A stretch of DNA of 64,000 nucleotides from Candidatus Latescibacterota bacterium (GTDB lineage Bacteria > Latescibacterota > UBA2968 > UBA8231). The notes under the pieces are model-generated. The model was not told the origin of the DNA. It was given only the letters and a program-made list of their open reading frames with translations, and made no database searches. The position numbers and the translations under genes were made by a program. How positions within the stretch are numbered: the stretch's first letter is position 1; every line of letters starts with the position of its first letter. The stretch is from positions 864,001 to 928,000 of the forward strand of contig OY730476.1 in NCBI GenBank assembly GCA_963422735.1. Reading direction: 5' to 3'. Positions 1 through 64,000 of this stretch are shown here, piece after piece.

Positions 1-2430
1 CAGCCACCGCAATCGCGAAGCTCAACTCAGCCGAATCGCCATCCACATCCGCCACTCGATATGTCAACGCATATCCTTCGGCATACAACACATCCGCCGA
101 CAGATCTCCCGAAATCGTCCGAGATGAAGAATCAAACGTCAGACCCGGAGGCAACCCCCCGACCAAGCTATACGTCAACGCCCCGTTACCTCCCGAAGCC
201 GAGGGCAACACCCAATCTTCTATCGACGCCCCCCCAGAAAAAGTGACTTGATTCGCCACAGTTCCCGCGAAGCGCGGGGGACCATCCACTTTCACAGAAA
301 AGCTCAACTCAGCCGAATCGCCATCGATATCCTCCACTCGGTACGTCAACGCATACGTCCCCGCTACACTCGGTGTGCCAAAAAGCGCACGCCCCCCTGC
401 GACTACGCGCAGACCTGGAATCTCCGGCGACAAGCTATACCTCAACTCACCATTGCCACCCGAAGCCAAGGGCAACGCAAAAACCCCTATCGACTCCCCT
501 TCAGCGAAGACTTGATCTCTAACGGGCTCATCAAAGCGCGGGGGACCATCCACGGTGACAGAAAAGCTCAACTCGTCGATATCGCCATCGGCATCCTCCA
601 CCCGGTACGTCAACTCATACGTCCCCGCTACACTCGGCGTACCAAAAAGCGCACGCCCCCCTGCGACTACGCGCAGACCTGGAATCTCCGGCGACAAGCT
701 ATACCTCAACTCGCCGTTGCCGCCGAAAGCCAAGGGCAATGAAAAAACCCCTATCGACTCCCCTTCAGCGAAGACTTGATCTCTAACGGGCTCATCAAAG
801 CGCGGGGGACCATCCACGGTGACAGAAAAGCTCAACTCGTCGATATCGCCATCGATATCCTCCACCCGGTACGTCAACTCATACGTCCCCGCTTCTGAGG
901 GTATGCCCGAAAGCTTAGGAGAATCCGTATCACAAGCCAGACCCGGCACTCCCGGCGACAAGCTATACGTTAATAGGCCGTTGCCTCCCGAAGCGATAGG
1001 CAATTCCAACGGATCAATCGCCTCGCCTTCCATGTATAGCTGGTCGGCCAGGGTCGCATCTCCGAAGCTGGGCGTACCATCTACTTTCACGGAAAAACTC
1101 AACTCGTCAATATCGCCGTCGACATCCGCTACTTGGTAGGTCAGTTCATACGTCGCAGCTACTGTCGGCGTACCCGAAAGCGTACGAGACGCGGCGTCGA
1201 AGATCAGACCCGGCACCTCCGGAGACAAGCTATACGTCAACTCGTCGTTGCCGCCGAAAGCCAAGGGCAATTCCAACGGATCAATCGCCTCGCTTTCTAT
1301 ATATACTTGATCGTCTACGGTCGCTCCCTCAAAGCTGGGCGTACCATCCACTTTCAGGAAAAAGCTCTGCTCAGCGGCATCACCGTCGGAGTCTTCTGCC
1401 CGGTAGGTCAACTCATACGTCGCAGCTACTGTCGGCGTACCCGAAAGCGTCTGAATCTCTGCATCAAACGTCAGACCTAGCACCTCCGGAGACAAGCTAT
1501 ACGTCAACTCGTCTGTAGACCAAGCCGCTGGCAACACCCAAGGCTCTATCTCCTCTCCTTCGGGAACGACTTGTAGACTCGCAACAGTCCCCGCGAAGGT
1601 CAGCTCTACAGAGATAGTAAAGGTCAATGTCTCCGCGTCGCTCTCAGCCATATTCGTATCGGAATCCTCTACCCGGTACGTCAGATCATATGTCCCTGCT
1701 ATTGTTGGCGTACCCGAAAGCGTACGAGACCCAGCATCGAAAGCCAAACCTGGCACCTCCGGAGACAAGCTATACGTCAGCGGGCCATCGCCGCTCGAAG
1801 CCACGGGCAATTCCAGAACTCCTATCGCCTCGCCTGTCCGGTACGACTGATCGGCAACTGTCGCACCGTCAAAGCTCGGCATCGTATCGACCTCTATCTT
1901 AAATGTCAAGGTGGCCGTATCGCCATCGGCATCCGTCACTTCGTAGGTCATCAAGAAAATGGCAATTTCCGAAGGCGTGCCCGAAAGCGTACGAGACCCA
2001 GCATCGAAAGCCAAACCCGGAGGCAAAGGCCTCAAATTATACGTCAAATCGCCGTTACCACCCGAGGCCGCAGGCAACTCTAAGGCTTCTATCGCCACCC
2101 CTGCCGAGTACATCTGATCGGCAACCGTCGCACCGTCAAAACTCGGCTCTACATCTTCCTCTTCCACTAAAATATTGAATGTCAAGGTGGCCGTATCGCC
2201 ATCGGCATCCGTCACTTCGTAAGTCATCAAGAAAATGGCAATTTCCGAAGGCGTGCCCGAAAGCGTACGAGACCCAGCATCGAAAGCCAAACCCGGAGGC
2301 AAAGGCCTCAAATTATACGTCAAATCGCCGGCACCACCCGAGGCCGCAGGCAACTCTAAGGCTTCTATCGCCACCCCTACCGAGTACATCTGATCGGCAA
2401 CCGTCGCACCATCAAGGTCCGGTGTATCCT
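1..2430. repeat. Intragenic tandem repeats of about 264-276 bp (about 9 Ig-like units)
   Basis: GCGCGGGGGACCATCCAC recurs at 264-bp spacing (about 273, 537, 801). Blocks starting at 1903 and 2179 are near-identical (276-bp period). Confidence 0.9.
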
Positions 2431-2539
2431 GCGCCTCAGCCACCGGGACCAACACCAAGGCGGCCGCCAGCAAGAACATACTTAGGCAAGACAGCGATCT
2501 ATCCCAAACAAATCTGTTACTAACTGCACACCCGCTCAT
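2..2539 (-). CDS. Large secreted protein with tandem putative Ig (He_PIG-like) repeats; runs off the left edge of the window
   Basis: Manual translation from ATG 2539 (GGAGG upstream): signal peptide (MFLLAAALVLVPVAEAQ), then repeats such as VADQMYSVGVAIEALELPAASGG..LTY.L.PLPPGLAFD...RTLSGTP...TYEVTDADGDTATLTF. It is absent from the ORF track, consistent with no stop before the edge. An alternative in-frame ATG lies at 2656. Confidence 0.85.
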   Translation of the reverse strand, partial: MSGCAVSNRFVWDRSLSCLSMFLLAAALVLVPVAEAQDTPDLDGATVADQMYSVGVAIEALELPAASGGAGDLTYNLRPLPPGLAFDAGSRTLSGTPSEIAIFLMTYEVTDADGDTATLTFNILVEEEDVEPSFDGATVADQMYSAGVAIEALELPAASGGNGDLTYNLRPLPPGLAFDAGSRTLSGTPSEIAIFLMTYEVTDADGDTATLTFKIEVDTMPSFDGATVADQSYRTGEAIGVLELPVASSGDGPLTYSLSPEVPGLAFDAGSRTLSGTPTIAGTYDLTYRVEDSDTNMAESDAETLTFTISVELTFAGTVASLQVVPEGEEIEPWVLPAAWSTDELTYSLSPEVLGLTFDAEIQTLSGTPTVAATYELTYRAEDSDGDAAEQSFFLKVDGTPSFEGATVDDQVYIESEAIDPLELPLAFGGNDELTYSLSPEVPGLIFDAASRTLSGTPTVAATYELTYQVADVDGDIDELSFSVKVDGTPSFGDATLADQLYMEGEAIDPLELPIASGGNGLLTYSLSPGVPGLACDTDSPKLSGIPSEAGTYELTYRVEDIDGDIDELSFSVTVDGPPRFDEPVRDQVFAEGESIGVFSLPLAFGGNGELRYSLSPEIPGLRVVAGGRALFGTPSVAGTYELTYRVEDADGDIDELSFSVTVDGPPRFDEPVRDQVFAEGESIGVFALPLASGGNGELRYSLSPEIPGLRVVAGGRALFGTPSVAGTYALTYRVEDIDGDSAELSFSVKVDGPPRFAGTVANQVTFSGGASIEDWVLPSASGGNGALTYSLVGGLPPGLTFDSSSRTISGDLSADVLYAEGYALTYRVADVDGDSAELSFAIAVA

Positions 2540-2825
2540 AACTGACCCTCCAAATAGAGATTTAAGTTTTAAGTAGCGCAACTTTGTGCGCGCTATAACG
2601 CCGCCGCCGCCTCGCCGCTCTAAGGCCGCAACCACCTCAATCACCACCGCGCTCATGAGTACTCCTCTCCCTTAGCGATCCTTAACAACAATAGCTTAAC
2701 TGAAGAGCATGTAGAGAAGCCTGAGATCATTTTACGTACTCAATACAAAATACGCATCTAATACCCAAGATGCAAGAGCATAGTTTCTAAACTCCATGGC
2801 CTATCAGCACCTAGCGACAAAAAGG

Positions 2826-3299
2826 TCAAGGCCGTGCAAAAAGAGGAATATCATGGCGCAACTCGGCTTCCAACTTGCAGTGGCAAGATGGGCAAACCGA
2901 AATCAGATGTTCCAGCTTATTGGCTCCCACATTGGAAGAGAAACTGCGATAGGGAATTTTGTGATGTACGTCGAGCTGGCGCCCCAGTTCTTCTTCGCTG
3001 ATCCCGCATATCTGGCAGATGAAGCCGTCGCGCGTCCGCGCCTTTAGCGCTTGAAGCACCCAATTGGCACCCCGCCGCTTGGAAATCGCCCCCAAGCAAA
3101 CCTCTAATGAGGGCATGGCCTCTGTCCAAGCCCGCCGGCAGGACGCATCACAAAAATGCAGTTGCGCTTGGCCCGCATACCAAGCCGGCACCTCAATCTC
3201 TAGCCGACAATATGCACAATGCGTAGCGATCCGCTCATTTTCGCCAGCAGGGCACCGATCGCCAAAATCAAACCCCATCTGATCACTAGAAGAAGACAT
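2826..3299 (-). CDS. HNH endonuclease with N-terminal zinc ribbon
   Basis: CAYC...FCDASC, then RDGFICQICG...LDVHHKIP...N..EHLISVCPSCH. Confidence 0.8.
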   Translation of the reverse strand: MSSSSDQMGFDFGDRCPAGENERIATHCAYCRLEIEVPAWYAGQAQLHFCDASCRRAWTEAMPSLEVCLGAISKRRGANWVLQALKARTRDGFICQICGISEEELGRQLDVHHKIPYRSFSSNVGANKLEHLISVCPSCHCKLEAELRHDIPLFARP

Positions 3300-3495
3300 G
3301 ATAAACCGCAGGGCTAATTTTATACGGGATTATGGTCTGGTCTGGTCTCATCACTCACCTCTTTTACTGGTCTTATCCCGACTTTTTGAACGAGGCACAT
3401 AATGAAAGTCGAGCTAAAGAGACCTCAGAAACCCCGCCTTGCCCCCTCTCCCCACTTCCTATATATTTAGCAGCTTTAATTAAAGGAGCGCAAAA

Positions 3496-3750
3496 TTGCC
3501 CAAACTTAAAGCTGCCAAAAAGCACCAAGCCACTAGTGCCAAAGCCTATGTGCGCAACCGTGCGCTTCGCTCGCGAATGCGCACGGCCCTTAAAAGAGTC
3601 CGTCAAGCTCCGGATAAAGCCTCGGCCGAAACCGCTCTGCAAGCGGCGATCTCGATTGTCGACCGGACTACCAGCAAAGGCATTATCCACAAAAATGCCG
3701 CCGCCCGCTACAAGTCGCGATTGAGCCATCTCGTGCAGGAGATGGCCTAG
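3496..3750 (+). CDS. rpsT: 30S ribosomal protein S20
   Basis: RNRALRSRMRTALKRV...KGIIHKNAAARYKSRL; TTG start after AAGGAG. Confidence 0.95.
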   Translation: MPKLKAAKKHQATSAKAYVRNRALRSRMRTALKRVRQAPDKASAETALQAAISIVDRTTSKGIIHKNAAARYKSRLSHLVQEMA

Positions 3751-3759
3751 TATTTGACC

Positions 3760-4677
3760 TCATTCAAAGGCACGAGTGCTCAAATAGCGCAATCCACTGT
3801 CGCAGAGGATCGTCGCGACTCGAGCACTCGCCCCCAACTCGCGAGCAACTTGGGCGGCGATATAGGCATTGGCTCCGGCTGAAATCCCCACCAAAAGCCC
3901 TTCCTCTCGCGCCAAGCGGCGGGCCATTTCATAAGCGTCGTCGTCGGTAATGACCCGCACCTCGTCCACAACCTCGAGGTTAAGGATCGACGGCACAAAA
4001 CCCGCGCCGATGCCCTCTATATAACTAAACCCAGCTCCCCCCCCTGAAAGCACGGGCGACCCGGCAGGTTCGACGGCGATCACCCGCACTGTGGACAAAG
4101 CTTCCTTGAGCACCTCGCCGACTCCGGTCAACGACCCCCCAGTACCTACACCAGCCACAAAGGCATCGACTCGGCCCTCTAGCTGTTCTAAAATCTCGCG
4201 GCCGGTCGTACGGCGGTGTATCTCAGGGTTAGCTGCGTTCATAAACTGCTGTGGCAAGAAGTAATCTGGATGCTCGCGCTTGAGTTCAAGCGCTTTATCG
4301 ATAGCACCCCGCATGCCCTCGGCCGCTGGCGTCAGTACGACCTCGGCACCGTAAGCCTGCATCTGTAAGCGGCGCTCACGGCTGGCCGTATCGAACATGG
4401 CGACGATGAGCTTGTAGCCTTTGTAGGCAGCCACCATGGCCAAGCCAATACCGGTATTGCCGCTAGTCGGCTCAATGATCGTACCGCCCTCGGACAGCAG
4501 ACCCTCATCTTCTGCGGCTTCGATCATCGCTAGAGCGATGCGGTCCTTGACACTGCCACCGGGATTGGTTGCCTCCAACTTGCCCCACACCTCGGCGGCA
4601 TCCTCTCCGACGACTCGACTGAGGCGGACCATAGGCGTAGCCCCGATTAACTCCAGCACATTGTGGGCACGTTTCAT
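3760..4677 (-). CDS. cysK: Cysteine synthase A
   Basis: NPGGSVKDRIA (PLP Lys), EPTSGNTGIGLA, GVGTGG, IEGIGAGFVP. Confidence 0.9.
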   Translation of the reverse strand: MKRAHNVLELIGATPMVRLSRVVGEDAAEVWGKLEATNPGGSVKDRIALAMIEAAEDEGLLSEGGTIIEPTSGNTGIGLAMVAAYKGYKLIVAMFDTASRERRLQMQAYGAEVVLTPAAEGMRGAIDKALELKREHPDYFLPQQFMNAANPEIHRRTTGREILEQLEGRVDAFVAGVGTGGSLTGVGEVLKEALSTVRVIAVEPAGSPVLSGGGAGFSYIEGIGAGFVPSILNLEVVDEVRVITDDDAYEMARRLAREEGLLVGISAGANAYIAAQVARELGASARVATILCDSGLRYLSTRAFE

Positions 4678-4692
4678 CCTGTACGGTAGTCC

Positions 4693-4971
4693 TCAACTGC
4701 CACCGGCAATGGCCGGAACGATAGAGACGCTGTCGCCGTCGTTGAGAGGTGTGTCCTTGCCGTCGAGGAAGCGGATATCCTCGTCGTTGACGAAGATATT
4801 GACGTAGCGGCGGATCTCGCCTCCATCGTCGAGCAGTTTCTCGGCCAAGCCCTCGTAGGCGCCTTCGAGCCCATCTACCAACTGACTAATAGTCTCCGCC
4901 TCCAGCGCGACCTCGGCCTGATTGTGGGTCAATTTCCTCAACGGCGTGGGAATGTGAACAGTAATCGGCAT
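4693..4971 (-). CDS. MoaD/ThiS-family sulfur carrier protein (CysO-like)
   Basis: IPTPLRK...RRYVNIFVNDEDIRFL...VSIVPAIAGGS; RBS GGAGGA before ATG 4971. Confidence 0.9.
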   Translation of the reverse strand: MPITVHIPTPLRKLTHNQAEVALEAETISQLVDGLEGAYEGLAEKLLDDGGEIRRYVNIFVNDEDIRFLDGKDTPLNDGDSVSIVPAIAGGS

Positions 4972-5053
4972 TTCATCCTCCATTTTGGTTAATGTAGTTA
5001 AATATTTGCTGCCCTGCCGCCCGTATTTTATCGATTTTTAGGAAGAGGCTTTA

Positions 5054-5548
5054 CTAAACTATTTCAACACCCGTTTCGGCGTAGCGGTTGCCGTCCCAAG
5101 CAAAACATTTGTAGCCTTGCACTTTCCGCTGGCTGCCTATCTTCTCGCCGCATACTGAGAGCACCAGATAAATCGCGTCCGGATCGTCCGGATAGTCGCC
5201 CGCCTCTCGGGTGTTGAATATCCAAGTACGCCTCTCGTCTTCGTCCGAGAAATAGGCCGTGCAATCAATGTGAGAATGGTAGCAACCCGAGACCCGGCCA
5301 CCGGCCTTCTCAGCCGCCTCCGAGATGCTTAACTGCTCGCTTGCGTCAATCAGATAGGCCGTGCTTGCATCGCGAGGATAGTGCTGGGGATCTTCTTCGT
5401 GCCTCTGCTGCTGTACATTAGTACAGGCATGGGCATCGGACACCCCGCCCGGCACCTTCTCGATCAACAGACCGCAACACTCGTGTGGGTACTCGGCCAA
5501 GGCTTGGGCGCAAATTCGTTCAAAGTCCCTGCGGGCGATGCGCAGCAT
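5054..5548 (-). CDS. JAB/JAMM (Mov34/MPN) metallopeptidase, Mec-like
   Basis: YPHECCGLL...YHSH....AYFSDED JAMM motif; adjacent to the sulfur carrier gene. Confidence 0.88.
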   Translation of the reverse strand: MLRIARRDFERICAQALAEYPHECCGLLIEKVPGGVSDAHACTNVQQQRHEEDPQHYPRDASTAYLIDASEQLSISEAAEKAGGRVSGCYHSHIDCTAYFSDEDERRTWIFNTREAGDYPDDPDAIYLVLSVCGEKIGSQRKVQGYKCFAWDGNRYAETGVEIV

Positions 5549-5567
5549 TCAGCCATCCTTTCGCTTA

Positions 5568-5708
5568 GAGGCTGTTGAGTTAAAACGAATATCGGGGAAA
5601 TTGAGCAATTTTGCGGAGTTTCAGCCCTCGGAAGACCTCCAAAATGGGGCTTATACGGCTGAAAACCAACCCTTCTCCGTAGATTATTCCGAATAACTCA
5701 ACAGCTTC
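5568..5708. mobile_element. 141-bp MITE-like non-autonomous element with 15-bp terminal inverted repeats and TA target duplication
   Basis: GAGGCTGTTGAGTTA (5568-5582) and TAACTCAACAGCTTC (5694-5708) are inverted with 1 mismatch; TA flanks both sides (5566-67, 5709-10); no ORF in the track. Confidence 0.75.
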
Positions 5709-6625
5709 TAGTTGATGCCATCAAGAGCCAGCCGCCACATGGGCGTACTCATGTACTTGTCGCCGCCATCGCAAAATATCGTCACCACCACCCCCGTGTA
5801 TAGCTGACGAGCAACTTCCAGCGCGGCCCAATAGGCCCCGCCCGCAGACTGGCCAACAAGAATCCCCTGTTCGACCGGTAGACGCAGTGCTGTATCGTAA
5901 GCATCATCGGTATCTATCGGTATTTTGTGGTCGAGGAGGGTCTCGTCGTAGATGCCCGGGACAATTGAACTCTCCATGTGCTTAAGGCCCTCAATGCCGT
6001 GAAACGGCTCGGCCGGCTCAGCGGCAATGATCTGGATGGTCGGATTGAGCTCCCTAAGACCTCGGCCGGTGCCCATCAGCGTACCGCTAGTTCCGATGGT
6101 GGCGACAAAATGAGTGACACGGCCCTGGGTCTGCTCCCAGATTTCGGGCGCAGTAGTGTCGCGATGGGCATGCCAATTCGCGGGATTGTTGTATTGGTCG
6201 GGCTTGAAGTAGCGATAGGGATCGGCTTCGTATATCTGCCGCGCTTTCCGTATGGCTCCATCGGAAAGATCCCCTGGGTCGGTGTACACCACTTCGGCAC
6301 CATAGGCGGCAAGGATGGCCTTGCGCTCGCGGCTGACATTAGCCGGCATGGCCAATTTTACCCGATAGCCCTTAGCCGCACCGATCATCGCGTAGGCAAT
6401 GCCGGTATTTCCAGAAGTGGAATCCAAAATGACCTTGCCCGGCCTTAGTGAGCCGTTCTGCTCGCCGTCCTCGATCATCCTCCGCGCCGGCCGGTCTTTG
6501 ACCGACCCCCCGGGGTTGAAGAACTCCAGCTTAGCATAGACTTCCACCCGCGGCGGAATCTCCGGATCTCTCAGCCGCAAAAGCGGCGTATCGCCAATCT
6601 GTTCGACGACTGATAGGCCAGCCAC
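5708..6625 (-). CDS. cysM: Cysteine synthase B-like / CysO-dependent PLP enzyme
   Basis: FNPGGSVKDRPA, DSTSGNTGIAYA, IGTSGT, HGIEGLKHM; GTG start at 6625 after AAGGGGAG. Confidence 0.8.
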   Translation of the reverse strand: MAGLSVVEQIGDTPLLRLRDPEIPPRVEVYAKLEFFNPGGSVKDRPARRMIEDGEQNGSLRPGKVILDSTSGNTGIAYAMIGAAKGYRVKLAMPANVSRERKAILAAYGAEVVYTDPGDLSDGAIRKARQIYEADPYRYFKPDQYNNPANWHAHRDTTAPEIWEQTQGRVTHFVATIGTSGTLMGTGRGLRELNPTIQIIAAEPAEPFHGIEGLKHMESSIVPGIYDETLLDHKIPIDTDDAYDTALRLPVEQGILVGQSAGGAYWAALEVARQLYTGVVVTIFCDGGDKYMSTPMWRLALDGIN

Positions 6626-6764
6626 AAAAATCTCCCCTTCACGATTAAAAGAACCAAAAACCACCATGTCAACCAACCCCGCCCCTTTCTTGACACCCTC
6701 CAAGCTACCTTCTACCTTATCTTTTTCCCACCTGCGATCCAACCTTACTGTTTAGGTGTAACTT

Positions 6765-8549
6765 ATGGAAGAACCGAGCGAAGGCTTGGGCCACTGGGAG
6801 CGCACGCACGACTGCGGCACTCTCACAGATAAAGACATCGGTCAGCGCGTCCTGCTGATGGGCTGGGTCTGGCGCCGCCGCGACCACGGCGGCGTTATTT
6901 TTATAGACCTCCGCGACCGCTACGGCATTACCCAAATCGTCTTCAACCCACAGCGCGACCCCATCTCCTATCAACAGGCCGACCGCTTGCGTAGCGAGTA
7001 CGTCATCGCCGTACAAGGCGAAGTCGAGGCCCGCCCCGAAGGCATGATCAACCCCCAGTTGCCCACCGGGACCATTGAGGTCAACTGCGATCAGCTACGT
7101 GTCCTCAACCGCTGTCTGACCCCGCCTTTTCTCATCGAAGACCAAACCGATGCCGGCGAGGAAATCCGTCTCAAGTATCGCTACTTGGACCTTCGGCGAC
7201 CCCGTATTCAAGGCAATTTGCTACTCAGGCACCGGGGTTACCAGATCGTGCGTCGCCTGCTCGACGAGCGCAGCTTTATCGAAGTTGAAACACCGTTTCT
7301 GACCAAGAGCACTCCCGAAGGGGCCCGAGACTACCTCGTCCCCAGCCGAGTCCATCCCGGGCAGTTTTTCGCCCTGCCCCAATCGCCTCAAACTTACAAA
7401 CAGCTCTTGATGATCGCGGGCTATGACCGCTACTTCCAGATCGTTAAGTGCTTCCGCGACGAGGATTTGCGCGCCGACCGCCAGCCCGAATTCACTCAAA
7501 TCGACATCGAGATGGCCTTCGTGCGCGAGGATCACGTCATGGCCATTGCCGAGGATCTAACCCGCGCCCTCTTCGCTCAGCTACGCCAAATCGAGTTACC
7601 CAATCCCTTTCCACGACTCACTTATCGCGAAGCCATAGAGCGCTTCGGATCCGACAAACCCGACCTGCGCTTTGGCTTAGAACTTAAAGATGTAGCGGCA
7701 GCAGGGCGCACTTCTCAATTCCAAGTCTTTCATTCCGCTCTCGAGAGTGGTGGTCAGGTCAAAGGCTTAAATGTCAAAGGCTGCAGTGGGTTCTCGCGCG
7801 GACAAATCGACGATTTAATTGCCTTCGCCCAAGGGCTGGGTGCCAAGGGACTCAGTTGGATCAAACACACCGACGCTGGCCTCGAATCCTCCATCGTCAA
7901 ATTCTTCCCCCAAGCGGCTCAAACCCTGTTGATCGAGGCCCTCGAATCCGCTCCTGGCGACCTACTGCTCTTTGTCGCCGATCAGCCCAAGCTGGTTGCC
8001 CGGGTACTCGGAGCACTGCGTTTGGAGCTCGCCCAGCGCCTCTCACTAGTGTCCGATGATTCTTGGCAGCCCCTCTGGGTCAGCCAGTTCCCACTTCTAG
8101 AGCGCGACGAGGAAGTCGGCCGTTTTACAGCCGTGCATCATCCCTTCACAGCCCCCCTAGAAGAGGACCTCTCCCTGCTGGATAGCACTCCCGCCGACGC
8201 TAGGGCGCGGGCCTATGACTTGGTCCTCAATGGCAATGAGATTGCCGGGGGCAGTATGCGAATTTTCCAGCGCTCAGTACAATCCCGCCTTTTTCAACTC
8301 TTAGAAATCAGCACCGAAGAAGCCGCGGCCAAATTCGGTTTCCTCCTCGAAGCCCTCGATTACGGGGCCCCACCACACGGCGGGATTGCCTTTGGCTTTG
8401 ACCGGCTGATTGCCCTGCTCACCAACGCAGATTCAATCCGAGAAGTCATCGCTTTCCCCAAGACCAATAAGGCAGTAGGCTTGATGGAAAACGCCCCTTC
8501 TTCCGTCGATTTGGGCCAGTTGCACGAATTGGGGATTCGGCCTGCCTGA
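6765..8549 (+). CDS. aspS: Aspartate--tRNA ligase
   Basis: RRRDHGGVIFIDLRDRYG, STPEGARDYLVPSR, FRDEDLRADRQPEFTQID, GAPPHGGIAFGFDR. Confidence 0.97.
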   Translation: MEEPSEGLGHWERTHDCGTLTDKDIGQRVLLMGWVWRRRDHGGVIFIDLRDRYGITQIVFNPQRDPISYQQADRLRSEYVIAVQGEVEARPEGMINPQLPTGTIEVNCDQLRVLNRCLTPPFLIEDQTDAGEEIRLKYRYLDLRRPRIQGNLLLRHRGYQIVRRLLDERSFIEVETPFLTKSTPEGARDYLVPSRVHPGQFFALPQSPQTYKQLLMIAGYDRYFQIVKCFRDEDLRADRQPEFTQIDIEMAFVREDHVMAIAEDLTRALFAQLRQIELPNPFPRLTYREAIERFGSDKPDLRFGLELKDVAAAGRTSQFQVFHSALESGGQVKGLNVKGCSGFSRGQIDDLIAFAQGLGAKGLSWIKHTDAGLESSIVKFFPQAAQTLLIEALESAPGDLLLFVADQPKLVARVLGALRLELAQRLSLVSDDSWQPLWVSQFPLLERDEEVGRFTAVHHPFTAPLEEDLSLLDSTPADARARAYDLVLNGNEIAGGSMRIFQRSVQSRLFQLLEISTEEAAAKFGFLLEALDYGAPPHGGIAFGFDRLIALLTNADSIREVIAFPKTNKAVGLMENAPSSVDLGQLHELGIRPA

Positions 8550-8585
8550 AAACTTATAGGCAGGGTAGATTTTCACTTGTTCTGC

Positions 8586-8613
8586 TTGACATCCACTATA
8601 GGTCGCCTATATT
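8586..8613 (+). promoter_or_regulatory. Candidate sigma70 promoter
   Basis: TTGACA-N16-TATATT upstream of the gene at 8691. Confidence 0.5.
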
Positions 8614-8690
8614 TGTGCCAATATCCCGTATATTCTATATATTCTAACGATCACTGTTTGATCCTTAAGCCTAGGTGGAGGAATTATTTA

Positions 8691-8975
8691 ATGAGCGGTC
8701 TTTCCACTTTTTCCAATTTGAGATACTTAGGCGTCGCCTTGTCGGTAGTGGCTTTGTCTCTCGTCGCTAGCTGTTCGCGCGTTCCGTCGCAGGAGGACAT
8801 GGAATACCTAGAACAACAGCGGCAAGCCACTCTGGCCGCCGAAGTAAAAGTAACCGAGCTACAGGCCGAAAAAGCACAGCTCGAGCGCGAACTCGCCGAG
8901 CGGCAAGTCACCAAAAAAGCACTTGAAGACAAATTAGCCGCTACTAAAAACAACCTCGCCAACCAAGCTAAATGA
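8691..8975 (+). CDS. Small coiled-coil lipoprotein
   Basis: RBS GGAGG; signal peptide ending LVASC; heptad-rich tail. Confidence 0.7.
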   Translation: MSGLSTFSNLRYLGVALSVVALSLVASCSRVPSQEDMEYLEQQRQATLAAEVKVTELQAEKAQLERELAERQVTKKALEDKLAATKNNLANQAK

Positions 8976-9820
8976 GAAAGGGTTCGACCATGAAGAAGTT
9001 GTCCGTTGGTGGGTTGGCCTTAGCACTGCTAGTCCTAGCGAGCGAAAACACTGCTGCTCAAGAGCAGAAGATGACCTGTGAGGAGTACATGGCTCTGGGG
9101 AACGAGCTCGTCAACCGTGAGGCCGCGGCCAACACCCAAATCGAAGAGCTAAACGCCCAGATTGAAGCACTTAATATGCAGATTGCCCAGCTCGACCGGG
9201 CCAACGTTGACCTCAATGCTCAGATCCTCGCGGCAGTAGGCGATTCCGAATCCGAAATCGCGGCCTTTGGGCGCGAGCTCGACGCTATTATCGCCCAGAT
9301 CGAAGGCCTGATGGTACTAGCTCCAGAAGTACTCATTATGCGGCGCGGTGAAGTCACGACCATCGACTCCCGAGTCGCCGAGCTCAAGCGGAGCAATATG
9401 GCCGCCCTGCCCGAAATGGTGGACAAGCTATCTACCATTGGCCAGATGCTCGCCGAGCTCAAAGCGCGCATAGCTCAACCCGTGGTCATTGACTACAAAG
9501 TCGTGCGGGGCGACAACATGTGGAACATCTCTAAAAAAGAACAAATCTACGACGATCCCTATATGTGGCCCCGCATCTACCGGAAGAACAAGGATCAAAT
9601 CAAAGACCCGGATTTAATCTACCCCAACCAAGTCTTGGCCGTGCCGTTCGGGGTAGCCGAAAATCAGTACTTGGTCACCCGAGGCGACTTCCTCTTCAAA
9701 ATTGCCGCCGAGCTTTACAACAATGCCGGCAAATGGCATAAAATCTACGAGGCCAACAAGCAGCAAATCGTCGCGCCAGATTTGATTTTTCCTGCTCAAG
9801 TCCTCGAAATTCCCCAGTAA
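8972..9820 (+). CDS. Secreted coiled-coil protein with two LysM domains
   Basis: YKVVRGDNMWNIS...WPRIY..N...IKDPDLIYPNQ and YLVTRGDFLFKIA...DLIFPAQVLEIP. Confidence 0.88.
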   Translation: MRKGSTMKKLSVGGLALALLVLASENTAAQEQKMTCEEYMALGNELVNREAAANTQIEELNAQIEALNMQIAQLDRANVDLNAQILAAVGDSESEIAAFGRELDAIIAQIEGLMVLAPEVLIMRRGEVTTIDSRVAELKRSNMAALPEMVDKLSTIGQMLAELKARIAQPVVIDYKVVRGDNMWNISKKEQIYDDPYMWPRIYRKNKDQIKDPDLIYPNQVLAVPFGVAENQYLVTRGDFLFKIAAELYNNAGKWHKIYEANKQQIVAPDLIFPAQVLEIPQ

Positions 9821-9855
9821 TTACAACTACTTGATTTAAATAAATTTCAAGACTT

Positions 9856-9907
9856 AAAGGGGTTTGATCTTTCCCGGGCTTAAGGGAGGGATTTCAAACC
9901 CCTTTTT
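9856..9907 (+). terminator. Long hairpin / intrinsic terminator
   Basis: AAAGGGGTTTGA...TCAAACCCCTTTTT followed by a T-rich run. Confidence 0.6.
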
Positions 9908-9932
9908 GTATTTTTGTCCAGCTACCAAGGCT

Positions 9933-10889
9933 ATGAAGGACATTTCCATCGCCGGCATCGATCGCCGATCCCTCTTCGGGCGCAACGATCAACACTTGGC
10001 TCATCTCGAAAAGAGATACGGCATTCGCCTAGTCGCCCGCGGCGACAAGCTCACGCTTAAAGGATCCGACACTTCGGTGCGCGAGGCCGATGGTTTCCTC
10101 AGTCACCTCATAAAACGCATGCGCCACGGCCCGCCCCTCGAAGCAGCCGAGCTAGAGAACTTGATTCACTGTAGTCCGACCCTACCCAAGGGAGATCACA
10201 GCACCCTCCCAAACCCCGTAGCCCATACCTATAAGACGGCCATCTACGCCCGCACCGAAGGCCAAGCGAAATATCTCGCCGCTATCGACAACAACGACGT
10301 GGTCTTCAGTATCGGCCCAGCCGGCACCGGTAAGACGTACATAGCGGTGGCCATGGCCGTTGCCGCGCTGCGGCAAAAGCAAATCTCTCGCATCCTGCTC
10401 GCCCGACCCGCTGTCGAAGCCGGAGAGAAGCTCGGTTTTTTGCCCGGCTCTTTTGAGGACAAGGTTGACCCCTACTTGCGCCCGCTCTACGACGCGCTAC
10501 AAGATCTCATGGAACCCGAGCGACTGCGGCGGATGCAGGACATGAAAATTATCGAAGTCGTGCCGCTGGCCTACATGCGCGGCCGCACCCTCAACGATTC
10601 GTTTATTATCCTCGACGAAGCCCAAAATACTACACCACAACAGATGAAGATGTTTCTCACCCGGCTGGGCAGCCACTCAAAGGCTGTAGTTACCGGCGAT
10701 GTTACTCAGACCGACCTCAGCGATGACCAGCCCTCGGGCTTGGTCGTCGCGCCCAAAATTCTGACTAGGATCGCCGGCTTGGCCTTTGTTCGGCTCAACG
10801 AACGGGATGTGGTACGCAATCGGCTCGTGCAGAAGATCATCAAAGCCTACGACAGCTATGAGGAAGCCCACGCCTCGGCCGATCCATGA
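9933..10889 (+). CDS. phoH: PhoH-family ATPase (YbeZ)
   Basis: GPAGTGKT, RPAVEAGEKLGFLPG, YMRGRTL, DEAQN. Confidence 0.93.
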   Translation: MKDISIAGIDRRSLFGRNDQHLAHLEKRYGIRLVARGDKLTLKGSDTSVREADGFLSHLIKRMRHGPPLEAAELENLIHCSPTLPKGDHSTLPNPVAHTYKTAIYARTEGQAKYLAAIDNNDVVFSIGPAGTGKTYIAVAMAVAALRQKQISRILLARPAVEAGEKLGFLPGSFEDKVDPYLRPLYDALQDLMEPERLRRMQDMKIIEVVPLAYMRGRTLNDSFIILDEAQNTTPQQMKMFLTRLGSHSKAVVTGDVTQTDLSDDQPSGLVVAPKILTRIAGLAFVRLNERDVVRNRLVQKIIKAYDSYEEAHASADP

Positions 10890-13126
10890 ACGCGCTTAAA
10901 TTAAAGTGGTTTGGCTCCAAACGCCGCAGCAATCAGCCCAGACCTTGGCACCTGCATAGCTCGTGGGTGTTCCGCATCGCTTTGGCCGGCCTAGCTATCG
11001 GCCTGCTCACCTACCTATCGCCCTACCAGCGTCCCTACAATGTCGCCCAGCTACGCGTCGGCAGCGTCTCTCAAGAGCGCATCGAGGCTCCTTTTCTCTT
11101 TCGCGTACCTAAAAGCGATGCCGAATTGGAGCGTGAACGCCAAGCTGAGACTGCCGAGATTCCCACCATCTTGCGCCGCGGTCCCCTAATTCAAGAGCGG
11201 CAGCTAGCCCAGCTAGACTCGGTCTTTGCGGTGATGATCCCAAGAATCCGGGTCCAGATGGCCGACTCGCTCAAGCGACGCGAACTCCAACGCGCCCTAC
11301 CTCGAGTCATTGGTTTGCTCTCGCTCGATGCCCTTTCGACCCTCATCAACGTTCTCTCCACGGCCAGCGAACCTTATGTACACGATTTCCAAGCTATCTG
11401 TCGGCAGATTCTGGCCAGTTACTATGCCGCGGGCATCATCGCCTCCAAACAACCGATTCTCCTAAGCCCCTCGCCCCAAGTCCGCCTCGACGACCGGGAA
11501 CAGCACATAGAAACCCTCTATAGCGAAGAAAAGCTCAAACAAGGCGAATTGATCTCGCGCCTCCAAACTTATCACACGATCGCCGACCGCGACGCGGTCC
11601 AAGCCGTACACGAACTCCTGAGCCTCTTTGTGGTCCCCAATCTGACCATTGACGAGCCAGAAACCGCCCGCCTCAGGAACGCGGCGCGGCGCGGCGTGGC
11701 CAGCATCAAGCGGATCTATGCCCAAGACGACCTCATAGTCAACAAGCACGCCACCGTCACTGCAGAGCATGTCGACGCACTCGACGCACTGGCCGCCCGC
11801 ATCGCCCAAGAGCAATCTCAACATCCTATCAAGCGCCTAATCCAAGTGGCTGCGGCCGCGACGATCTCCGGACTCCTAATCTTCGTCTTCGGCTACTTTC
11901 TCGCCACGCACGAACGCGCTGTTTTTGACCAGCCCGGCCAGCTCATCCTCCTAGCTATCCTGACCGTTGCCATAGCCGCCGCGGCCTCCTATATCAAAAC
12001 GCACGACCTCTCCCCCTATTGGGTGCCGATCCCCCTCGCCGCCATGCTAGTGACGATCCTGCTAACGCCACAAATTGGCTTGGTGCTCTCGTTTGTGCTC
12101 GCACTCTTTGTCGGCAACCTCTTTGCCGACTTCTACGTAGCCATAATCTGCGCTCTAACGGCGGCCATAGCCGTCTATGCGGTGCGGCACGTGCGCCACC
12201 GCAATCAGTTCTATCGCCCCATGATCTTCCTGCCGATATCTTATGCACTGCTCATCGCGGCGGCGGACCTGTTGCGCTTCTTCCCGGTCGAACAGATATA
12301 CGCTCACATCCTGCCCGGAATCGTCATCGGCGTGGCAGCCCCCATCCTCACCATCGGCCTGCTACCGATCTTTGAAAGCTTCTTTCACATCACCACGGAT
12401 ATAACCCTGCTGGAACTGTCGGATCCCAACCGGACCTTGCTCCGCCAATTGGCTATCCGGGCACCGGGGACCTATACTCACAGCCTGATTATGGCCAACC
12501 TCTCCGAGAGTGCCGCCGAGGCCATTGCCGCCAACCCGCTTTTGGCCCGCGTCGGCTGCTATTACCACGATATCGGCAAGGTGAGCAAGCCTGAGTACTT
12601 CAGCGAAAATCAGGGGTTGCAAGGCGGGCGCAACCCCCACGATAATCTGATGCCCTACCTAAGCATGCTCATCATAGCCTCGCACATCCGCGAGGGGCTC
12701 GAGTTGGCCGAGGAACACGGCCTTCCTCAATCCATCTGCGACCTGATCTCCCAGCACCACGGCACTACCGTCATCGAGTACTTTTACGAGCGTGCCGTGG
12801 AATTGGGCGACCGGAGTGTGCGAGAAGAAGATTTCAGGTACAACGGTCCCAAGCCCCAGACCAAAGAGGCCGGCATCCTGATGTTGGCCGACTCGGTCGA
12901 AGCGGCAGCCCGCACCCTCGCCGAACGCACACCCAGCCGGATGCGCCAGCTAGTGCATAAAATTATCCAGCAGAAATTCACCACTGGCGAACTCGACGAG
13001 TGCGCTCTGACTCTGCGGGATTTGCTCAAAATAGAGGACAGCTTCATCCGAGTGCTGATGGGCGTCCTACACAGTCGGATGGAATACCCTTGGCAGAAGG
13101 CCAATCGCAAATGGCAGACCGTCTAG
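10886..13126 (+). CDS. 7TM-HD membrane phosphohydrolase (PgpH-like)
   Basis: Extracellular domain, multiple TM helices, APGTYTHS, YYHDIGK, QHHGTT, MLADSVEAA. Confidence 0.9.
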   Translation: MNALKLKWFGSKRRSNQPRPWHLHSSWVFRIALAGLAIGLLTYLSPYQRPYNVAQLRVGSVSQERIEAPFLFRVPKSDAELERERQAETAEIPTILRRGPLIQERQLAQLDSVFAVMIPRIRVQMADSLKRRELQRALPRVIGLLSLDALSTLINVLSTASEPYVHDFQAICRQILASYYAAGIIASKQPILLSPSPQVRLDDREQHIETLYSEEKLKQGELISRLQTYHTIADRDAVQAVHELLSLFVVPNLTIDEPETARLRNAARRGVASIKRIYAQDDLIVNKHATVTAEHVDALDALAARIAQEQSQHPIKRLIQVAAAATISGLLIFVFGYFLATHERAVFDQPGQLILLAILTVAIAAAASYIKTHDLSPYWVPIPLAAMLVTILLTPQIGLVLSFVLALFVGNLFADFYVAIICALTAAIAVYAVRHVRHRNQFYRPMIFLPISYALLIAAADLLRFFPVEQIYAHILPGIVIGVAAPILTIGLLPIFESFFHITTDITLLELSDPNRTLLRQLAIRAPGTYTHSLIMANLSESAAEAIAANPLLARVGCYYHDIGKVSKPEYFSENQGLQGGRNPHDNLMPYLSMLIIASHIREGLELAEEHGLPQSICDLISQHHGTTVIEYFYERAVELGDRSVREEDFRYNGPKPQTKEAGILMLADSVEAAARTLAERTPSRMRQLVHKIIQQKFTTGELDECALTLRDLLKIEDSFIRVLMGVLHSRMEYPWQKANRKWQTV

Positions 13127-13563
13127 ATAGGCCCCTTCACATAGTCCAAGACGCGGGCCTCGCCCCCCTGCATGCAGACGTGCTCGCTGCCCTGCACCAG
13201 ATCGCCGCGCAAGTCGCCTACACCCACGTGCTGCCGGACGCGGTTCAGCTAGTCCTCATCAACGACGACTACATGAGCGACCTCAACACCACCTATCGCA
13301 GCAAGGAGGGCACGACGGACGTCTTGTCTTTCGACTTAGGTACCATACCTAGTCAGGACAGTAGCGGTGAAGTGTACATTTCTCTACCCCAAGCGCAGCG
13401 ACAAGCCGCCGCGCTCAGCGTCCCTCCCTTAGTGGAGCTAGCCCGCCTGTTGGTACACGGGCTACTTCACCTAGCGGGTTGGATGCACAATACGCCCGAG
13501 CAACTAGCTGCTATGGAACGCGAAACAGACCACTTCCTTACCACAGCCTCCCTCTCTCTCTAA
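13111..13563 (+). CDS. ybeY: rRNA maturation endoribonuclease YbeY
   Basis: LN..YR.K...TDVLSF, HGLLHLAGWMH. Confidence 0.9.
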   Translation: MADRLDRPLHIVQDAGLAPLHADVLAALHQIAAQVAYTHVLPDAVQLVLINDDYMSDLNTTYRSKEGTTDVLSFDLGTIPSQDSSGEVYISLPQAQRQAAALSVPPLVELARLLVHGLLHLAGWMHNTPEQLAAMERETDHFLTTASLSL

Positions 13564-13600
13564 GCGGCCTTGGCCGGCCGCTTAACTGAAAGGAGCCTTT

Positions 13601-14911
13601 TTGGACTTATCCTCCGCCGCGTACGCCGCATTGGTCGGCGCGATCAGCCTCGCCTGGCTCTTCTTGGTAGCCAGCTATGAGACTGCCTTTGCCATTCTCT
13701 CCAAATCCGTGCTGGAGAAACTGGCCGAAAGCGGCGTATCGCATGCGCGTGCTATGCTCCGCATCTACGAGCCGCGCCTGCGCCTGCGCCTGATGACCCG
13801 CCTCGGCGAGGCCATCGGCGTCACCGTCCTCGCATTCTCCCTGTTCTTTCTCGCGGATGCCATCCTATTACCGTACGCCCTTCCGAGCTATCTCCCTGCG
13901 GCAACAGCTTTATTGGGTGCGTTAGGGCTTTTCATGATCGTGGCGACACCCCGCCGCATTCGCTTTGACGAAGAAGGCGACGAAGCACGTATACCCTTCG
14001 TCGCCTTGGCCTATGCGCCGGTACACGCGCTGCTCCTTCCTCTGACCAACCTCCTCGAACTCCTCAGCAGCTTTGATTACAGCGACGAGGACTTTCGCGC
14101 TGAAAAGGAAGAGGAACTGCGCAGCATCGTCGAGTCAGAAGGCGAGTCTGGCGTACTCGAGGAAGGCGAGCGCGAGATGATTGAGAGCGTCTTTGGCTTC
14201 CACGACCGCATCGTCCGCGAAGTCATGGTCCCTCGCGTCGACATGGTCGCCATCGACCAATCGGCCTCTCTGCAAGACTTGCTCAATCTCATTAGGGACA
14301 AGGGCCACTCGCGTCTGCCCATCTACCGGGAAAGCCTCGACCACATCCAAGGGCTAGTATACGCCAAAGATCTGCTGCAGATCTTGGTGTCCCGGCCCGA
14401 AGTCAATCTAGCGACGCCCATAGACCAACTACTGACCAGCCAAGAGGGCGATCTGAGTTTTACCCACGAGCCTTATTACATCCCTGAGACCAAGAAAATC
14501 GACGTCCTGCTCAATGACCTGAGAGCCAACAAAATTCGCCTCGCCATCGTCCTCGACGAATACGGCGGCACGGCTGGCTTAGTCACCACCGAGGACCTCG
14601 TCGAGGAAATCGTCGGGGAAATCCAAGATGAGTACGACGAGGAAGAGGAGTTGCACCACTGGCAGGTTCCCGGCGAAATACTCATCGCCAATGCCCGCAT
14701 CGACATAGGCGATCTCAACGAGTTGCTTTCCACCGATCTGCCGAGGGCGGGCTTTGAAACCCTCGGGGGATTTATATACGACCACTTGGGGAGCATCCCC
14801 GCGGAAGGCTTGGTCTTCAAGGTCGATCATCTAGAGCTCGATATCCTCAAGGTCGAGGGTCAGCGCATCGCCCAAGTCAAACTCCGGCGCTTGACCCCCG
14901 TCGGCGATTGA
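13601..14911 (+). CDS. HlyC/CorC-family CBS-domain membrane protein
   Basis: N-terminal TMs, VREVMVPRVD, HSRLPIY, DEYGGTAGLVTTEDLVEEIVGEIQDEYD. Confidence 0.9.
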   Translation: MDLSSAAYAALVGAISLAWLFLVASYETAFAILSKSVLEKLAESGVSHARAMLRIYEPRLRLRLMTRLGEAIGVTVLAFSLFFLADAILLPYALPSYLPAATALLGALGLFMIVATPRRIRFDEEGDEARIPFVALAYAPVHALLLPLTNLLELLSSFDYSDEDFRAEKEEELRSIVESEGESGVLEEGEREMIESVFGFHDRIVREVMVPRVDMVAIDQSASLQDLLNLIRDKGHSRLPIYRESLDHIQGLVYAKDLLQILVSRPEVNLATPIDQLLTSQEGDLSFTHEPYYIPETKKIDVLLNDLRANKIRLAIVLDEYGGTAGLVTTEDLVEEIVGEIQDEYDEEEELHHWQVPGEILIANARIDIGDLNELLSTDLPRAGFETLGGFIYDHLGSIPAEGLVFKVDHLELDILKVEGQRIAQVKLRRLTPVGD

Positions 14912-14961
14912 GAGGGTTGCGCCAGACTGCCCCATCCTTTAGATTATTACCAATAGCTTGT

Positions 14962-15038
<77 letters not shown>

Positions 15039-15075
15039 TCTTTTCAGGGAGTCGCTCGCGGCTTCCTGATTTTCT

Positions 15076-15402
15076 ATGCCTATCTACAATAAGGTTCCCG
15101 ACAATCCCACCTCTGCTCCGGCCGAGCGCATCCGCCTCGACGAGCGCTTTGTATCCTTGCTCGTCGCCGAAGACGCCCAAGATCGCCTCGAAGCCCAAGA
15201 GCTACGCCAGCTCGTCCACCGCGCCCTCCAAGCCCTTTCCGACGACGAGATGCGCGTCATTCAGCTCCGCTATCAGTACAAAAAATCGCCCGGCCAAGTC
15301 GCGGCGCGCATGGGCCTTTCTCGCAATGCGATGGCTGCGCTCGAGCAGAGCGGGTTAGCAAAATTGCGCCAAGGCCTCGAGGATTGGCATCGAGGCGTCT
15401 GA
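15076..15402 (+). CDS. Stand-alone sigma-70 region 4 HTH protein
   Basis: ALQALSDDEMRVIQLRY...SPGQVAARMGLSRNAMAALEQSGLAKLR; no region 2. Confidence 0.75.
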   Translation: MPIYNKVPDNPTSAPAERIRLDERFVSLLVAEDAQDRLEAQELRQLVHRALQALSDDEMRVIQLRYQYKKSPGQVAARMGLSRNAMAALEQSGLAKLRQGLEDWHRGV

Positions 15403-15403
15403 A

Positions 15404-16927
15404 TTGCAGCAGCGGCTCTCCCCCCTGCTGGCCCCGGCCCTACTCTCAGGCCTGTTCTTCGCAGTTAGCATCCCCAAATTCGATCAGTACTACTTCGCTT
15501 GGATTTGCCTGCTGCCGCTCTTTTTGGCTCGGCACTGGCTGCCTGCCCAAAGCCACTTCGCCCTCGGGCTGGTCGCCGGCCTCGCCTGGTCTACCGGACG
15601 CACCTACTGGATCACCGAGACCTTGCAATTGTACGGTGCCCTCTCCTTGGCGACTGCCGTGGCAACGAATGGGCTGCTCATTGTATACATGGCCCTGTAT
15701 CTGGCCTGTTTTGTCGCAGTGTGCCGCCGCCTAAACTTTTCCTCCCCGCTCTTTGCTTGGTCGGCAGCCGGCGTCTGGGTCATTTTGGAGTGGATGCAAA
15801 ACTGGATGTTGAGCGGCTTTCCCTGGCAGCTATTAGGCTACTCGCAGTACCTCAACCTACCCCTCCTACAATGGGCTGCGATAACCGGCGTCTATGGCCT
15901 GAGTTTCCTCATTGTCCTATTCAACGCCGCGTTGGCCCAAGCCCTCTCGCACCGCGCCTTCATCCCCTATCTGAGCCTGCCTCTTTTCCTGCTGGTCGCC
16001 GTTCATCTATGCGGCTTATATCGGCTGCACAACGTGCCGGATCCGCCATCCGCCACCCTAAAGGTCGGCGTCGTTCAAGGCAATATACCCCAAGACCGCA
16101 AGTGGAAGGTGGACCGGCTAGTTTGGACGGCTCGGCACTACGCCGCACTCACCCGGGACTTGGCGGCCGCGGAAAAACCAGCGCTGATCATCTATCCCGA
16201 GACGGCCCTGCCGCTCTATTTTGGCGACCCCTTGTACGCGGCCTATGTCGATTCGATAACAGCCCTAGCACCGGAGCTAGATACGCCCATGTTGGTGGGC
16301 AGTCTCAAGGGCGATTCGCAAAATCGCACTGCTCCAGTCTATAACCGGGCCTTCCTGCTCAATGCTCAAGGGGAAGTAGTCGATTACGCCGACAAGGTGC
16401 ACTTGGTGCCTTTTGGCGAGTTTCTGCCCTTTCCGGGTATCTTTCAGTATTTGGGGGGGCTTACGGCAGAAAGCGGCATCTTCGCCCACGGGGAAAGGCA
16501 CAAAGTACTGAGGCTTCCGCGCAACAATACCTCATTCGGGGTCTTTATTTGCTACGAGTCCATCTTTCCGGAAATAACCCGTGCGCTGATGGCCCAAGGC
16601 CCGGACTTTCTGGTCAACACCACCAACGACGCTTGGTTTGGCAGCACCGCGGCCCCGCACCAGCACTTTGCACAAGCTGTCCTGCGAGCCGTAGAAAGCG
16701 GGCGGGCCGTAGTCCGCGCCGCCAATACCGGCATTTCCGGCCTAATCGAGCCGAGCGGGCGCATTGCCTATCGCACACCGCTTTTTGCCACCGTGGGCTT
16801 TGCAATAGACGTGCCCTTGTACCAAGGACAGACGATCTACACGCGCTGCGGGGATTGGCCGCTCATGCTCTGCGCCCTCGCGCTAACGCTGGCCGCCGCC
16901 CGCAAAAATCGGCACCGCCCCTCCTAA
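15404..16927 (+). CDS. lnt: Apolipoprotein N-acyltransferase
   Basis: GFPWQLLGYSQ, VQGNIPQ, YPETA, KVHLVPFGEF, ICYESIF, TNDAWFG, RAANTGIS. Confidence 0.93.
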   Translation: MQQRLSPLLAPALLSGLFFAVSIPKFDQYYFAWICLLPLFLARHWLPAQSHFALGLVAGLAWSTGRTYWITETLQLYGALSLATAVATNGLLIVYMALYLACFVAVCRRLNFSSPLFAWSAAGVWVILEWMQNWMLSGFPWQLLGYSQYLNLPLLQWAAITGVYGLSFLIVLFNAALAQALSHRAFIPYLSLPLFLLVAVHLCGLYRLHNVPDPPSATLKVGVVQGNIPQDRKWKVDRLVWTARHYAALTRDLAAAEKPALIIYPETALPLYFGDPLYAAYVDSITALAPELDTPMLVGSLKGDSQNRTAPVYNRAFLLNAQGEVVDYADKVHLVPFGEFLPFPGIFQYLGGLTAESGIFAHGERHKVLRLPRNNTSFGVFICYESIFPEITRALMAQGPDFLVNTTNDAWFGSTAAPHQHFAQAVLRAVESGRAVVRAANTGISGLIEPSGRIAYRTPLFATVGFAIDVPLYQGQTIYTRCGDWPLMLCALALTLAAARKNRHRPS

Positions 16928-18030
16928 ACCGGACAATCGGGAATATCGACCCATCTCCGCTCGGCCGCCGCCTGGAGAATGGAGTCGGCAACGGCCTGCG
17001 CTCGCATCCCATGATAAAACGAGGGTACGCAATCGCGCCCCTCGCGGATGGCACTGACGAATTCCCAAGCTTGGTCGTAGCGGAAGGTCTGCACGGGATC
17101 GCCGACGGACGGATCGCGCGGCGCATTAGGCCGCTTGAGGAACTCTGTGGGCACCGGTCGGCTCTGATAGGGTTCGCCGCGGGGGGCAAAGAGCACCTCG
17201 TGGGGCGCATGCAGTCGATAGACGACCGAGGCATCCTCCCCGTTGAATTCGGCCAAGTCGTGGTCGCCCTTTGGGCCGTAGCCCTTGCTCAGCTTGCCCA
17301 TCTCAAAGACGCCCGTGGTGCCGCTGGCAAATTCGGCGATCCACGCGATCCAATCTTCCACGTCCTGCGGTGGGCACGGCTGGCCTTCGCGGGTCTGATC
17401 CCGCGGCACCAACTGCTTGGCCGCGCTGCACACAGCCTCTATCGGCCCCAGCAAATCCTCGGCAAAATCAAGGCGGTGAATGCCCATATCGCCCAGCTCG
17501 CCCGACCCGGCGTAGCGCTTGTATTGCCGCCAGCCAATGGCCCGCTCTCCCCAGTCTTGCAGGCGCTGGAAACGGGCGTGGCGAATCGGCCCCAAAGCCT
17601 TGGTCTGTACCAAGTGGCGGATGTAGTTCATGGCCGGCACAAAGCGATAGGTAAACGCCGTCATGTGGCGATGCCCCGACGCCTTGCCCCGGGCGTATAT
17701 TTCCCGAGTTTGGGCAAAGTCCATACCTAGGGGCTTTTCGCACAATACGTGGCAGCCGGCACCTAAGGCTTGGACGATCAGCTCGTAGTGGTAGACATTG
17801 GGCACGGCGATGCAGACCGCATCCGGGGACACCGCATCTAAGAGCACCTCCAGCCGGTCAAAAGCGGCCGCAATGCCCCATTCCGCTTGCCGCTTTTGCC
17901 GCAGCGTTTCGTTTGGCTCGCATATTCCAGCGATTTCGACCTCGGGAATCAGCCGCAGCCCTGGATAGTGTACCCCCGCACAGACGCCGCCTGTGCCCAC
18001 CAGCCCTACGCGCAGTGCATCTTGGTTCAT
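16924..18030 (-). CDS. Gfo/Idh/MocA-family oxidoreductase
   Basis: VGLVGTGG, HVLCEKPLG, GDMGIHRLD. Confidence 0.88.
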   Translation of the reverse strand: MNQDALRVGLVGTGGVCAGVHYPGLRLIPEVEIAGICEPNETLRQKRQAEWGIAAAFDRLEVLLDAVSPDAVCIAVPNVYHYELIVQALGAGCHVLCEKPLGMDFAQTREIYARGKASGHRHMTAFTYRFVPAMNYIRHLVQTKALGPIRHARFQRLQDWGERAIGWRQYKRYAGSGELGDMGIHRLDFAEDLLGPIEAVCSAAKQLVPRDQTREGQPCPPQDVEDWIAWIAEFASGTTGVFEMGKLSKGYGPKGDHDLAEFNGEDASVVYRLHAPHEVLFAPRGEPYQSRPVPTEFLKRPNAPRDPSVGDPVQTFRYDQAWEFVSAIREGRDCVPSFYHGMRAQAVADSILQAAAERRWVDIPDCPV

Positions 18031-18956
18031 ACGACCTCTTTCATTTGCATTTGCATTTGCCTCTCTGCCTCAGCCAGCTTATCGACGAGTTCGTGCAACC
18101 TCGGCAGGTCCTCAGCGGCCACATCCTCGGCAAAAGGTATCACCGGCCCCCCGGCCAGCCCGACCCGCTCCATAGCCGCGTGCAGTGCCGAGCCACTATA
18201 GCGCGCCGCCCGCTCACCGCGCAGATTCTCAAACGGCACCATCTGCTGCCGAATCTCCTCCGCCCCAGCGCACTCCCCCGCCGCAAAGCACTCTAGGAGT
18301 GTCAGGCTCATGCCAGGGACAAAGTTGGCCATCCCCGAGCTAAACCCAACCGCGCCGGCTGCCATATAGTCGATACAGGGATCCTCGGCCATGCCGCAGA
18401 CCATGGCCGCGCTCTCCCCAGCACCGGCGACGATCCGCCGGAACGCCCCTAAGTCGTCAACGGCGTATTTAAGCCCCACCACTTCGTCCAGCCGACACAG
18501 CGCCACTACCTGCTCAACCGGCATGATATCCAAACGGCGCTGATATAGTATCGTGGGCAACTGGGTCTTCTCGGCAATGGCGCGCAGGCCGACGGCAACG
18601 CCTCCGGCTGAGGCCGGCCCGACGATGGGCATAATCATTACCCCGGCAACGCCCAAAGAGCGGGCAATCCGCCCCATTTCCAGTGCCCGACCATACCCCG
18701 GCCCGATCCCCGGCACCACCAACGCCTCCCCGGCTGCCGCCTCCACAAAGGCCCCAACGACGGCCTCGTATTCGTCTAAGGTCATATCGTACACCAGACC
18801 CGTGCCGCACGCCGGCATAATAAAATCGACGCCCCGCTCGCAGAGAAAGCGCACATTGCGGCCAATCCCCGCCAAGTCAATGCCCCGTTCCGCGTCGCGG
18901 GGCGAGATCGCCACAACCAGCACGTTGTGGCACTGTTCCTTTTGCAACATCCGCAT
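18027..18956 (-). CDS. DapA/DHDPS-family lyase (keto-deoxy sugar acid dehydratase-like)
   Basis: ACGTG, ILYQR, VVGLKYAVDD Schiff-base Lys. Confidence 0.8.
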   Translation of the reverse strand: MRMLQKEQCHNVLVVAISPRDAERGIDLAGIGRNVRFLCERGVDFIMPACGTGLVYDMTLDEYEAVVGAFVEAAAGEALVVPGIGPGYGRALEMGRIARSLGVAGVMIMPIVGPASAGGVAVGLRAIAEKTQLPTILYQRRLDIMPVEQVVALCRLDEVVGLKYAVDDLGAFRRIVAGAGESAAMVCGMAEDPCIDYMAAGAVGFSSGMANFVPGMSLTLLECFAAGECAGAEEIRQQMVPFENLRGERAARYSGSALHAAMERVGLAGGPVIPFAEDVAAEDLPRLHELVDKLAEAERQMQMQMKEVV

Positions 18957-18974
18957 AGTATTCTCCTTTATCTG

Positions 18975-19346
18975 CTAGGCCCAGACAGTCTCGGTAGAGG
19001 TTGTGGCGTGTTTATTGTAGTGCTCCAGATAGTCCTCACGGGGCGGGGTAAAAATGTCGAGGATTCGGGCCGGCCCTTCTTCGACGACACCCCAGTGGAC
19101 CACGTTCGGCGGAATCAAGAAGGCGTCGCCCGGGCCAGTGACGCGCTCCTCAGCCCCAATGCGAAAGCGGAAGCGCCCGGCCAGCACCAAGCCAGCCTGC
19201 TCGTGCGGGTGGCTGTGCTCGGGCACTTCACAACCTTCTTTCATGTCCAAAAACGAAAGCATCAGCCGCTCGCCAGCCACCAAGCCGCTGTTGATTTGGG
19301 GAAAAAGCTCTACAGCCGCAAGTTCTGCGGGATTGATAAAGGGCAT
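18975..19346 (-). CDS. Cupin domain protein
   Basis: PEHSHPHEQAG...IPPNVVHW...DIFTPPREDY. Confidence 0.85.
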   Translation of the reverse strand: MPFINPAELAAVELFPQINSGLVAGERLMLSFLDMKEGCEVPEHSHPHEQAGLVLAGRFRFRIGAEERVTGPGDAFLIPPNVVHWGVVEEGPARILDIFTPPREDYLEHYNKHATTSTETVWA

Positions 19347-19355
19347 AGTCTCCTC

Positions 19356-20687
19356 CTATTTGACAAAGCTCCGCAACCACGCATCGCCGCGATAGCGCGG
19401 CCACAGCGTAACAAAGCGACCAACCATCAGGCCGCTATAGGCCATCCAAGCACCAGCTAACTCCCAATCCAACCAGTATATAAAAACCAACGCCGAAGGG
19501 AAAAACACTCCAAAGGTGGCCAGCGCCATAGCCTTGAACAGATACCCCATATCGCTAGCGCCAATAAAAATTCCGTCAAAGACGAAGACCACGGCGTTCA
19601 ACGGTTGGAGCAGAGCGATGAGTACATAGAGCGCGCCGACCTGTTCTACGACTTCCCGATGCGGAGTAAACAGCGCGGCAATAGGCCCCAAGGCCGCCAA
19701 GTAAGCCAAGCCAAACCCCGCTCCCAAACCCAAGCCCCAGCAGATGATCCGCCAAGCGATTTGCCGGGCCTCAGAAAAAAGATGTCCCCCTAGGCAGCGG
19801 CCAACTAGCGTCTCAGCGGCGTGGGCAAAGCCGTCCACGGCGAAGCTAGTCAGCCCCCAGAACTGCAAAATCACGGCGTTGGCCGCCAGCGGTGCTTCGC
19901 CCATCCGTGAGATCATGCCGAGCATAAAAAAACCGGCAAGCTGCAGACAGAGGGTGCGGCCGAAGAGGAAGGCATTGGTCTGCAGCAAGCGCTGCATCGC
20001 GTGCAAGTCCCACAGCCTTGTAGGCCACTCCCGTAGATAGGAGCGGTAGCCGTAGAGCAATAAAAAACCCCCGGTGGCCAACGCCGCCGCATTGCCCAGC
20101 ACAGAAGCCCAAGCCGCCCCTTCGACGCCCAGCTTGGGAGCACCCAACTTGCCGTAGATAAGCGCGTAGTCCGCACCGATATTGACCAAGTTGGCAACGG
20201 TCGTAACCCAGAGGGGCGCTATGGCATTGGCAGTTCCGAGAAAAAAGCCGTTGAGCGTCATAACGCTCAGTGCCAGGGGTGCTTCCCACACCCGGATGGC
20301 GAAGTAGCGCAGGCCCCAGTGCTGGACTTGGGGAGACCCGCCGGCCCACTCGAACCCAATCCGGCCGATCCAACCGCCAGCCGCCGCGATCCCCACGCCG
20401 AGGAAGACGGCCACGATTAGCGAGCGGTAGAGCACCCCCGCGCTCTGGCGTCGATCCCCGGCCCCGCAGTACTGGGCCACCAAAGCCGTAGTCCCCATCC
20501 GCAGAAAGGCCAAGCACCAGAATATGGCGTTGAAGATCAAACTGGCCGTAGAGACCGCGCCCATAAAGGCCACTTCCGGCAAATGACCGATCATCGCGGT
20601 GTCGGCAATGCCGATCAGAGGCGTAGATAGGGCAGTGAGGATATTGGGGATGGCGAGGCCGAGGATCCGTCGGTCGAGTGGCTTCAA
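19356..20687 (-). CDS. MATE-family efflux transporter (DinF-like)
   Basis: LAIPNIL..LSTPLIGIADTAMIGHL, FLRMGTT, GVEGAAWAS; about 12 TMs. Confidence 0.9.
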   Translation of the reverse strand: MKPLDRRILGLAIPNILTALSTPLIGIADTAMIGHLPEVAFMGAVSTASLIFNAIFWCLAFLRMGTTALVAQYCGAGDRRQSAGVLYRSLIVAVFLGVGIAAAGGWIGRIGFEWAGGSPQVQHWGLRYFAIRVWEAPLALSVMTLNGFFLGTANAIAPLWVTTVANLVNIGADYALIYGKLGAPKLGVEGAAWASVLGNAAALATGGFLLLYGYRSYLREWPTRLWDLHAMQRLLQTNAFLFGRTLCLQLAGFFMLGMISRMGEAPLAANAVILQFWGLTSFAVDGFAHAAETLVGRCLGGHLFSEARQIAWRIICWGLGLGAGFGLAYLAALGPIAALFTPHREVVEQVGALYVLIALLQPLNAVVFVFDGIFIGASDMGYLFKAMALATFGVFFPSALVFIYWLDWELAGAWMAYSGLMVGRFVTLWPRYRGDAWLRSFVK

Positions 20688-21025
20688 TCCTCCGCCTCAG
20701 GTCGCCAGCCAAACCGGTTCAAGTCGATGCGTTGCGCTGTAAAGACAACGCCCTCGCTGGCCAAAAGCTCGTATTGCAACAGATGGAATTTGCCGCCGCT
20801 GCGCGGCGAGACCTTGCCTTGGGCGTTAATGATGCGGTGCCAAGGTAGATCCCATTCCTCGGGCATCCCCGCTAGAGCAAAACCTACTTGCCGCGCCCGC
20901 CCCGGATAGCCGGCCAAGGTCGCGATCTGCCCGTAGGTAGCTACCTTGCCGTAGGGCACACAGGCGATGGTATCGTAGAACGCCCGGCGCATGGGGCTTT
21001 CAGCAGCTAGGCGCTGCGGCCTCAT
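20684..21025 (-). CDS. Alkyltransferase-like (MGMT family, Atl) protein
   Basis: VPYGKVATYGQIA...ARQVG...LPWHRIIN (Trp in place of the catalytic Cys). Confidence 0.88.
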   Translation of the reverse strand: MRPQRLAAESPMRRAFYDTIACVPYGKVATYGQIATLAGYPGRARQVGFALAGMPEEWDLPWHRIINAQGKVSPRSGGKFHLLQYELLASEGVVFTAQRIDLNRFGWRPEAED

Positions 21026-21224
21026 CGCGCCCTTCCAAAAAATCTAGGGCCTTGGCATAGCTGCGCTTCCCCAAGTAGTGGCGCAACATCCGCGGGATTT
21101 CGTTGCCCAGCTCTTGGCCGAGTTCGTCAAGCTGCCGCAGATGATCGGCAATCGACTCGGCCTCGCGGTTGTCGATGGCCGCCATCAGCGCTTGCAATGT
21201 GGTGTGCAATTGATCTAGTGCCAC
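21000..21224 (-). CDS. Small hypothetical protein
   Basis: Fills the operon gap; LRHYLGKRSYAKALDFL. Confidence 0.65.
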   Translation of the reverse strand: MALDQLHTTLQALMAAIDNREAESIADHLRQLDELGQELGNEIPRMLRHYLGKRSYAKALDFLEGRDEAAAPSC

Positions 21225-21227
21225 AAC

Positions 21228-21950
21228 TCAGGCCGCCATGATGAGGTAGGAAAGCCACTCGGCGTGCGGATTGCGAATCGCGTAGCGCATGCCCGGGGGC
21301 AGGTGGATCATATCCCCTTCCCGAATCTCCTGCGCGTCTCCGTCGGCTTCTAAGGTGCCGCTGTTTTCCAGCACGTAATAGACCTGCTCCAGCTCTGTGC
21401 AGCATTGCTCAACCGTCCGTCCGCGCGGCTGGACGGCCTCGCGGTCGATGCAGCGCAGCCCCTGCGTAAAGCCCACCCCCTCCTCGCCGACCGGGCCTAG
21501 CTGGTGCCAGCGCACCGCGCCCGCGCCGTCTCCCACCGCCGGTACGTCGCGCCAGTTGCGGATGGCAAACTCCCCGCTGTTGGCCGCGATTCTTTGGCTG
21601 ATCACGTGGTGTTCGAGCCAGTCCTCGCTGGTGTCGTTAAACATCTGGTGGTGGACGCCCGACGGCAGGTACACCGCGTCGCCCTCCTGCACGGGGAAGC
21701 GCTCCTTGTCAAAGAGCACGTGGCCGCTGCCCGAAAGCACGTAGTACACCTGTTCGAGGTTTTCGTGCTTGTGGTAATCCGAGTTTTTGCGGCCCTGTAG
21801 CGCGTGGCGGGCAAAGCCCTGTAGGCACTTAAGGCGATGGCGCGGATCAGGGTCGTCGTCGCCATCGCGGTCGCGCAGCCCGCCCCAATGCACAGCACTC
21901 AGGTGGGCTATGTTAGGTTGGACGTCGCGCCAATTGATGATGTAGGCCAT
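21228..21950 (-). CDS. Bicupin protein
   Basis: Two cupin repeats (HKHENLEQVYYV..GDAVYLPSGVHH; LEQVYYV..GDMIHLPPG). Confidence 0.82.
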   Translation of the reverse strand: MAYIINWRDVQPNIAHLSAVHWGGLRDRDGDDDPDPRHRLKCLQGFARHALQGRKNSDYHKHENLEQVYYVLSGSGHVLFDKERFPVQEGDAVYLPSGVHHQMFNDTSEDWLEHHVISQRIAANSGEFAIRNWRDVPAVGDGAGAVRWHQLGPVGEEGVGFTQGLRCIDREAVQPRGRTVEQCCTELEQVYYVLENSGTLEADGDAQEIREGDMIHLPPGMRYAIRNPHAEWLSYLIMAA

Positions 21951-21968
21951 GTCTCATTCCTCCTAGGT

Positions 21969-22760
21969 TTACAAAGCGGCAATTTGGCGCATTCGCGCCC
22001 CGAGATCGACGAGCTCCTCGCGGCTGCCGCCCACTTCGTGAATCAGCGTGGAATCGTATCCCACTGCCCGCAGGGCAGCCATGATCGCCGACCAGTCTGT
22101 ATCCCCTTCGAGCAGGTTGACGAAGCTGTGCTCGCTACGGCGAAAATCCTTGAAATGCACCTTTTTGATGCGCGGTCCCAACTCGCGGATCCAGTGCTCT
22201 GGATAGCCATAGGCCATCATGTTAGCCGTGTCGAGGTAGATACCTACCCACTCGCTGCCGATTTCATCGACGAAAAGCCGAGCTTCGCGCGGGCTGAGCA
22301 GGAATTTGTTCCAGACGTTTTCCAAGCCAATGGCCACCCCCATTTCCCCGGCCAAGGGGGCTGTGTCGATCAACGCGTCCCGCAACCTGTCCCAAGCCTG
22401 CTGATAGGTTCCTTCGACTTCTAGTTGGCCCGGGTGCAAAAGCACCCCATCGACCGACAGCGCGCCGGCGATCGCGAGCGAGCGCCGCAAGCACTTGAGG
22501 CACCGCTCGCGCTCGCCGGCATCGCGGCTGAGCAGGTTGCCGCGCTCTGGATACCAGACAATGACGCTGCCGATTTCAACGCCGGCGTCCTCGCATTGCT
22601 GCCCGACCTGCGCGATCTCATTGGCACTCATGTTCGGATCTAGGTCCTTGCCCTCGGCAAAGACCAACTCCACGGCTTGGTAGCCGGCGTCCTCGCACAA
22701 CCGCAGCGTGTCCTCCAGCGACGTGTTCCCCAAAACGATCTGCGTGATCCCTACTTTCAT
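21969..22760 (-). CDS. Sugar-phosphate isomerase/epimerase (TIM barrel)
   Basis: GLENVWNKFL, YLDTAN, VHFKDF, LIHEV. Confidence 0.85.
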   Translation of the reverse strand: MKVGITQIVLGNTSLEDTLRLCEDAGYQAVELVFAEGKDLDPNMSANEIAQVGQQCEDAGVEIGSVIVWYPERGNLLSRDAGERERCLKCLRRSLAIAGALSVDGVLLHPGQLEVEGTYQQAWDRLRDALIDTAPLAGEMGVAIGLENVWNKFLLSPREARLFVDEIGSEWVGIYLDTANMMAYGYPEHWIRELGPRIKKVHFKDFRRSEHSFVNLLEGDTDWSAIMAALRAVGYDSTLIHEVGGSREELVDLGARMRQIAAL

Positions 22761-22892
22761 AGCACACCTCTATTGAATATATCTAACGCGCTCAGTATGT
22801 TATGGGCTATCACATTCAGCCCGCAATTCGCTTTACGCCGACCCCTTCGGTCGGCGGCTATAACGTTTTACCCCTTCAACGAGGAGAGCAAA

Positions 22893-23825
22893 ATGGCAAA
22901 AAGAAAATCCGCCAAAAGCAAAAAGGGCAAAAAGGACTTTCATATCGGCTTTGTCGGCGTGGGGCGCATGGGGGCCAACATGGCCCGCAACTTCAACGAC
23001 AAGGGCTTCAACATCTCGGCCGTATTCGATGCCAACGGCCGCGCCGCCCGCAGCCTAGCCAAAGAGCTTGGCTGCGCTGCCCCCAAAACCCTGGCCGAAG
23101 TTACGGCCCAATCGGACGTGGTCGTTACCGTGGTCACCGACGACGCGGCCATGCGCTCAATTTTTGCCACTTCTGGCGACTCCCTGTTGGCCAATGCCAA
23201 AGGCACGACCTTTATCAACTGCGCCACCATCTCGCCTGCGGTCCACGTCGAAGTAGAAGAGCGCGCTGCCGCGGTCGGTGCTTCCTCCCTCGAAGGCTGC
23301 ATGGCCTCCAGCATCACCCAAGCGCGCCAAGGCACGCTGTATCTGATGTGCGGCGGCAAGCGCAGCGTCTTCAACCGCGTCCGGCCCATTCTCGACGCCC
23401 TGAGCGTCGATCTGCGCTATATCGGCACTGCCGGCCAAGCAGCCCAAGTCAAGGCCCTCGTCAACATGGTCATGAACATCAACACCGCCGGCTTGGCCGA
23501 GGGGTTGGGCCTAGGACAAGCGCTCGGATTGGACCTGAAAATGCTAATGAAGGTCTTCTCCCAGACCGGCGCTAACTCGCGCGTCCTAGAAACCGACGGC
23601 GAGGACATGACCATCCGCGACCACGAGTGTTATTTTTCCGCGGACCACGCGGCCAAGGATTCTGGCATCGCCCTCGCTCTGGCCCGCCAAAATAAGCTCA
23701 GTCTGCCGCTGGCGCAGGCGACCAAGCGCCAGTACGACAAAATGAAAAAACTGGGCCTCGGCGACTACGACAAATCGGGCATTGCCGAGCTGACCTTTCC
23801 CGGTCGCAAAGGCTCAAAACAGTAG
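22893..23825 (+). CDS. NAD(P)-dependent beta-hydroxyacid dehydrogenase family protein
   Basis: IGFVGVGRMGANMA, AAQVKALVNM, AAKDSGIA; RBS GAGGAG. Confidence 0.87.
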   Translation: MAKRKSAKSKKGKKDFHIGFVGVGRMGANMARNFNDKGFNISAVFDANGRAARSLAKELGCAAPKTLAEVTAQSDVVVTVVTDDAAMRSIFATSGDSLLANAKGTTFINCATISPAVHVEVEERAAAVGASSLEGCMASSITQARQGTLYLMCGGKRSVFNRVRPILDALSVDLRYIGTAGQAAQVKALVNMVMNINTAGLAEGLGLGQALGLDLKMLMKVFSQTGANSRVLETDGEDMTIRDHECYFSADHAAKDSGIALALARQNKLSLPLAQATKRQYDKMKKLGLGDYDKSGIAELTFPGRKGSKQ

Positions 23826-23835
23826 CTGCTTTCCG

Positions 23836-23868
23836 AGGGGCAGGTCGCCGCAGACTTGCCCCTTTCTT
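23836..23868. terminator. Hairpin between convergent genes
   Basis: AGGGGCAGGTC-N6-GACTTGCCCCT followed by TTCTT. Confidence 0.55.
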
Positions 23869-23870
23869 CG

Positions 23871-24878
23871 CTAGATGCGCCCGTGCCGGATGTCCACCAT
23901 CCGCTGGGTCAACTCAAACCGCAGCCCTTCCCCACTAAAAAATCGCACGAACTCATCGACCATCACCGAGAAATAGCGGCCAAATGTCTCGGGCGCATAC
24001 CAAGCTATGTGGGGGCTGACAAAAACGTTGGGCAGGTGGCGTAAGCAGCTATTGGGGGGCAGCGGCTCTGGGTCGAAGACATCGAGTCCGGCGATTAGCT
24101 CGCCCCGTGCGAGCCGCTGCGTCAGTTCCTCGTAATCCACGACCGGCCCGCGACAGCAATTGATCAAAATGCGGCCGCGGCCCAGCAAATCGAGCGCTCG
24201 CGCACCGATCATTTTTTCGGTCTTGGGCGTGTGTGGGACTTGGACTACGAGGATGTCGGCGTGTTGCAACACCTCGTCGAGCGAGCCGCGCACAATGCCC
24301 AATTCAGCGACCACTTCCTCGGGCAAATACGGGTCGGCGACGCGCAGCTTCACCCGAAAGGGGCCTAGTAATTCGACCAAGTGCTGCCCCACGTGCCCGC
24401 AGCCGACCAACCCGACCTTCTTGCCGGTCAATCCGCCGTGGACAAAGTCGTCGTTGCCCGCCTGCGCCCACTGCTCCTCGCCCGCCATCATCTGCCGATA
24501 GACCGCTGCCCCATTGCGCAGGCACAACAGCATCAGGGCCAAATCCCACTCGGCCACCGGCGCGGCCGAGGCGATATTGTCGGTATCCACGGCCAGCACA
24601 CCGCGCTCCCGAGCGGCCGCCAAGTCGATGCCCGTGCCAAAGCGATCCCCGCTGACGCCGGCGATCCGCAAGTCGGGGGCCCCTTCAAATACCGCTCGCG
24701 TCAGTTCGGGCAGCCGCCCCCCGAGGCGGATCGCGCCTTCACAACCAGCCAACGCCTCAATAAGAGCCCGCTCGGACAGGCACTCCGTCGGCTCGACGAT
24801 CTCGACCACTTGCCCTAAGCGCACCAAGTCCTCTGGCTGCGCATAACCGTGTGGATCCACCAACACTTTAGGTTTCAC
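23871..24878 (-). CDS. D-2-hydroxyacid dehydrogenase family protein
   Basis: VGLVGCGHVG, INCCRG, LDVFDPEPL, SPHIA. Confidence 0.87.
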   Translation of the reverse strand: MKPKVLVDPHGYAQPEDLVRLGQVVEIVEPTECLSERALIEALAGCEGAIRLGGRLPELTRAVFEGAPDLRIAGVSGDRFGTGIDLAAARERGVLAVDTDNIASAAPVAEWDLALMLLCLRNGAAVYRQMMAGEEQWAQAGNDDFVHGGLTGKKVGLVGCGHVGQHLVELLGPFRVKLRVADPYLPEEVVAELGIVRGSLDEVLQHADILVVQVPHTPKTEKMIGARALDLLGRGRILINCCRGPVVDYEELTQRLARGELIAGLDVFDPEPLPPNSCLRHLPNVFVSPHIAWYAPETFGRYFSVMVDEFVRFFSGEGLRFELTQRMVDIRHGRI

Positions 24879-25137
24879 CTATCACCTCCTCAATGCACAC
24901 AAGTATCCAGCCGCGCAATTCCCAATTCCCATCAGCCATTGCCCGCCACGTCCAAACGGCCACTAGTCGGCCAGTGCCAAAGGTTTCCATCCGACTTCTA
25001 ACATTAGGCCCAGTGCCGGCACCGCTCGGAGAGGGTGATCATGAAACCCACCGGGCCAAGACCCGGAAGCAGTTTTGATCGCCGCCACTGGACCACAAAC
25101 GTTTTTGTGTTGCTCGGCTTCCCGCGGCCTATCCTCA

Positions 25138-26154
25138 TCACTCATGCGTCGCCAACCAATCAACGACGGCCTGTCGCCGCGCCGCCTGTGTCTCTAGCCC
25201 TGCGGGTAGCTGGTACAACTCCCAAGCAATCGGATGCTCCAAGGTCTCGCCTACCTGCAAATAGACCCAAGGGCTTAACAACTCTAGTTCGGTGTAATCC
25301 GGGCAGGTATAGACCTCGGCACTCAGACCCCCGTCCGGGTAGCGCTGGGTCGCATCGCGGCGAAAGAACTCGGCCATGACTACGTCGCCGACAATGCCTG
25401 CCAGCCAGCGATCCGAGTCGGCCCCGGTCTTCTGTGCCTCCACCGGGTCGGGCACGAAAATCCCGATGTCACCCTCGATGGTAAAGTTGCGCATAGCCGC
25501 GCTCTCGGCAAAGCCAAAGGGGTGATAGCGCAGATCGAAGTGGCTGTGCGGGTTGAGCGGATAGAGGGTCTGCTCGGGCGGTTGGATCTGGGTGACGTTC
25601 CAAATGGTGTAGCGCAACGGCTCGACCTTGGCCGCGGCCAGCTTTTCGATCCGCTGGTGGATTTCCACGCGCGTACCCCGTTCCGCCAAGCGAATCTCGC
25701 GCACGCTGCGCGCCCCATTGTATTCGCTCACCGGGCTGGTGATCACCAGCCCCTGTGGCAGCAACTCAACCTCGTGTACTGCGCCGTCGAAAGCGTGGTC
25801 GGGCGGCCAAGAGTGTCCGTTGATTTTGACAAACTCGCTCTGCTGGTTGGGCCAGACCTTGTCGCCGCCGAAATTGGTCCACGCGTACTGGCCTTCCTCA
25901 TCAACATTGGGTTGGCCGTCGGGCAGCACCTGACCGTGCAGCTTGGGATCGGACCAGAGGATGTTTTCGCCCCCGATGAATCCGTAGTACATGATGCGAC
26001 CGATGGCCGGCACCACGACCACGCGCACATCGGGATTTGCAATTTCAATCGAGTTTGCCCAGCCCTCGTACTCTATTTCCTCGACTGCGACTTGGGCCAT
26101 AACGGGCGCGGCCAGCGCCAGGACCCACCCAATACTCCGTTGCAACTTGCACAT
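25138..26154 (-). CDS. Secreted hypothetical protein (DUF4380 / mutarotase-like fold)
   Basis: Signal peptide; VVVPAIGRIM, NFGGDKVWP, YTELELLSP. Confidence 0.65.
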   Translation of the reverse strand: MCKLQRSIGWVLALAAPVMAQVAVEEIEYEGWANSIEIANPDVRVVVVPAIGRIMYYGFIGGENILWSDPKLHGQVLPDGQPNVDEEGQYAWTNFGGDKVWPNQQSEFVKINGHSWPPDHAFDGAVHEVELLPQGLVITSPVSEYNGARSVREIRLAERGTRVEIHQRIEKLAAAKVEPLRYTIWNVTQIQPPEQTLYPLNPHSHFDLRYHPFGFAESAAMRNFTIEGDIGIFVPDPVEAQKTGADSDRWLAGIVGDVVMAEFFRRDATQRYPDGGLSAEVYTCPDYTELELLSPWVYLQVGETLEHPIAWELYQLPAGLETQAARRQAVVDWLATHE

Positions 26155-26276
26155 GTTCGTTCTCCACTGATTAACGGATGTTACGCACTTGGTATGAAGT
26201 GTGGTTCGCGGTCCGCGGTTGGTTTGCCCGCCTCATGGTGTGGGGCGGTCCTGGCCACCAACCACCGGCCACTAAA

Positions 26277-27407
26277 TCATCTGAGTGCCGAAACGCCGCC
26301 GCCTTTGAGGGCACGGGCGACTTCCTTTTCAACATCGCCTCGCGTGACCATGGTGGTATCGCCGATGCACTCCTGCACCAAGATGCCGTGGGCGGCCCCC
26401 CACTGCACGGCGTCGGCAGCTCCCCGGCCGTCGAGCAGCGCTGCGACCACGCCCGAGGCAAAGGAATCGCCACCGCCGGTGCGATCGGCGATTTCGATGT
26501 TTTCGCGCACGGCCGCCTCGTAGATTTCGCCCTCCTCGACATCGAAGAGCACCGCGCCCCAGTTAATGCGATCTGCCGTCAGCGCACCGCGCAACTGGGT
26601 GCCAATGTACTTGAGGTTCGGATAGTCATTGGCGACTTGGTGCAGCATCTTGGTGTAGGTCGCCAACCACTGATCAAAGCTGGCGTCTTTGGCCACCTTT
26701 TCGGCTTCGTAGCCCAGCGCGTCGTCAAAGTCGTCTTGGTTGCCGACGAGGAACTCGATGTGCGGCACAATAGCGCGATTGATCTGGCGGGCGCGCTCTT
26801 TGTCCGGCTCGACTTTGGAGCGATAGTTCAGGTCAAAGGAGCGGCCGGCGCCATACTCGCCAGCTTTCTGCATAGCCTCTAGCGCCAGCGCAGCCGTCTT
26901 CTCCGAGAGCAAGGTATAAATCCCGCCGGTGCTAAACCACCGGGTCCCCAACGCGCCGAAGAGATGATTCCAGTCCACATCGCCCGGTCCGATCTCGCGC
27001 ACCGGAGTATGGGCGCGATAGTACTCGGTCACCGAAGGCAATAGGCCCTTGCCAGCCCAAGTGAAGTTGATCCCGTTGTGTAAGGTACCTTTGGCGTCGG
27101 TGCTGAATTGGCCCTTGTCGCCGTTGTCAAACCAGATGATATGCCCGGTGTCCAGCCCAGCCTCGCGCAGTTGGTTTTCGATGTTGCGACCGATCCCGTC
27201 GTCAACGAGGGCCGTGATGACAGCCGCGCGCAAGCCGAAGCAATAGCTTAGGCCCTCGGCGACATTGGTCTCGCCGCCCCCATGCCAGATCCGGGCCGTG
27301 CGCGCCCGAGCCGTGGGCACTTGGCCCGGATCGATGCGCATGAGGACTTCGCCTAGGGCGATGGCGTCGTAGCGCGTCTGGTCTGCTGATTTGAGTTGGA
27401 TGCTCAT
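26277..27407 (-). CDS. PfkB-family sugar kinase (KdgK-like)
   Basis: GGGETNVA, SFDLNYR, DRTGGGDSFASG. Confidence 0.88.
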   Translation of the reverse strand: MSIQLKSADQTRYDAIALGEVLMRIDPGQVPTARARTARIWHGGGETNVAEGLSYCFGLRAAVITALVDDGIGRNIENQLREAGLDTGHIIWFDNGDKGQFSTDAKGTLHNGINFTWAGKGLLPSVTEYYRAHTPVREIGPGDVDWNHLFGALGTRWFSTGGIYTLLSEKTAALALEAMQKAGEYGAGRSFDLNYRSKVEPDKERARQINRAIVPHIEFLVGNQDDFDDALGYEAEKVAKDASFDQWLATYTKMLHQVANDYPNLKYIGTQLRGALTADRINWGAVLFDVEEGEIYEAAVRENIEIADRTGGGDSFASGVVAALLDGRGAADAVQWGAAHGILVQECIGDTTMVTRGDVEKEVARALKGGGVSALR

Positions 27408-27447
27408 GGAACCATTTTCCTCCTTGATTTTTGTATGGTTTTCTCGG

Positions 27448-28326
27448 TCATAGCTGCACCCGCACCCGGCTTTTTTTCTTTAGGGATTTCTCCAACGCCT
27501 CCAGCACCGCCACCGGCCCCAGCATGGTCTGCGCGGTCTCGTCGGTTTTGCCCGTGCGGAACATGGCGCAAAAATCGCGGACGCCGCTTAGATACTGGCT
27601 TTCGTCGAATGTGATCGGCTCGTCGATGCGGCCCTTTTCGCCAATGGCGCTTAGGTGAAAACCGGGAGAAGCACCCCCCACCAAGCTCAGGGTAGCCACG
27701 CAGCCGTCGCGGTAAGTGAGGCTGGCCGTGTGGTTGGCCCCGGCCCCGCGATGGATCTCGGCCCAGCGCATATCCGTGCCGAGCAGGCGCAGCACCATAT
27801 CCACTTGGTGAATGCCATAAAAAAAGACGCCGCCCCATTTCGACTTGATGTCGCAGGGGCCAGTGGCGACCACGGCCTGAATGGGGCCGAGCCGGTGCAT
27901 CTTTTGGGCAAAGGCCCGGTACGAAGCCTGTTTGGGCAACGTCGAAAAAGAACAGACCGGCACACCCAACGCCTCGGCCCGCGCCAAAAAGCGCTCTCCC
28001 TCGGCCTGGCGATAGCAGAACGGCTTGTCGATAAAAAGCGGGATCTTGGCCTCCAGCAGCGGCCAAGCCGCTGGCAGGTGTTCCTTACCGTGGCGATGAT
28101 CGACCACCGCCCCATCGACTTGGCCGATCAGTTCTTCAGGTGTGCGGACAATGTGCGGAATTTGACCAGCGGCCGCAGCGGCTTGCGCGTATTGGGCGGT
28201 CTCGCCCCACACGTGGGTCACCCGCACCCCTCGCACCCTTTTTTCGACATTGAGTACCTTGGCGATAGCTGCTGTGTGGCTGTTTTCCGCCCCGACGATG
28301 CCGATGTTTAGCATCTTATTCCTCAC
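27448..28326 (-). CDS. Gfo/Idh/MocA-family oxidoreductase
   Basis: IGIVGAENSH, FIDKPF, FYGIH. Confidence 0.8.
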   Translation of the reverse strand: MRNKMLNIGIVGAENSHTAAIAKVLNVEKRVRGVRVTHVWGETAQYAQAAAAAGQIPHIVRTPEELIGQVDGAVVDHRHGKEHLPAAWPLLEAKIPLFIDKPFCYRQAEGERFLARAEALGVPVCSFSTLPKQASYRAFAQKMHRLGPIQAVVATGPCDIKSKWGGVFFYGIHQVDMVLRLLGTDMRWAEIHRGAGANHTASLTYRDGCVATLSLVGGASPGFHLSAIGEKGRIDEPITFDESQYLSGVRDFCAMFRTGKTDETAQTMLGPVAVLEALEKSLKKKSRVRVQL

Positions 28327-29140
28327 CGAACGGCCACAGCTTCAACACCGTCTTGCCCAGCACCCACTCCAGATCCTCCGGCGCGATGAACTTCATCTCG
28401 TCGCGCACCACCGTCAGGGGCTCGGAGTATTCGGCTCTCGACAGGCACACTGGCCAATCCGTGCCCCACATGATGCGCTGCGGCCCAAAGGTCTGATACA
28501 CTTCCTCGACCATCTCATGCGTATCGGCCCAGGGGTAGCCCTGCTTGGAGAGCGACCAAGTGTGGCTGATCTTGACGTACGCGCACGGGTAACGGGCCAT
28601 ATCCATCAGCAATTGCCGCTCTTCCGGGTTGTCGGGATGAGCACTGGCCATGTGGTCAATGCAGCAATCCACATCCGGATAGCGGTCGAGAATCCGCGCC
28701 AAGTCCGGCAATCGGCTCGTCCCGGTCAGGATCAACATCGGGATTCCCAAATCCTCGGCTCGTGCAAAAATCGGGTCCATCCCCGGGCCTTTAAACCAAT
28801 CGCCGCTTTCGTCGCGCGACGGCGAGAGCCGCATCCCGTGCAGGCCGTGTTCCTCTGTCCACATCGAGATATGGTCGGCTGCGGCCGGGTCTTCGGGATT
28901 GATGCGCCCCACGGCCATGAAGCGGTCGGGATACTGCTTGATGACGTGGGCGACGTAGCTATTGTCCCAGCGGTAGTGGATGACCTGTACCAGCACGGTC
29001 TTTTCCACGCCGTTGGCGTCCATCAGTGCCAGTAGGTCTTCCGCTGTGTGGTCTTCGGCGGGCGGATTGGGATTTTCCGCCGGCCAAGGAAAGGCCGGAT
29101 CGTTGATCCATACGTGTACATGAGGGTCAATGATGCGCAT
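28316..29140 (-). CDS. Amidohydrolase_2 family protein (lactonase-like)
   Basis: IDPHVHVW, IDHM, YVKIS, MWGTDWP. Confidence 0.87.
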   Translation of the reverse strand: MRIIDPHVHVWINDPAFPWPAENPNPPAEDHTAEDLLALMDANGVEKTVLVQVIHYRWDNSYVAHVIKQYPDRFMAVGRINPEDPAAADHISMWTEEHGLHGMRLSPSRDESGDWFKGPGMDPIFARAEDLGIPMLILTGTSRLPDLARILDRYPDVDCCIDHMASAHPDNPEERQLLMDMARYPCAYVKISHTWSLSKQGYPWADTHEMVEEVYQTFGPQRIMWGTDWPVCLSRAEYSEPLTVVRDEMKFIAPEDLEWVLGKTVLKLWPFGEE

Positions 29141-29303
29141 GAAGGGTTCCTTTCTGCGAAATGGTTCGCGATAAAATGCTAAAAAGGACCGGAGGCGTCC
29201 AGAAAGGCTTGTTCAATCACTCTACGCCCGCGCTTGCTCGCCCGCCCACCGCCGCCTAGATTTGCCCGCATTCGCCGCTACTCCACACCCCAGGAGCCAC
29301 CCC

Positions 29304-30872
29304 TTGTTCGACTTGATCATTCGCAACGGCACCATCATCGACGGCACCCGCGCCGACCGCTATCCCGCCGATGTCGGCCTCCGCGCCGACCGCATCGCGG
29401 CCATCGGCGACCTCGGCGACACCCAATCACAGCACAGCATTGACGCCCAAGGCAAAATCGTCGCCCCGGGCTTTGTCGATGTCCACAACCACTCCGACGG
29501 CTGGCTCTTGCAGCAGCCCAACTTCCTCCCCAAGACCCTCCAAGGCTTTACCACCGAAGTCCTCATGGCCGACGGCATCTCCTACGCCCCGGTTGACGCT
29601 GCCACTCGCGCCCACTGGCTCTACTACATGCGCGCCCTCAACGGCCTGATGCAAAGCCACTACTCAGGCTGGGAGAGCCTCGCCGACTACATGCAGCTAC
29701 TCGACGGCCGCACTGCGCAAAACACCATCGCCCACCTTCCCTACGCCCACCTGCGAGCCATGGCCTGCGGCTGGGATCGCCGCGTCCCCGACGACGCGCA
29801 GATGGAAGAGATTCTCGCTGGGGTCGAGCGCGGCATGGCCGAAGGCGCGGTCGGCCTTTCGACCGGCCTCGACTACATCGCCGAATGCTTTGCCACCACC
29901 GACGAACTCGTCGAAGCCTGCACCGCTATGGCGGCCCAACAGGGCCTCTACGCCACCCACGTGCGCTACAAAAAGGGCACCCTCGCCGGGGTGCAGGAAG
30001 CCGTCGAAATCGGCCGGCGCGCCGGCGTCCCAGTCCATATTTCCCACTTCAAGGGCACCTCGCCCCAGCAAATCGACGAACTGCTGTCGTACGTGGACCA
30101 AACCGCCGTTCACGAGGTCGATTTCAGTTTTGACGTCTATCCCTACCTGCCCGGCTCGACCATGCTCAACTTCATGTTGCCCTATGAGGTGTGGGAAGAC
30201 GGTCCATTGGGCGTCCTGCCCAAACTCAACGATCCTGCGCTGCGCCGCCGCTTTGCCCGCGTCCTCGACCGCTACGCCAATCCGCTCAACCGGATGACCA
30301 TTGCTTGGCTGCCCGGGCGAGACAACGCCGGCTTTATCGGCCGCACCTTAGACGAATATGTCCAACAGGCCGACGCACCCCCAGCCGACGCGCTTTGCGA
30401 CCTGCTGATCGAAGAAAATTTGGCGGTTCTCCTCGTCTTTCACCACGGAGACGACGCTTTGGTGCATCCCTTCCTGTCGCACGACAAATACATGATGGGC
30501 AGCGATGGGATTTACTTTCCCGACGGTGCGGTTCACCCGCGTTTATACGGGTCGGCTGCTCGCTTGTTGGGACCTTGCGTGCGCGACCACAAGCTCTTCT
30601 CACTCGGAGACGCGGTGTACAAGCTGAGCACCTACCCGGCATCGCGGTTTGGACTTATGCAACGGGGGCAAATCGCCGAAGGCTTCTACGCCGATTTGGT
30701 CGTCTTTGACGCGGAGACTGTTGCGGATCGCGCTACCTACGCCGACCCCCACCAGTACTCGGTCGGCGTCGAGCACGTCCTCGTCAATGGGGTTCCCATC
30801 GTCCGCAACGGATGCGCGGTCGAGAGCTTGGGGCCGACTTGGCCGGGCCGCTACCTGAAGTTCAAGGCCTAA
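29304..30872 (+). CDS. N-acyl-D-amino-acid deacylase (D-aminoacylase family)
   Basis: APGFVDVHNHSD, GLSTGLDY, HISHFK, GSDG, HPRLYG; TTG start after AGGAG. Confidence 0.88.
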   Translation: MFDLIIRNGTIIDGTRADRYPADVGLRADRIAAIGDLGDTQSQHSIDAQGKIVAPGFVDVHNHSDGWLLQQPNFLPKTLQGFTTEVLMADGISYAPVDAATRAHWLYYMRALNGLMQSHYSGWESLADYMQLLDGRTAQNTIAHLPYAHLRAMACGWDRRVPDDAQMEEILAGVERGMAEGAVGLSTGLDYIAECFATTDELVEACTAMAAQQGLYATHVRYKKGTLAGVQEAVEIGRRAGVPVHISHFKGTSPQQIDELLSYVDQTAVHEVDFSFDVYPYLPGSTMLNFMLPYEVWEDGPLGVLPKLNDPALRRRFARVLDRYANPLNRMTIAWLPGRDNAGFIGRTLDEYVQQADAPPADALCDLLIEENLAVLLVFHHGDDALVHPFLSHDKYMMGSDGIYFPDGAVHPRLYGSAARLLGPCVRDHKLFSLGDAVYKLSTYPASRFGLMQRGQIAEGFYADLVVFDAETVADRATYADPHQYSVGVEHVLVNGVPIVRNGCAVESLGPTWPGRYLKFKA

Positions 30873-30873
30873 G

Positions 30874-31392
30874 TTAGAATACATCTGCAAGCGGCATTTT
30901 CCATCCAAGCACCACATCGCCGCCGTCGAGCATGTCGCCTGCGGTGAGAATACAAATATCGTCGGGAGCGCGGTAAACCGCTGCCGTGCGTTGAGGGGGG
31001 TTGATCACAACGACCATCCGAGTGCCTGCCCGCAGCCAGTCGGACACTTTTTCTTCTACTTCGCTGTACCGATCATTTGGCGAAATGACTTCAACGGCGA
31101 GGTCGGGTGCGCCGGGAAAAAAACCTTGATCTTCTGCTGTAGCTTCAGCGCGTTTCCTCGACACAAAGCTGACGTCGGGCGCGGTGTCAATGATGAAGCC
31201 GGTTTCGCCCAAGCCATTTTTTGCAACAAATGCTTCGAGACAGCTACCGATTTTTGCGGCAATGCGTCCGTGTCTTCTGCCAGCGGGTGCCATCTGGCGC
31301 AATTTTCCTTGTACGAGTTCGCAGCGATAGCCATGGTGCGGCATCGCCAGCAACTCATCGGCGGTCATCTGGGCAGCCGTTTGTAGAGCCAT
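30874..31392 (-). CDS. Uma2/DUF820 PD-(D/E)xK nuclease, apparently internally deleted
   Basis: ELVQGKL.QMAPAG..HG, APDVSFV, APDLAVEVISPND. Confidence 0.8.
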   Translation of the reverse strand: MALQTAAQMTADELLAMPHHGYRCELVQGKLRQMAPAGRRHGRIAAKIGSCLEAFVAKNGLGETGFIIDTAPDVSFVSRKRAEATAEDQGFFPGAPDLAVEVISPNDRYSEVEEKVSDWLRAGTRMVVVINPPQRTAAVYRAPDDICILTAGDMLDGGDVVLGWKMPLADVF

Positions 31393-31467
31393 AACAGGAC
31401 CTTTGCTGTTCTGGTTGGGCCTAGAACCCAAGTCAACTCTTCTGCGTCAGCAGAGCATCAAGCCCCT

Positions 31468-31842
31468 TCAGTATTCGCTCGTCGTCCCCCCATTCCAACA
31501 CTCAGCCGTCTCGCCCTTGGGATTGAGAAGCGTGGCCGAGCGCTTGCCCAGCTTGATCCATACGGTCTTACCCACATAGATCCAGCACCAAGAGCAATGC
31601 TCTTTAGGGTCGAGCAACCAGACGGCCCCGTCCGGCAACCGCACCAACAACCGCCCCTCGGCAAAGCGGCGCATCAAGTGCGCTTCCACATAGCTGCCTT
31701 CTGCCAACAGGGCCGCAGCCTTGGGCGAGGGTTCCGGCGCGGGGGCCGGTGCTGAGACGAGCGCGCATCCTCCAGCCAGTAATGCGCCGACGAGGGCACC
31801 GCAGATCCTCCGTACGCGGGAATTACTTGTTACAATATCCAC
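31468..31842 (-). CDS. Small exported hypothetical protein, possible lipoprotein (start uncertain: GTG 31842, 31857 or 31875)
   Basis: RVRRICGALVGALLAGGC signal-like segment, Pro/Ala linker, beta-rich domain with CSWC. Confidence 0.6.
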   Translation of the reverse strand: MDIVTSNSRVRRICGALVGALLAGGCALVSAPAPAPEPSPKAAALLAEGSYVEAHLMRRFAEGRLLVRLPDGAVWLLDPKEHCSWCWIYVGKTVWIKLGKRSATLLNPKGETAECWNGGTTSEY

Positions 31843-31949
31843 GATAAACCTGTCCACAGGTGCAGGTCCCCGCACGCGGGGATTGCTTGATCATCGCCGA
31901 GTGGGAGACCGCCAACCGGATGCAGATCCCCGCACGCGGGGATTGCTTG
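31800..31949 (+). CRISPR. CRISPR-like mini-array: 3 repeats, 2 spacers of 31 nt; repeat differs from the main array
   Basis: TGCAGRTCCCCGCACGCGGGGATTGCTTG at 31861-31889 and 31921-31949 (1 mismatch); degenerate copy CGCAGATCCTCCGTACGCGGGAATTACTTG at 31800-31829; spacers 31830-31860 and 31890-31920 are unrelated. Confidence 0.7.
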
Positions 31950-32035
31950 GCATACAGTTTGCGACATTCTTCCACACTCCTTATCATCAGATCAATTAAC
32001 ATATTGACGACAACCCTACACAAGACAGAGCATTC

Positions 32036-34645
32036 ATGGACTACGCGAATTTGTTGCTGGTCTATCTCCACGATCCGGTCGATAAGGCCCTCGACATCCG
32101 CAAGCACGAATCCCGCGCTGCCCGCTATGCTTCCCGGGCCCGCGGCTGGGACGCGACCCGCCGAGAAATCAAGCATTCGGCTCAGCTAGCGGACCCACTC
32201 GCCGCCATCGCCGACCGCATCCCCATGCCGACCGCGGGCCGCAATGGCGAGCGTGCCATCGGTCCGGAAGACGGGAAGATCGAGGTACGCCATCCGGTGA
32301 GCGCACAAGAGTACGTGCTGACCGGACTGGCCCTCGACGAGAACCGCGTACTGGATATTATCGGCTCTATCGTGGACGACCTGCCCGACGATCCGCGCAC
32401 GCGCTTTCTCGCACTCTGGCGGCTGCTGCCCGAAAAGCTCGGTCTGCAGTTCGCCCTGCTGCCGGCCGACACCCGCGTCCCCGACCACACTCTGATCCAG
32501 CACACGGGCATCACAAGCGGCCTTTGGGCTAGTGATGGAGCGCGCGGCCGCGCGTACCTGTCGCTGTCGCTCGGGCCGGTGCAGACATTCATTGCCGCCG
32601 CCCGCAGCGTACGCGACCTGTGGTCGGGAAGCGCCATTCTGTCGTGGCTCGTCTTTCAGGGCATCCGTCCGGTACTCGACAAACTCGGCCCGACTGCGCT
32701 CGTCTATCCAGCCTTGCGCGGCAATCCGCTGATGGACCTGTGGCTGCGCGAGCAGAATGGCTTGGAGGACATCGCACCGCTTCCGTCGAAGGAATCGCGC
32801 CGGGCACCGTCCATTCCCAACCGCTTTGTCGCGCTCGTACCGTGGGGGACGGACGGCGCGGATGCACACGCCATGGCGGATGATTGTGTAGAGGCGGTCC
32901 GTGCGGCTTGGCGGTGCCTCGCGGACGATGTGCGCGGCAGCCTCAACCCGACGTTATCGGGCATCGATCCCGGTTGGGCGCGCCGTTGGCAGGAACAGGT
33001 GGACCGCTTTTTTGAGTTGAGGATAGCTACCCTGCCCGAGCGCGACCTAGACGACAAGACCTTGGCCAAACTGATCGGCGGCGATAACTCGTTTGACGAC
33101 GTGTGGCCGGAGGCCGCCAAGGTGCGCGGGCTGGCCGACGCGATTCCATCGGCCGAGCGTCCCGGTTACGACCAATGCTCGGCCGGGCGCTGGCAGGCCC
33201 AGCTTGAAGCCTCAGCGCGGCTGATGGAAGCGCAGCGCTCCATTCGCCATGTCCCAAACACCCTGCAAGCCGCGTCGGGCGAACCTTCACCACCCAAGTG
33301 CAGCCTGCTCGGCTCCTATGAGCAAATGGGGCCGGCGGCTCTCGACGATTCGCGCGGCTTCTGGGAAGAGGCTGCTGCGAAACTTTCTGTAGAAGGCGTT
33401 CGACTGCGCACTGGTGAGCGCTTTTCCGCGGTCGCATTGTGCAAGCGGTTTGCGGCTCCGGCGACACTCGCCAAAGAGCTTCACCTCACACCGTCCGACT
33501 TGCGGTTCCCTGACACCGCGACCGTCGCCGCCGCGGAATGGTTGCACGACGCGGGTATCAACGCGAACGCGGTCCGGCGTGAACACGGCGACTGGAACGG
33601 ACGCTGGCTTCACCAAAAACGGCGGGATGACGTGGAGAAGGGCGACAAGTACCCGCCGGAGGTGGTTTGGGAGAAGATCAACGCGGCACGGAAGAAGAAT
33701 TCGCCTCCCTCCTACTACGCCGTCCTGGCCATGGATGCGGACCACATGGGCCACTGGCTCAAGGGCGACCACGCCCCCAAGGTGCGCGAGGTGCTGCACC
33801 CGAAGATGGTCGATTACTATGAGCAGGTTAACAGTGAGAAGGCCAGGGAGGGCCTTGATGCGAAGCGACCGGTCGGGCCGGCCCTGCACGCCTCCATCAG
33901 CGAAGCCCTCAACAATTTTGCCAGTCACGTTGCCCCCGGTATTGTGGAAGAGCACAAGGGCACGATGATCTACTCGGGCGGTGACGACGTCCTAGCCTTG
34001 CTGCCGGCGCGTCGAGCGGTCAATTGCGCGGCTGCCCTGCGCCGTGCGTTTCGCGGTGAGGACGGATCTGTACCCGGCTGGACGGAGAGAGACGGCCGCC
34101 AACTTCTGGTGATGGGCAATCGGGCCACCCTGTCCGCGGGTATTGCCGTCGTCCACTTCATGGAGGATCTGCGGTTGGCCTTGGGCGCTGCGCGCGACGC
34201 AGAGAAGGCGGCCAAGAACTCCGGACGGAACTGGCTGACGTTGCGCTTCATGCGCCGTTCCGGAGAGCATTCCGAGGCCGGTCTGTCGTGGGCGCTGGCA
34301 CAGTGGTTCCGAGAGTTGATCGCGATCTTCGCCGGCGGAGCTACGGACCGTTGGGCCTATCGGCTGCGTCAGGAACTACCGACCTTGCAAGCCCACGGCC
34401 TTCCCGAAGCGGCTGTGAGCGCCGAGATACGCCGTCTCGTGGACAGGACGATGGACGGTGCCGCATCGGATTCAAGCGGCCCGTCGGGTAAAGACGCGGA
34501 GCAGTGGTGGCGGGACTTTTCCGGCGCCGTTCTCCGGCATTCGAGGGAGAGCCAACGGGAGATCCCTACCCAGGCAAAGCGTCTTGAGACGTTCACCCTT
34601 TTGTGTCAAGGGGCGTCGTTCGTAGCGCGAGGTCACGATGGCTGA
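32036..34645 (+). CDS. cmr2: Type III-B Cas10/Cmr2
   Basis: LHDP..K N-terminus, LPADTRVPDHTL..H, GPVQTFIAAARSVRDLWSGS, YYAVLAMDADHMG, IYSGGDDVLA. Confidence 0.95.
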   Translation: MDYANLLLVYLHDPVDKALDIRKHESRAARYASRARGWDATRREIKHSAQLADPLAAIADRIPMPTAGRNGERAIGPEDGKIEVRHPVSAQEYVLTGLALDENRVLDIIGSIVDDLPDDPRTRFLALWRLLPEKLGLQFALLPADTRVPDHTLIQHTGITSGLWASDGARGRAYLSLSLGPVQTFIAAARSVRDLWSGSAILSWLVFQGIRPVLDKLGPTALVYPALRGNPLMDLWLREQNGLEDIAPLPSKESRRAPSIPNRFVALVPWGTDGADAHAMADDCVEAVRAAWRCLADDVRGSLNPTLSGIDPGWARRWQEQVDRFFELRIATLPERDLDDKTLAKLIGGDNSFDDVWPEAAKVRGLADAIPSAERPGYDQCSAGRWQAQLEASARLMEAQRSIRHVPNTLQAASGEPSPPKCSLLGSYEQMGPAALDDSRGFWEEAAAKLSVEGVRLRTGERFSAVALCKRFAAPATLAKELHLTPSDLRFPDTATVAAAEWLHDAGINANAVRREHGDWNGRWLHQKRRDDVEKGDKYPPEVVWEKINAARKKNSPPSYYAVLAMDADHMGHWLKGDHAPKVREVLHPKMVDYYEQVNSEKAREGLDAKRPVGPALHASISEALNNFASHVAPGIVEEHKGTMIYSGGDDVLALLPARRAVNCAAALRRAFRGEDGSVPGWTERDGRQLLVMGNRATLSAGIAVVHFMEDLRLALGAARDAEKAAKNSGRNWLTLRFMRRSGEHSEAGLSWALAQWFRELIAIFAGGATDRWAYRLRQELPTLQAHGLPEAAVSAEIRRLVDRTMDGAASDSSGPSGKDAEQWWRDFSGAVLRHSRESQREIPTQAKRLETFTLLCQGASFVARGHDG

Positions 34646-35720
34646 CGGTGATACTTTGCTCCGGCTGGAGATTGAGCCCGTCGATACGCTGTTCTTCCGC
34701 GACGCGCGGCCGTTTGAAGCGGCCAGCCGCGGAGCATCGGGTTTGCCCATGCCGCAGACCCTGACCGGTGCCGTGCGCAGCCTGCTACTGGAGCGGCACG
34801 GGGTGGATTTTAGGCGGCTGGGAGAACAGATGAAGAACGGGGCATCCTTTGCCCAAGCACTCGCCGAGTTCGGCCCTGAAGCCAGGGCTGTGGCTGACGT
34901 GCGGGTACGCGGCCCTTATTTCACGCTGTGCGGTGAGGTGCTGGTTCCAGCTCCGGCCAGCCTGAGACGAGAGAAGAAAACCGGAAAGCTCGTGCGAATC
35001 GACCCGCTCAAAACCCCACTGCCCGGTTGGCGACCAGAAGCTCAGGAGATGCGGCCGCTGTGGCGGCGTGGCCGGGAAGCCGTTGAAGCGGCGGATGGGT
35101 TCCTCAAGCCATCGGGCCTGCGCTGCTTCCTCAACGGAGACGTGCCGGACCCGGACGCATTGGTGCCACAAAAAGAAGTCTATGAATTTGACGACCGCAC
35201 CGGCATCGGCATTGACCCTAAGAGCAACGCCGCGGCCGAAAGTCTCATCTATGCCGTCAGTATGCTGGTGCTACGACCCAAAGCCGGCCTTTACGCCGAG
35301 GTGCGCGGCCCAGTTGACGCCTTGACCCCGCTTATTAAAACGAAAGACGAGCCGATCCTCATGCGCTTGGGCGGCGAAGGCCGGCATGTCGTCGTCCGCT
35401 CCAACGGTCAAGGCGCGGACTGGCCGGCGATTCCGCCCGTCTCGAACACGGGCCGGCTAGTGCTCCTGACCACGCCGGCCTATTTCAACGGCTGGAAACC
35501 GCCGGCATTCGAGCCGGTCGCCGCGGCTGTCGGCAACGGTCAAGCTGTCTCCGGCTGGGACTTGGCCCAAGGCGGCCCCAAGCCCAATCGCTTCATGGTG
35601 CCGGCCGGATCGGTCTATTTCTTGCAACCAAACGCCCCAAGCCCAGCCGAATTGGTCGCTGACGAAGACGCGAGCGTCGGCTGGGGCTGCTTTCTGGAGG
35701 GAAACTGGAACTATGTCTGA
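34638..35720 (+). CDS. cmr3: Type III-B RAMP Cmr3
   Basis: IEPVDTLFFRDARPF, RTGIGID, RLGGEGR, LTTPA, VSGWDLA..GPKP, VPAGSVYF. Confidence 0.93.
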   Translation: MADGDTLLRLEIEPVDTLFFRDARPFEAASRGASGLPMPQTLTGAVRSLLLERHGVDFRRLGEQMKNGASFAQALAEFGPEARAVADVRVRGPYFTLCGEVLVPAPASLRREKKTGKLVRIDPLKTPLPGWRPEAQEMRPLWRRGREAVEAADGFLKPSGLRCFLNGDVPDPDALVPQKEVYEFDDRTGIGIDPKSNAAAESLIYAVSMLVLRPKAGLYAEVRGPVDALTPLIKTKDEPILMRLGGEGRHVVVRSNGQGADWPAIPPVSNTGRLVLLTTPAYFNGWKPPAFEPVAAAVGNGQAVSGWDLAQGGPKPNRFMVPAGSVYFLQPNAPSPAELVADEDASVGWGCFLEGNWNYV

Positions 35721-36612
35721 CAAAACCTTGCTGTTCATTCACGCCCTGACCGGACTCCATCCCGGCAGCGGCACCGCCCTCGGCGTGGTCGATCTGCCGG
35801 TGCAGCGCGAGCGCCACACCGACTGGCCGACCATCCCCGGCTCGTCGCTCAAGGGCGTGATGCGGGCCGAATGCGCGAAGAATAACGAACAGAATGAAGA
35901 TGTCTTAACGGCATTCGGGTCAGCGACCAGTGCTGCGTCTAACCACGCCGGCCACGCCGGCGCGGTCGCTTTTTCAGACGCACGTATTCTCGCTTTCCCG
36001 GTGCGCTCACTGACCGGGGTGTTTGCTTGGGTGACGTGTCGCGACGTGTTGGACCGGTTTTCACGCGATCTCGGGCTTATCGGCGAAAACGACTTCCCGG
36101 CGGTTCCCGCGGTCGAGAAAGACAAAGCCGCCTGTGTCGAGCACAGCCCGCTGCTGGCGCACGACGGGTGCCTGATGTTGGAAGAGTTCGAGTTCTCGCG
36201 TGGTGGAGACGCACAGGAAATTGCGGACTGGATCGCAGCGCGGGCCGTGGAAGACGCCGGCACGGAAGACAGGCTGCGCTCGCATCTGGCCGTCCTCCAC
36301 AACGACGATTTCAACCACTTCGTCCGCAATGCCACCGAGGTGGTAGCTCGCGTCGGGCTTGACTCCGCAACAAAGACCGTGCGCACGGGCGCACTCTTCT
36401 ACGAGGAATACCTGCCGGCCGAGACCCTCTTTTACTCGCTGGTGATGTGCAGTGATAGCCGGCGCGAGCCACACACTAAGAGCGCGGCGGAGATTCTCGC
36501 ATGGCTGCGCCACATAGCACCCAAGTCTCTGCAAATCGGCGGCGGCGAGACGGTCGGCAAGGGCTTTTGCGCGGTTCGCTTTGACGGCACGGCAAGGGAG
36601 ACAGCGCGATGA
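35713..36612 (+). CDS. cmr4: Type III-B RAMP Cmr4 (target RNase)
   Basis: LHPGSG...VDLPVQRERHT.WP.IPGSSLKG (catalytic Asp present), LFYEEYLP.ET, QIGGGETVGKG. Confidence 0.95.
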   Translation: MSDKTLLFIHALTGLHPGSGTALGVVDLPVQRERHTDWPTIPGSSLKGVMRAECAKNNEQNEDVLTAFGSATSAASNHAGHAGAVAFSDARILAFPVRSLTGVFAWVTCRDVLDRFSRDLGLIGENDFPAVPAVEKDKAACVEHSPLLAHDGCLMLEEFEFSRGGDAQEIADWIAARAVEDAGTEDRLRSHLAVLHNDDFNHFVRNATEVVARVGLDSATKTVRTGALFYEEYLPAETLFYSLVMCSDSRREPHTKSAAEILAWLRHIAPKSLQIGGGETVGKGFCAVRFDGTARETAR

Positions 36613-37022
36613 GCGACAACCGGCCCACCCTTGACCAACGTCGTGCGCAACACGCTTGGCAAGCCGTTGAACGCGCCCGCAACCTAAAGGATTCCAACGA
36701 CTTTGCCCGCGAGGCCAAACGTTTACCGATTCGCATCAAAACCGCCGGCCTAGGGCAGGCCCTCGCCTTCCTCCACGCCAAGGGGAAGGACGGCGAAGAC
36801 CATCGCAGTCAGTTGCTAAAGGAACTAGGCGATTGGATCCTGAAGGAGCGCAAATTGGCGGCTCACTCGCCGTGCAAGGACGCCCTGCTGCAAGCCATCA
36901 TCAACGGCAACGCCAACCTACTGCGCCGCGCCACCGAAGAAGCCCTGCTCTACTTGCAATGGCTGACCCGGTTCAGCGAGGCCGAACTCGGGACTGGAGA
37001 GGATGTGAGCGATGGCTCGTAG
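36609..37022 (+). CDS. cmr5: Type III-B small subunit Cmr5
   Basis: TLDQRRAQHAW, LPIRIKTAGLGQALAFL, ATEEAL.YLQWL.RF. Confidence 0.93.
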   Translation: MSDNRPTLDQRRAQHAWQAVERARNLKDSNDFAREAKRLPIRIKTAGLGQALAFLHAKGKDGEDHRSQLLKELGDWILKERKLAAHSPCKDALLQAIINGNANLLRRATEEALLYLQWLTRFSEAELGTGEDVSDGS

Positions 37023-39327
37023 CTCCAGCCGTCCCCAACGCCGGGCGCATACCATGCCAGCCCCCAGAGCCGACCAACTTCTCGCAGGGCCGATTCTGCC
37101 CCAGCCCACGCGCAAGCTGATCGAGAAGGTTCGGGTCGAGTGTCGCCATGCCGGTCTGCAACTCGACAAGCTGTCGCCTGTAGGTGATGGTACGATGGAG
37201 GACCAGAAAGATGCCCTAGTCAAGGTACGCCAAACGCTCCGGGACGAGCCGCTGCTCAAAAACCTCCTCGATCGCCGCCGCGCCATGCTCCATTCGCTCG
37301 GTGCAGCGCGTCTCCCAATGACCACACGCGGCCCCTTGACCCTGCACCTGTCTCGGTCAGGCGCGTTAGAGAACGCCGGCATTGCCCTGCACCCCGTCTA
37401 TGGCTTCGTGTATTTGCCCGGCAGCGGCATCAAGGGTTTGATCCGCGCCTATGCCGAGACCGTGTGGGCGGCGGCTCAGCCCAACGAAGAGCAGGCGTGG
37501 CGGCGGATCGAAGAAGCCTTCGGCTGGAGCCCCGGGTCGGAGCGTCATAAGAAGGATTGGCGGCCGGGCGAAATAGAACCACAGCAAGACGCCGCGGCCG
37601 GCCGGCTAGTGTTTCACGACGCTTGGCCGACCCGCTGGCCCCGCCTGATCCTCGACGTCGTCAACAACCACCACGTCAAGTACTACGCGGGCGAAGACGA
37701 CCCCGGCGACTGGGAAGACCCGACCTTGGTCTATTTTCTCGCCCTTAACGGAGGCGAGAAGTTCGAGTTCGCAATCTCCGACCGTAAGCCGAACGATGAC
37801 GGCCTGCTGAAATTGGCAAGCGGCTGGCTAAAAGACGCGCTGACTGCCGAGGGTGCTGGCGCCAAGACCGCAGCCGGCTATGGCCGCTTCAAGCCGGCTG
37901 AAGGCCAAACTTCCGGGACACTCTCGCCCGATTTCACCAAGGCCGGTTTTGCCAGCGCGAGCTTTGACTTGAAGCTCGCCACCCCAGCCTTTCTCGCCGG
38001 TGCCGATCAGAAACGAGAGGACTGCGACCTGCGCCCGGCCACCCTGCGCGGCCTGCTGCGCTGGTGGTGGCGCACTATGCACGCGGCCCATCTCGACCGG
38101 GATTCGCTGAAGAAGCTGGAGACTGCGGTGTGGGGCGACGCGGAAGCGGGTAGCCCGATGCGGATTGCGGTGGACAATGTCAAAGTTGGAGAGCCAGAGC
38201 AGTACAATAAGAACGATCCACAATTCCAGTCCTTGCCGAGACCATCGCACGGGCAGCAAGTCACTCAGGGCTTATTCTACGCTTCTTACGGCATGGCAGA
38301 ACGCCACAAGCGTTGGTTTTGTCCTGACAGATCGCTTTGGCGCATAACCCTGACGGCCCGGCGCGGTTATTTCCAAAAAAATAAAAAAGACCCTGCTATC
38401 CTCCTTCCGCCCGACCAACTCTTGGAACAGGCCGCGGCGACCCTGTGGCTGCTGTGTCGCTTTGGTGGCGCAGGCTCGCGGTCGCGCAAGGGCTTTGGGT
38501 CCTTTGACGATATTGAGGTTGAGGGCATCGGATCGAAAGAGGACTGCATCGCATCGGCAAAGCGGTTGCGACAGCATTGCAAACTAGATGGACAACAAAG
38601 TCAGCCTGTCAAAGCACCCTCTTTAGAGGAGGCTCTGATTCTGGAACAGCGCACAGAGTGGACCAACTCTTGGTATGCGCTTGATCAAACCGGAATGGTA
38701 CTCCAACGGTTCGCCAAATCAATGAACGCCGAAGACCGGATTCCGCTCGGCCTGCCGCGCCGAGTGGGTCGAAGCCCCGATGCACGGAATCTCAAGGCTA
38801 AAAAAGGAGAGCGGTACGCCTCCCCGGCCCTTTGGAGCCTCGCGACGTGCAAAGACGGGACCCTGCTGGTCCGTCTGATCGCGTTCCCCGCTGCCTACCT
38901 GCCCGACAAGCACACCAGCAAGGCGACGCTCCAGAAACTCATTGCGTCTGCGCGGCAGGAATTGAGACAGCAAGCCCAGCAGTCCTCGCGCACAGGCGGG
39001 CGAGGCCGCGGACCGTCAGGCCCCAGAGCAGATCTCCCGAAAGCAAATGAGCGCGTCCAAGCTGAACTCTTAGAGGAGAAGACGAAGAAAGGCGGCTGGA
39101 AGGCCAAACACGTGGACAGCGGTTTACAAGGCCCGATACAAGACCCTCAGAATACGCCCGCCGACGCCGAGCCGGGCCAGTGCGTCGAACTTACGGTCGC
39201 CTATGTACGCGAGAAGGAAATGGGGTTCAAATGGGCCGCACCGCCGCCCAAAAAGAAAGTACCCGCCCAAGGCGGCGGTCGGAGACAGGGCGGCAACCCA
39301 AACTCCCGCTTGGGGAGACAACCATGA
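37012..39327 (+). CDS. cmr6: Cmr6-Cmr1 fusion RAMP with an additional C-terminal domain
   Basis: Cmr6 part: YLPGSGIKG, FHDAWP, DVVNNHH..YY, GAGAKTAAGYG. Cmr1 part: LATPAFLAGA, LRPATLRGLLRWWWR, FGGAGSRSRKGFGS. Then a tail of about 110 aa. Confidence 0.88.
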   Translation: MARSSSRPQRRAHTMPAPRADQLLAGPILPQPTRKLIEKVRVECRHAGLQLDKLSPVGDGTMEDQKDALVKVRQTLRDEPLLKNLLDRRRAMLHSLGAARLPMTTRGPLTLHLSRSGALENAGIALHPVYGFVYLPGSGIKGLIRAYAETVWAAAQPNEEQAWRRIEEAFGWSPGSERHKKDWRPGEIEPQQDAAAGRLVFHDAWPTRWPRLILDVVNNHHVKYYAGEDDPGDWEDPTLVYFLALNGGEKFEFAISDRKPNDDGLLKLASGWLKDALTAEGAGAKTAAGYGRFKPAEGQTSGTLSPDFTKAGFASASFDLKLATPAFLAGADQKREDCDLRPATLRGLLRWWWRTMHAAHLDRDSLKKLETAVWGDAEAGSPMRIAVDNVKVGEPEQYNKNDPQFQSLPRPSHGQQVTQGLFYASYGMAERHKRWFCPDRSLWRITLTARRGYFQKNKKDPAILLPPDQLLEQAAATLWLLCRFGGAGSRSRKGFGSFDDIEVEGIGSKEDCIASAKRLRQHCKLDGQQSQPVKAPSLEEALILEQRTEWTNSWYALDQTGMVLQRFAKSMNAEDRIPLGLPRRVGRSPDARNLKAKKGERYASPALWSLATCKDGTLLVRLIAFPAAYLPDKHTSKATLQKLIASARQELRQQAQQSSRTGGRGRGPSGPRADLPKANERVQAELLEEKTKKGGWKAKHVDSGLQGPIQDPQNTPADAEPGQCVELTVAYVREKEMGFKWAAPPPKKKVPAQGGGRRQGGNPNSRLGRQP

Positions 39328-39400
39328 CATCCCCCAACAGCGACCACAAGTCCCTCGTCCGCCCGTCGGCACCAGCGATATTGAAAACCCGCTTAACCCA
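39324..39400 (+). pseudogene. Frameshifted relic of the 5' end of a CARF effector gene
   Basis: ATGA overlap with the cmr6 stop. MTSPNSDHKSLV/(1-nt loss)/VGTSDIEN aligns with MTSTNTSKKALVLTVGTGNVND of the gene at 40202. Confidence 0.5.
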
Positions 39401-39455
39401 ATGCCTAGAGACCCCCTTCTCTGCATCATTGGAAATGCGATTGGAGGATGCCACT

Positions 39456-40205
39456 ATGGAGGTTGCACACTCATTTGCCGATGAACAAAAAAGAACCCCG
39501 AATGCTCCAACCGGCGAGCAAGGCTCGTCCGCTGCGGCTACTCTGCCGCCCCCATTGGAAAACGGCGATCGGCTCACGCGGGAGGAGTTTGAGCGACGCT
39601 ATGAGGCCATGCCCGACGTAAAGAAGGCAGAACTGATCAATGGAGTCGTATATATGGGTTCACCTGTTCGCTTTCGTGGTCATGGCAGACCGCACGTTCT
39701 ACTGCTCACTTGGCTAGGGATGTATAGTGCGCTCACGCCCGGGGTTCTTTGTGCGGATAACACCACAGTTCGCCTCGGGGCAGATAGCGAGCCGCAACCG
39801 GATGTCTTGCTGCGCCTAGAGCCAGAAACGGGTGGAAATTCGCGGATTAGTGCAGACGATTATGTGGAAGGCGCACCAGAGTTGTTGGCCGAAATCGCGG
39901 CTAGTAGTGCCTCGTACGATATGCACGATAAAATGGACGTCTATCGCCGCAGCGGAGTACAGGAATATCTCGTCTGGCGCGTGTACGACGAGCAGATTGA
40001 CTGGTTCGCTCTTCGTGACGGTGTGTACATCCGTCTGAGGCCCGATGAGTCTGGCGCGATTTCCAGTCGGGTATTTCCGGGGCTGCGGTTGTCCCTGTCC
40101 GCATTGTTGATGGGCAATGCGGCTCAGGTCGTGGCCGAGTTGCAGAAAGGACTGGGGACGGCCGAGCACACCGCGTTTGTCACCCGCCTCGGAGAACATA
40201 GATGA
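39456..40205 (+). CDS. Uma2/DUF820 PD-(D/E)xK nuclease inside the cas operon
   Basis: LENGDRLTREEFERRY, AELINGVVYM.SP, QPDVLL, PELLAEIAASS, GVQEYLVW; RBS GGAGG at 39443; frame is open back to ATG 39324. Confidence 0.87.
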   Translation: MEVAHSFADEQKRTPNAPTGEQGSSAAATLPPPLENGDRLTREEFERRYEAMPDVKKAELINGVVYMGSPVRFRGHGRPHVLLLTWLGMYSALTPGVLCADNTTVRLGADSEPQPDVLLRLEPETGGNSRISADDYVEGAPELLAEIAASSASYDMHDKMDVYRRSGVQEYLVWRVYDEQIDWFALRDGVYIRLRPDESGAISSRVFPGLRLSLSALLMGNAAQVVAELQKGLGTAEHTAFVTRLGEHR

Positions 40206-41533
40206 CCAGTACCAATACCAGCAAAAAAGCACTAGTGCTGACTGTCGGCACGGGTAACGTCAATGACGTCGAGCGGACCTTGCTCGGGCCTATGCTTTTG
40301 AGCATTCGGGACGGCAAATGGGAGCGGATCGTCCTGCTTCCCTCTCACGAGACGCAAGAGGCTGCACAAGTCCTGTCCAAACGACTACAAGAAGAAAGCT
40401 ATTCCAACACCGCCATTGAGACGCTCCCTAAGCAGGGGCAGGAAAACGACGCCGATGCCTGTTTCGGGCATTTTGATTCCGCGTTGGCCCGGCTCGTCAA
40501 AAAGGGCTTTAAGCCGAACGATATTGTCGTGGACTTCACCCGGGGGACCAAGGCGATGAGCGCGGCCTTGGTGCTGGCGGCGATCGGCCGCGACATTCCG
40601 ATCCTGCGCTACGTTCACAGCGAGCAGTGCGGCGACGATCGCGGCATGGTCATCCCCGGCACCGAGAAGATCGGCGAGATCCAGACGACCTTGGCGACCG
40701 CACGCCGCCGCCTCGATCAGGCGAAAAATTTTACGCGCCAAGGCGACTTTGGCGCGGCCGTCGAACTGCTGCCCGATCTCGATGGACCTCTCGCCGGATT
40801 GTTTCCAGAGAAGTTGCGTACAGAAGCCCAAGCCCTGCGTGCAGCAGCGCGAATCTACGCTGCTTGGAATCGGCTCAACTACAAAACGGCACTCAAAGAG
40901 ATGAAGCAGCTTGGACCGACAGCAGCCAAGGCGGGCGAGTTCGCTCCCACGCCAGCAATGCGTACATGGCTCACGCGGCTGGCGAAAAAACCCGACCAAG
41001 CTAACCACACGGCGATGGCGGCGTATCTGCGGGCACTAGCCTGCGATCTGCTGGCCAACGCGGAACGGCGTCTTCGCGACGGGCATTTTGAGGACGCCCT
41101 GATTCGCGCTTACCGGGTGCTGGAACTGATCGGGCAGATCCGACTGTTCGACCAGGGCTACGACAGTGCCGCCCTGCCGTCGGATGATAAAACGATTGAG
41201 GCACTGCGCAAGAAACTGCGCAAGAAGAAGAGCAACAACTTCAGTACAGACGGAAAAACGGGGAAGTTGCAAGCACCCCGCGATTTGACCGCTCGGCTAC
41301 TGAACGATCTCGGCGACCCTCTCGCCAAACGATTGCTCAATTTCGCCGAGCAAGGCAAAGTTAAAACCAAAAGCCGCAACCACAGCATCCTGATCCACGG
41401 CTTTGCGGCCACCGCGCCAGCAGAAAAAGACCCTTTATGCGAGGTTTTGGCCAACCTCGAAAGCCTGCTGAACGAGGATGATCCAAAGGCCGGCGAGCGG
41501 CTAAAGGTGGCCAGAAGCTTGTCGTTTTCCTAA
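40202..41533 (+). CDS. CARF-domain cOA effector with C-terminal HEPN-like motif (TIGR02710/Csm6-like)
   Basis: LVLTVGTG, VDFTRGTKAMS (CARF), DLLANAERR, YRVLEL, RNHSILIHG (R-X6-H). Confidence 0.87.
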   Translation: MTSTNTSKKALVLTVGTGNVNDVERTLLGPMLLSIRDGKWERIVLLPSHETQEAAQVLSKRLQEESYSNTAIETLPKQGQENDADACFGHFDSALARLVKKGFKPNDIVVDFTRGTKAMSAALVLAAIGRDIPILRYVHSEQCGDDRGMVIPGTEKIGEIQTTLATARRRLDQAKNFTRQGDFGAAVELLPDLDGPLAGLFPEKLRTEAQALRAAARIYAAWNRLNYKTALKEMKQLGPTAAKAGEFAPTPAMRTWLTRLAKKPDQANHTAMAAYLRALACDLLANAERRLRDGHFEDALIRAYRVLELIGQIRLFDQGYDSAALPSDDKTIEALRKKLRKKKSNNFSTDGKTGKLQAPRDLTARLLNDLGDPLAKRLLNFAEQGKVKTKSRNHSILIHGFAATAPAEKDPLCEVLANLESLLNEDDPKAGERLKVARSLSFS

Positions 41534-41544
41534 GGAGCAGCGTC

Positions 41545-42582
41545 TTGCTCACCCTGTACGTCACCGAACCGGCCGCCGTCGTCCGCCGCTCGGCCGGCTC
41601 CATCATCGTCACGCTCGACAAAGACCCCGACGGGTCGGGACCGCTGCCCGAGCGTCGCCGCCGCTTAATTGAGGTTGAGCCGCACCGCCTAGAGCTGATC
41701 GCGCTGGTGGGCCGTGCCCACATCACCTTAGACGCGACGCGGCTCTGCTTAGAGCAGGGCATTGCGATCGCTTGGTTTCGCAGGAACGGCGACTTCGTGG
41801 GTCGGCTCGTTCCGGAGCTATCGCGCACGGCAGATCTCCGCTTGGCCCAGTTTCGCCTAGCCGACGACGAGCGCCAAGCACTGCCGCTGGCCCAGACTTT
41901 TGTCGCGGCCAAACTCCACAATGCCGTAGGCGTACTCGCGGCCCTGCGCTCCAACCGCCGCAACGAGCCGACCTTGGGCCGCGCCATAACCGAACTCAAG
42001 GCCCTAGCCGCCAAGGTTTCCCAAACCTCTACCCGCGAGGTCTTGCTCGGGTTTGAAGGCGACGCCGCCCGCCGCTATTTCTCGGGCCTCAAAATCGGCT
42101 TCACCAGCGACATCCGCTTTACCGGCCGGGTCCGCCGGCCGCCGCCGGACCCGGCCAACGCCCTGCTCTCGTTTGGCTATGTGCTGTTGGCCAATGCCCT
42201 CGCCAGCCTGTTGGAGGCCCGCGGCTTTGACCCGTATCTCGGCTTCATGCACGTGGTGCGTTCTGGTCGGCCCAGCTTGTCCCTCGACCTGCTCGAAGAG
42301 CTGCGGCATCCGGTCGTCGATCGCTTTGTCTTGCGGGCCTGCAACTTGCGCCAACTGCGGCCCACGCACTTTGAGGCTGATCCAAAGCGGGGCGGCGTAC
42401 GGCTTACGCAAGCTGGATTGCGTATTTTCTTTTCTATTTGGGAAACGTTTATGGATACTCCCCTACCTGGAATTGGAGACAACATTTCGCCGGAAGACTT
42501 GATCCGCCGTCAGGCCGACCGCCTAGCCGATCATGTGCGTGGACGCGAGCCATACCAGCCCTTGCTTCTGCGCCGCGTATAA
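41545..42582 (+). CDS. cas1: CRISPR-associated integrase Cas1
   Basis: TLYVTEP, GFEGDAARRYF, RRPPPDPANALLSFGY, GFDPYLGFMH, SLSLDLLEELR; TTG after AAGGAG. Confidence 0.95.
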   Translation: MLTLYVTEPAAVVRRSAGSIIVTLDKDPDGSGPLPERRRRLIEVEPHRLELIALVGRAHITLDATRLCLEQGIAIAWFRRNGDFVGRLVPELSRTADLRLAQFRLADDERQALPLAQTFVAAKLHNAVGVLAALRSNRRNEPTLGRAITELKALAAKVSQTSTREVLLGFEGDAARRYFSGLKIGFTSDIRFTGRVRRPPPDPANALLSFGYVLLANALASLLEARGFDPYLGFMHVVRSGRPSLSLDLLEELRHPVVDRFVLRACNLRQLRPTHFEADPKRGGVRLTQAGLRIFFSIWETFMDTPLPGIGDNISPEDLIRRQADRLADHVRGREPYQPLLLRRV

Positions 42583-42593
42583 GGAGCGTTGCT

Positions 42594-42881
42594 ATGTCTC
42601 ATTATGTCGTCTGCTACGATGTGGTCGATAACCGCCGCCGCTACAAGGTGGCCGCTTGTCTGGATGCCTATGGCGACCGCGTACAGGACAGCGTGTTTGA
42701 ACTGCCGATTGATCGGGCGTTTTTGGACAAGTGCATCGCCGAACTGGCAGGTTTGATCGATGCGGACAAAGACAACATCGCCGTCTATCGCCTCTGCGCT
42801 GCTTGCGCGACCGAGCGTTTCTATCTTGGGACGGGCGAAGAGGCCATGCGCATCGGAGATGAGAAGGTCTTTATTGCCTGA
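42594..42881 (+). CDS. cas2: CRISPR-associated Cas2
   Basis: YVVCYDV..NRRR.KVA..L..YGDRVQDSVFE, D.I.VYRLC..C. Confidence 0.95.
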   Translation: MSHYVVCYDVVDNRRRYKVAACLDAYGDRVQDSVFELPIDRAFLDKCIAELAGLIDADKDNIAVYRLCAACATERFYLGTGEEAMRIGDEKVFIA

Positions 42882-43078
42882 GTGTCATTCGTAACCATTG
42901 CTCCCTCCACAAACGAGCGGAGGTTACGAATTTGACTAACCCGTTGAATTTCTTACTTTTATGCTTCACGCACTCACACGGACGCCACCTTGGCAATCAG
43001 CTTTTGCACTTCCACCCACTGGGTTACGAAAAACGTCCCAGCAAAGCCTTGTGAGACAGGCAGATAGCTGGCACAGGG
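42882..43078 (+). promoter_or_regulatory. CRISPR leader
   Basis: Relatively AT-rich 197 bp between cas2 and repeat 1, with repeated GGTTACGAA motifs. Confidence 0.75.
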
Positions 43079-44124
43079 GTGTGAAGTGCTGCCCCGCTTA
43101 TCAGGGGATTGAAACGAGAGAAGAGTCAGTTTCTCTCTCCACCGCGGAGTGGTGTGTGAAGTGCTGCCCCGCTTATCAGGGGATTGAAACGGATAGGGCG
43201 GCGTGCTCAATGACGTTCGTCATGCCATGCCCGGTGTGAAGTGCTGCCCCGCTTATCAGGGGATTGAAACTCAAGCTCAAGCCGAAAATCAAGGCGTTTG
43301 ACCTTAACCACTTCAGTGTGAAGTGCTGCCCCGCTTATCAGGGGATTGAAACTCTGCAATAGCCTCCCAGTCTTTTGTTCCCAGTGCTAGGGTTCGTGTG
43401 AAGTGCTGCCCCGCTTATCAGGGGATTGAAACCGGAAACTTCGCGTCGTTGGCCAACGCCAACGCCAGGGCGGTGTGAAGTGCTGCCCCGCTTATCAGGG
43501 GATTGAAACGAGAGCTTCCTGACGCTCGGCGTTATCGCGAACTTCGTGTGAAGTGCTGCCCCGCTTATCAGGGGATTGAAACCTACTAATGCCGGATCTT
43601 TCAATCCAGCAAGAAATTCGTGTGTGAAGTGCTGCCCCGCTTATCAGGGGATTGAAACTGGCGGCCCATCAGATATAGAATCCGCGAGTGAAAAATCGGT
43701 GTGAAGTGCTGCCCCGCTTATCAGGGGATTGAAACCTCCTCGGGGTCGGCCAGGTAACGGACTTCGTCGCCGCGGTGTGAAGTGCTGCCCCGCTTATCAG
43801 GGGATTGAAACTTGATATCGCCGGCTTGCTCGGAATCGATTTCAAGCGCGCGGTGTGAAGTGCTGCCCCGCTTATCAGGGGATTGAAACATACTGTGCGT
43901 TGTTCATCTGTGTGCTCCCTTGCGTTGGGTTGGGTGTGAAGTGCTGCCCCGCTTATCAGGGGATTGAAACCTTATCTTGTCTTCGCTCCATAATTCCAGG
44001 CAAGCTTTCCGTGTGAAGTGCTGCCCCGCTTATCAGGGGATTGAAACCTTATCTTGTCTTCGCTCCATAATTCCAGGCAAGCTTTCCGTGTGAAGTGCTG
44101 CCCCGCTTATCAGGGGATTGAAAC
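43079..44124 (+). CRISPR. CRISPR array: 14 identical 37-nt repeats, 13 spacers of 36-45 nt
   Basis: GTGTGAAGTGCTGCCCCGCTTATCAGGGGATTGAAAC starting at 43079, 43154, 43234, 43316, 43396, 43473, 43546, 43622, 43699, 43775, 43853, 43934, 44011, 44088; ATTGAAAC 3' end gives the orientation. Confidence 0.99.
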
Positions 44125-44186
44125 AAAACCGTAGAGGCCGCCCCTATGGCTACCCTAACCATTCCTTTTCTTGTAACTTCCCCTTT

Positions 44187-45023
44187 ATGGATTGGCGCGA
44201 CTTCCTCAAATTCCTGCTCTCTGGTGTTCAGATAAAAGCGTGGCAACTACGGCTGGAAACGCCCGAAGTCCAAGCGACTACGCCGATGTTGCGGGGCGTC
44301 TGGGGACGGGCATTGCGGCATTTGGACGAGAAAGCGTATCGACGGGTATTCACCGGCGACCCACTAGGGCACCGGCGCATCCTCCGCTACATCCTGCGGC
44401 CGGCACCGCCCGACCCAGCCACCGCACCGGCCATTGAGTGGATCCTGCTCGGCGTAGAAGAGCACTTAGAGGACGTGTTATGGCGGGCTTGGGATGTGGC
44501 GGCCGGCATGGGGCTGGGGCCGCAGCGCGTACCATTCCGCATCCGAGCGCGGCTGCCGCTGGGCGCAGACTGCTGGAACCTAGCCGCTGCAGACTGGCCC
44601 CTGCCCGGCTGTCCGGCCACCACCCCCTGCCGCCTCCATTTCCCTACCTCCGTGCGCTTGCTCCGCCGCGGACACCTACTCACCGCTCCCAATGCAGAGG
44701 ACCTAGCCAAAGCGGCTGTGCGCCGCATCGCCGGGCTAGCGGGCATAACCGGTGGAGCCGATTATAGCTACTTAATACAGGCCGTCAGTCAACAGGCCGC
44801 CGGCCTAGAAGCCGCCCTTTGGCGCGGGCAGCGGCTCGACTTTGTGCGCTGGTCCGCTAGCCAACAGCGAGAGCTGAACATGCACGGCGTGGCCGGCGAT
44901 TTAAGTCTTCCGACCGGCCTCGGCCCACTCTGGCCGTTATTCGCCGCCGCTTGCTGGACCCACATTGGCAAAGGCACGATCTTTGGGCTAGGCCAACTAC
45001 ACATCACAAAAAATGGCGAGTAA
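44187..45023 (+). CDS. cas6: CRISPR pre-crRNA endoribonuclease Cas6
   Basis: MLRGVWGRAL, C-terminal G-loop HIGKGTIFGLG; directly after the array. Confidence 0.87.
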   Translation: MDWRDFLKFLLSGVQIKAWQLRLETPEVQATTPMLRGVWGRALRHLDEKAYRRVFTGDPLGHRRILRYILRPAPPDPATAPAIEWILLGVEEHLEDVLWRAWDVAAGMGLGPQRVPFRIRARLPLGADCWNLAAADWPLPGCPATTPCRLHFPTSVRLLRRGHLLTAPNAEDLAKAAVRRIAGLAGITGGADYSYLIQAVSQQAAGLEAALWRGQRLDFVRWSASQQRELNMHGVAGDLSLPTGLGPLWPLFAAACWTHIGKGTIFGLGQLHITKNGE

Positions 45024-45096
45024 AGAGCAGCCCCTTGCTGAAGAAGGAACCTCTCTACTCGCCATCTTTTAATGCATTGCGTACCGGCCGCGCTGC

Positions 45097-46284
45097 CTAT
45101 ATAACCCCCCCAGCCCGCAGCTGTTCCATCTCCCCTTGCGTCAGCCCCAAGACGCCGCTTAAGACCTCTTCAGTGTGCTGCCCCAACAAAGGCGCTGACC
45201 CGCGCAGCTCGACCGGCGTCGCGGAAAACCGCAGCGGCGAGTTGGCCACTGCTTGCCGACCCGCGACCGGGTGCTCCAGCTCGACGATCATCCCTCGCGC
45301 CGCCACCTGCTCATCGCCAAAGACCTGCCCCACATCGCACAACGGCCCGCTCGGTACGCCGACTGCAGCTAGTATGGAACACCATTCATCAACAGTTTTC
45401 TCAGCCAATACCCCCTCTAATACTGGCTCTAAGACTGCGTGATTCTCGGTGCGGAGCGCGTTGTTGGCAAAGCGTGGGTCGTCGGCCAACGCGCCGAGGC
45501 CCAAGGCGTCGCAGAGTTGGTGCCAGAGCCGGTCATTGCCCGCGGCAATGACGATGTACCCATCGCAGGCGGCGAAGAACTGGAAAGGGGTAATGGCCGG
45601 ATGCCGCGATCCGAGCGGCTTGGGCACTTCGCCGGATACGGCGTAGCGGGCGAGGGCGTTTTCCAGCAGTGCCACCTGACAGTCGAGCATGGAAATATCG
45701 ACTTGTTGCCCCTCGCCGGTGCGTCGCGCCCGCTCTAAGGCCGCGAGGATACCAATGGCCCCAAAGAGAGCCGCGCTCAAGTCGGCAATCGACGAGCCGA
45801 CCCGGACCGGCGGACCGTCGGGCTGCCCGGTGATGCTGGCCAGCCCCCCCATCGCCTGAATGAGCACGTCGTACGCAGGCCGCTGCGAGTACGGGCCGGT
45901 CTGGCCAAAACCCGAAATCGACGCATACACCAAGCGCGGATACAGCGCGTGTAGATCCGCGTACCCCAACCCAAAGCGATCCATGCTGCCGGGGCGAAAG
46001 TTTTCAATCAACACGTCGCACTCGCCGGCCAAACGCCGCGCCAAGTCCTGGCCCCGCACCTGCCGCAAGTCGATCGTCGCGCTCTTCTTGCCGCGGTTGA
46101 CGCTGGCAAAGTACGCACTCTCGCCGTTTTGGAACGGCCCGAACCCCCGCGCCTCGTCGCCTGTGCCCGGCAGCTCGACCTTGATCACTTCCGCGCCCAA
46201 GTCGGCCAACACCATGGACGCGTATGGACCGGCCAAGACCCGCGTCAAGTCGAGCACCCGCACGCCGTCCAATAAATGTTCCAT
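45097..46284 (-). CDS. CaiB/BaiF family III CoA-transferase
   Basis: VLDLTRVLAGPY, NRGKKS, ENFRPG, SISGFGQTGP, APLLGQHT. Confidence 0.92.
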   Translation of the reverse strand: MEHLLDGVRVLDLTRVLAGPYASMVLADLGAEVIKVELPGTGDEARGFGPFQNGESAYFASVNRGKKSATIDLRQVRGQDLARRLAGECDVLIENFRPGSMDRFGLGYADLHALYPRLVYASISGFGQTGPYSQRPAYDVLIQAMGGLASITGQPDGPPVRVGSSIADLSAALFGAIGILAALERARRTGEGQQVDISMLDCQVALLENALARYAVSGEVPKPLGSRHPAITPFQFFAACDGYIVIAAGNDRLWHQLCDALGLGALADDPRFANNALRTENHAVLEPVLEGVLAEKTVDEWCSILAAVGVPSGPLCDVGQVFGDEQVAARGMIVELEHPVAGRQAVANSPLRFSATPVELRGSAPLLGQHTEEVLSGVLGLTQGEMEQLRAGGVI

Positions 46285-46285
46285 C

Positions 46286-47992
46286 TCAACCTCCTTGGGG
46301 CGCGGCGAGCAAACCGGCCCCTTCGCCGGGCACGGCTACTGCTAGCTCCGGCTCACAGCCCAGCTCCGATCGCAACATCTTTGCAAATGCGGCGCGGCGT
46401 TCCCCATCTAAGAACGCACGGTGAACCAACCCGCCAATGTTGCCGCCCCAGCCAGCACCTAGCCGCTGCACGGCCCCCGCCGTTGGTCCCTCGGCAGTGA
46501 GAAACCGATTGACCGCACGCACGGTCCGATCATAGGCCGGCGTCATCCGTCCGTAGCCCCCTCGCAAAAAGCGCAGTTGCGCTCGCTCTTCCCCGCGCTC
46601 GGCTCGCTCTATAAGCTGAGCCAAGACCTCGTCTCCGACTTCCCGATCCAGATCGCCGTCGTGCGAAATGCGGATCAGTTCCAAAGCCGTGGCTATATCG
46701 CCCGCCTTGAGGCATTCGAGCATACCGGCCACCCGATCCTGCTCGGCCAAGCCATAAACACAGCGCCGGCGGATAAACAAAGGCGTGTCTTCGGACAGGA
46801 ACTGGAACTTGCCGGCAATATCCCGCTGGTACATTTCCTCAAAGTGCTCTCTGACCCCGGCAGCCTGCGCTTCCGCCGCAACCTGCGCCAGACTGGTCTT
46901 TTTCGGCATCTGACCCAAGACCCGGTACAGCCCGGGGAGCGATAGCCCCAGCGGCTCGGGCGCAATATCTCGGAGATAGCGGACGCGCTCGCACACGGCG
47001 TGACTTTTGCCCAGTCGCGGCAAAATCAGCTCGCGGGCGATAAATGTGCCGAGCGGATAGGCGATGACCGTCTCTTCCTTGACGGCCTCGTCGTATTTGC
47101 GGACGACGCCGCTGTCGAGCACTAGGGCTGCGTACTCGTCGGGCAACGCGGCCTCGCCTTGTACGCGAGCCGGAAAGACGCCGACGCCGACTAACTTGCC
47201 CGCCCGGCCCAAGATCATCCCTCCGTGGTCGGCCGTGCCGCCGTGCGTACCGCGCATCCACTCGGAGGTGCCTAACCCATCGACCAAGTCCGCTTCAGGC
47301 ATATCGAGGCGCGGCACCAATCCGTGAACCCCCATCGCCGCCAGCGCCGTTGCCACCACCAGTGCCGAGGACGAGCTCATGCCCCCGCTAGGCGAAACAT
47401 TGCTCCACACTAGCCCATCGAAGCCGCCCAAAGCCACGCGACCGCGAAAATAACTCTCCAAATACACGAGCTGCCCCGCGACCAGCACCGACCAATCGCT
47501 GGCCAAGGCACTACCCGTGTGCTCCAAGCGCTGGCGGCAAACTTGGCCCGCGTAATCCATCAGCGCCTGCCGCTCGGCCACGCGGGCCTTCGGTAGGATT
47601 TCCTCCAAGTCTAGCTCAATGGGCGCGAAGCGATCTACGGGCGCACCCGGACTACGCAGGAAGCTGGCCAGCCGCACCTGTCGGCTGGAGGCGGCCCGCG
47701 CCACCACCAACGTATCCGCGCCGCGCACGGCCATCCGCACCGAGGGCATGCCTCCGTAGTCAATGTGCATCCCCATGACGTTCATCTGCCCGGGGCAACG
47801 CGCCACTACCAAGCGGCCCCCGCAGCCGTAGCGAGCGGCAAAGTGCCGCAGGGCCTCCAAGTAGTTGGCCCGCCAAGCCGCCACCTGTTCCCGCCCGTAG
47901 ATCCTCCCTAACTCGCAGTCGAAGCAGCCCTGCTCAATGGCAGTCTCCCACTGGGATAGACTAGCTGTATAGGGATTGTTAGAGCGCACCAT
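46286..47992 (-). CDS. GHMP kinase, galactokinase-like
   Basis: CPGQMNVMGMHIDY, VSPSGGMSSSSA, GTADH, QRLGAGWGG. Confidence 0.8.
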   Translation of the reverse strand: MVRSNNPYTASLSQWETAIEQGCFDCELGRIYGREQVAAWRANYLEALRHFAARYGCGGRLVVARCPGQMNVMGMHIDYGGMPSVRMAVRGADTLVVARAASSRQVRLASFLRSPGAPVDRFAPIELDLEEILPKARVAERQALMDYAGQVCRQRLEHTGSALASDWSVLVAGQLVYLESYFRGRVALGGFDGLVWSNVSPSGGMSSSSALVVATALAAMGVHGLVPRLDMPEADLVDGLGTSEWMRGTHGGTADHGGMILGRAGKLVGVGVFPARVQGEAALPDEYAALVLDSGVVRKYDEAVKEETVIAYPLGTFIARELILPRLGKSHAVCERVRYLRDIAPEPLGLSLPGLYRVLGQMPKKTSLAQVAAEAQAAGVREHFEEMYQRDIAGKFQFLSEDTPLFIRRRCVYGLAEQDRVAGMLECLKAGDIATALELIRISHDGDLDREVGDEVLAQLIERAERGEERAQLRFLRGGYGRMTPAYDRTVRAVNRFLTAEGPTAGAVQRLGAGWGGNIGGLVHRAFLDGERRAAFAKMLRSELGCEPELAVAVPGEGAGLLAAPQGG

Positions 47993-50231
47993 CCACGCTC
48001 AGAGAGATGCGACGCAAAGGGCGTATTTTGCGCTCGATCGTCGCGTAGTAATACTGCAGCGCATTGTCCACCCGCAGGTTGAGCCGCAGGGGGCCTAGCT
48101 GTCGGCTTAGCTGCACGTCGAGCAAGTAAATGGGCACATAGTCGCGCCCGCACTCGGCAAAGAGGCCGGATACTCGTTCAAAACGGCTGAGGTATTGGAA
48201 GTTTACCTGCCCACTCGTGGGGCCGCGCTCCCCTTCCAGACCCAGATTGAGGATGTGGCGCGACCGGTAGGGCAGCGGTGCCTGATCGCCGTAGTCGCCG
48301 TGGCAATAAGGCGGTAGCACTTGGTCCGCATCGAGAAACTCCACGCCATCAACCAAGGTATAAGCCGCCCTAGCCCCCAAGCCCAGCGGCAAGGCACCCA
48401 AGATCTCGCTTTCAAACCCGGCGACCCGCGCCCGCGCCAAGTTCAGGAAGCGAGCTACGGGCACGGCCCCATTGGCATAGGGGTCTGGACGCCCCTCAAT
48501 CAGCCCGCGGTACTCGTTCCAAAACAGGGCCATATCGAAGGCTAGCCACTTTGCCAGCCCCTGCTTAATCCCGACCTCGCTAGACCAAGCCTGTTCGGGA
48601 TCCAAGGCGGGGTTCGGGCAAACCCGGATACCAGAGGCCTCGGCCTGAGAAAAGACCTCAAATACCGAAGGCACGCGAAAGCCGCGGCCGAGCGAAGCCC
48701 GCAGCGCGGTCGCCTCGGACAGCCGATAGGAAAAGCCGACTTGGGGGCTAAATTCCCCAGTGCTTTTACTCTCGACCGGCGGTGCCCCGCACGGCCCGCC
48801 CGTCAGCCCAGCGGCCGCGGAGAGCCGACTCCAGTCGTAGCGCAACCCCACCGTCCACTCGGCCAGCGGACTGAGTTCGTACACGCCTTGGGCATAGCCA
48901 GATACGGTCATCAGGGAGCGCACGCCGAGGAAATCGCTGGGCGAGCGCACCAAATCGGCCGTCGAGGCCAGCCCCAGCGTCCAATTCCAACCGCGCAACC
49001 CCGTATAGTCGAACTGACCTTCGCCCGACAGCTTGTTACCTTCCGAGGCCAAGCTCCCAGCCGCCGCGTTGTTGGCAAAATCCGTGCGGTAATACCCCAG
49101 CTTGAACCGATAACCCAACTCGCTGCGTACCAAGTGGTAATACTCGGAATTGAGGTGCAGCTTCCACGAGGTGGTGTGGGCCGGGGCGTCGTTGGCGGGC
49201 ACGGCCAGCGGCTGGCTGCGGTCGCGCCACTGGACGAAGACCCCGTGGTCGTCCAGTGCCCAGTGGCCCATCACGCGCCAATAGCTCGTCGGCGAGAAGC
49301 GATGCACGGCCTTGGCGTAGAGATGATAGCGGCGGGCATCGCCGTTTTGGTGGTACCCCGTGCCCCGGTTGTGGCCCCCGCTCAGCGCCAAGCCGGTCCG
49401 GCTCCAGACCCGATTGTGGCTTATGTCAAACCCGAGAAAGTGCATGGGTTTATCGCTCCAGCGCCACTGGCGGTACGCTGGCTGACTATACAGCCCGCTG
49501 AGCAGCCGAAAGCGGGTGCCCGACGGACTCGCCGGATCGCGGGTCAGCACGTTGATTACACCGCCCAAGGCCCCCGTGCCGTACAGGGCCGAGCCAGCCC
49601 CTTTGACCACCTCCACGCGCTCGATTTGCTGCAGGGGCACGGCATCCCACTTAATGTCGCCCAAATCCGACGACAGCAGCGGAAATCCATCCACCAGCAT
49701 CAGCAACCGACTGCCCGTGCCGCGACTGAAGCCGCTCGACCCGCGGACGACGGGCTGGCTGCCTACTTGGCTGATGCCCGAGACATAGCGCAGGGGGCCG
49801 GTCAGCGAGAAGGCGTTGTGAGCGGCGATGCGCTCGGCATCAGCTACTGAGATGCTAATGGGGGCTTGGGCAAAGGTCTGGGAGCGGCGAGCAGCGGAAA
49901 CGACTAGCTCAGGGACTTCGACGGCCGTAGGTTCGAGGGAGACGACATGCTCCTCCTCCCCGGGCGCAATGCCGTGCAGGGTGTGCGAGCGATAGCCAAT
50001 ATGCGAACAAAGCAGATCGTAGCGGCCGGGAGGCAAGCCCTCGACCCGGCCGCGTCCCTCTTCGTTGGCGTAACTCCCAAATTCCGTCCCCAGCACCGCC
50101 AACGTCGCTCCGGGCAGCGGGGTTTGGTCGCCAGCGTCGAGGACGCGAACCGCGATATCAGCGGCCGAACTCGGCCAAGAGTTCAGCAGGCAAAACGCGC
50201 TCGCACAGAGCAGTGCTAAGCTCGGTCTCAT
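47979..50231 (-). CDS. TonB-dependent receptor
   Basis: Signal peptide, carboxypeptidase-like N-domain, plug (VRGS..LVDG...IERVEVVKGAGSALYG..ALGGVINV), barrel with GFRVPS..E, LDPEQ. Confidence 0.9.
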   Translation of the reverse strand: MRPSLALLCASAFCLLNSWPSSAADIAVRVLDAGDQTPLPGATLAVLGTEFGSYANEEGRGRVEGLPPGRYDLLCSHIGYRSHTLHGIAPGEEEHVVSLEPTAVEVPELVVSAARRSQTFAQAPISISVADAERIAAHNAFSLTGPLRYVSGISQVGSQPVVRGSSGFSRGTGSRLLMLVDGFPLLSSDLGDIKWDAVPLQQIERVEVVKGAGSALYGTGALGGVINVLTRDPASPSGTRFRLLSGLYSQPAYRQWRWSDKPMHFLGFDISHNRVWSRTGLALSGGHNRGTGYHQNGDARRYHLYAKAVHRFSPTSYWRVMGHWALDDHGVFVQWRDRSQPLAVPANDAPAHTTSWKLHLNSEYYHLVRSELGYRFKLGYYRTDFANNAAAGSLASEGNKLSGEGQFDYTGLRGWNWTLGLASTADLVRSPSDFLGVRSLMTVSGYAQGVYELSPLAEWTVGLRYDWSRLSAAAGLTGGPCGAPPVESKSTGEFSPQVGFSYRLSEATALRASLGRGFRVPSVFEVFSQAEASGIRVCPNPALDPEQAWSSEVGIKQGLAKWLAFDMALFWNEYRGLIEGRPDPYANGAVPVARFLNLARARVAGFESEILGALPLGLGARAAYTLVDGVEFLDADQVLPPYCHGDYGDQAPLPYRSRHILNLGLEGERGPTSGQVNFQYLSRFERVSGLFAECGRDYVPIYLLDVQLSRQLGPLRLNLRVDNALQYYYATIERKIRPLRRISLSVDGAL

Positions 50232-50670
50232 GGTCCAGCACAGCGAAATTGATCTCAATGTCGATACCGGTGGCAACCTCTCCGGGGCCGATTTCCACCG
50301 GCGCGGGGCGGTCGGCTTCGGGGAGATGATAGCAGCCCAAAAGCGAGGTAAAGTCCCAGAATTGGTCCTCCTCGCGCCAAGCCACGATAATCCACTGATA
50401 TAGGCCTTCCCCGTCTAAGGGAACGAAATAGTTATATGACTCGGCTCCGAGCACGACCTCGGTATCCCAGCCGTTGATTCTAAAAAAATCGGCAAGCGAA
50501 GCCGGTGGCTCGCGATAGACGGCCACGGCCACCTGTCCCACATTCGCGGGCCACTCGCCAACAAAGTGCAGCCGACCGGCGATTCCGGTCTGCCCGGTGG
50601 CCTCGGCATTGAGACCGCGATCGCAGCCCCAGCACAAGGCTAGGGCCGCGATCAAACGCCAACATCGCAC
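50158..50670 (-). CDS. Hypothetical lipoprotein
   Basis: ALALCWGC signal; co-oriented in the operon. Confidence 0.65.
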   Translation of the reverse strand: MRCWRLIAALALCWGCDRGLNAEATGQTGIAGRLHFVGEWPANVGQVAVAVYREPPASLADFFRINGWDTEVVLGAESYNYFVPLDGEGLYQWIIVAWREEDQFWDFTSLLGCYHLPEADRPAPVEIGPGEVATGIDIEINFAVLDHETELSTALCERVLPAELLAEFGR

Positions 50671-50676
50671 GGCCTA

Positions 50677-51192
50677 CTATCCAGCAGCCTCGGCAGCGGC
50701 AGCAGCGGCGGTAGCAGCAGCCGAGAGTTCGGCAACGTCAAATTCTGCGCCGTCAATGGCTATCGTCCCGGTGGCCGATAATTCGGTGCCCTCGATCGCG
50801 ATCGCCATATCGAGTACTAGTTCGGCTTCCTGCGATCCAGAAAGGGTCACCGTCCCACTCAACGGAACGGGCGTCTCGGTCACGCCGACGTTCAAGGTGC
50901 CGTTGATTATCAACGAGCCGTCGGGTGAGAAGTCCTGCAATGTCCATTCGTTGCCGGCGATTTCCACCGAGCCGCCGCCCTCCCCTTCCACCGACGTCCC
51001 ACCGACCGCCACGGCGAAGAAGACATTCTGAAAACTGGAAACCAGCGTACCGTACAGACCTACGACTTCAGGCGTTATCTCAGCCACCGGTTCCGGCTCC
51101 ACCGGCGTGGATTCGTCGTCGTCGCCACAAGCGGCCAGCATCAGAGCACTGCACAGGACTAGGGCCGTGGCTTTATCCAACCATTTGCACAT
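50677..51192 (-). CDS. Acidic hypothetical lipoprotein
   Basis: Lipobox LAAC then GDDDEST; RBS AGGAGG. Confidence 0.75.
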   Translation of the reverse strand: MCKWLDKATALVLCSALMLAACGDDDESTPVEPEPVAEITPEVVGLYGTLVSSFQNVFFAVAVGGTSVEGEGGGSVEIAGNEWTLQDFSPDGSLIINGTLNVGVTETPVPLSGTVTLSGSQEAELVLDMAIAIEGTELSATGTIAIDGAEFDVAELSAAATAAAAAAEAAG

Positions 51193-51265
51193 GATACGAT
51201 CCTCCTAAAGGGATTAAGTGCGCCGAGCCGTGCCCAACGCACAGATTGTAAATAGGTTGCCCCGC

Positions 51266-52372
51266 TCAAGCGGCAATCTCGCACGCCCGAGCGTAGCGCA
51301 CTAGGGCTTTTTCGTCCAGCACACAACCCAAGCCCGGCTGCATGGGCGTGGGCACAAAACCCTCGGCAAAGGGGATCGGCTCGACAATCAGGTCGTCCTC
51401 GCGGGTCCAGCTCCCCACAAAGTCGGAAGCCATCGTGCAGTTGGGCGCGGCCGCGGCCGCGTGGACGTACGCGGTATCGACAATGCCCAAGTCGTTGCCC
51501 GAGCCGTGCCAGCAGCGCAGGCCCGCCGCCGCCGCGATGGCCGCGTTCTTCTGAAAGCCCACGAGGCAGCCGCCCAAATTCAGGCAATCGACGACTTCGG
51601 CCTTGATGGCACCGATGATAGCTGGCCCGCTCCCCAAGTGCATGGCCACCGGCAGGTCAATCGCCTCGTGGATCTGGACGTAGCCTTGCAAATCGGATTT
51701 GGGAATTGGGTCTTCAAAAACCTCGACATTGCCCACCTCAGCAAGCTGCTGGGCCAGTTCAATCGTCTGCTCAGCCGTATGGAAGCGCTCGTTGGGATCG
51801 ACTGTCACCTTGAAATCCACTCCGCCCACCTCGCGCATGGCCTGGAGCCTCTCGACCATCGGCTCCTCAATTTTGCACTTGATCTTGACGCCTTTAAACC
51901 CGTGCGCGAGCGCACGCTCGACCGCCCGCTTGCCGTCTTCCGGCGTCTGGTGCCCCATCCAGTAGTCGGCCCGCACTCGGTCGCGCACCGCGCCGCCCAA
52001 AAGCGCGTGTACCGGCACTTGGCGAGCCTTGCCCACCAAGTCAAAGATCGCCATCTCAAAGGCGTCGTACGCCGGGCCAGCCCCCACCGTCGGCAACTCC
52101 TCGGTCCCGTCGTGGCGGTCGGCGAAAATATCCTGCATAGTTAGAGCTTCGGGATCTTTGCCCAGCAGCCGGGCCGCCCCTTCCCGGACCTGTTCTATCG
52201 GCACGCCGCGCCCGGTCTCGCCCAAGCCCGTCAGTTCGGTATCCGTATTCAGACGCACGATGTGCTTGGGCATTTGGTCCCACCCAGTCTCGGCGACCCA
52301 TTCCGGGCTGTGTACCCGCCCGGGGATCGTCGGCACCACTACAGTCCAAATATCGACAGACGTTATTTTCAT
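51266..52372 (-). CDS. Mandelate racemase/muconate lactonizing enolase-superfamily protein
   Basis: FDLVGK...PVHALLGG, KIK, VDPN, FEDP. Confidence 0.87.
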   Translation of the reverse strand: MKITSVDIWTVVVPTIPGRVHSPEWVAETGWDQMPKHIVRLNTDTELTGLGETGRGVPIEQVREGAARLLGKDPEALTMQDIFADRHDGTEELPTVGAGPAYDAFEMAIFDLVGKARQVPVHALLGGAVRDRVRADYWMGHQTPEDGKRAVERALAHGFKGVKIKCKIEEPMVERLQAMREVGGVDFKVTVDPNERFHTAEQTIELAQQLAEVGNVEVFEDPIPKSDLQGYVQIHEAIDLPVAMHLGSGPAIIGAIKAEVVDCLNLGGCLVGFQKNAAIAAAAGLRCWHGSGNDLGIVDTAYVHAAAAAPNCTMASDFVGSWTREDDLIVEPIPFAEGFVPTPMQPGLGCVLDEKALVRYARACEIAA

Positions 52373-52398
52373 GGTACCCCTGCGTGAACGCCGTTAGG

Positions 52399-52596
52399 CT
52401 ATTTGCTGAAAATCTGAAAGAGAATCCCCACTACAGAGACCAATGCCGCAGCCACCACCACAAACAGCACTTGGCGAAGCTCGCGAATATCCTGGCGCAA
52501 TTCGCGGATATCGCCCTTCAAGTCTTGGTGATTTTCCGTGACGCGACGCTCTAAAGACTCAATTTGTTTGTCTCTCAATTCCTCAACAGTTGCCAT
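52399..52596 (-). CDS. Small coiled-coil membrane-anchored hypothetical protein
   Basis: DIRELRQDIRELRQ plus C-terminal TM; RBS AAGAGG. Confidence 0.6.
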   Translation of the reverse strand: MATVEELRDKQIESLERRVTENHQDLKGDIRELRQDIRELRQVLFVVVAAALVSVVGILFQIFSK

Positions 52597-52671
52597 TACT
52601 TTTGCCTCTTTTTGATTCAGGCAATTGACTACGCACCCGAAAGCACCAACGCGAAGAAACGCTTGCAATTT

Positions 52672-53736
52672 TCACGGTATAAAACTCGCCTTTTCATCGA
52701 CGGCCAGCGCGAACTCGGCCAACAGCTGTGCGGTGTGGTCCAAGTCGGCCAAGGACGCGACCTCGACCGGCGTGTGCATGTAGCGCTGCGGCACACTGAC
52801 CAAGCCAGTGGCCACCCCGGCCCGACTGAGCTGGATGGCGTTGGCGTCCGTGCCCGTGCCCCCTGGATCGGCTTGGATCTGATAGGGTATTTTCTTCTTT
52901 TTCGCCACCTGCACCAGCCGCTCGTACACAACCGGGTTGGCGTTGGCCCCGCGCAAAATGACCGGGCCCCCGCCCAGCTTGCATTCGCCGACTTGGCGCT
53001 TATCGCTATCTGGATGGTCCGTCGCCCAAGTAACATCCACGGCAATGCCCACCAGCGGATCGACTCCGTACGCACTGGTCTTGGCCCCGCGCAGCCCCAC
53101 TTCCTCCTGCGCGGTGGCCACCGCATACACAGCGGCGCGGCACTCGCGCTTGGCGCGGCTTATCCGCCGCAGCACCTCGGCGACCACCCAAGCACCGGCC
53201 TTATTGTCAATCCCCCGCGACACCACCAGCCCGTTGCGTAGCTCCTCGAAATTGGCGTCGTAAGTCACCGGGTCGCCGATGGCCACTAGCTGCTGAGCCT
53301 CGTCCGCGTCGGCTGCGCCGATATCGATCCACAAGTCGCGTTTGTTCGGCACCTTGAGCCGATCCGCTTCCTTCATCAGGTGAATGGGCTTTTTGCCCAA
53401 CACGCCGAGGATTGGCCCTGCGGCCGTATGAATGCGCACCTTGCGGCCTGGCACGATCTGCAAGTCAAAGCCGCCGATGGTGTCAAAGTACAGATAGCCT
53501 TTGTCGTCGATGTACACGACCTGGAAACCCAACTCGTCGACGTGCCCAGCGAACATGATCTTGGGGTGGCCGGCCTCGTTGTGGACGCCGATGGTATTGC
53601 CGTGGACATCGACATCGACTCGGTCGGCGTACTTTTCCACTGTGGCCTTCCACACCGCCCGCACCGGCCCCTCGTAGCCCGAAGGACTGGGGGCACTGAG
53701 TAGATCGACGAGAAATCGCTTGGATGCTGGACGCAT
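52672..53736 (-). CDS. M42-family metallopeptidase
   Basis: PSGYE, AGHVDELG, IDNK, AQEEVGLRGA, GTDA, RYMHTPVE. Confidence 0.92.
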   Translation of the reverse strand: MRPASKRFLVDLLSAPSPSGYEGPVRAVWKATVEKYADRVDVDVHGNTIGVHNEAGHPKIMFAGHVDELGFQVVYIDDKGYLYFDTIGGFDLQIVPGRKVRIHTAAGPILGVLGKKPIHLMKEADRLKVPNKRDLWIDIGAADADEAQQLVAIGDPVTYDANFEELRNGLVVSRGIDNKAGAWVVAEVLRRISRAKRECRAAVYAVATAQEEVGLRGAKTSAYGVDPLVGIAVDVTWATDHPDSDKRQVGECKLGGGPVILRGANANPVVYERLVQVAKKKKIPYQIQADPGGTGTDANAIQLSRAGVATGLVSVPQRYMHTPVEVASLADLDHTAQLLAEFALAVDEKASFIP

Positions 53737-53751
53737 AGGTCTCCTTTTATA

Positions 53752-55206
53752 CTATGATGTAGTCGGTTTGCAGCAGGTGCCGATGGCGCAGATCGCCGCG
53801 TTGACGCCGAGACCAATCACCCCGGCGTGAAAGCCCCATATCATCGGTTTGCCCCCCAAGGTCAACCCCAGTGCCACCGCCAGCCCGCAGACCATGCCGA
53901 TCAGCACCGTCCGCGCCGAAAGCCGCTTCGAGTACAGCCCGAAAAAAAAGCACGGCACAACCTGGATCAAGACCTCGAACTTCAGCTCCAGCAGCCGCAC
54001 CAAGGTCGCCTTGGTGCCAATCGCCATTGCGACCAGCAAAGCGACGATGATCCACGAGCATATCTTGCCCACCTTCGTCAGCTCGGCCTCGGTGGCCTGC
54101 GGCCGGAAATACGGCAGGTACATGTCCTTGGTGAACATCGACGAGATTGACAACAGCGCCGAGTCCGCGGTGGACATCAGCGCCGCCAGCACCGCGGCAA
54201 AGATCGCCACCACCAGCCAGTAGCCCAGCACAGACTCGCTCATCACCAGCGCACAGAGCCGGGCCAGCACTTGGTCACTTTCGGCTTTGCTCAGATCGGG
54301 CAACACCACCGCGGCCGTCAAGCCGCACACCAAGGCCACCAGTGTAGTAGTCAGCGGCATAAAGGCCATCAGGATCAGCGATCGCTTGAGCACCGCGACC
54401 GAGCGGCTGGCGTACAGCCGTTGGATCGCCTGCGGGTAAATGGCCGCCCCGCAGCCCAACAGCAGCGCGTAGCTGATCCACTTGTTGGCCCCCTCCAGAT
54501 TCGGCGCTTGGACCTTGGGCGGATCCATTTCGCTCAGTTGGCTCACCACCTGCCCCAAGCCTCCCCCAAGCTCCTGCGGGATAAGAAAGACCAAGATGCC
54601 GAATCCCAACAGCAGCACACCTCCCTGCATGACATCCGTCCACGCCACCGAGCGCATCCCCCCCAAGGTCTCATAGACGACCATAATCACCGCCAAGCCG
54701 ATAATGCCGTAGCTGCCGGGGACCGCGCCATCGGTAATCCCCTCGACGGCCGCGCCCATCGCCTTGAGCTGAGCCAGCGCGTAGTTGCCCAGCGCGTAGA
54801 TCATCAAGACTGTGCTCAGTAGCGTCAGCACCGGCGAGCGGAAGCGATGCGTAATGTAGTCGCCAGGGGTGATAAACCCCTCCTTGCGTGCCAGCGCGAC
54901 CAAACGCGGGGCAAAGAGCATGTAGCCGACGATGACCGAGAACATAAAGAGTACCGACGCCGTCCACTCAAAGCCGATGCGGTAGGTCTTACCCGTGTAG
55001 CCAAAGAGCGTATTGCCGCTGTATTGGGTTGCATACAGCGTCAAAAAGAGCACCAACAGGCCCATCGAGCGCCCCGCCAGATAGAAGTCGGCCATGCTGT
55101 TGGAGCGGCGGCGCGTGCGCGCAATCCACCCCACGCCGATCATCGAGACCAGGTACAGCCCCACCGCGATGAGTGCGCCCGGACCAAACACCATGCCGCC
55201 CATCAC
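53752..55206 (-). CDS. Sodium:solute symporter family protein
   Basis: DFYLAGRSMG, ATQYSGNT, GGMRSVAWTD..Q, AALMSTADS. Confidence 0.9.
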   Translation of the reverse strand: MMGGMVFGPGALIAVGLYLVSMIGVGWIARTRRRSNSMADFYLAGRSMGLLVLFLTLYATQYSGNTLFGYTGKTYRIGFEWTASVLFMFSVIVGYMLFAPRLVALARKEGFITPGDYITHRFRSPVLTLLSTVLMIYALGNYALAQLKAMGAAVEGITDGAVPGSYGIIGLAVIMVVYETLGGMRSVAWTDVMQGGVLLLGFGILVFLIPQELGGGLGQVVSQLSEMDPPKVQAPNLEGANKWISYALLLGCGAAIYPQAIQRLYASRSVAVLKRSLILMAFMPLTTTLVALVCGLTAAVVLPDLSKAESDQVLARLCALVMSESVLGYWLVVAIFAAVLAALMSTADSALLSISSMFTKDMYLPYFRPQATEAELTKVGKICSWIIVALLVAMAIGTKATLVRLLELKFEVLIQVVPCFFFGLYSKRLSARTVLIGMVCGLAVALGLTLGGKPMIWGFHAGVIGLGVNAAICAIGTCCKPTTS

Positions 55207-55451
55207 TCTTCCTCCTTGTCATCAATCCAGTAGCGGTGGATCACCCAGCCCGTCCAAAGCGCCAACAGCAGCACCGCCCCCAGCGACACGGCCACCCACA
55301 GCGGAAAGCCCAACACCAGCGGCCCCCGATACCCCTCGGGCCAATACCAAGGAACGGCCAGCGCGTAGAGCAGCAAATAGACGATCCAGACATAGCCGAC
55401 CTTGCGCGGCTCAGAGACGAGTTGTTCTTGAGAGTCATTCACAAACAGCAA
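55203..55451 (-). CDS. Small membrane protein accompanying the symporter (DUF3311/DUF997-like); start may be GTG 55442
   Basis: PWYW...LGFPLW, two TMs, ATGA overlap with the symporter. Confidence 0.7.
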   Translation of the reverse strand: MLFVNDSQEQLVSEPRKVGYVWIVYLLLYALAVPWYWPEGYRGPLVLGFPLWVAVSLGAVLLLALWTGWVIHRYWIDDKEEE

Positions 55452-55452
55452 A

Positions 55453-56400
55453 TCAAAGCGCAGACACTGGAATTGACAAGGCCGCTTCCGCCAGCGGCAG
55501 CGATTGTTCGGCCAAGCAAATCACGTCGCCGCATCCTACGGGCCTGTCTAATTTTTCTAGTGCTTGGAAGTGGCGGATGTGGTTTTTATTGGGAGAAGCG
55601 GTCTTTTTAAACTCCAGCGGATAGATCGCGCCGTCCTGCAGAATGAGCAGATCAACTTCTTTGCCGTCTCGGTCTCTGTAATAATAAAATGGGGCTAGGC
55701 GACCGTTGTGCCGGTAGCTTTTCAGCAGTGTTTAGCATTTGCCCGGTTCGGGCCGCAGCCGACCTCAGAAAGCGGAGAAAGGACAGCTCATCGCCTACTC
55801 AGGCGAGGTCGCGAATATCGCGCTGGAGGTAGGTCTGCAAGTAGGCATTGTAAAAAAGGCCCCAATCCATTTGCTCATCCAGTGCAACAGCGGGAAAATC
55901 GCCGCGCCATATAAGCCTGTAGAGCTCCTTTAAGCCGAGAGATCCGCCCGTGCAGACCCTATCGCCCATAGCGTCGGGGGTCGGCAAAACCTTGCTCATC
56001 CGCTCGCGCCTTGAAAGCCCCAAAAGCTGCACAATGCCCACTCGCCCAGCCAAGGATTCGGATACGCCTTGCATCAGGTGGAATTGCTGAGAACCTGTAA
56101 GCCAAAACTGGCCGGGCGTGCGCTCTCGATCTACAGCCATTTTGATATGGGGTAACAGCTGTGGCGCGTACTGGATTTCGTCGATGAGCACCGGCGGCGA
56201 GAACCGCTGCATGAACAGGGGGTCTTCTCTCGCCAAGCTCTATACAAGGGGATCGTCCAAGGTAACGTATGTGCGGTCTGGTTTGCTTGCATGCTTGAAC
56301 AGGGTCGTCTTGCCGACCTGTCTGGCTCCGCAGACCATGAGTACGGGGAATCGACAAGACGCAATGAAGGCTTCAAGAGTTCGGGCAACGTACCTATTGG
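55453..56400 (-). pseudogene. AAA+ ATPase-DUF4143 pseudogene
   Basis: GARQVGKTT, in-frame TAG near 56240, IDEIQYAP, LTGSQQF, ESLAGR; broken middle; C-terminal YYYRDRDGKEVDLLI...PLEFK. Confidence 0.82.
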
Positions 56401-56540
56401 CATTTATCGGCTAATTTGCAGTGCGATTGCAAATCAGCCGACCTTTAGACACTGTCAAGAGGAGCAGCACTGCTGTTGCCCGGAGCTAGTGGATTGGAGT
56501 TATGCGGTCTAAGGTATCAGACGGCGGGTGGATCGGACAC

Positions 56541-57090
56541 TCAAAATACATCGGCCATCTTCAACGCAAAGCCTTGCAATGTCGGCGAAGTCAATGTCGC
56601 CCCTTCCCCGTAGGTGTCCACGACATCGAAGCCGCGTTCGCCGCGCCGCAAGACCGTTATCGTTTTGGCGACGGTGTCCACCATCCAGTACTCGTTCACG
56701 CCATGTCTGGCATATAGCGTGCGCTTGAACGTCCTGTCGCGTTTAGCTGTGGAGGGAGATAGGATTTCGACGACCAAGTCCGGCGCGCCCTGAATGTTCG
56801 CGGGAGTGATGATGTGACCGCGCTTATTGGAGACGAACAGCAGATCGGGCTGCAGCACGTCCACATCCGACAGCACCACGTCGAAGGGTGCATCATAGAC
56901 CCCTCCCAAGCGATGCTCATTCACAAACTGAAACAGTGTCGATCCTAAGCGGGATGGAAACTCTCTGATGCAGTTCTCCAGGAGCAGGAATCATAACCAA
57001 CTCTCCGTCCAGAAGCTCGTAGCGTTTGTCTTCCGGCGTATTCAGGTAGTTTTCGTAGGTAAACTTGACTATGGGACTGGGGATAGTCAT
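56541..57090 (-). pseudogene. Frameshifted Uma2/DUF820 nuclease
   Basis: MTIPSP..KFTYENY...RYELLDGEL.M.PAP..LHQ and QPDLLFV..GAPDLVVEILSPST lie in different frames (span 550 nt). Confidence 0.85.
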
Positions 57091-57158
57091 GGTTGCCGTC
57101 CTCTCTCTGGTGATGCACTGCTTGCGTGGCACAGACTTGAGCCTAATCTGCTTCCGGC

Positions 57159-57457
57159 TCACGCTACCGCCTGTAATCTTTTTCTCGCGACAGAAGCCCC
57201 GTGCGGATGCCTTTCGCCACACTCCCACGGGCTCACCAGGCCCGCCGGGACATTCAGATAGCGGGCGAAAACCGATTGACTCACCTTCTCGCGTAGCCGG
57301 ATTTGCCGGATCTGTTCGGCGTCAACGCTTCGACGGGCGTCAGGCACATCTCGTCGAATGTCTTCATGGTCATTTTGTTCATAACGCCCGCCTCATGAAG
57401 CCCAAGAGCCGTCTCGTGTACGGTCGCCAATACCTCGCTTTTGTACTGTTCACTCAT
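57159..57457 (-). pseudogene. Frameshifted HigA-like HTH antitoxin
   Basis: MSEQYKSEVLATVHETALGLHEAGV..K.TMKTFDEMCLTPVEALTP, then a frameshift near 57320; IRQIRLREKVSQSVFARYLNV continues in another frame. Confidence 0.82.
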
Positions 57458-57824
57458 CGCAGATAACCTCCGCGATCGTTCCCTTCTTCACCGCTACCCT
57501 CAACTCTTTATTGTCGAGGACAAGCATCTCGCTGGCAAGTTTGCGAAAAGCTTGCAACTCGTCCCGCTGGATGTTGTCTCGGTCACCCTTGGCGAAACCA
57601 TAAACGAAAAACGCCCTTTCGGCCCGCCGGAAGAGTATAGTGCTTCGGTATCCACCGGACTTGCCCTGCTCTTTCCGTGCCAGACGCTGCTTGATTACAC
57701 CGCCGCCCAGATCAGCATCAACGAGTCCCTTCTCGGCCTGCCGAACAGCCTTGCAAAGCTCTGCCTCGGCTATCCTCTTGCGGTTCGCGAAGCGGTCAAA
57801 TGGCTTGGTCTTAAAAACTCGCAC
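57450..57824 (-). CDS. RelE/HigB-family toxin
   Basis: MRVFKTKPF.RFA, DADLGGGVIKQR.AR..QGKSGGYR, FFVYGFAK.DRDNI. Confidence 0.88.
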   Translation of the reverse strand: MRVFKTKPFDRFANRKRIAEAELCKAVRQAEKGLVDADLGGGVIKQRLARKEQGKSGGYRSTILFRRAERAFFVYGFAKGDRDNIQRDELQAFRKLASEMLVLDNKELRVAVKKGTIAEVICDE

Positions 57825-57926
57825 CTCGCTCCACTGTTGGCTCAGTACCGAAACCGAGGGGTCCAGCTCTCTTTCAACGCCTCGTCAGAGTCTTCGCCCT
57901 CGTCCATATAGACTTCATCAACAAGA

Positions 57927-58275
57927 CTAGGACATGTGAGAACCGTCAATACGCGCCATTACTTCCTCCCATGCGGTGATTGACCTTTGGCCGCCAAACC
58001 AAGCCGTGATGTCAACCTCGCCTTCGGCTTGGTAGAGCGCGATATAAATCTCGTAACTCGGGTCCATATCGCGGTTGCAGACCTTGGTCATAACCAAACC
58101 AAAAGGCTTGAAGTCGTTGGTGACGGTCTGGTCCGCGAGGAACAGCACCCGTTTGACCTTCTCGGCTTTCCATAATCGCCATATAATCTGAAAAACCGAG
58201 AACGTCTTGCCGGTGCCGGTGGCCATGACTATCAGCGCCCGGCACTGTCCCCGCGTAATGGCTTCGACTACGGCG
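57927..58275 (-). pseudogene. Fragment of a type I restriction enzyme R subunit (EcoEI-like HsdR)
   Basis: [36 protein letters not shown]...RVLFLAD; only about 100 aa. Confidence 0.75.
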
Positions 58276-58350
58276 AGCGGAAGGTTCGTCTACGTCTATA
58301 CATCTAGTAAAATAGCAAATAGTCAGCGCACTTTTTCTCGCCACGCGAGC

Positions 58351-60519
58351 CTAGCTTGCCCCGGACAATGACCCCGCGGCGTACACCGGACTCGACCAAG
58401 CCATCTGCCCGTCGCACTGGATGGCCTTGACGAAATAAGCGGCCTGCCCTTCCCCCGGCGGCTGATCCACAGTCTCCAGCGTCAATTCCAGCACTTCCAC
58501 CTGCTCGGGATAGCGCTGCACCACCAACTGCATGTCCAAGCCACCGTAGTCGAAGCACCTTGGCTTATGGCCCAGTCCCGCCAGATCAATCTCCCTCGTC
58601 CCCGCCGCAGAATCGAACACCACGCTGCCGACCTGCCCATCGTTCAGCACCAGCTCAATACCGTCGCAATCCCCCGTGGTCTGCGATTGAAAAGCCACGG
58701 CCTGCGGCTTGGTCGCGGTGATGCCGTCAGCCGCAGAGTCAAAGCTGACCGTGGTCGCCTCCACAATGGTGGCCTGAGTGGTGCGGATAACCCCAGACCA
58801 ATCCACCCGCCGCCCGCGCCCGCGCATCCGCGAGCCAGACCACATCAGGCGCAACCTGTTGGAATGCACCAAATCCCGACCGAATTCAGGTGGCTGGACC
58901 TCGGCGAGCAAGGTCCGACCGCGATACACTTGCAGCACCTCCAGCGGTGCCGCCCCCACAACCCGGGCGCGAATATCCACCGAGTCCACATTTGTCACCA
59001 CCGCCCCCATGAACGCACCGGCTATCTGTACATCTAGAAGTATGCGCGCTCCAGTCGTGCCGTAACAGCGCCTGCTACACAGGGCCTCCCACACGCCCGA
59101 GCGCGACAACTCGCCGGCCAACACGCAGGTCAAGCCGCCGGCAATGCCAAACTCGCCAGCCCCCGGCCCTTCGGCCCCGGGCCGTCCCTTGTGGCCGTCG
59201 CTGTTGCATATTACCCCGACCACGTGGCCGCAATCCAGCGCGTCGAACAGCATCCACTCGAACACGCCCCAGCACGAGACGATCTCCACGAGATTGTGCG
59301 CCTCGGGGTCGAAATAGGCTTTGACGTCGGCCCAGCGCCCGCCTACGTGCGAGCCGATAATCACGTTATCGCGTGGCACTAAGCGGGCGAGCCGGGCGAA
59401 AAAAACATCGGCCGGATGTGCGGGCGACACCGCGTCCTCGGAAACGTGCGGGATCTGCCAGTGGCTGTTGCGCACAATAGGTAGCCCCTCCGCCAAGTAA
59501 AAGACGTTGCGATCCCCGCCAGCCGGGGAATTAGCCGACCACTCGTAGCCAGGAAAGACGACGAACTCGCCGTCCCGGTGAAAAGCCCGCACCGTCTCGT
59601 TGAGCCGCTGCCAGTCTTGGTCATCAACCTGGAAATCATTGCCCTGATGCGAGGCGAAATCTACCCTCGCCCAGTCGCGGGCAAAGGTGAAGTACTCCAC
59701 TTCGGTGCCCACGCCGACGGTGGCGTCGGACTGGGCGTGCAAATCTCCCCAGTAGCGGTACCACTGAGGCGCTGTCGCAAAGACGACGACTGGATTGCTG
59801 TAACAGCGCAATCCGCCCGCCGCCGCAATCAGCCGTCCGCTACCCGAAGCGCAAAAGGACACCCTACCCCCCTCGGCCACAACCTCCCCTTCTCCTTCCC
59901 AACCCAGTTCGACCGGCCCTGCCACTGCCGTCGGATTACCCCACATATCCTGTCCTTTAACAAAAACCTCGACCGCCTCCCCCACTAGTGCTTGGCTCGG
60001 CGCTATGCACACCAGTTCCACGGCCTCGCCAGCGACAATGGGAAACTTGGGCGATTTCGCCACGGCCCGAGCCACCGAAGCATTGGTCGGATCGACGAAG
60101 GCGCGGAATTCGTGAGCCGACTCGATAAAAGTCTGCGCTCGAATCCCCGGCGAGCCACCGCTCCGCTCTCCCAAGACCACGCTCACCGCATCGCCGGGTG
60201 CGAGGGAACCATCGCACACGTCAATCACCACGCACCAGCGCATCCAAGGGCGCTCGTGGCCCTTGGGGGCAAAGCGCGGCATCAGCTTGGCCGCTCCGTT
60301 GGTCTGCGCCGTGCAATAGGCCGGCGCAGCCGGATCGCTGAACTGGGCCGGCTGCATGTCGCAGGCAAAGCGCTGGGCGATCTTAATGGTGCCGCACTCG
60401 TCAATGCCGTAGCTGCCCACGGTCAGGGTCAAGGTCCATTGCTGGTAGGTGCCGGCCACTACCGGCGCGCAAGGTTCCAGCGTCACCGTCCCCAGCCGTT
60501 CTCGCCATTGCTGCTGCAT
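58351..60519 (-). CDS. DUF3604-family PHP-like metallo-protein
   Basis: YWGDLHAQS, PGYEWS...GGDRNV, HVGG, NSDGHKGRPG, RRCYGTTGAR, AWSSP; RBS AAGGAG. Confidence 0.82.
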   Translation of the reverse strand: MQQQWRERLGTVTLEPCAPVVAGTYQQWTLTLTVGSYGIDECGTIKIAQRFACDMQPAQFSDPAAPAYCTAQTNGAAKLMPRFAPKGHERPWMRWCVVIDVCDGSLAPGDAVSVVLGERSGGSPGIRAQTFIESAHEFRAFVDPTNASVARAVAKSPKFPIVAGEAVELVCIAPSQALVGEAVEVFVKGQDMWGNPTAVAGPVELGWEGEGEVVAEGGRVSFCASGSGRLIAAAGGLRCYSNPVVVFATAPQWYRYWGDLHAQSDATVGVGTEVEYFTFARDWARVDFASHQGNDFQVDDQDWQRLNETVRAFHRDGEFVVFPGYEWSANSPAGGDRNVFYLAEGLPIVRNSHWQIPHVSEDAVSPAHPADVFFARLARLVPRDNVIIGSHVGGRWADVKAYFDPEAHNLVEIVSCWGVFEWMLFDALDCGHVVGVICNSDGHKGRPGAEGPGAGEFGIAGGLTCVLAGELSRSGVWEALCSRRCYGTTGARILLDVQIAGAFMGAVVTNVDSVDIRARVVGAAPLEVLQVYRGRTLLAEVQPPEFGRDLVHSNRLRLMWSGSRMRGRGRRVDWSGVIRTTQATIVEATTVSFDSAADGITATKPQAVAFQSQTTGDCDGIELVLNDGQVGSVVFDSAAGTREIDLAGLGHKPRCFDYGGLDMQLVVQRYPEQVEVLELTLETVDQPPGEGQAAYFVKAIQCDGQMAWSSPVYAAGSLSGAS

Positions 60520-60674
60520 TTTAAACTCCTTTGCTCCCCAAGTAGTCAAAAGCCAAAAATCTCCGCACTGCCCACCCGCTTTTTTTGCAATCTCTTTTTT
60601 CACTAACTTAACCAGTATTATTTATAAAAAGATCTGCGCGGAATTGAAATTTGACCCTGAGAAAGGATAGCAGT

Positions 60675-61631
60675 GTGAAGGTCGTACTGACGTTTGATAT
60701 GGGGGCAGCCTACGTCGAGGAATTGCGGACGGCGTTCCCCGAAGTGGATTTTTGCCCGGCGCATAGCGAAGCGGAGCAGGTGCGCGAGGTGGTGGATGCA
60801 CAGGTGGTGTTTGGGTTGATGACGCGGCCGGTGTTTTTAGCCGCCCACCAACTCAAGTGGTTTCACTTTGTGGGCATCGGCTTCGACCCGAGCGTGCGCA
60901 ATATACCGGAGTTTCGCACGGGTGCTGTGGTGATGACCAACGCGCGCCAGGCGCATGTAGTGCCAATGGCCGACCACGTCTTCGCCGCGATACTTGCACA
61001 CGCCCACCGGATCCCCGAACTGCTCGAGGATCAGCGCAAGCACCATTGGAATACCAAGCGCTATGTACGGCGCATCATCGAATTGGAAGGAACCAAGATG
61101 GGGGTGCTGGCGATGGGTGATATCGGGCGGGCCGTAGCCACGCGGGCCGCAGCGTTCGGGATCGAGGTTTACGCAGTGGATATCTTGCCGATGGAGCCGC
61201 CGCCGGGCGTGTGTGCGGTGTGGCCGGTCGAGCGATTGGACGAGATGCTGGAAAGGATCGACTGGCTGGTGGTGACGGCCCCGCGCACCCAAGCGACGAC
61301 GGGGATGCTCAATCGGCAACGGCTCGCCTTGCTCAAAGAAGGAGCGTTTGTAGTGGTCGTCTCGCGCGGGGGAATAGTCGATGAGGAAGCACTGGCCGCG
61401 GGCTTGCACGCCGACCGGCTCGGCGGCGCCGCGCTCGACGCGACCGAGGTCGAACCGCTGCCGCTAGACAGCCCGCTGTGGGACGCGCCCAACATGCTGA
61501 TCTCGCCGCATGCCTCGGCCGAGTCCGTGCAATTGATCGAGCGCCGCAAGGCGATCTTCAAGGAAAATCTGCGCCGCTATCTGGCGGGCGAAGCGTTGTT
61601 GAACGTGTGCGATACAGAGAAAGGGTACTAA
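60675..61631 (+). CDS. D-2-hydroxyacid dehydrogenase family protein
   Basis: MGDIGRAVA, VSRGGIVDE, LDATEVEPLP, ISPHAS. Confidence 0.88.
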   Translation: MKVVLTFDMGAAYVEELRTAFPEVDFCPAHSEAEQVREVVDAQVVFGLMTRPVFLAAHQLKWFHFVGIGFDPSVRNIPEFRTGAVVMTNARQAHVVPMADHVFAAILAHAHRIPELLEDQRKHHWNTKRYVRRIIELEGTKMGVLAMGDIGRAVATRAAAFGIEVYAVDILPMEPPPGVCAVWPVERLDEMLERIDWLVVTAPRTQATTGMLNRQRLALLKEGAFVVVVSRGGIVDEEALAAGLHADRLGGAALDATEVEPLPLDSPLWDAPNMLISPHASAESVQLIERRKAIFKENLRRYLAGEALLNVCDTEKGY

Positions 61632-62885
61632 ATGACGGCGAAACCCCACCTGCCCCCGTCTCCCATCGACGAGGGCAAAGTTACCGTAACTGCGATCGAG
61701 TCGGTACAGCCGCTTGACTTGTTCCCCGACTTGCTGCTGGTGCGAATCCACACCGACGCCGGGCTCATCGGCCACGGCGAAACGCATTACTGCGCCGAGG
61801 CCGTACAGGCCATGCTGCACGACTGGATGGCGCGCCGCCTGCTGGGTGAAGACGCGCTGGCCATTGAGTCGCACTGGCGCTTTCTCTACGAGCGTGCCGC
61901 GAATTTCGGCGTCCGCGGCACGGAACTCCGCGCCTTGTCGGCGCTGGACGTGGCGCTGTGGGACATTCTCGGCCAAGTCTGCAAGCAGCCGATCTATCGC
62001 CTGCTCGGCGGGCCAGTGCGCGACAAAATTTTAGTGTACAATAGCTGCGGCAACCCACAATACGGGCCGAGTACCACCGGGCGCAAGGGCTGGCCGGGCT
62101 TTGGCACCATCGGCGAACCGGGGCCGCTGGGCGATTCGTGGAAGCTATTCCACGAGCCAGTGGCGCTAGCCGAGGAACTGGTCGAACTGGGCTATCGCGG
62201 GCTAAAAGTCTGGCCCTTTGACCAAGCCGCCATCCAGTACGGCCCAGCGCGGATTCCGCACCGCGCAATTGAGGAAGGCGTGCAGCCCCTGCGCGAGATC
62301 CGCGACAAGGTAGGAATGGACCTCGACATCTTCGTCGATGGCCACGCGCATTTCCAGCTACCAGCGGCACTGCGCATCGCCGAGGCATTGCGCGAAGTCG
62401 CGCCGCTGTGGCTGGAGGACGTGATCAAAATGGACAACCTCGACACAGTAGCCGACTTTCGCCGCCAGAGCCGGATGCCCATTTCAGTGAGCGAGATGCT
62501 GTTGAGCCGGGCCGATTACAACTCCGCGCTGATGCACCAAGCCGCCGATTACGTGATGATCGACCCGACTTGGGTCGGCGGGATTTCCGAGACCACGCGG
62601 ATCGCCCATCTGGCGCAGACCTATAATGTGCCGGTCAGCATGCACGACTGCACCGGCCCGCTGACGCTTTTTGCCGGCTTGCACGTGGGGGCCGCGGTGG
62701 CCAACTGCTGCTATCAGGAAACCGTGCGGGCGCAGATCCAGACGGTGTATCGAGAACTGATCGACGTCGAGGTGGAGATTGGCCAAGGGTACGCGAGCCT
62801 GCCCCAAGGCTGCGGTTTGGGGGTCAGGCTGAATCCCGATTTGTTCAAGCCGGAACGGCCGGGCTATCGAATTTCGAGATGTTGA
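61632..62885 (+). CDS. Mandelate racemase/enolase-superfamily dehydratase
   Basis: DVALWDILG...PIYRLLGG, KVWPF, VDGH, WLED, VSE, HDCTGP. Confidence 0.88.
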   Translation: MTAKPHLPPSPIDEGKVTVTAIESVQPLDLFPDLLLVRIHTDAGLIGHGETHYCAEAVQAMLHDWMARRLLGEDALAIESHWRFLYERAANFGVRGTELRALSALDVALWDILGQVCKQPIYRLLGGPVRDKILVYNSCGNPQYGPSTTGRKGWPGFGTIGEPGPLGDSWKLFHEPVALAEELVELGYRGLKVWPFDQAAIQYGPARIPHRAIEEGVQPLREIRDKVGMDLDIFVDGHAHFQLPAALRIAEALREVAPLWLEDVIKMDNLDTVADFRRQSRMPISVSEMLLSRADYNSALMHQAADYVMIDPTWVGGISETTRIAHLAQTYNVPVSMHDCTGPLTLFAGLHVGAAVANCCYQETVRAQIQTVYRELIDVEVEIGQGYASLPQGCGLGVRLNPDLFKPERPGYRISRC

Positions 62886-63178
62886 TTTGCAATGACGACC
62901 CAGATGCGTCTATCAGGACGGCTTTCGGCTGCACGGGTCGCCATAGCAGGTGCCAACTCCGAGGGACCGTCGTCGACAATCCCGTCTGTCGCGGAGGTGC
63001 GTCTCGCCGCTAAATTGACGGCTCTTTCCAACTCGCCCGGCTTGAGCAGTTTGTCCTTTGGTACTTCCGTCAAAACGCCGGCCGCGGCCGGATGCAGGGC
63101 GACTTCAAGTTCTTCAATGGCCATCAGTCCCGCCGGTCCCTAACAAGGCCACGAGTACGCCGAATGACCATATACGCC

Positions 63179-64000
63179 TCACGCGCCTCGCAGGACCTTC
63201 TCGATAGCGGCGCACACGATTTTTTCCGACCGACCCGACACAAAGGCGTCCACCGGCTCGTATCCCCCCTCGGCAAAGGAACTCGCCAGAGTTATGTACC
63301 CGGTCCCCAAATCCCCGTATCCCGCCACGGCGACAAAGGCATCTGGGCGACTCGCCTGCGCGTACAGTTGGTATTCGATAAATATCTCGCCCGGCAAATG
63401 GACCACCGCCACCCGGTCGTTGAGCTGCAGACAAGTGATGGGAATGGGCCGCTCGCGGCGGCGCAGATACGTCAGCATAAGGGCGGCTTTGCTGTGCACT
63501 TTGGCCCCGGTGGCTGCCGAGGCGATTTGCGCCAGCAGGTTTTCCTCGGCCAGATCCTCTCTCGGTGGCAGCCGCACCGGCTCGACCGTCCAGCGCATGC
63601 GCTCTAGCGGCTGCCGCGTACTTCCCTGCTCCGCCTCCAACATGGCCCGGTGGATGCGCTCGGTAAACAACTCCCGGTTGTCAGCTAGGCCGTCGTTGTA
63701 TTTGCCCGCGGTGACATTGCCCGCACAGCCGGTGAAGTATAGGTGCGGCACGCCGCTTTCCTCCCTGCGGCGGTTGCGCGCCAAGCCGACGAATTCGGGC
63801 GTCACCAGCCCAGTGCCGTCCTCGCTGGTGGGATGGACGGCATAGTAGTGCAACAGGGCCAAGGCCGTCTCTCTTTGGTAAAAGCCAATCGTCTTTAGCA
63901 TGGGGTCAATGACGCCTTCGGGAGCGGCTCGCACTTGCGGATCAAGGCACCGAGTCCAGCGCACCGCAGCCACCTTGCCGTCTGGCCCCATCACCCGCCG
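63179..64000 (-). CDS. Neutral-ceramidase-like hydrolase family hypothetical protein (5' end outside the window)
   Basis: YAVHPTS, FTGCAGN, LPGEIFIEYQL, GYI..A....GGYE. Confidence 0.7.
   Translation of the reverse strand, partial: RRVMGPDGKVAAVRWTRCLDPQVRAAPEGVIDPMLKTIGFYQRETALALLHYYAVHPTSEDGTGLVTPEFVGLARNRRREESGVPHLYFTGCAGNVTAGKYNDGLADNRELFTERIHRAMLEAEQGSTRQPLERMRWTVEPVRLPPREDLAEENLLAQIASAATGAKVHSKAALMLTYLRRRERPIPITCLQLNDRVAVVHLPGEIFIEYQLYAQASRPDAFVAVAGYGDLGTGYITLASSFAEGGYEPVDAFVSGRSEKIVCAAIEKVLRGA

What the first reader, a model, noticed from the sequence alone, without database searches (positions are those of the whole stretch)
31800..31949. Second, divergent-repeat CRISPR-like mini-array directly upstream of cas10: candidate crRNA-like regulator of a type III-B system
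Seen: three palindromic repeats at 61/60-bp period (two 29-mers differing at 1 nt; a first copy matching 25/29 with a 1-nt insertion) separate two unrelated 31-nt spacers and end 86 bp before the cmr2 ATG. The repeat differs from the 37-nt main repeat but shares its architecture: a CCCC...GGGG stem followed by exactly 8 nt starting ATTG (ATTGCTTG vs ATTGAAAC), the geometry that gives a Cas6 8-nt 5' handle. In that orientation the most degenerate repeat is the first one, the opposite of a normal adapting array. Known: mini-arrays with degenerate repeats next to cas operons encode CreA/CreR-type regulatory or antitoxin RNAs in DNA-binding systems such as type I. The 29+31 geometry and stem also resemble type I-E repeats. 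Inference: this is either a regulatory guide cassette for an RNA-targeting Cmr complex, which I do not know to be characterised, or an orphan relic of another CRISPR type. I found no second match to either spacer in this window by eye.
Basis: partly seen in the sequence, partly recalled or inferred. Interest (0 to 1): 0.85.

Follow-up and report, generated by a model that had tools for sequence, protein, structure and literature searches.

The report
Orphan I-E-like mini CRISPR array
Three repeats and two spacers just upstream of a type III-B CRISPR operon are real, but they look like a stranded leftover of a different (type I-E-like) CRISPR array and not like a new kind of regulator.

Summary
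Three copies of a 29-nt hairpin repeat (R1 31800-31829 degenerate, R2 31861-31889, R3 31921-31949) separate two unrelated 31-nt spacers and end 86 nt before cmr2. The repeat core matches the 29-nt type I-E repeats that fill large arrays in 10 of 30 other genomes of the genus. This genome has no Cas6e or Cas7e and only the III-B-linked cas1.

The repeat occurs nowhere else in the 4.95-Mb genome. It was not found in 167 other genomes of the phylum, in 4 further genomes carrying the closest cmr2, in viral contigs, or as an array in metagenome contigs. None of 7 related III-B loci has a mini-array upstream of cmr2.

Neither spacer matches the III-B locus better than shuffled spacers, and neither has a significant match in the genome, phages or plasmids. 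The only sigma-70-like promoter on the cmr2 strand lies downstream of R3. R1 and spacer 1 lie inside the 5' end of a conserved minus-strand lipoprotein gene.

Best reading (about 0.6): an orphan relic of a I-E-like array at the edge of the III-B island. The regulatory-guide reading is unsupported but not excluded. One unexplained point: in one public run, spacer 2 alone differs at 8 positions.

The parts
31800..31829 (.). R1, degenerate repeat (30 nt). It also encodes, on the minus strand, the n-region codons of the lipoprotein signal peptide.
   Evidence: 25/29 identity plus a 1-nt insertion against R3. Hairpin lost. Overlaps ORF 31468-31875(-).
31830..31860 (.). Spacer 1 (31 nt, 42% GC). It contains the in-frame GTG codons at 31842 and 31857 of the minus-strand lipoprotein ORF.
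   Evidence: No genome match longer than 13 nt.
31861..31889 (.). R2, intact 29-nt hairpin repeat.
31890..31920 (.). Spacer 2 (31 nt, 65% GC). This is the only part that differs in run X7.
31921..31949 (.). R3, intact 29-nt hairpin repeat.
31950..32035 (+). AT-rich (41% GC) 86-nt stretch between R3 and cmr2. It holds the only sigma-70-like site found on the + strand (TTGCGA at 31959, 17-nt spacer, TATCAT ending 31987).
   Evidence: No homologue in 167 genomes of the phylum or beside I-E arrays of relatives.
31468..31875 (-). Conserved lipoprotein-like gene (lipobox LAGGC). The ATG of relatives is GTA here, so the likely start is GTG 31842, inside spacer 1.
32036..34645 (+). cas10/cmr2, first gene of the type III-B operon (GGDD at residue 648). 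cmr3, cmr4, cmr5, a cmr6-cmr1 fusion, a Uma2-domain gene, a CARF-HEPN gene, cas1 and cas2 follow, up to 42881.
43079..44124 (+). Main III-B array: 14 identical 37-nt repeats ending in ATTGAAAC.
44187..45023 (+). cas6 (Pfam CRISPR_Cas6, E 2e-10), the only Cas6 candidate in the locus. The hit was obtained on the longer frame 44118-45023; the ATG at 44187 is read.

Best explanation
This is an orphan fragment of a type I-E-like CRISPR array: three repeats and two spacers. It has lost its cognate cas genes and sits at the left edge of the type III-B island, joined to the 5' end of a conserved lipoprotein gene. It most likely has no dedicated role in the Cmr system. R1 and spacer 1 now serve as the start and the signal-peptide n-region of the lipoprotein ORF. 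R2, spacer 2 and R3 lie in the divergent promoter and 5'-UTR region between that gene and cmr2. Shown: the anatomy, the I-E-like core, the absence of I-E cas genes, uniqueness in the genome, lack of conservation in relatives, and lack of a self-target. Inferred: origin by loss or truncation of a longer array, present non-function, and the GTG 31842 start.
For: 1. The core TCCCCGCAC-GCGGGGAT, the 29-nt length and the 60/61-nt period match I-E arrays. Cas7e is over its cut-off in 10 of 30 other genus genomes. In 6 of 7 fetched I-E regions there are arrays of 24-153 repeats with period 61, with 29-nt repeats such as ATGTTCCCCGCACACGCGGGGATGAGCCG read from 3 of them. The best partial match among 72,556 plasmids is a I-E array beside cas3.
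2. No Cas6e or Cas7e match in the single-contig 4.95-Mb genome, and one cas1 only, of a non-I-E kind.
3. This genome holds another decayed system, cas3 plus cas5c plus a 4-repeat array, so CRISPR decay does occur in it.
4. The repeat is found only here: 1 of 31 genus genomes, 1 of 168 phylum genomes, 0 of 4 further cmr2-bearing genomes.
5. 0 of 7 related III-B loci have a mini-array upstream of cmr2. Two of them share a different conserved promoter region, which a third shares in part.
6. Spacer matches to window 30800-45100 are no better than for shuffled spacers: 7 to 86 of 100 shuffles reach the observed value.
7. The + strand promoter-like site lies downstream of R3.
8. R1 overlaps conserved coding sequence and has lost its hairpin.
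9. A published survey judged mini-arrays near type III loci to be degraded repeats (passages read).
Against: R2 and R3 are still 28/29 identical and fold strongly, which a long-abandoned relic need not be. They share at least 10 differences from the genus I-E repeat (a loop 2 nt shorter, and tag ATTGCTTG instead of ATGAGCCG). So the source was not the I-E variant now seen in relatives, and no array with this exact repeat was found anywhere. The repeat reaches no Rfam CRISPR-DR family (best 14.6 bits against a gathering score of 35). In run X7 all 8 listed differences over about 144 nt fall in spacer 2, while both repeats are unchanged. Plain neutral decay does not predict this. No RNA data could be examined, so non-function is inferred and not shown.
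Confidence: 0.6

Rival explanations
1. It is a working second array for the III-B system. It would be transcribed on the + strand and cut by the locus Cas6 (or another RNase) at the base of the hairpin, giving crRNAs with an AUUGCUUG tag that load into Cmr and target foreign RNA.
For: It lies next to cmr2. Two near-identical, strongly folding repeats are kept. Exactly 8 nt follow the stem, and they start ATTG as in the main repeat. Spacer 2 differs between populations while the repeats do not, which could reflect spacer turnover. Cross-type use of crRNAs by III-B systems is known from the literature (recalled, not checked here).
Against: Only 4 of the 8 tag bases match the system's own tag, and the hairpin differs from the weakly structured main repeat. 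No + strand promoter-like site lies upstream of R1; that stretch is the antisense of a coding gene. R1 cannot form the hairpin, so spacer 1 would lack a normal 5' cut. The only cas1 is of a kind that serves 37-nt repeats (inference). The array is absent from all 7 related III-B loci. No protospacer was found in phages, plasmids or 167 related genomes.
Confidence: 0.13
2. It is a crRNA-like regulator (CreR/CreA-type) that guides Cmr to a host transcript, such as the cas operon mRNA or a toxin mRNA, through partial complementarity.
For: Its position directly upstream of the first effector gene is where CreR genes lie in I-B, I-E and V-A systems (abstract start in the listing and passages read). 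R1 is degenerate. The array is identical in two other studies' runs, X6 and X8.
Against: Neither spacer matches window 30800-45100 better than shuffled spacers. The best genome-wide matches are 13-18 nt, with E 0.28 or worse. The array is not conserved in 7 related loci. It has two spacers between near-perfect repeats, not one pseudo-spacer between two degenerate repeats. In X7 the spacer varies, although a regulator should keep it. Type III does not occur in the CreR preprint (0 occurrences), and the survey found no targets and no conservation for type III mini-arrays.
Confidence: 0.05
3. It is not a CRISPR derivative in function. The two identical palindromes would be protein-binding sites or RNA hairpins in the divergent promoter and 5'-UTR region, controlling the lipoprotein gene and/or cmr2.
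For: The region lies between two divergent genes. Transcription of the lipoprotein ORF has to start to the right of 31842-31875, so it probably runs through at least part of the array on the minus strand (inference). The palindromes are unchanged in X7 while the sequence between them varies.
Against: The copies are identical over 29 nt including non-palindromic flanks. They keep CRISPR spacing and share the core of genus I-E repeats. Only 8 palindromes of the generic CCCCGC...GCGGGG type exist in the genome, and none of the others shares the flanks. Relatives express the same gene without these elements.
Confidence: 0.1

Closest known systems
Type I-E CRISPR arrays, as found in other genomes of the same genus (G001, G004, G008, G011, G021) and on Streptomyces plasmid NZ_CP108991.1
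   Same: 29-nt repeat, period 60-61, the CCCCGC...GCGGGG stem with T before and AT after it, 8 nt after the stem, and unrelated spacers of about 31-32 nt.
   Different: The hairpin is 2 nt shorter. The 3' tag is ATTGCTTG and not ATGAGCCG or ATGGTCCC. The 5' flank differs. There are only 3 repeats. No Cas6e, Cas7e or I-E cas1 is in the genome. No Rfam CRISPR-DR family is reached.
Degraded mini-arrays flanking type III loci (survey preprint 10.1101/2023.03.03.530964, passages read)
   Same: A mini-array outside but close to a type III cas operon, with no conserved position in related genomes and no detectable target. That survey concluded such arrays are degraded, non-functional repeats.
   Different: The survey's mini-arrays were detected by likeness to the locus's own repeats and lay close to the CRISPR array. 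This one has a foreign (I-E-like) repeat and lies at the opposite end of the operon, directly before cmr2. The survey's supplementary files were not seen.
CreR/CreA cr-like regulatory RNAs of type I-B, I-E and V-A systems (preprint 10.1101/2023.03.10.532045; abstract start in the listing and passages)
   Same: A small CRISPR-derived cassette just upstream of the effector operon, with one degenerate repeat.
   Different: CreR has one pseudo-spacer with 11-15 consecutive bases matching a PAM-flanked site in the cas promoter, and it works through a DNA-binding effector. Here there is no such match, there are two spacers, the repeats are intact, and the effector targets RNA.

Membership tests
CRISPR array (generic) | Three or more direct repeats of 23-47 nt at a regular period, separated by unrelated spacers of similar length | tested here: met
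   Three repeats of 29-30 nt, period 61/60, two 31-nt spacers that do not align.
CRISPR array (generic) | Spacers traceable to mobile elements | tested here: inconclusive
   No significant match in 50,697 phage records, 72,556 plasmid records or 167 related genomes. IMG/VR and metagenomes were not searched for the spacers.
Type I-E repeat family | 29-nt repeat with a CCCCGC/GCGGGG stem and 8 nt 3' of it; about 61-nt period | tested here: met
   Alignment to genus I-E repeats and to a Streptomyces I-E array. The hairpin is 2 nt shorter.
Type I-E repeat family | 3' tag of the I-E kind (ends in CCG or CCC in the I-E arrays examined here) | tested here: not met
   The tag is ATTGCTTG, against ATGAGCCG in the genus repeats read and ATGGTCCC in Streptomyces.
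Type I-E repeat family | Cognate I-E cas genes (cas6e, cas7e, I-E cas1) in the genome | tested here: not met
   No match for TIGR01907 or TIGR01869. There is a single cas1, which scores 23.5 bits on the I-E model against a cut-off of 215.6.
Rfam CRISPR-DR families | Score at or above a family's gathering threshold | tested here: not met
   The best is CRISPR-DR28 at 14.6 bits against 35, E 9.3.
CreR/CreA cr-like regulators | Pseudo-spacer partly complementary to the cas (or toxin) promoter or transcript nearby | tested here: not met
   The best runs are 9-11 nt and the best ungapped matches 18-19/31 in window 30800-45100. These values are reached by 7-86 of 100 shuffled spacers.
CreR/CreA cr-like regulators | Conserved position in related cas loci | tested here: not met
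   0 of 7 related III-B loci. However, the closest cmr2 is only 75% identical.
crRNA source for the resident III-B complex | 8-nt 5' tag identical to that of the system's own repeats | tested here: not met
   ATTGCTTG against ATTGAAAC, 4 of 8.
crRNA source for the resident III-B complex | Transcription and Cas6 processing of the array | not testable with these tools
   No RNA holder was listed.
REP-like dispersed palindromes | Many copies spread over the genome | tested here: not met
   Only the two copies here at up to 3 mismatches. There are 8 generic CCCCGC...GCGGGG palindromes genome-wide, and no other one has these flanks.

The most novel reading that the evidence does not exclude
The mini-array is an expressed guide cassette for the RNA-targeting Cmr complex. 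The I-E-style hairpin would be cut to leave an AUUG-initiated 8-nt tag, and one guide (spacer 2, which alone varies between populations) would direct Cmr to a host or mobile-element transcript not represented in the collections searched. That would make it the first cr-like regulator, or cross-type array, described for a type III-B system.
Probability: 0.06. Interest if true: 0.75.

Novelty: new member of a known kind. Interest (0 to 1): 0.2.

Why it matters
If the relic reading holds, this is an ordinary by-product of CRISPR-Cas turnover. It is a small documented case of a foreign-type array fragment left at the border of a type III island. There is a minor curiosity: a decayed repeat and a spacer now supply the start and signal-peptide codons of a conserved lipoprotein gene. 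It would matter more only if RNA data showed processing and Cmr loading, because no cr-like regulator is reported for type III in the two papers read here.

Tried and rejected
A fuzzy-regex scan of the whole genome timed out. It was replaced by blastn-short.

RNA evidence: no RNA holder was listed for window 30900-34700. Run X11 is only guessed to be RNA. Its contigs lie at 32008-32160 and further into cmr2, and none covers the mini-array. Nothing can be concluded on expression.

A single palindrome (TCCCGCGCCCGCGGGAAT) lies in the lipoprotein-cmr2 spacer of L022. I considered it as a solo repeat remnant. It scores 12 of 29, no better than another chance hit in the same locus, and it has no second copy, so I did not count it.

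I considered that the repeats arose by duplication of the lipoprotein 5' region. I rejected this because the spacers are unrelated, and because relatives align to the window only up to about the second ATG.

The metagenome scan with a degenerate repeat pattern found 4 contigs, each with one isolated hairpin. Three of them carry the same sequence. None is an array. The viral contig scan gave 0.

Phage and plasmid blastn gave best E values of 0.03-0.1, which I treat as chance. Rfam gave nothing at gathering level. The 86 nt after R3 show no likeness to the flanks of relatives' I-E arrays.

Not done:
- Spacer searches in IMG/VR and in metagenomes. The pattern tool takes typed letters only, and each spacer adjoins a stretch I had already typed, so I left this out.
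- A broad scan of all GTDB genomes for the repeat.
- Supplementary files of the two preprints, which were not seen. Supplementary files 3 and 5 of 10.1101/2023.03.03.530964 may hold per-locus data on type III mini-arrays.

Full report
**What is there.** The sequence at 31800-31949 holds three copies of one repeat.
- R2 (31861-31889) and R3 (31921-31949) are 29 nt, 28/29 identical, and start 60 nt apart.
- R1 (31800-31829) matches R3 at 25 of 29 positions with one inserted base.
- The 23-nt core occurs twice in the window, against none in 100 shuffles.
- The two 31-nt spacers do not align with each other.
- R2 and R3 fold into a stable hairpin (-15.1 kcal/mol; z -2.8 and -3.4). R1 no longer does (-3.2 kcal/mol, z +0.64).
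- R3 ends 86 nt before the ATG at 32036.

**Context.** The downstream genes form a complete type III-B locus:
- Cas10/Cmr2 (32036-34645; TIGR02577 E 1e-68; GGDD present)
- Cmr3, Cmr4 and Cmr5
- a Cmr6-Cmr1 fusion (37012-39327)
- a Uma2-domain protein
- a CARF/HEPN Csm6-like protein
- Cas1 and Cas2
- an array of 14 identical 37-nt repeats (43079-44124)
- a Cas6 (Pfam PF10040)

The main repeat ends in ATTGAAAC and forms only a weak 4-bp stem (z -0.42). The mini repeat shares CCCCGC, GGGG and ATTG with it but is otherwise different.

**Kind of repeat.** The core of the mini repeat is that of type I-E repeats.
- Cas7e is present above its cut-off in 10 of 30 other genomes of the genus, and in 20 of 168 genomes of the phylum set.
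- I fetched 7 I-E regions. Six hold arrays of 24-153 copies at a 61-nt period. Repeats read from three of them are 29 nt, such as ATGTTCCCCGCACACGCGGGGATGAGCCG.
- The best partial match among 72,556 plasmids (E 5, not significant in itself) is a I-E array beside cas3 on a Streptomyces plasmid. Its repeat is CTGCTCCCCGCACGCGCGGGGATGGTCCC.
- The mini repeat differs from these by a loop 2 nt shorter, another 5' flank and another 8-nt tail (ATTGCTTG).
- It reaches no Rfam CRISPR-DR family (best 14.6 bits against 35).

R2 and R3 share all these differences. The source was therefore a distinct I-E-like repeat variant, and not a decayed copy of the variant seen in relatives.

**No cognate system, no other copies.**
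- The genome is one contig of 4.95 Mb (completeness estimate 95%).
- It gives no match for Cas6e or Cas7e, and it has one cas1, that of the III-B locus.
- The repeat core, at up to 3 mismatches, occurs only at the two places here. blastn-short finds nothing else.
- Only 8 palindromes of the generic type exist genome-wide, and none of the others has these flanks. It is not a REP-like family.
- A second decayed system exists elsewhere in the genome: cas3, cas5c and a 4-repeat array with no further cas genes identified nearby.

**Conservation.**
- The core was not found in 30 other genus genomes, 167 other phylum genomes, or 4 further genomes carrying close cmr2 genes.
- It was not found in viral contigs. 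In metagenome contigs it was not found as an array; there were 4 contigs, each with one isolated hairpin.
- Seven loci with a cmr2 68-75% identical were fetched. None has a repeat-like hairpin, a match to R3 above 12 of 29, or any CRISPR-spaced direct repeat upstream of cmr2.
- Three genus genomes (G006, G007, G018) have cmr2 next to the same lipoprotein gene as here. In two of them the spacer before cmr2 carries a different, mutually conserved promoter region, which the third shares in part.
- The closest cmr2 is only about 75% identical while the flanking genes are 90-94% identical. The cassette here has therefore probably been exchanged, and truly close relatives are not in the collections.
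- Among public runs, contigs from two other studies (X6 at 31630-32094, X8 at 31715-32151) are identical to the window.

**Test of the regulatory reading.**
- A CreR/CreA-type RNA needs a pseudo-spacer partly matching a nearby promoter or transcript.
- Against window 30800-45100, on both strands, the best ungapped matches are 18-19 of 31 and the longest runs are 9-11 nt. These values are reached by 7 to 86 of 100 shuffled spacers.
- Genome-wide, the best matches are 13-18 nt with E 0.28 or worse.
- The only sigma-70-like site found in 31600-32200 is on the + strand at 31959-31987. That is downstream of R3 and 49 nt before cmr2. The likely cmr2 promoter therefore does not transcribe the array, and nothing promoter-like precedes R1.
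- The survey preprint 10.1101/2023.03.03.530964 (passages) reports mini-arrays near 10-14% of type III loci. It found no positional conservation and no targets, and judged them degraded repeats.
- The CreR preprint (abstract start and passages) covers I-B, I-E and V-A and does not mention type III.

**Overlap with a gene.**
- The minus-strand ORF 31468-31875 encodes a lipoprotein-like protein (lipobox LAGGC).
- Its gene matched in all 24 genus genomes drawn.
- In 13 relatives' loci translated, its N-terminus is conserved, typically MSALTTMRKLRGAVVCAVLIGGC.
- The nucleotide alignment with relatives holds up to about the second ATG of that N-terminus. There the window has GTA (31813-31815), inside R1. 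Upstream of it the relatives' codons, ribosome-binding site and promoter are replaced by R1's other half, spacer 1 and R2.
- The only in-frame start codons are GTG at 31842, 31857 and 31875.
- R1 and spacer 1 are therefore now coding sequence if the gene is still expressed. Its transcription has to start to the right of them, probably running through part of the array on the minus strand. This last step is an inference.

**Orientation is unresolved.**
- For the + strand: the loop asymmetry and the 8-nt tail agree with the I-E forward orientation.
- For the minus strand: the degenerate copy would be the last one, an AT-rich flank (41% GC) would be the leader, and the lipoprotein gene needs a transcript in that direction.

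**Unexplained.** In run X7 the single contig covering about 31838-31981 shows 7 substitutions and one inserted base. All of them lie in spacer 2 (31902-31920). R2, R3 and the flanks are unchanged, and neighbouring X7 contigs differ from the window by 0.3-1.6%. A spacer that is 24/31 identical in the same slot is neither ordinary inheritance nor an unrelated new spacer. It keeps a small probability alive for spacer turnover or a selected function.

**Verdict.** The structure is real and CRISPR-derived. The best-supported reading (about 0.6) is an orphan fragment of a I-E-like array at the edge of the III-B island, partly absorbed into the neighbouring gene. Rivals are a working extra array for Cmr (0.13), non-CRISPR use of the palindromes in the divergent promoter region (0.10) and a cr-like regulator (0.05). 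It is a new member of a known kind, and interest is low.

Noticed in passing
window 31468-31875 (-): A conserved lipoprotein gene has lost the ATG, ribosome-binding site and first codons seen in 13 relatives' loci. It can start only at GTG codons inside spacer 1 or R2, so a decayed CRISPR repeat and a spacer appear to have been taken over as coding sequence for its signal peptide.
   Followed up: partly
window 31890-31920, in run X7: Spacer 2 alone carries 7 substitutions and a 1-nt insertion in one public run, while both flanking repeats are unchanged.
   Followed up: partly
window 30874-31431 (-): A Uma2-family (PD-(D/E)XK-like) gene lies between the amidohydrolase and the lipoprotein gene. 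In the 14 related loci compared (13 genomes) those two genes abut, so it is an insertion in this genome. A second Uma2 domain is fused into a 341-aa ORF inside the III-B operon (39180-40205).
   Followed up: partly
window 37012-39327 (+): A single 771-aa ORF combines Cmr6 (residues 121-294) and Cmr1 (321-499) matches, so it is a Cmr6-Cmr1 fusion.
   Followed up: no
window 43934-44124: The last two spacers of the main III-B array are identical (TRF period 77, 100% match). All 14 repeats are perfect, with no degenerate terminal repeat.
   Followed up: no
genome G000:C1:3166090-3169447 (L042 6090-9448): Remnant of a type I-C-like system: cas3 (788 aa), cas5c (262 aa) and a 4-repeat array with a 37-nt repeat ending in ATTGAAAC. 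No cas8, cas7 or adaptation genes were identified nearby.
   Followed up: partly
genomes G001, G004, G008, G011, G021 (loci L050-L054): Very large type I-E arrays (up to 153 repeats in 15 kb) occur in several genomes of the genus. G000 has none.
   Followed up: partly
window 270-2415: Tandem repeats of 264-276 nt (up to 4.6 copies, 79-94% matches), probably repeated domains of a large protein.
   Followed up: no
genome G000:C1, e.g. 27344-27661, 193535-193689, 1157612-1157760, 1442864-1442967: Tandem arrays of 7-nt units (AGTGGTT, GACCACA, CCACTGA, ACCACTA; 15-45 copies) lie at several genome sites, and related 14-nt units at 980053.
   Followed up: no
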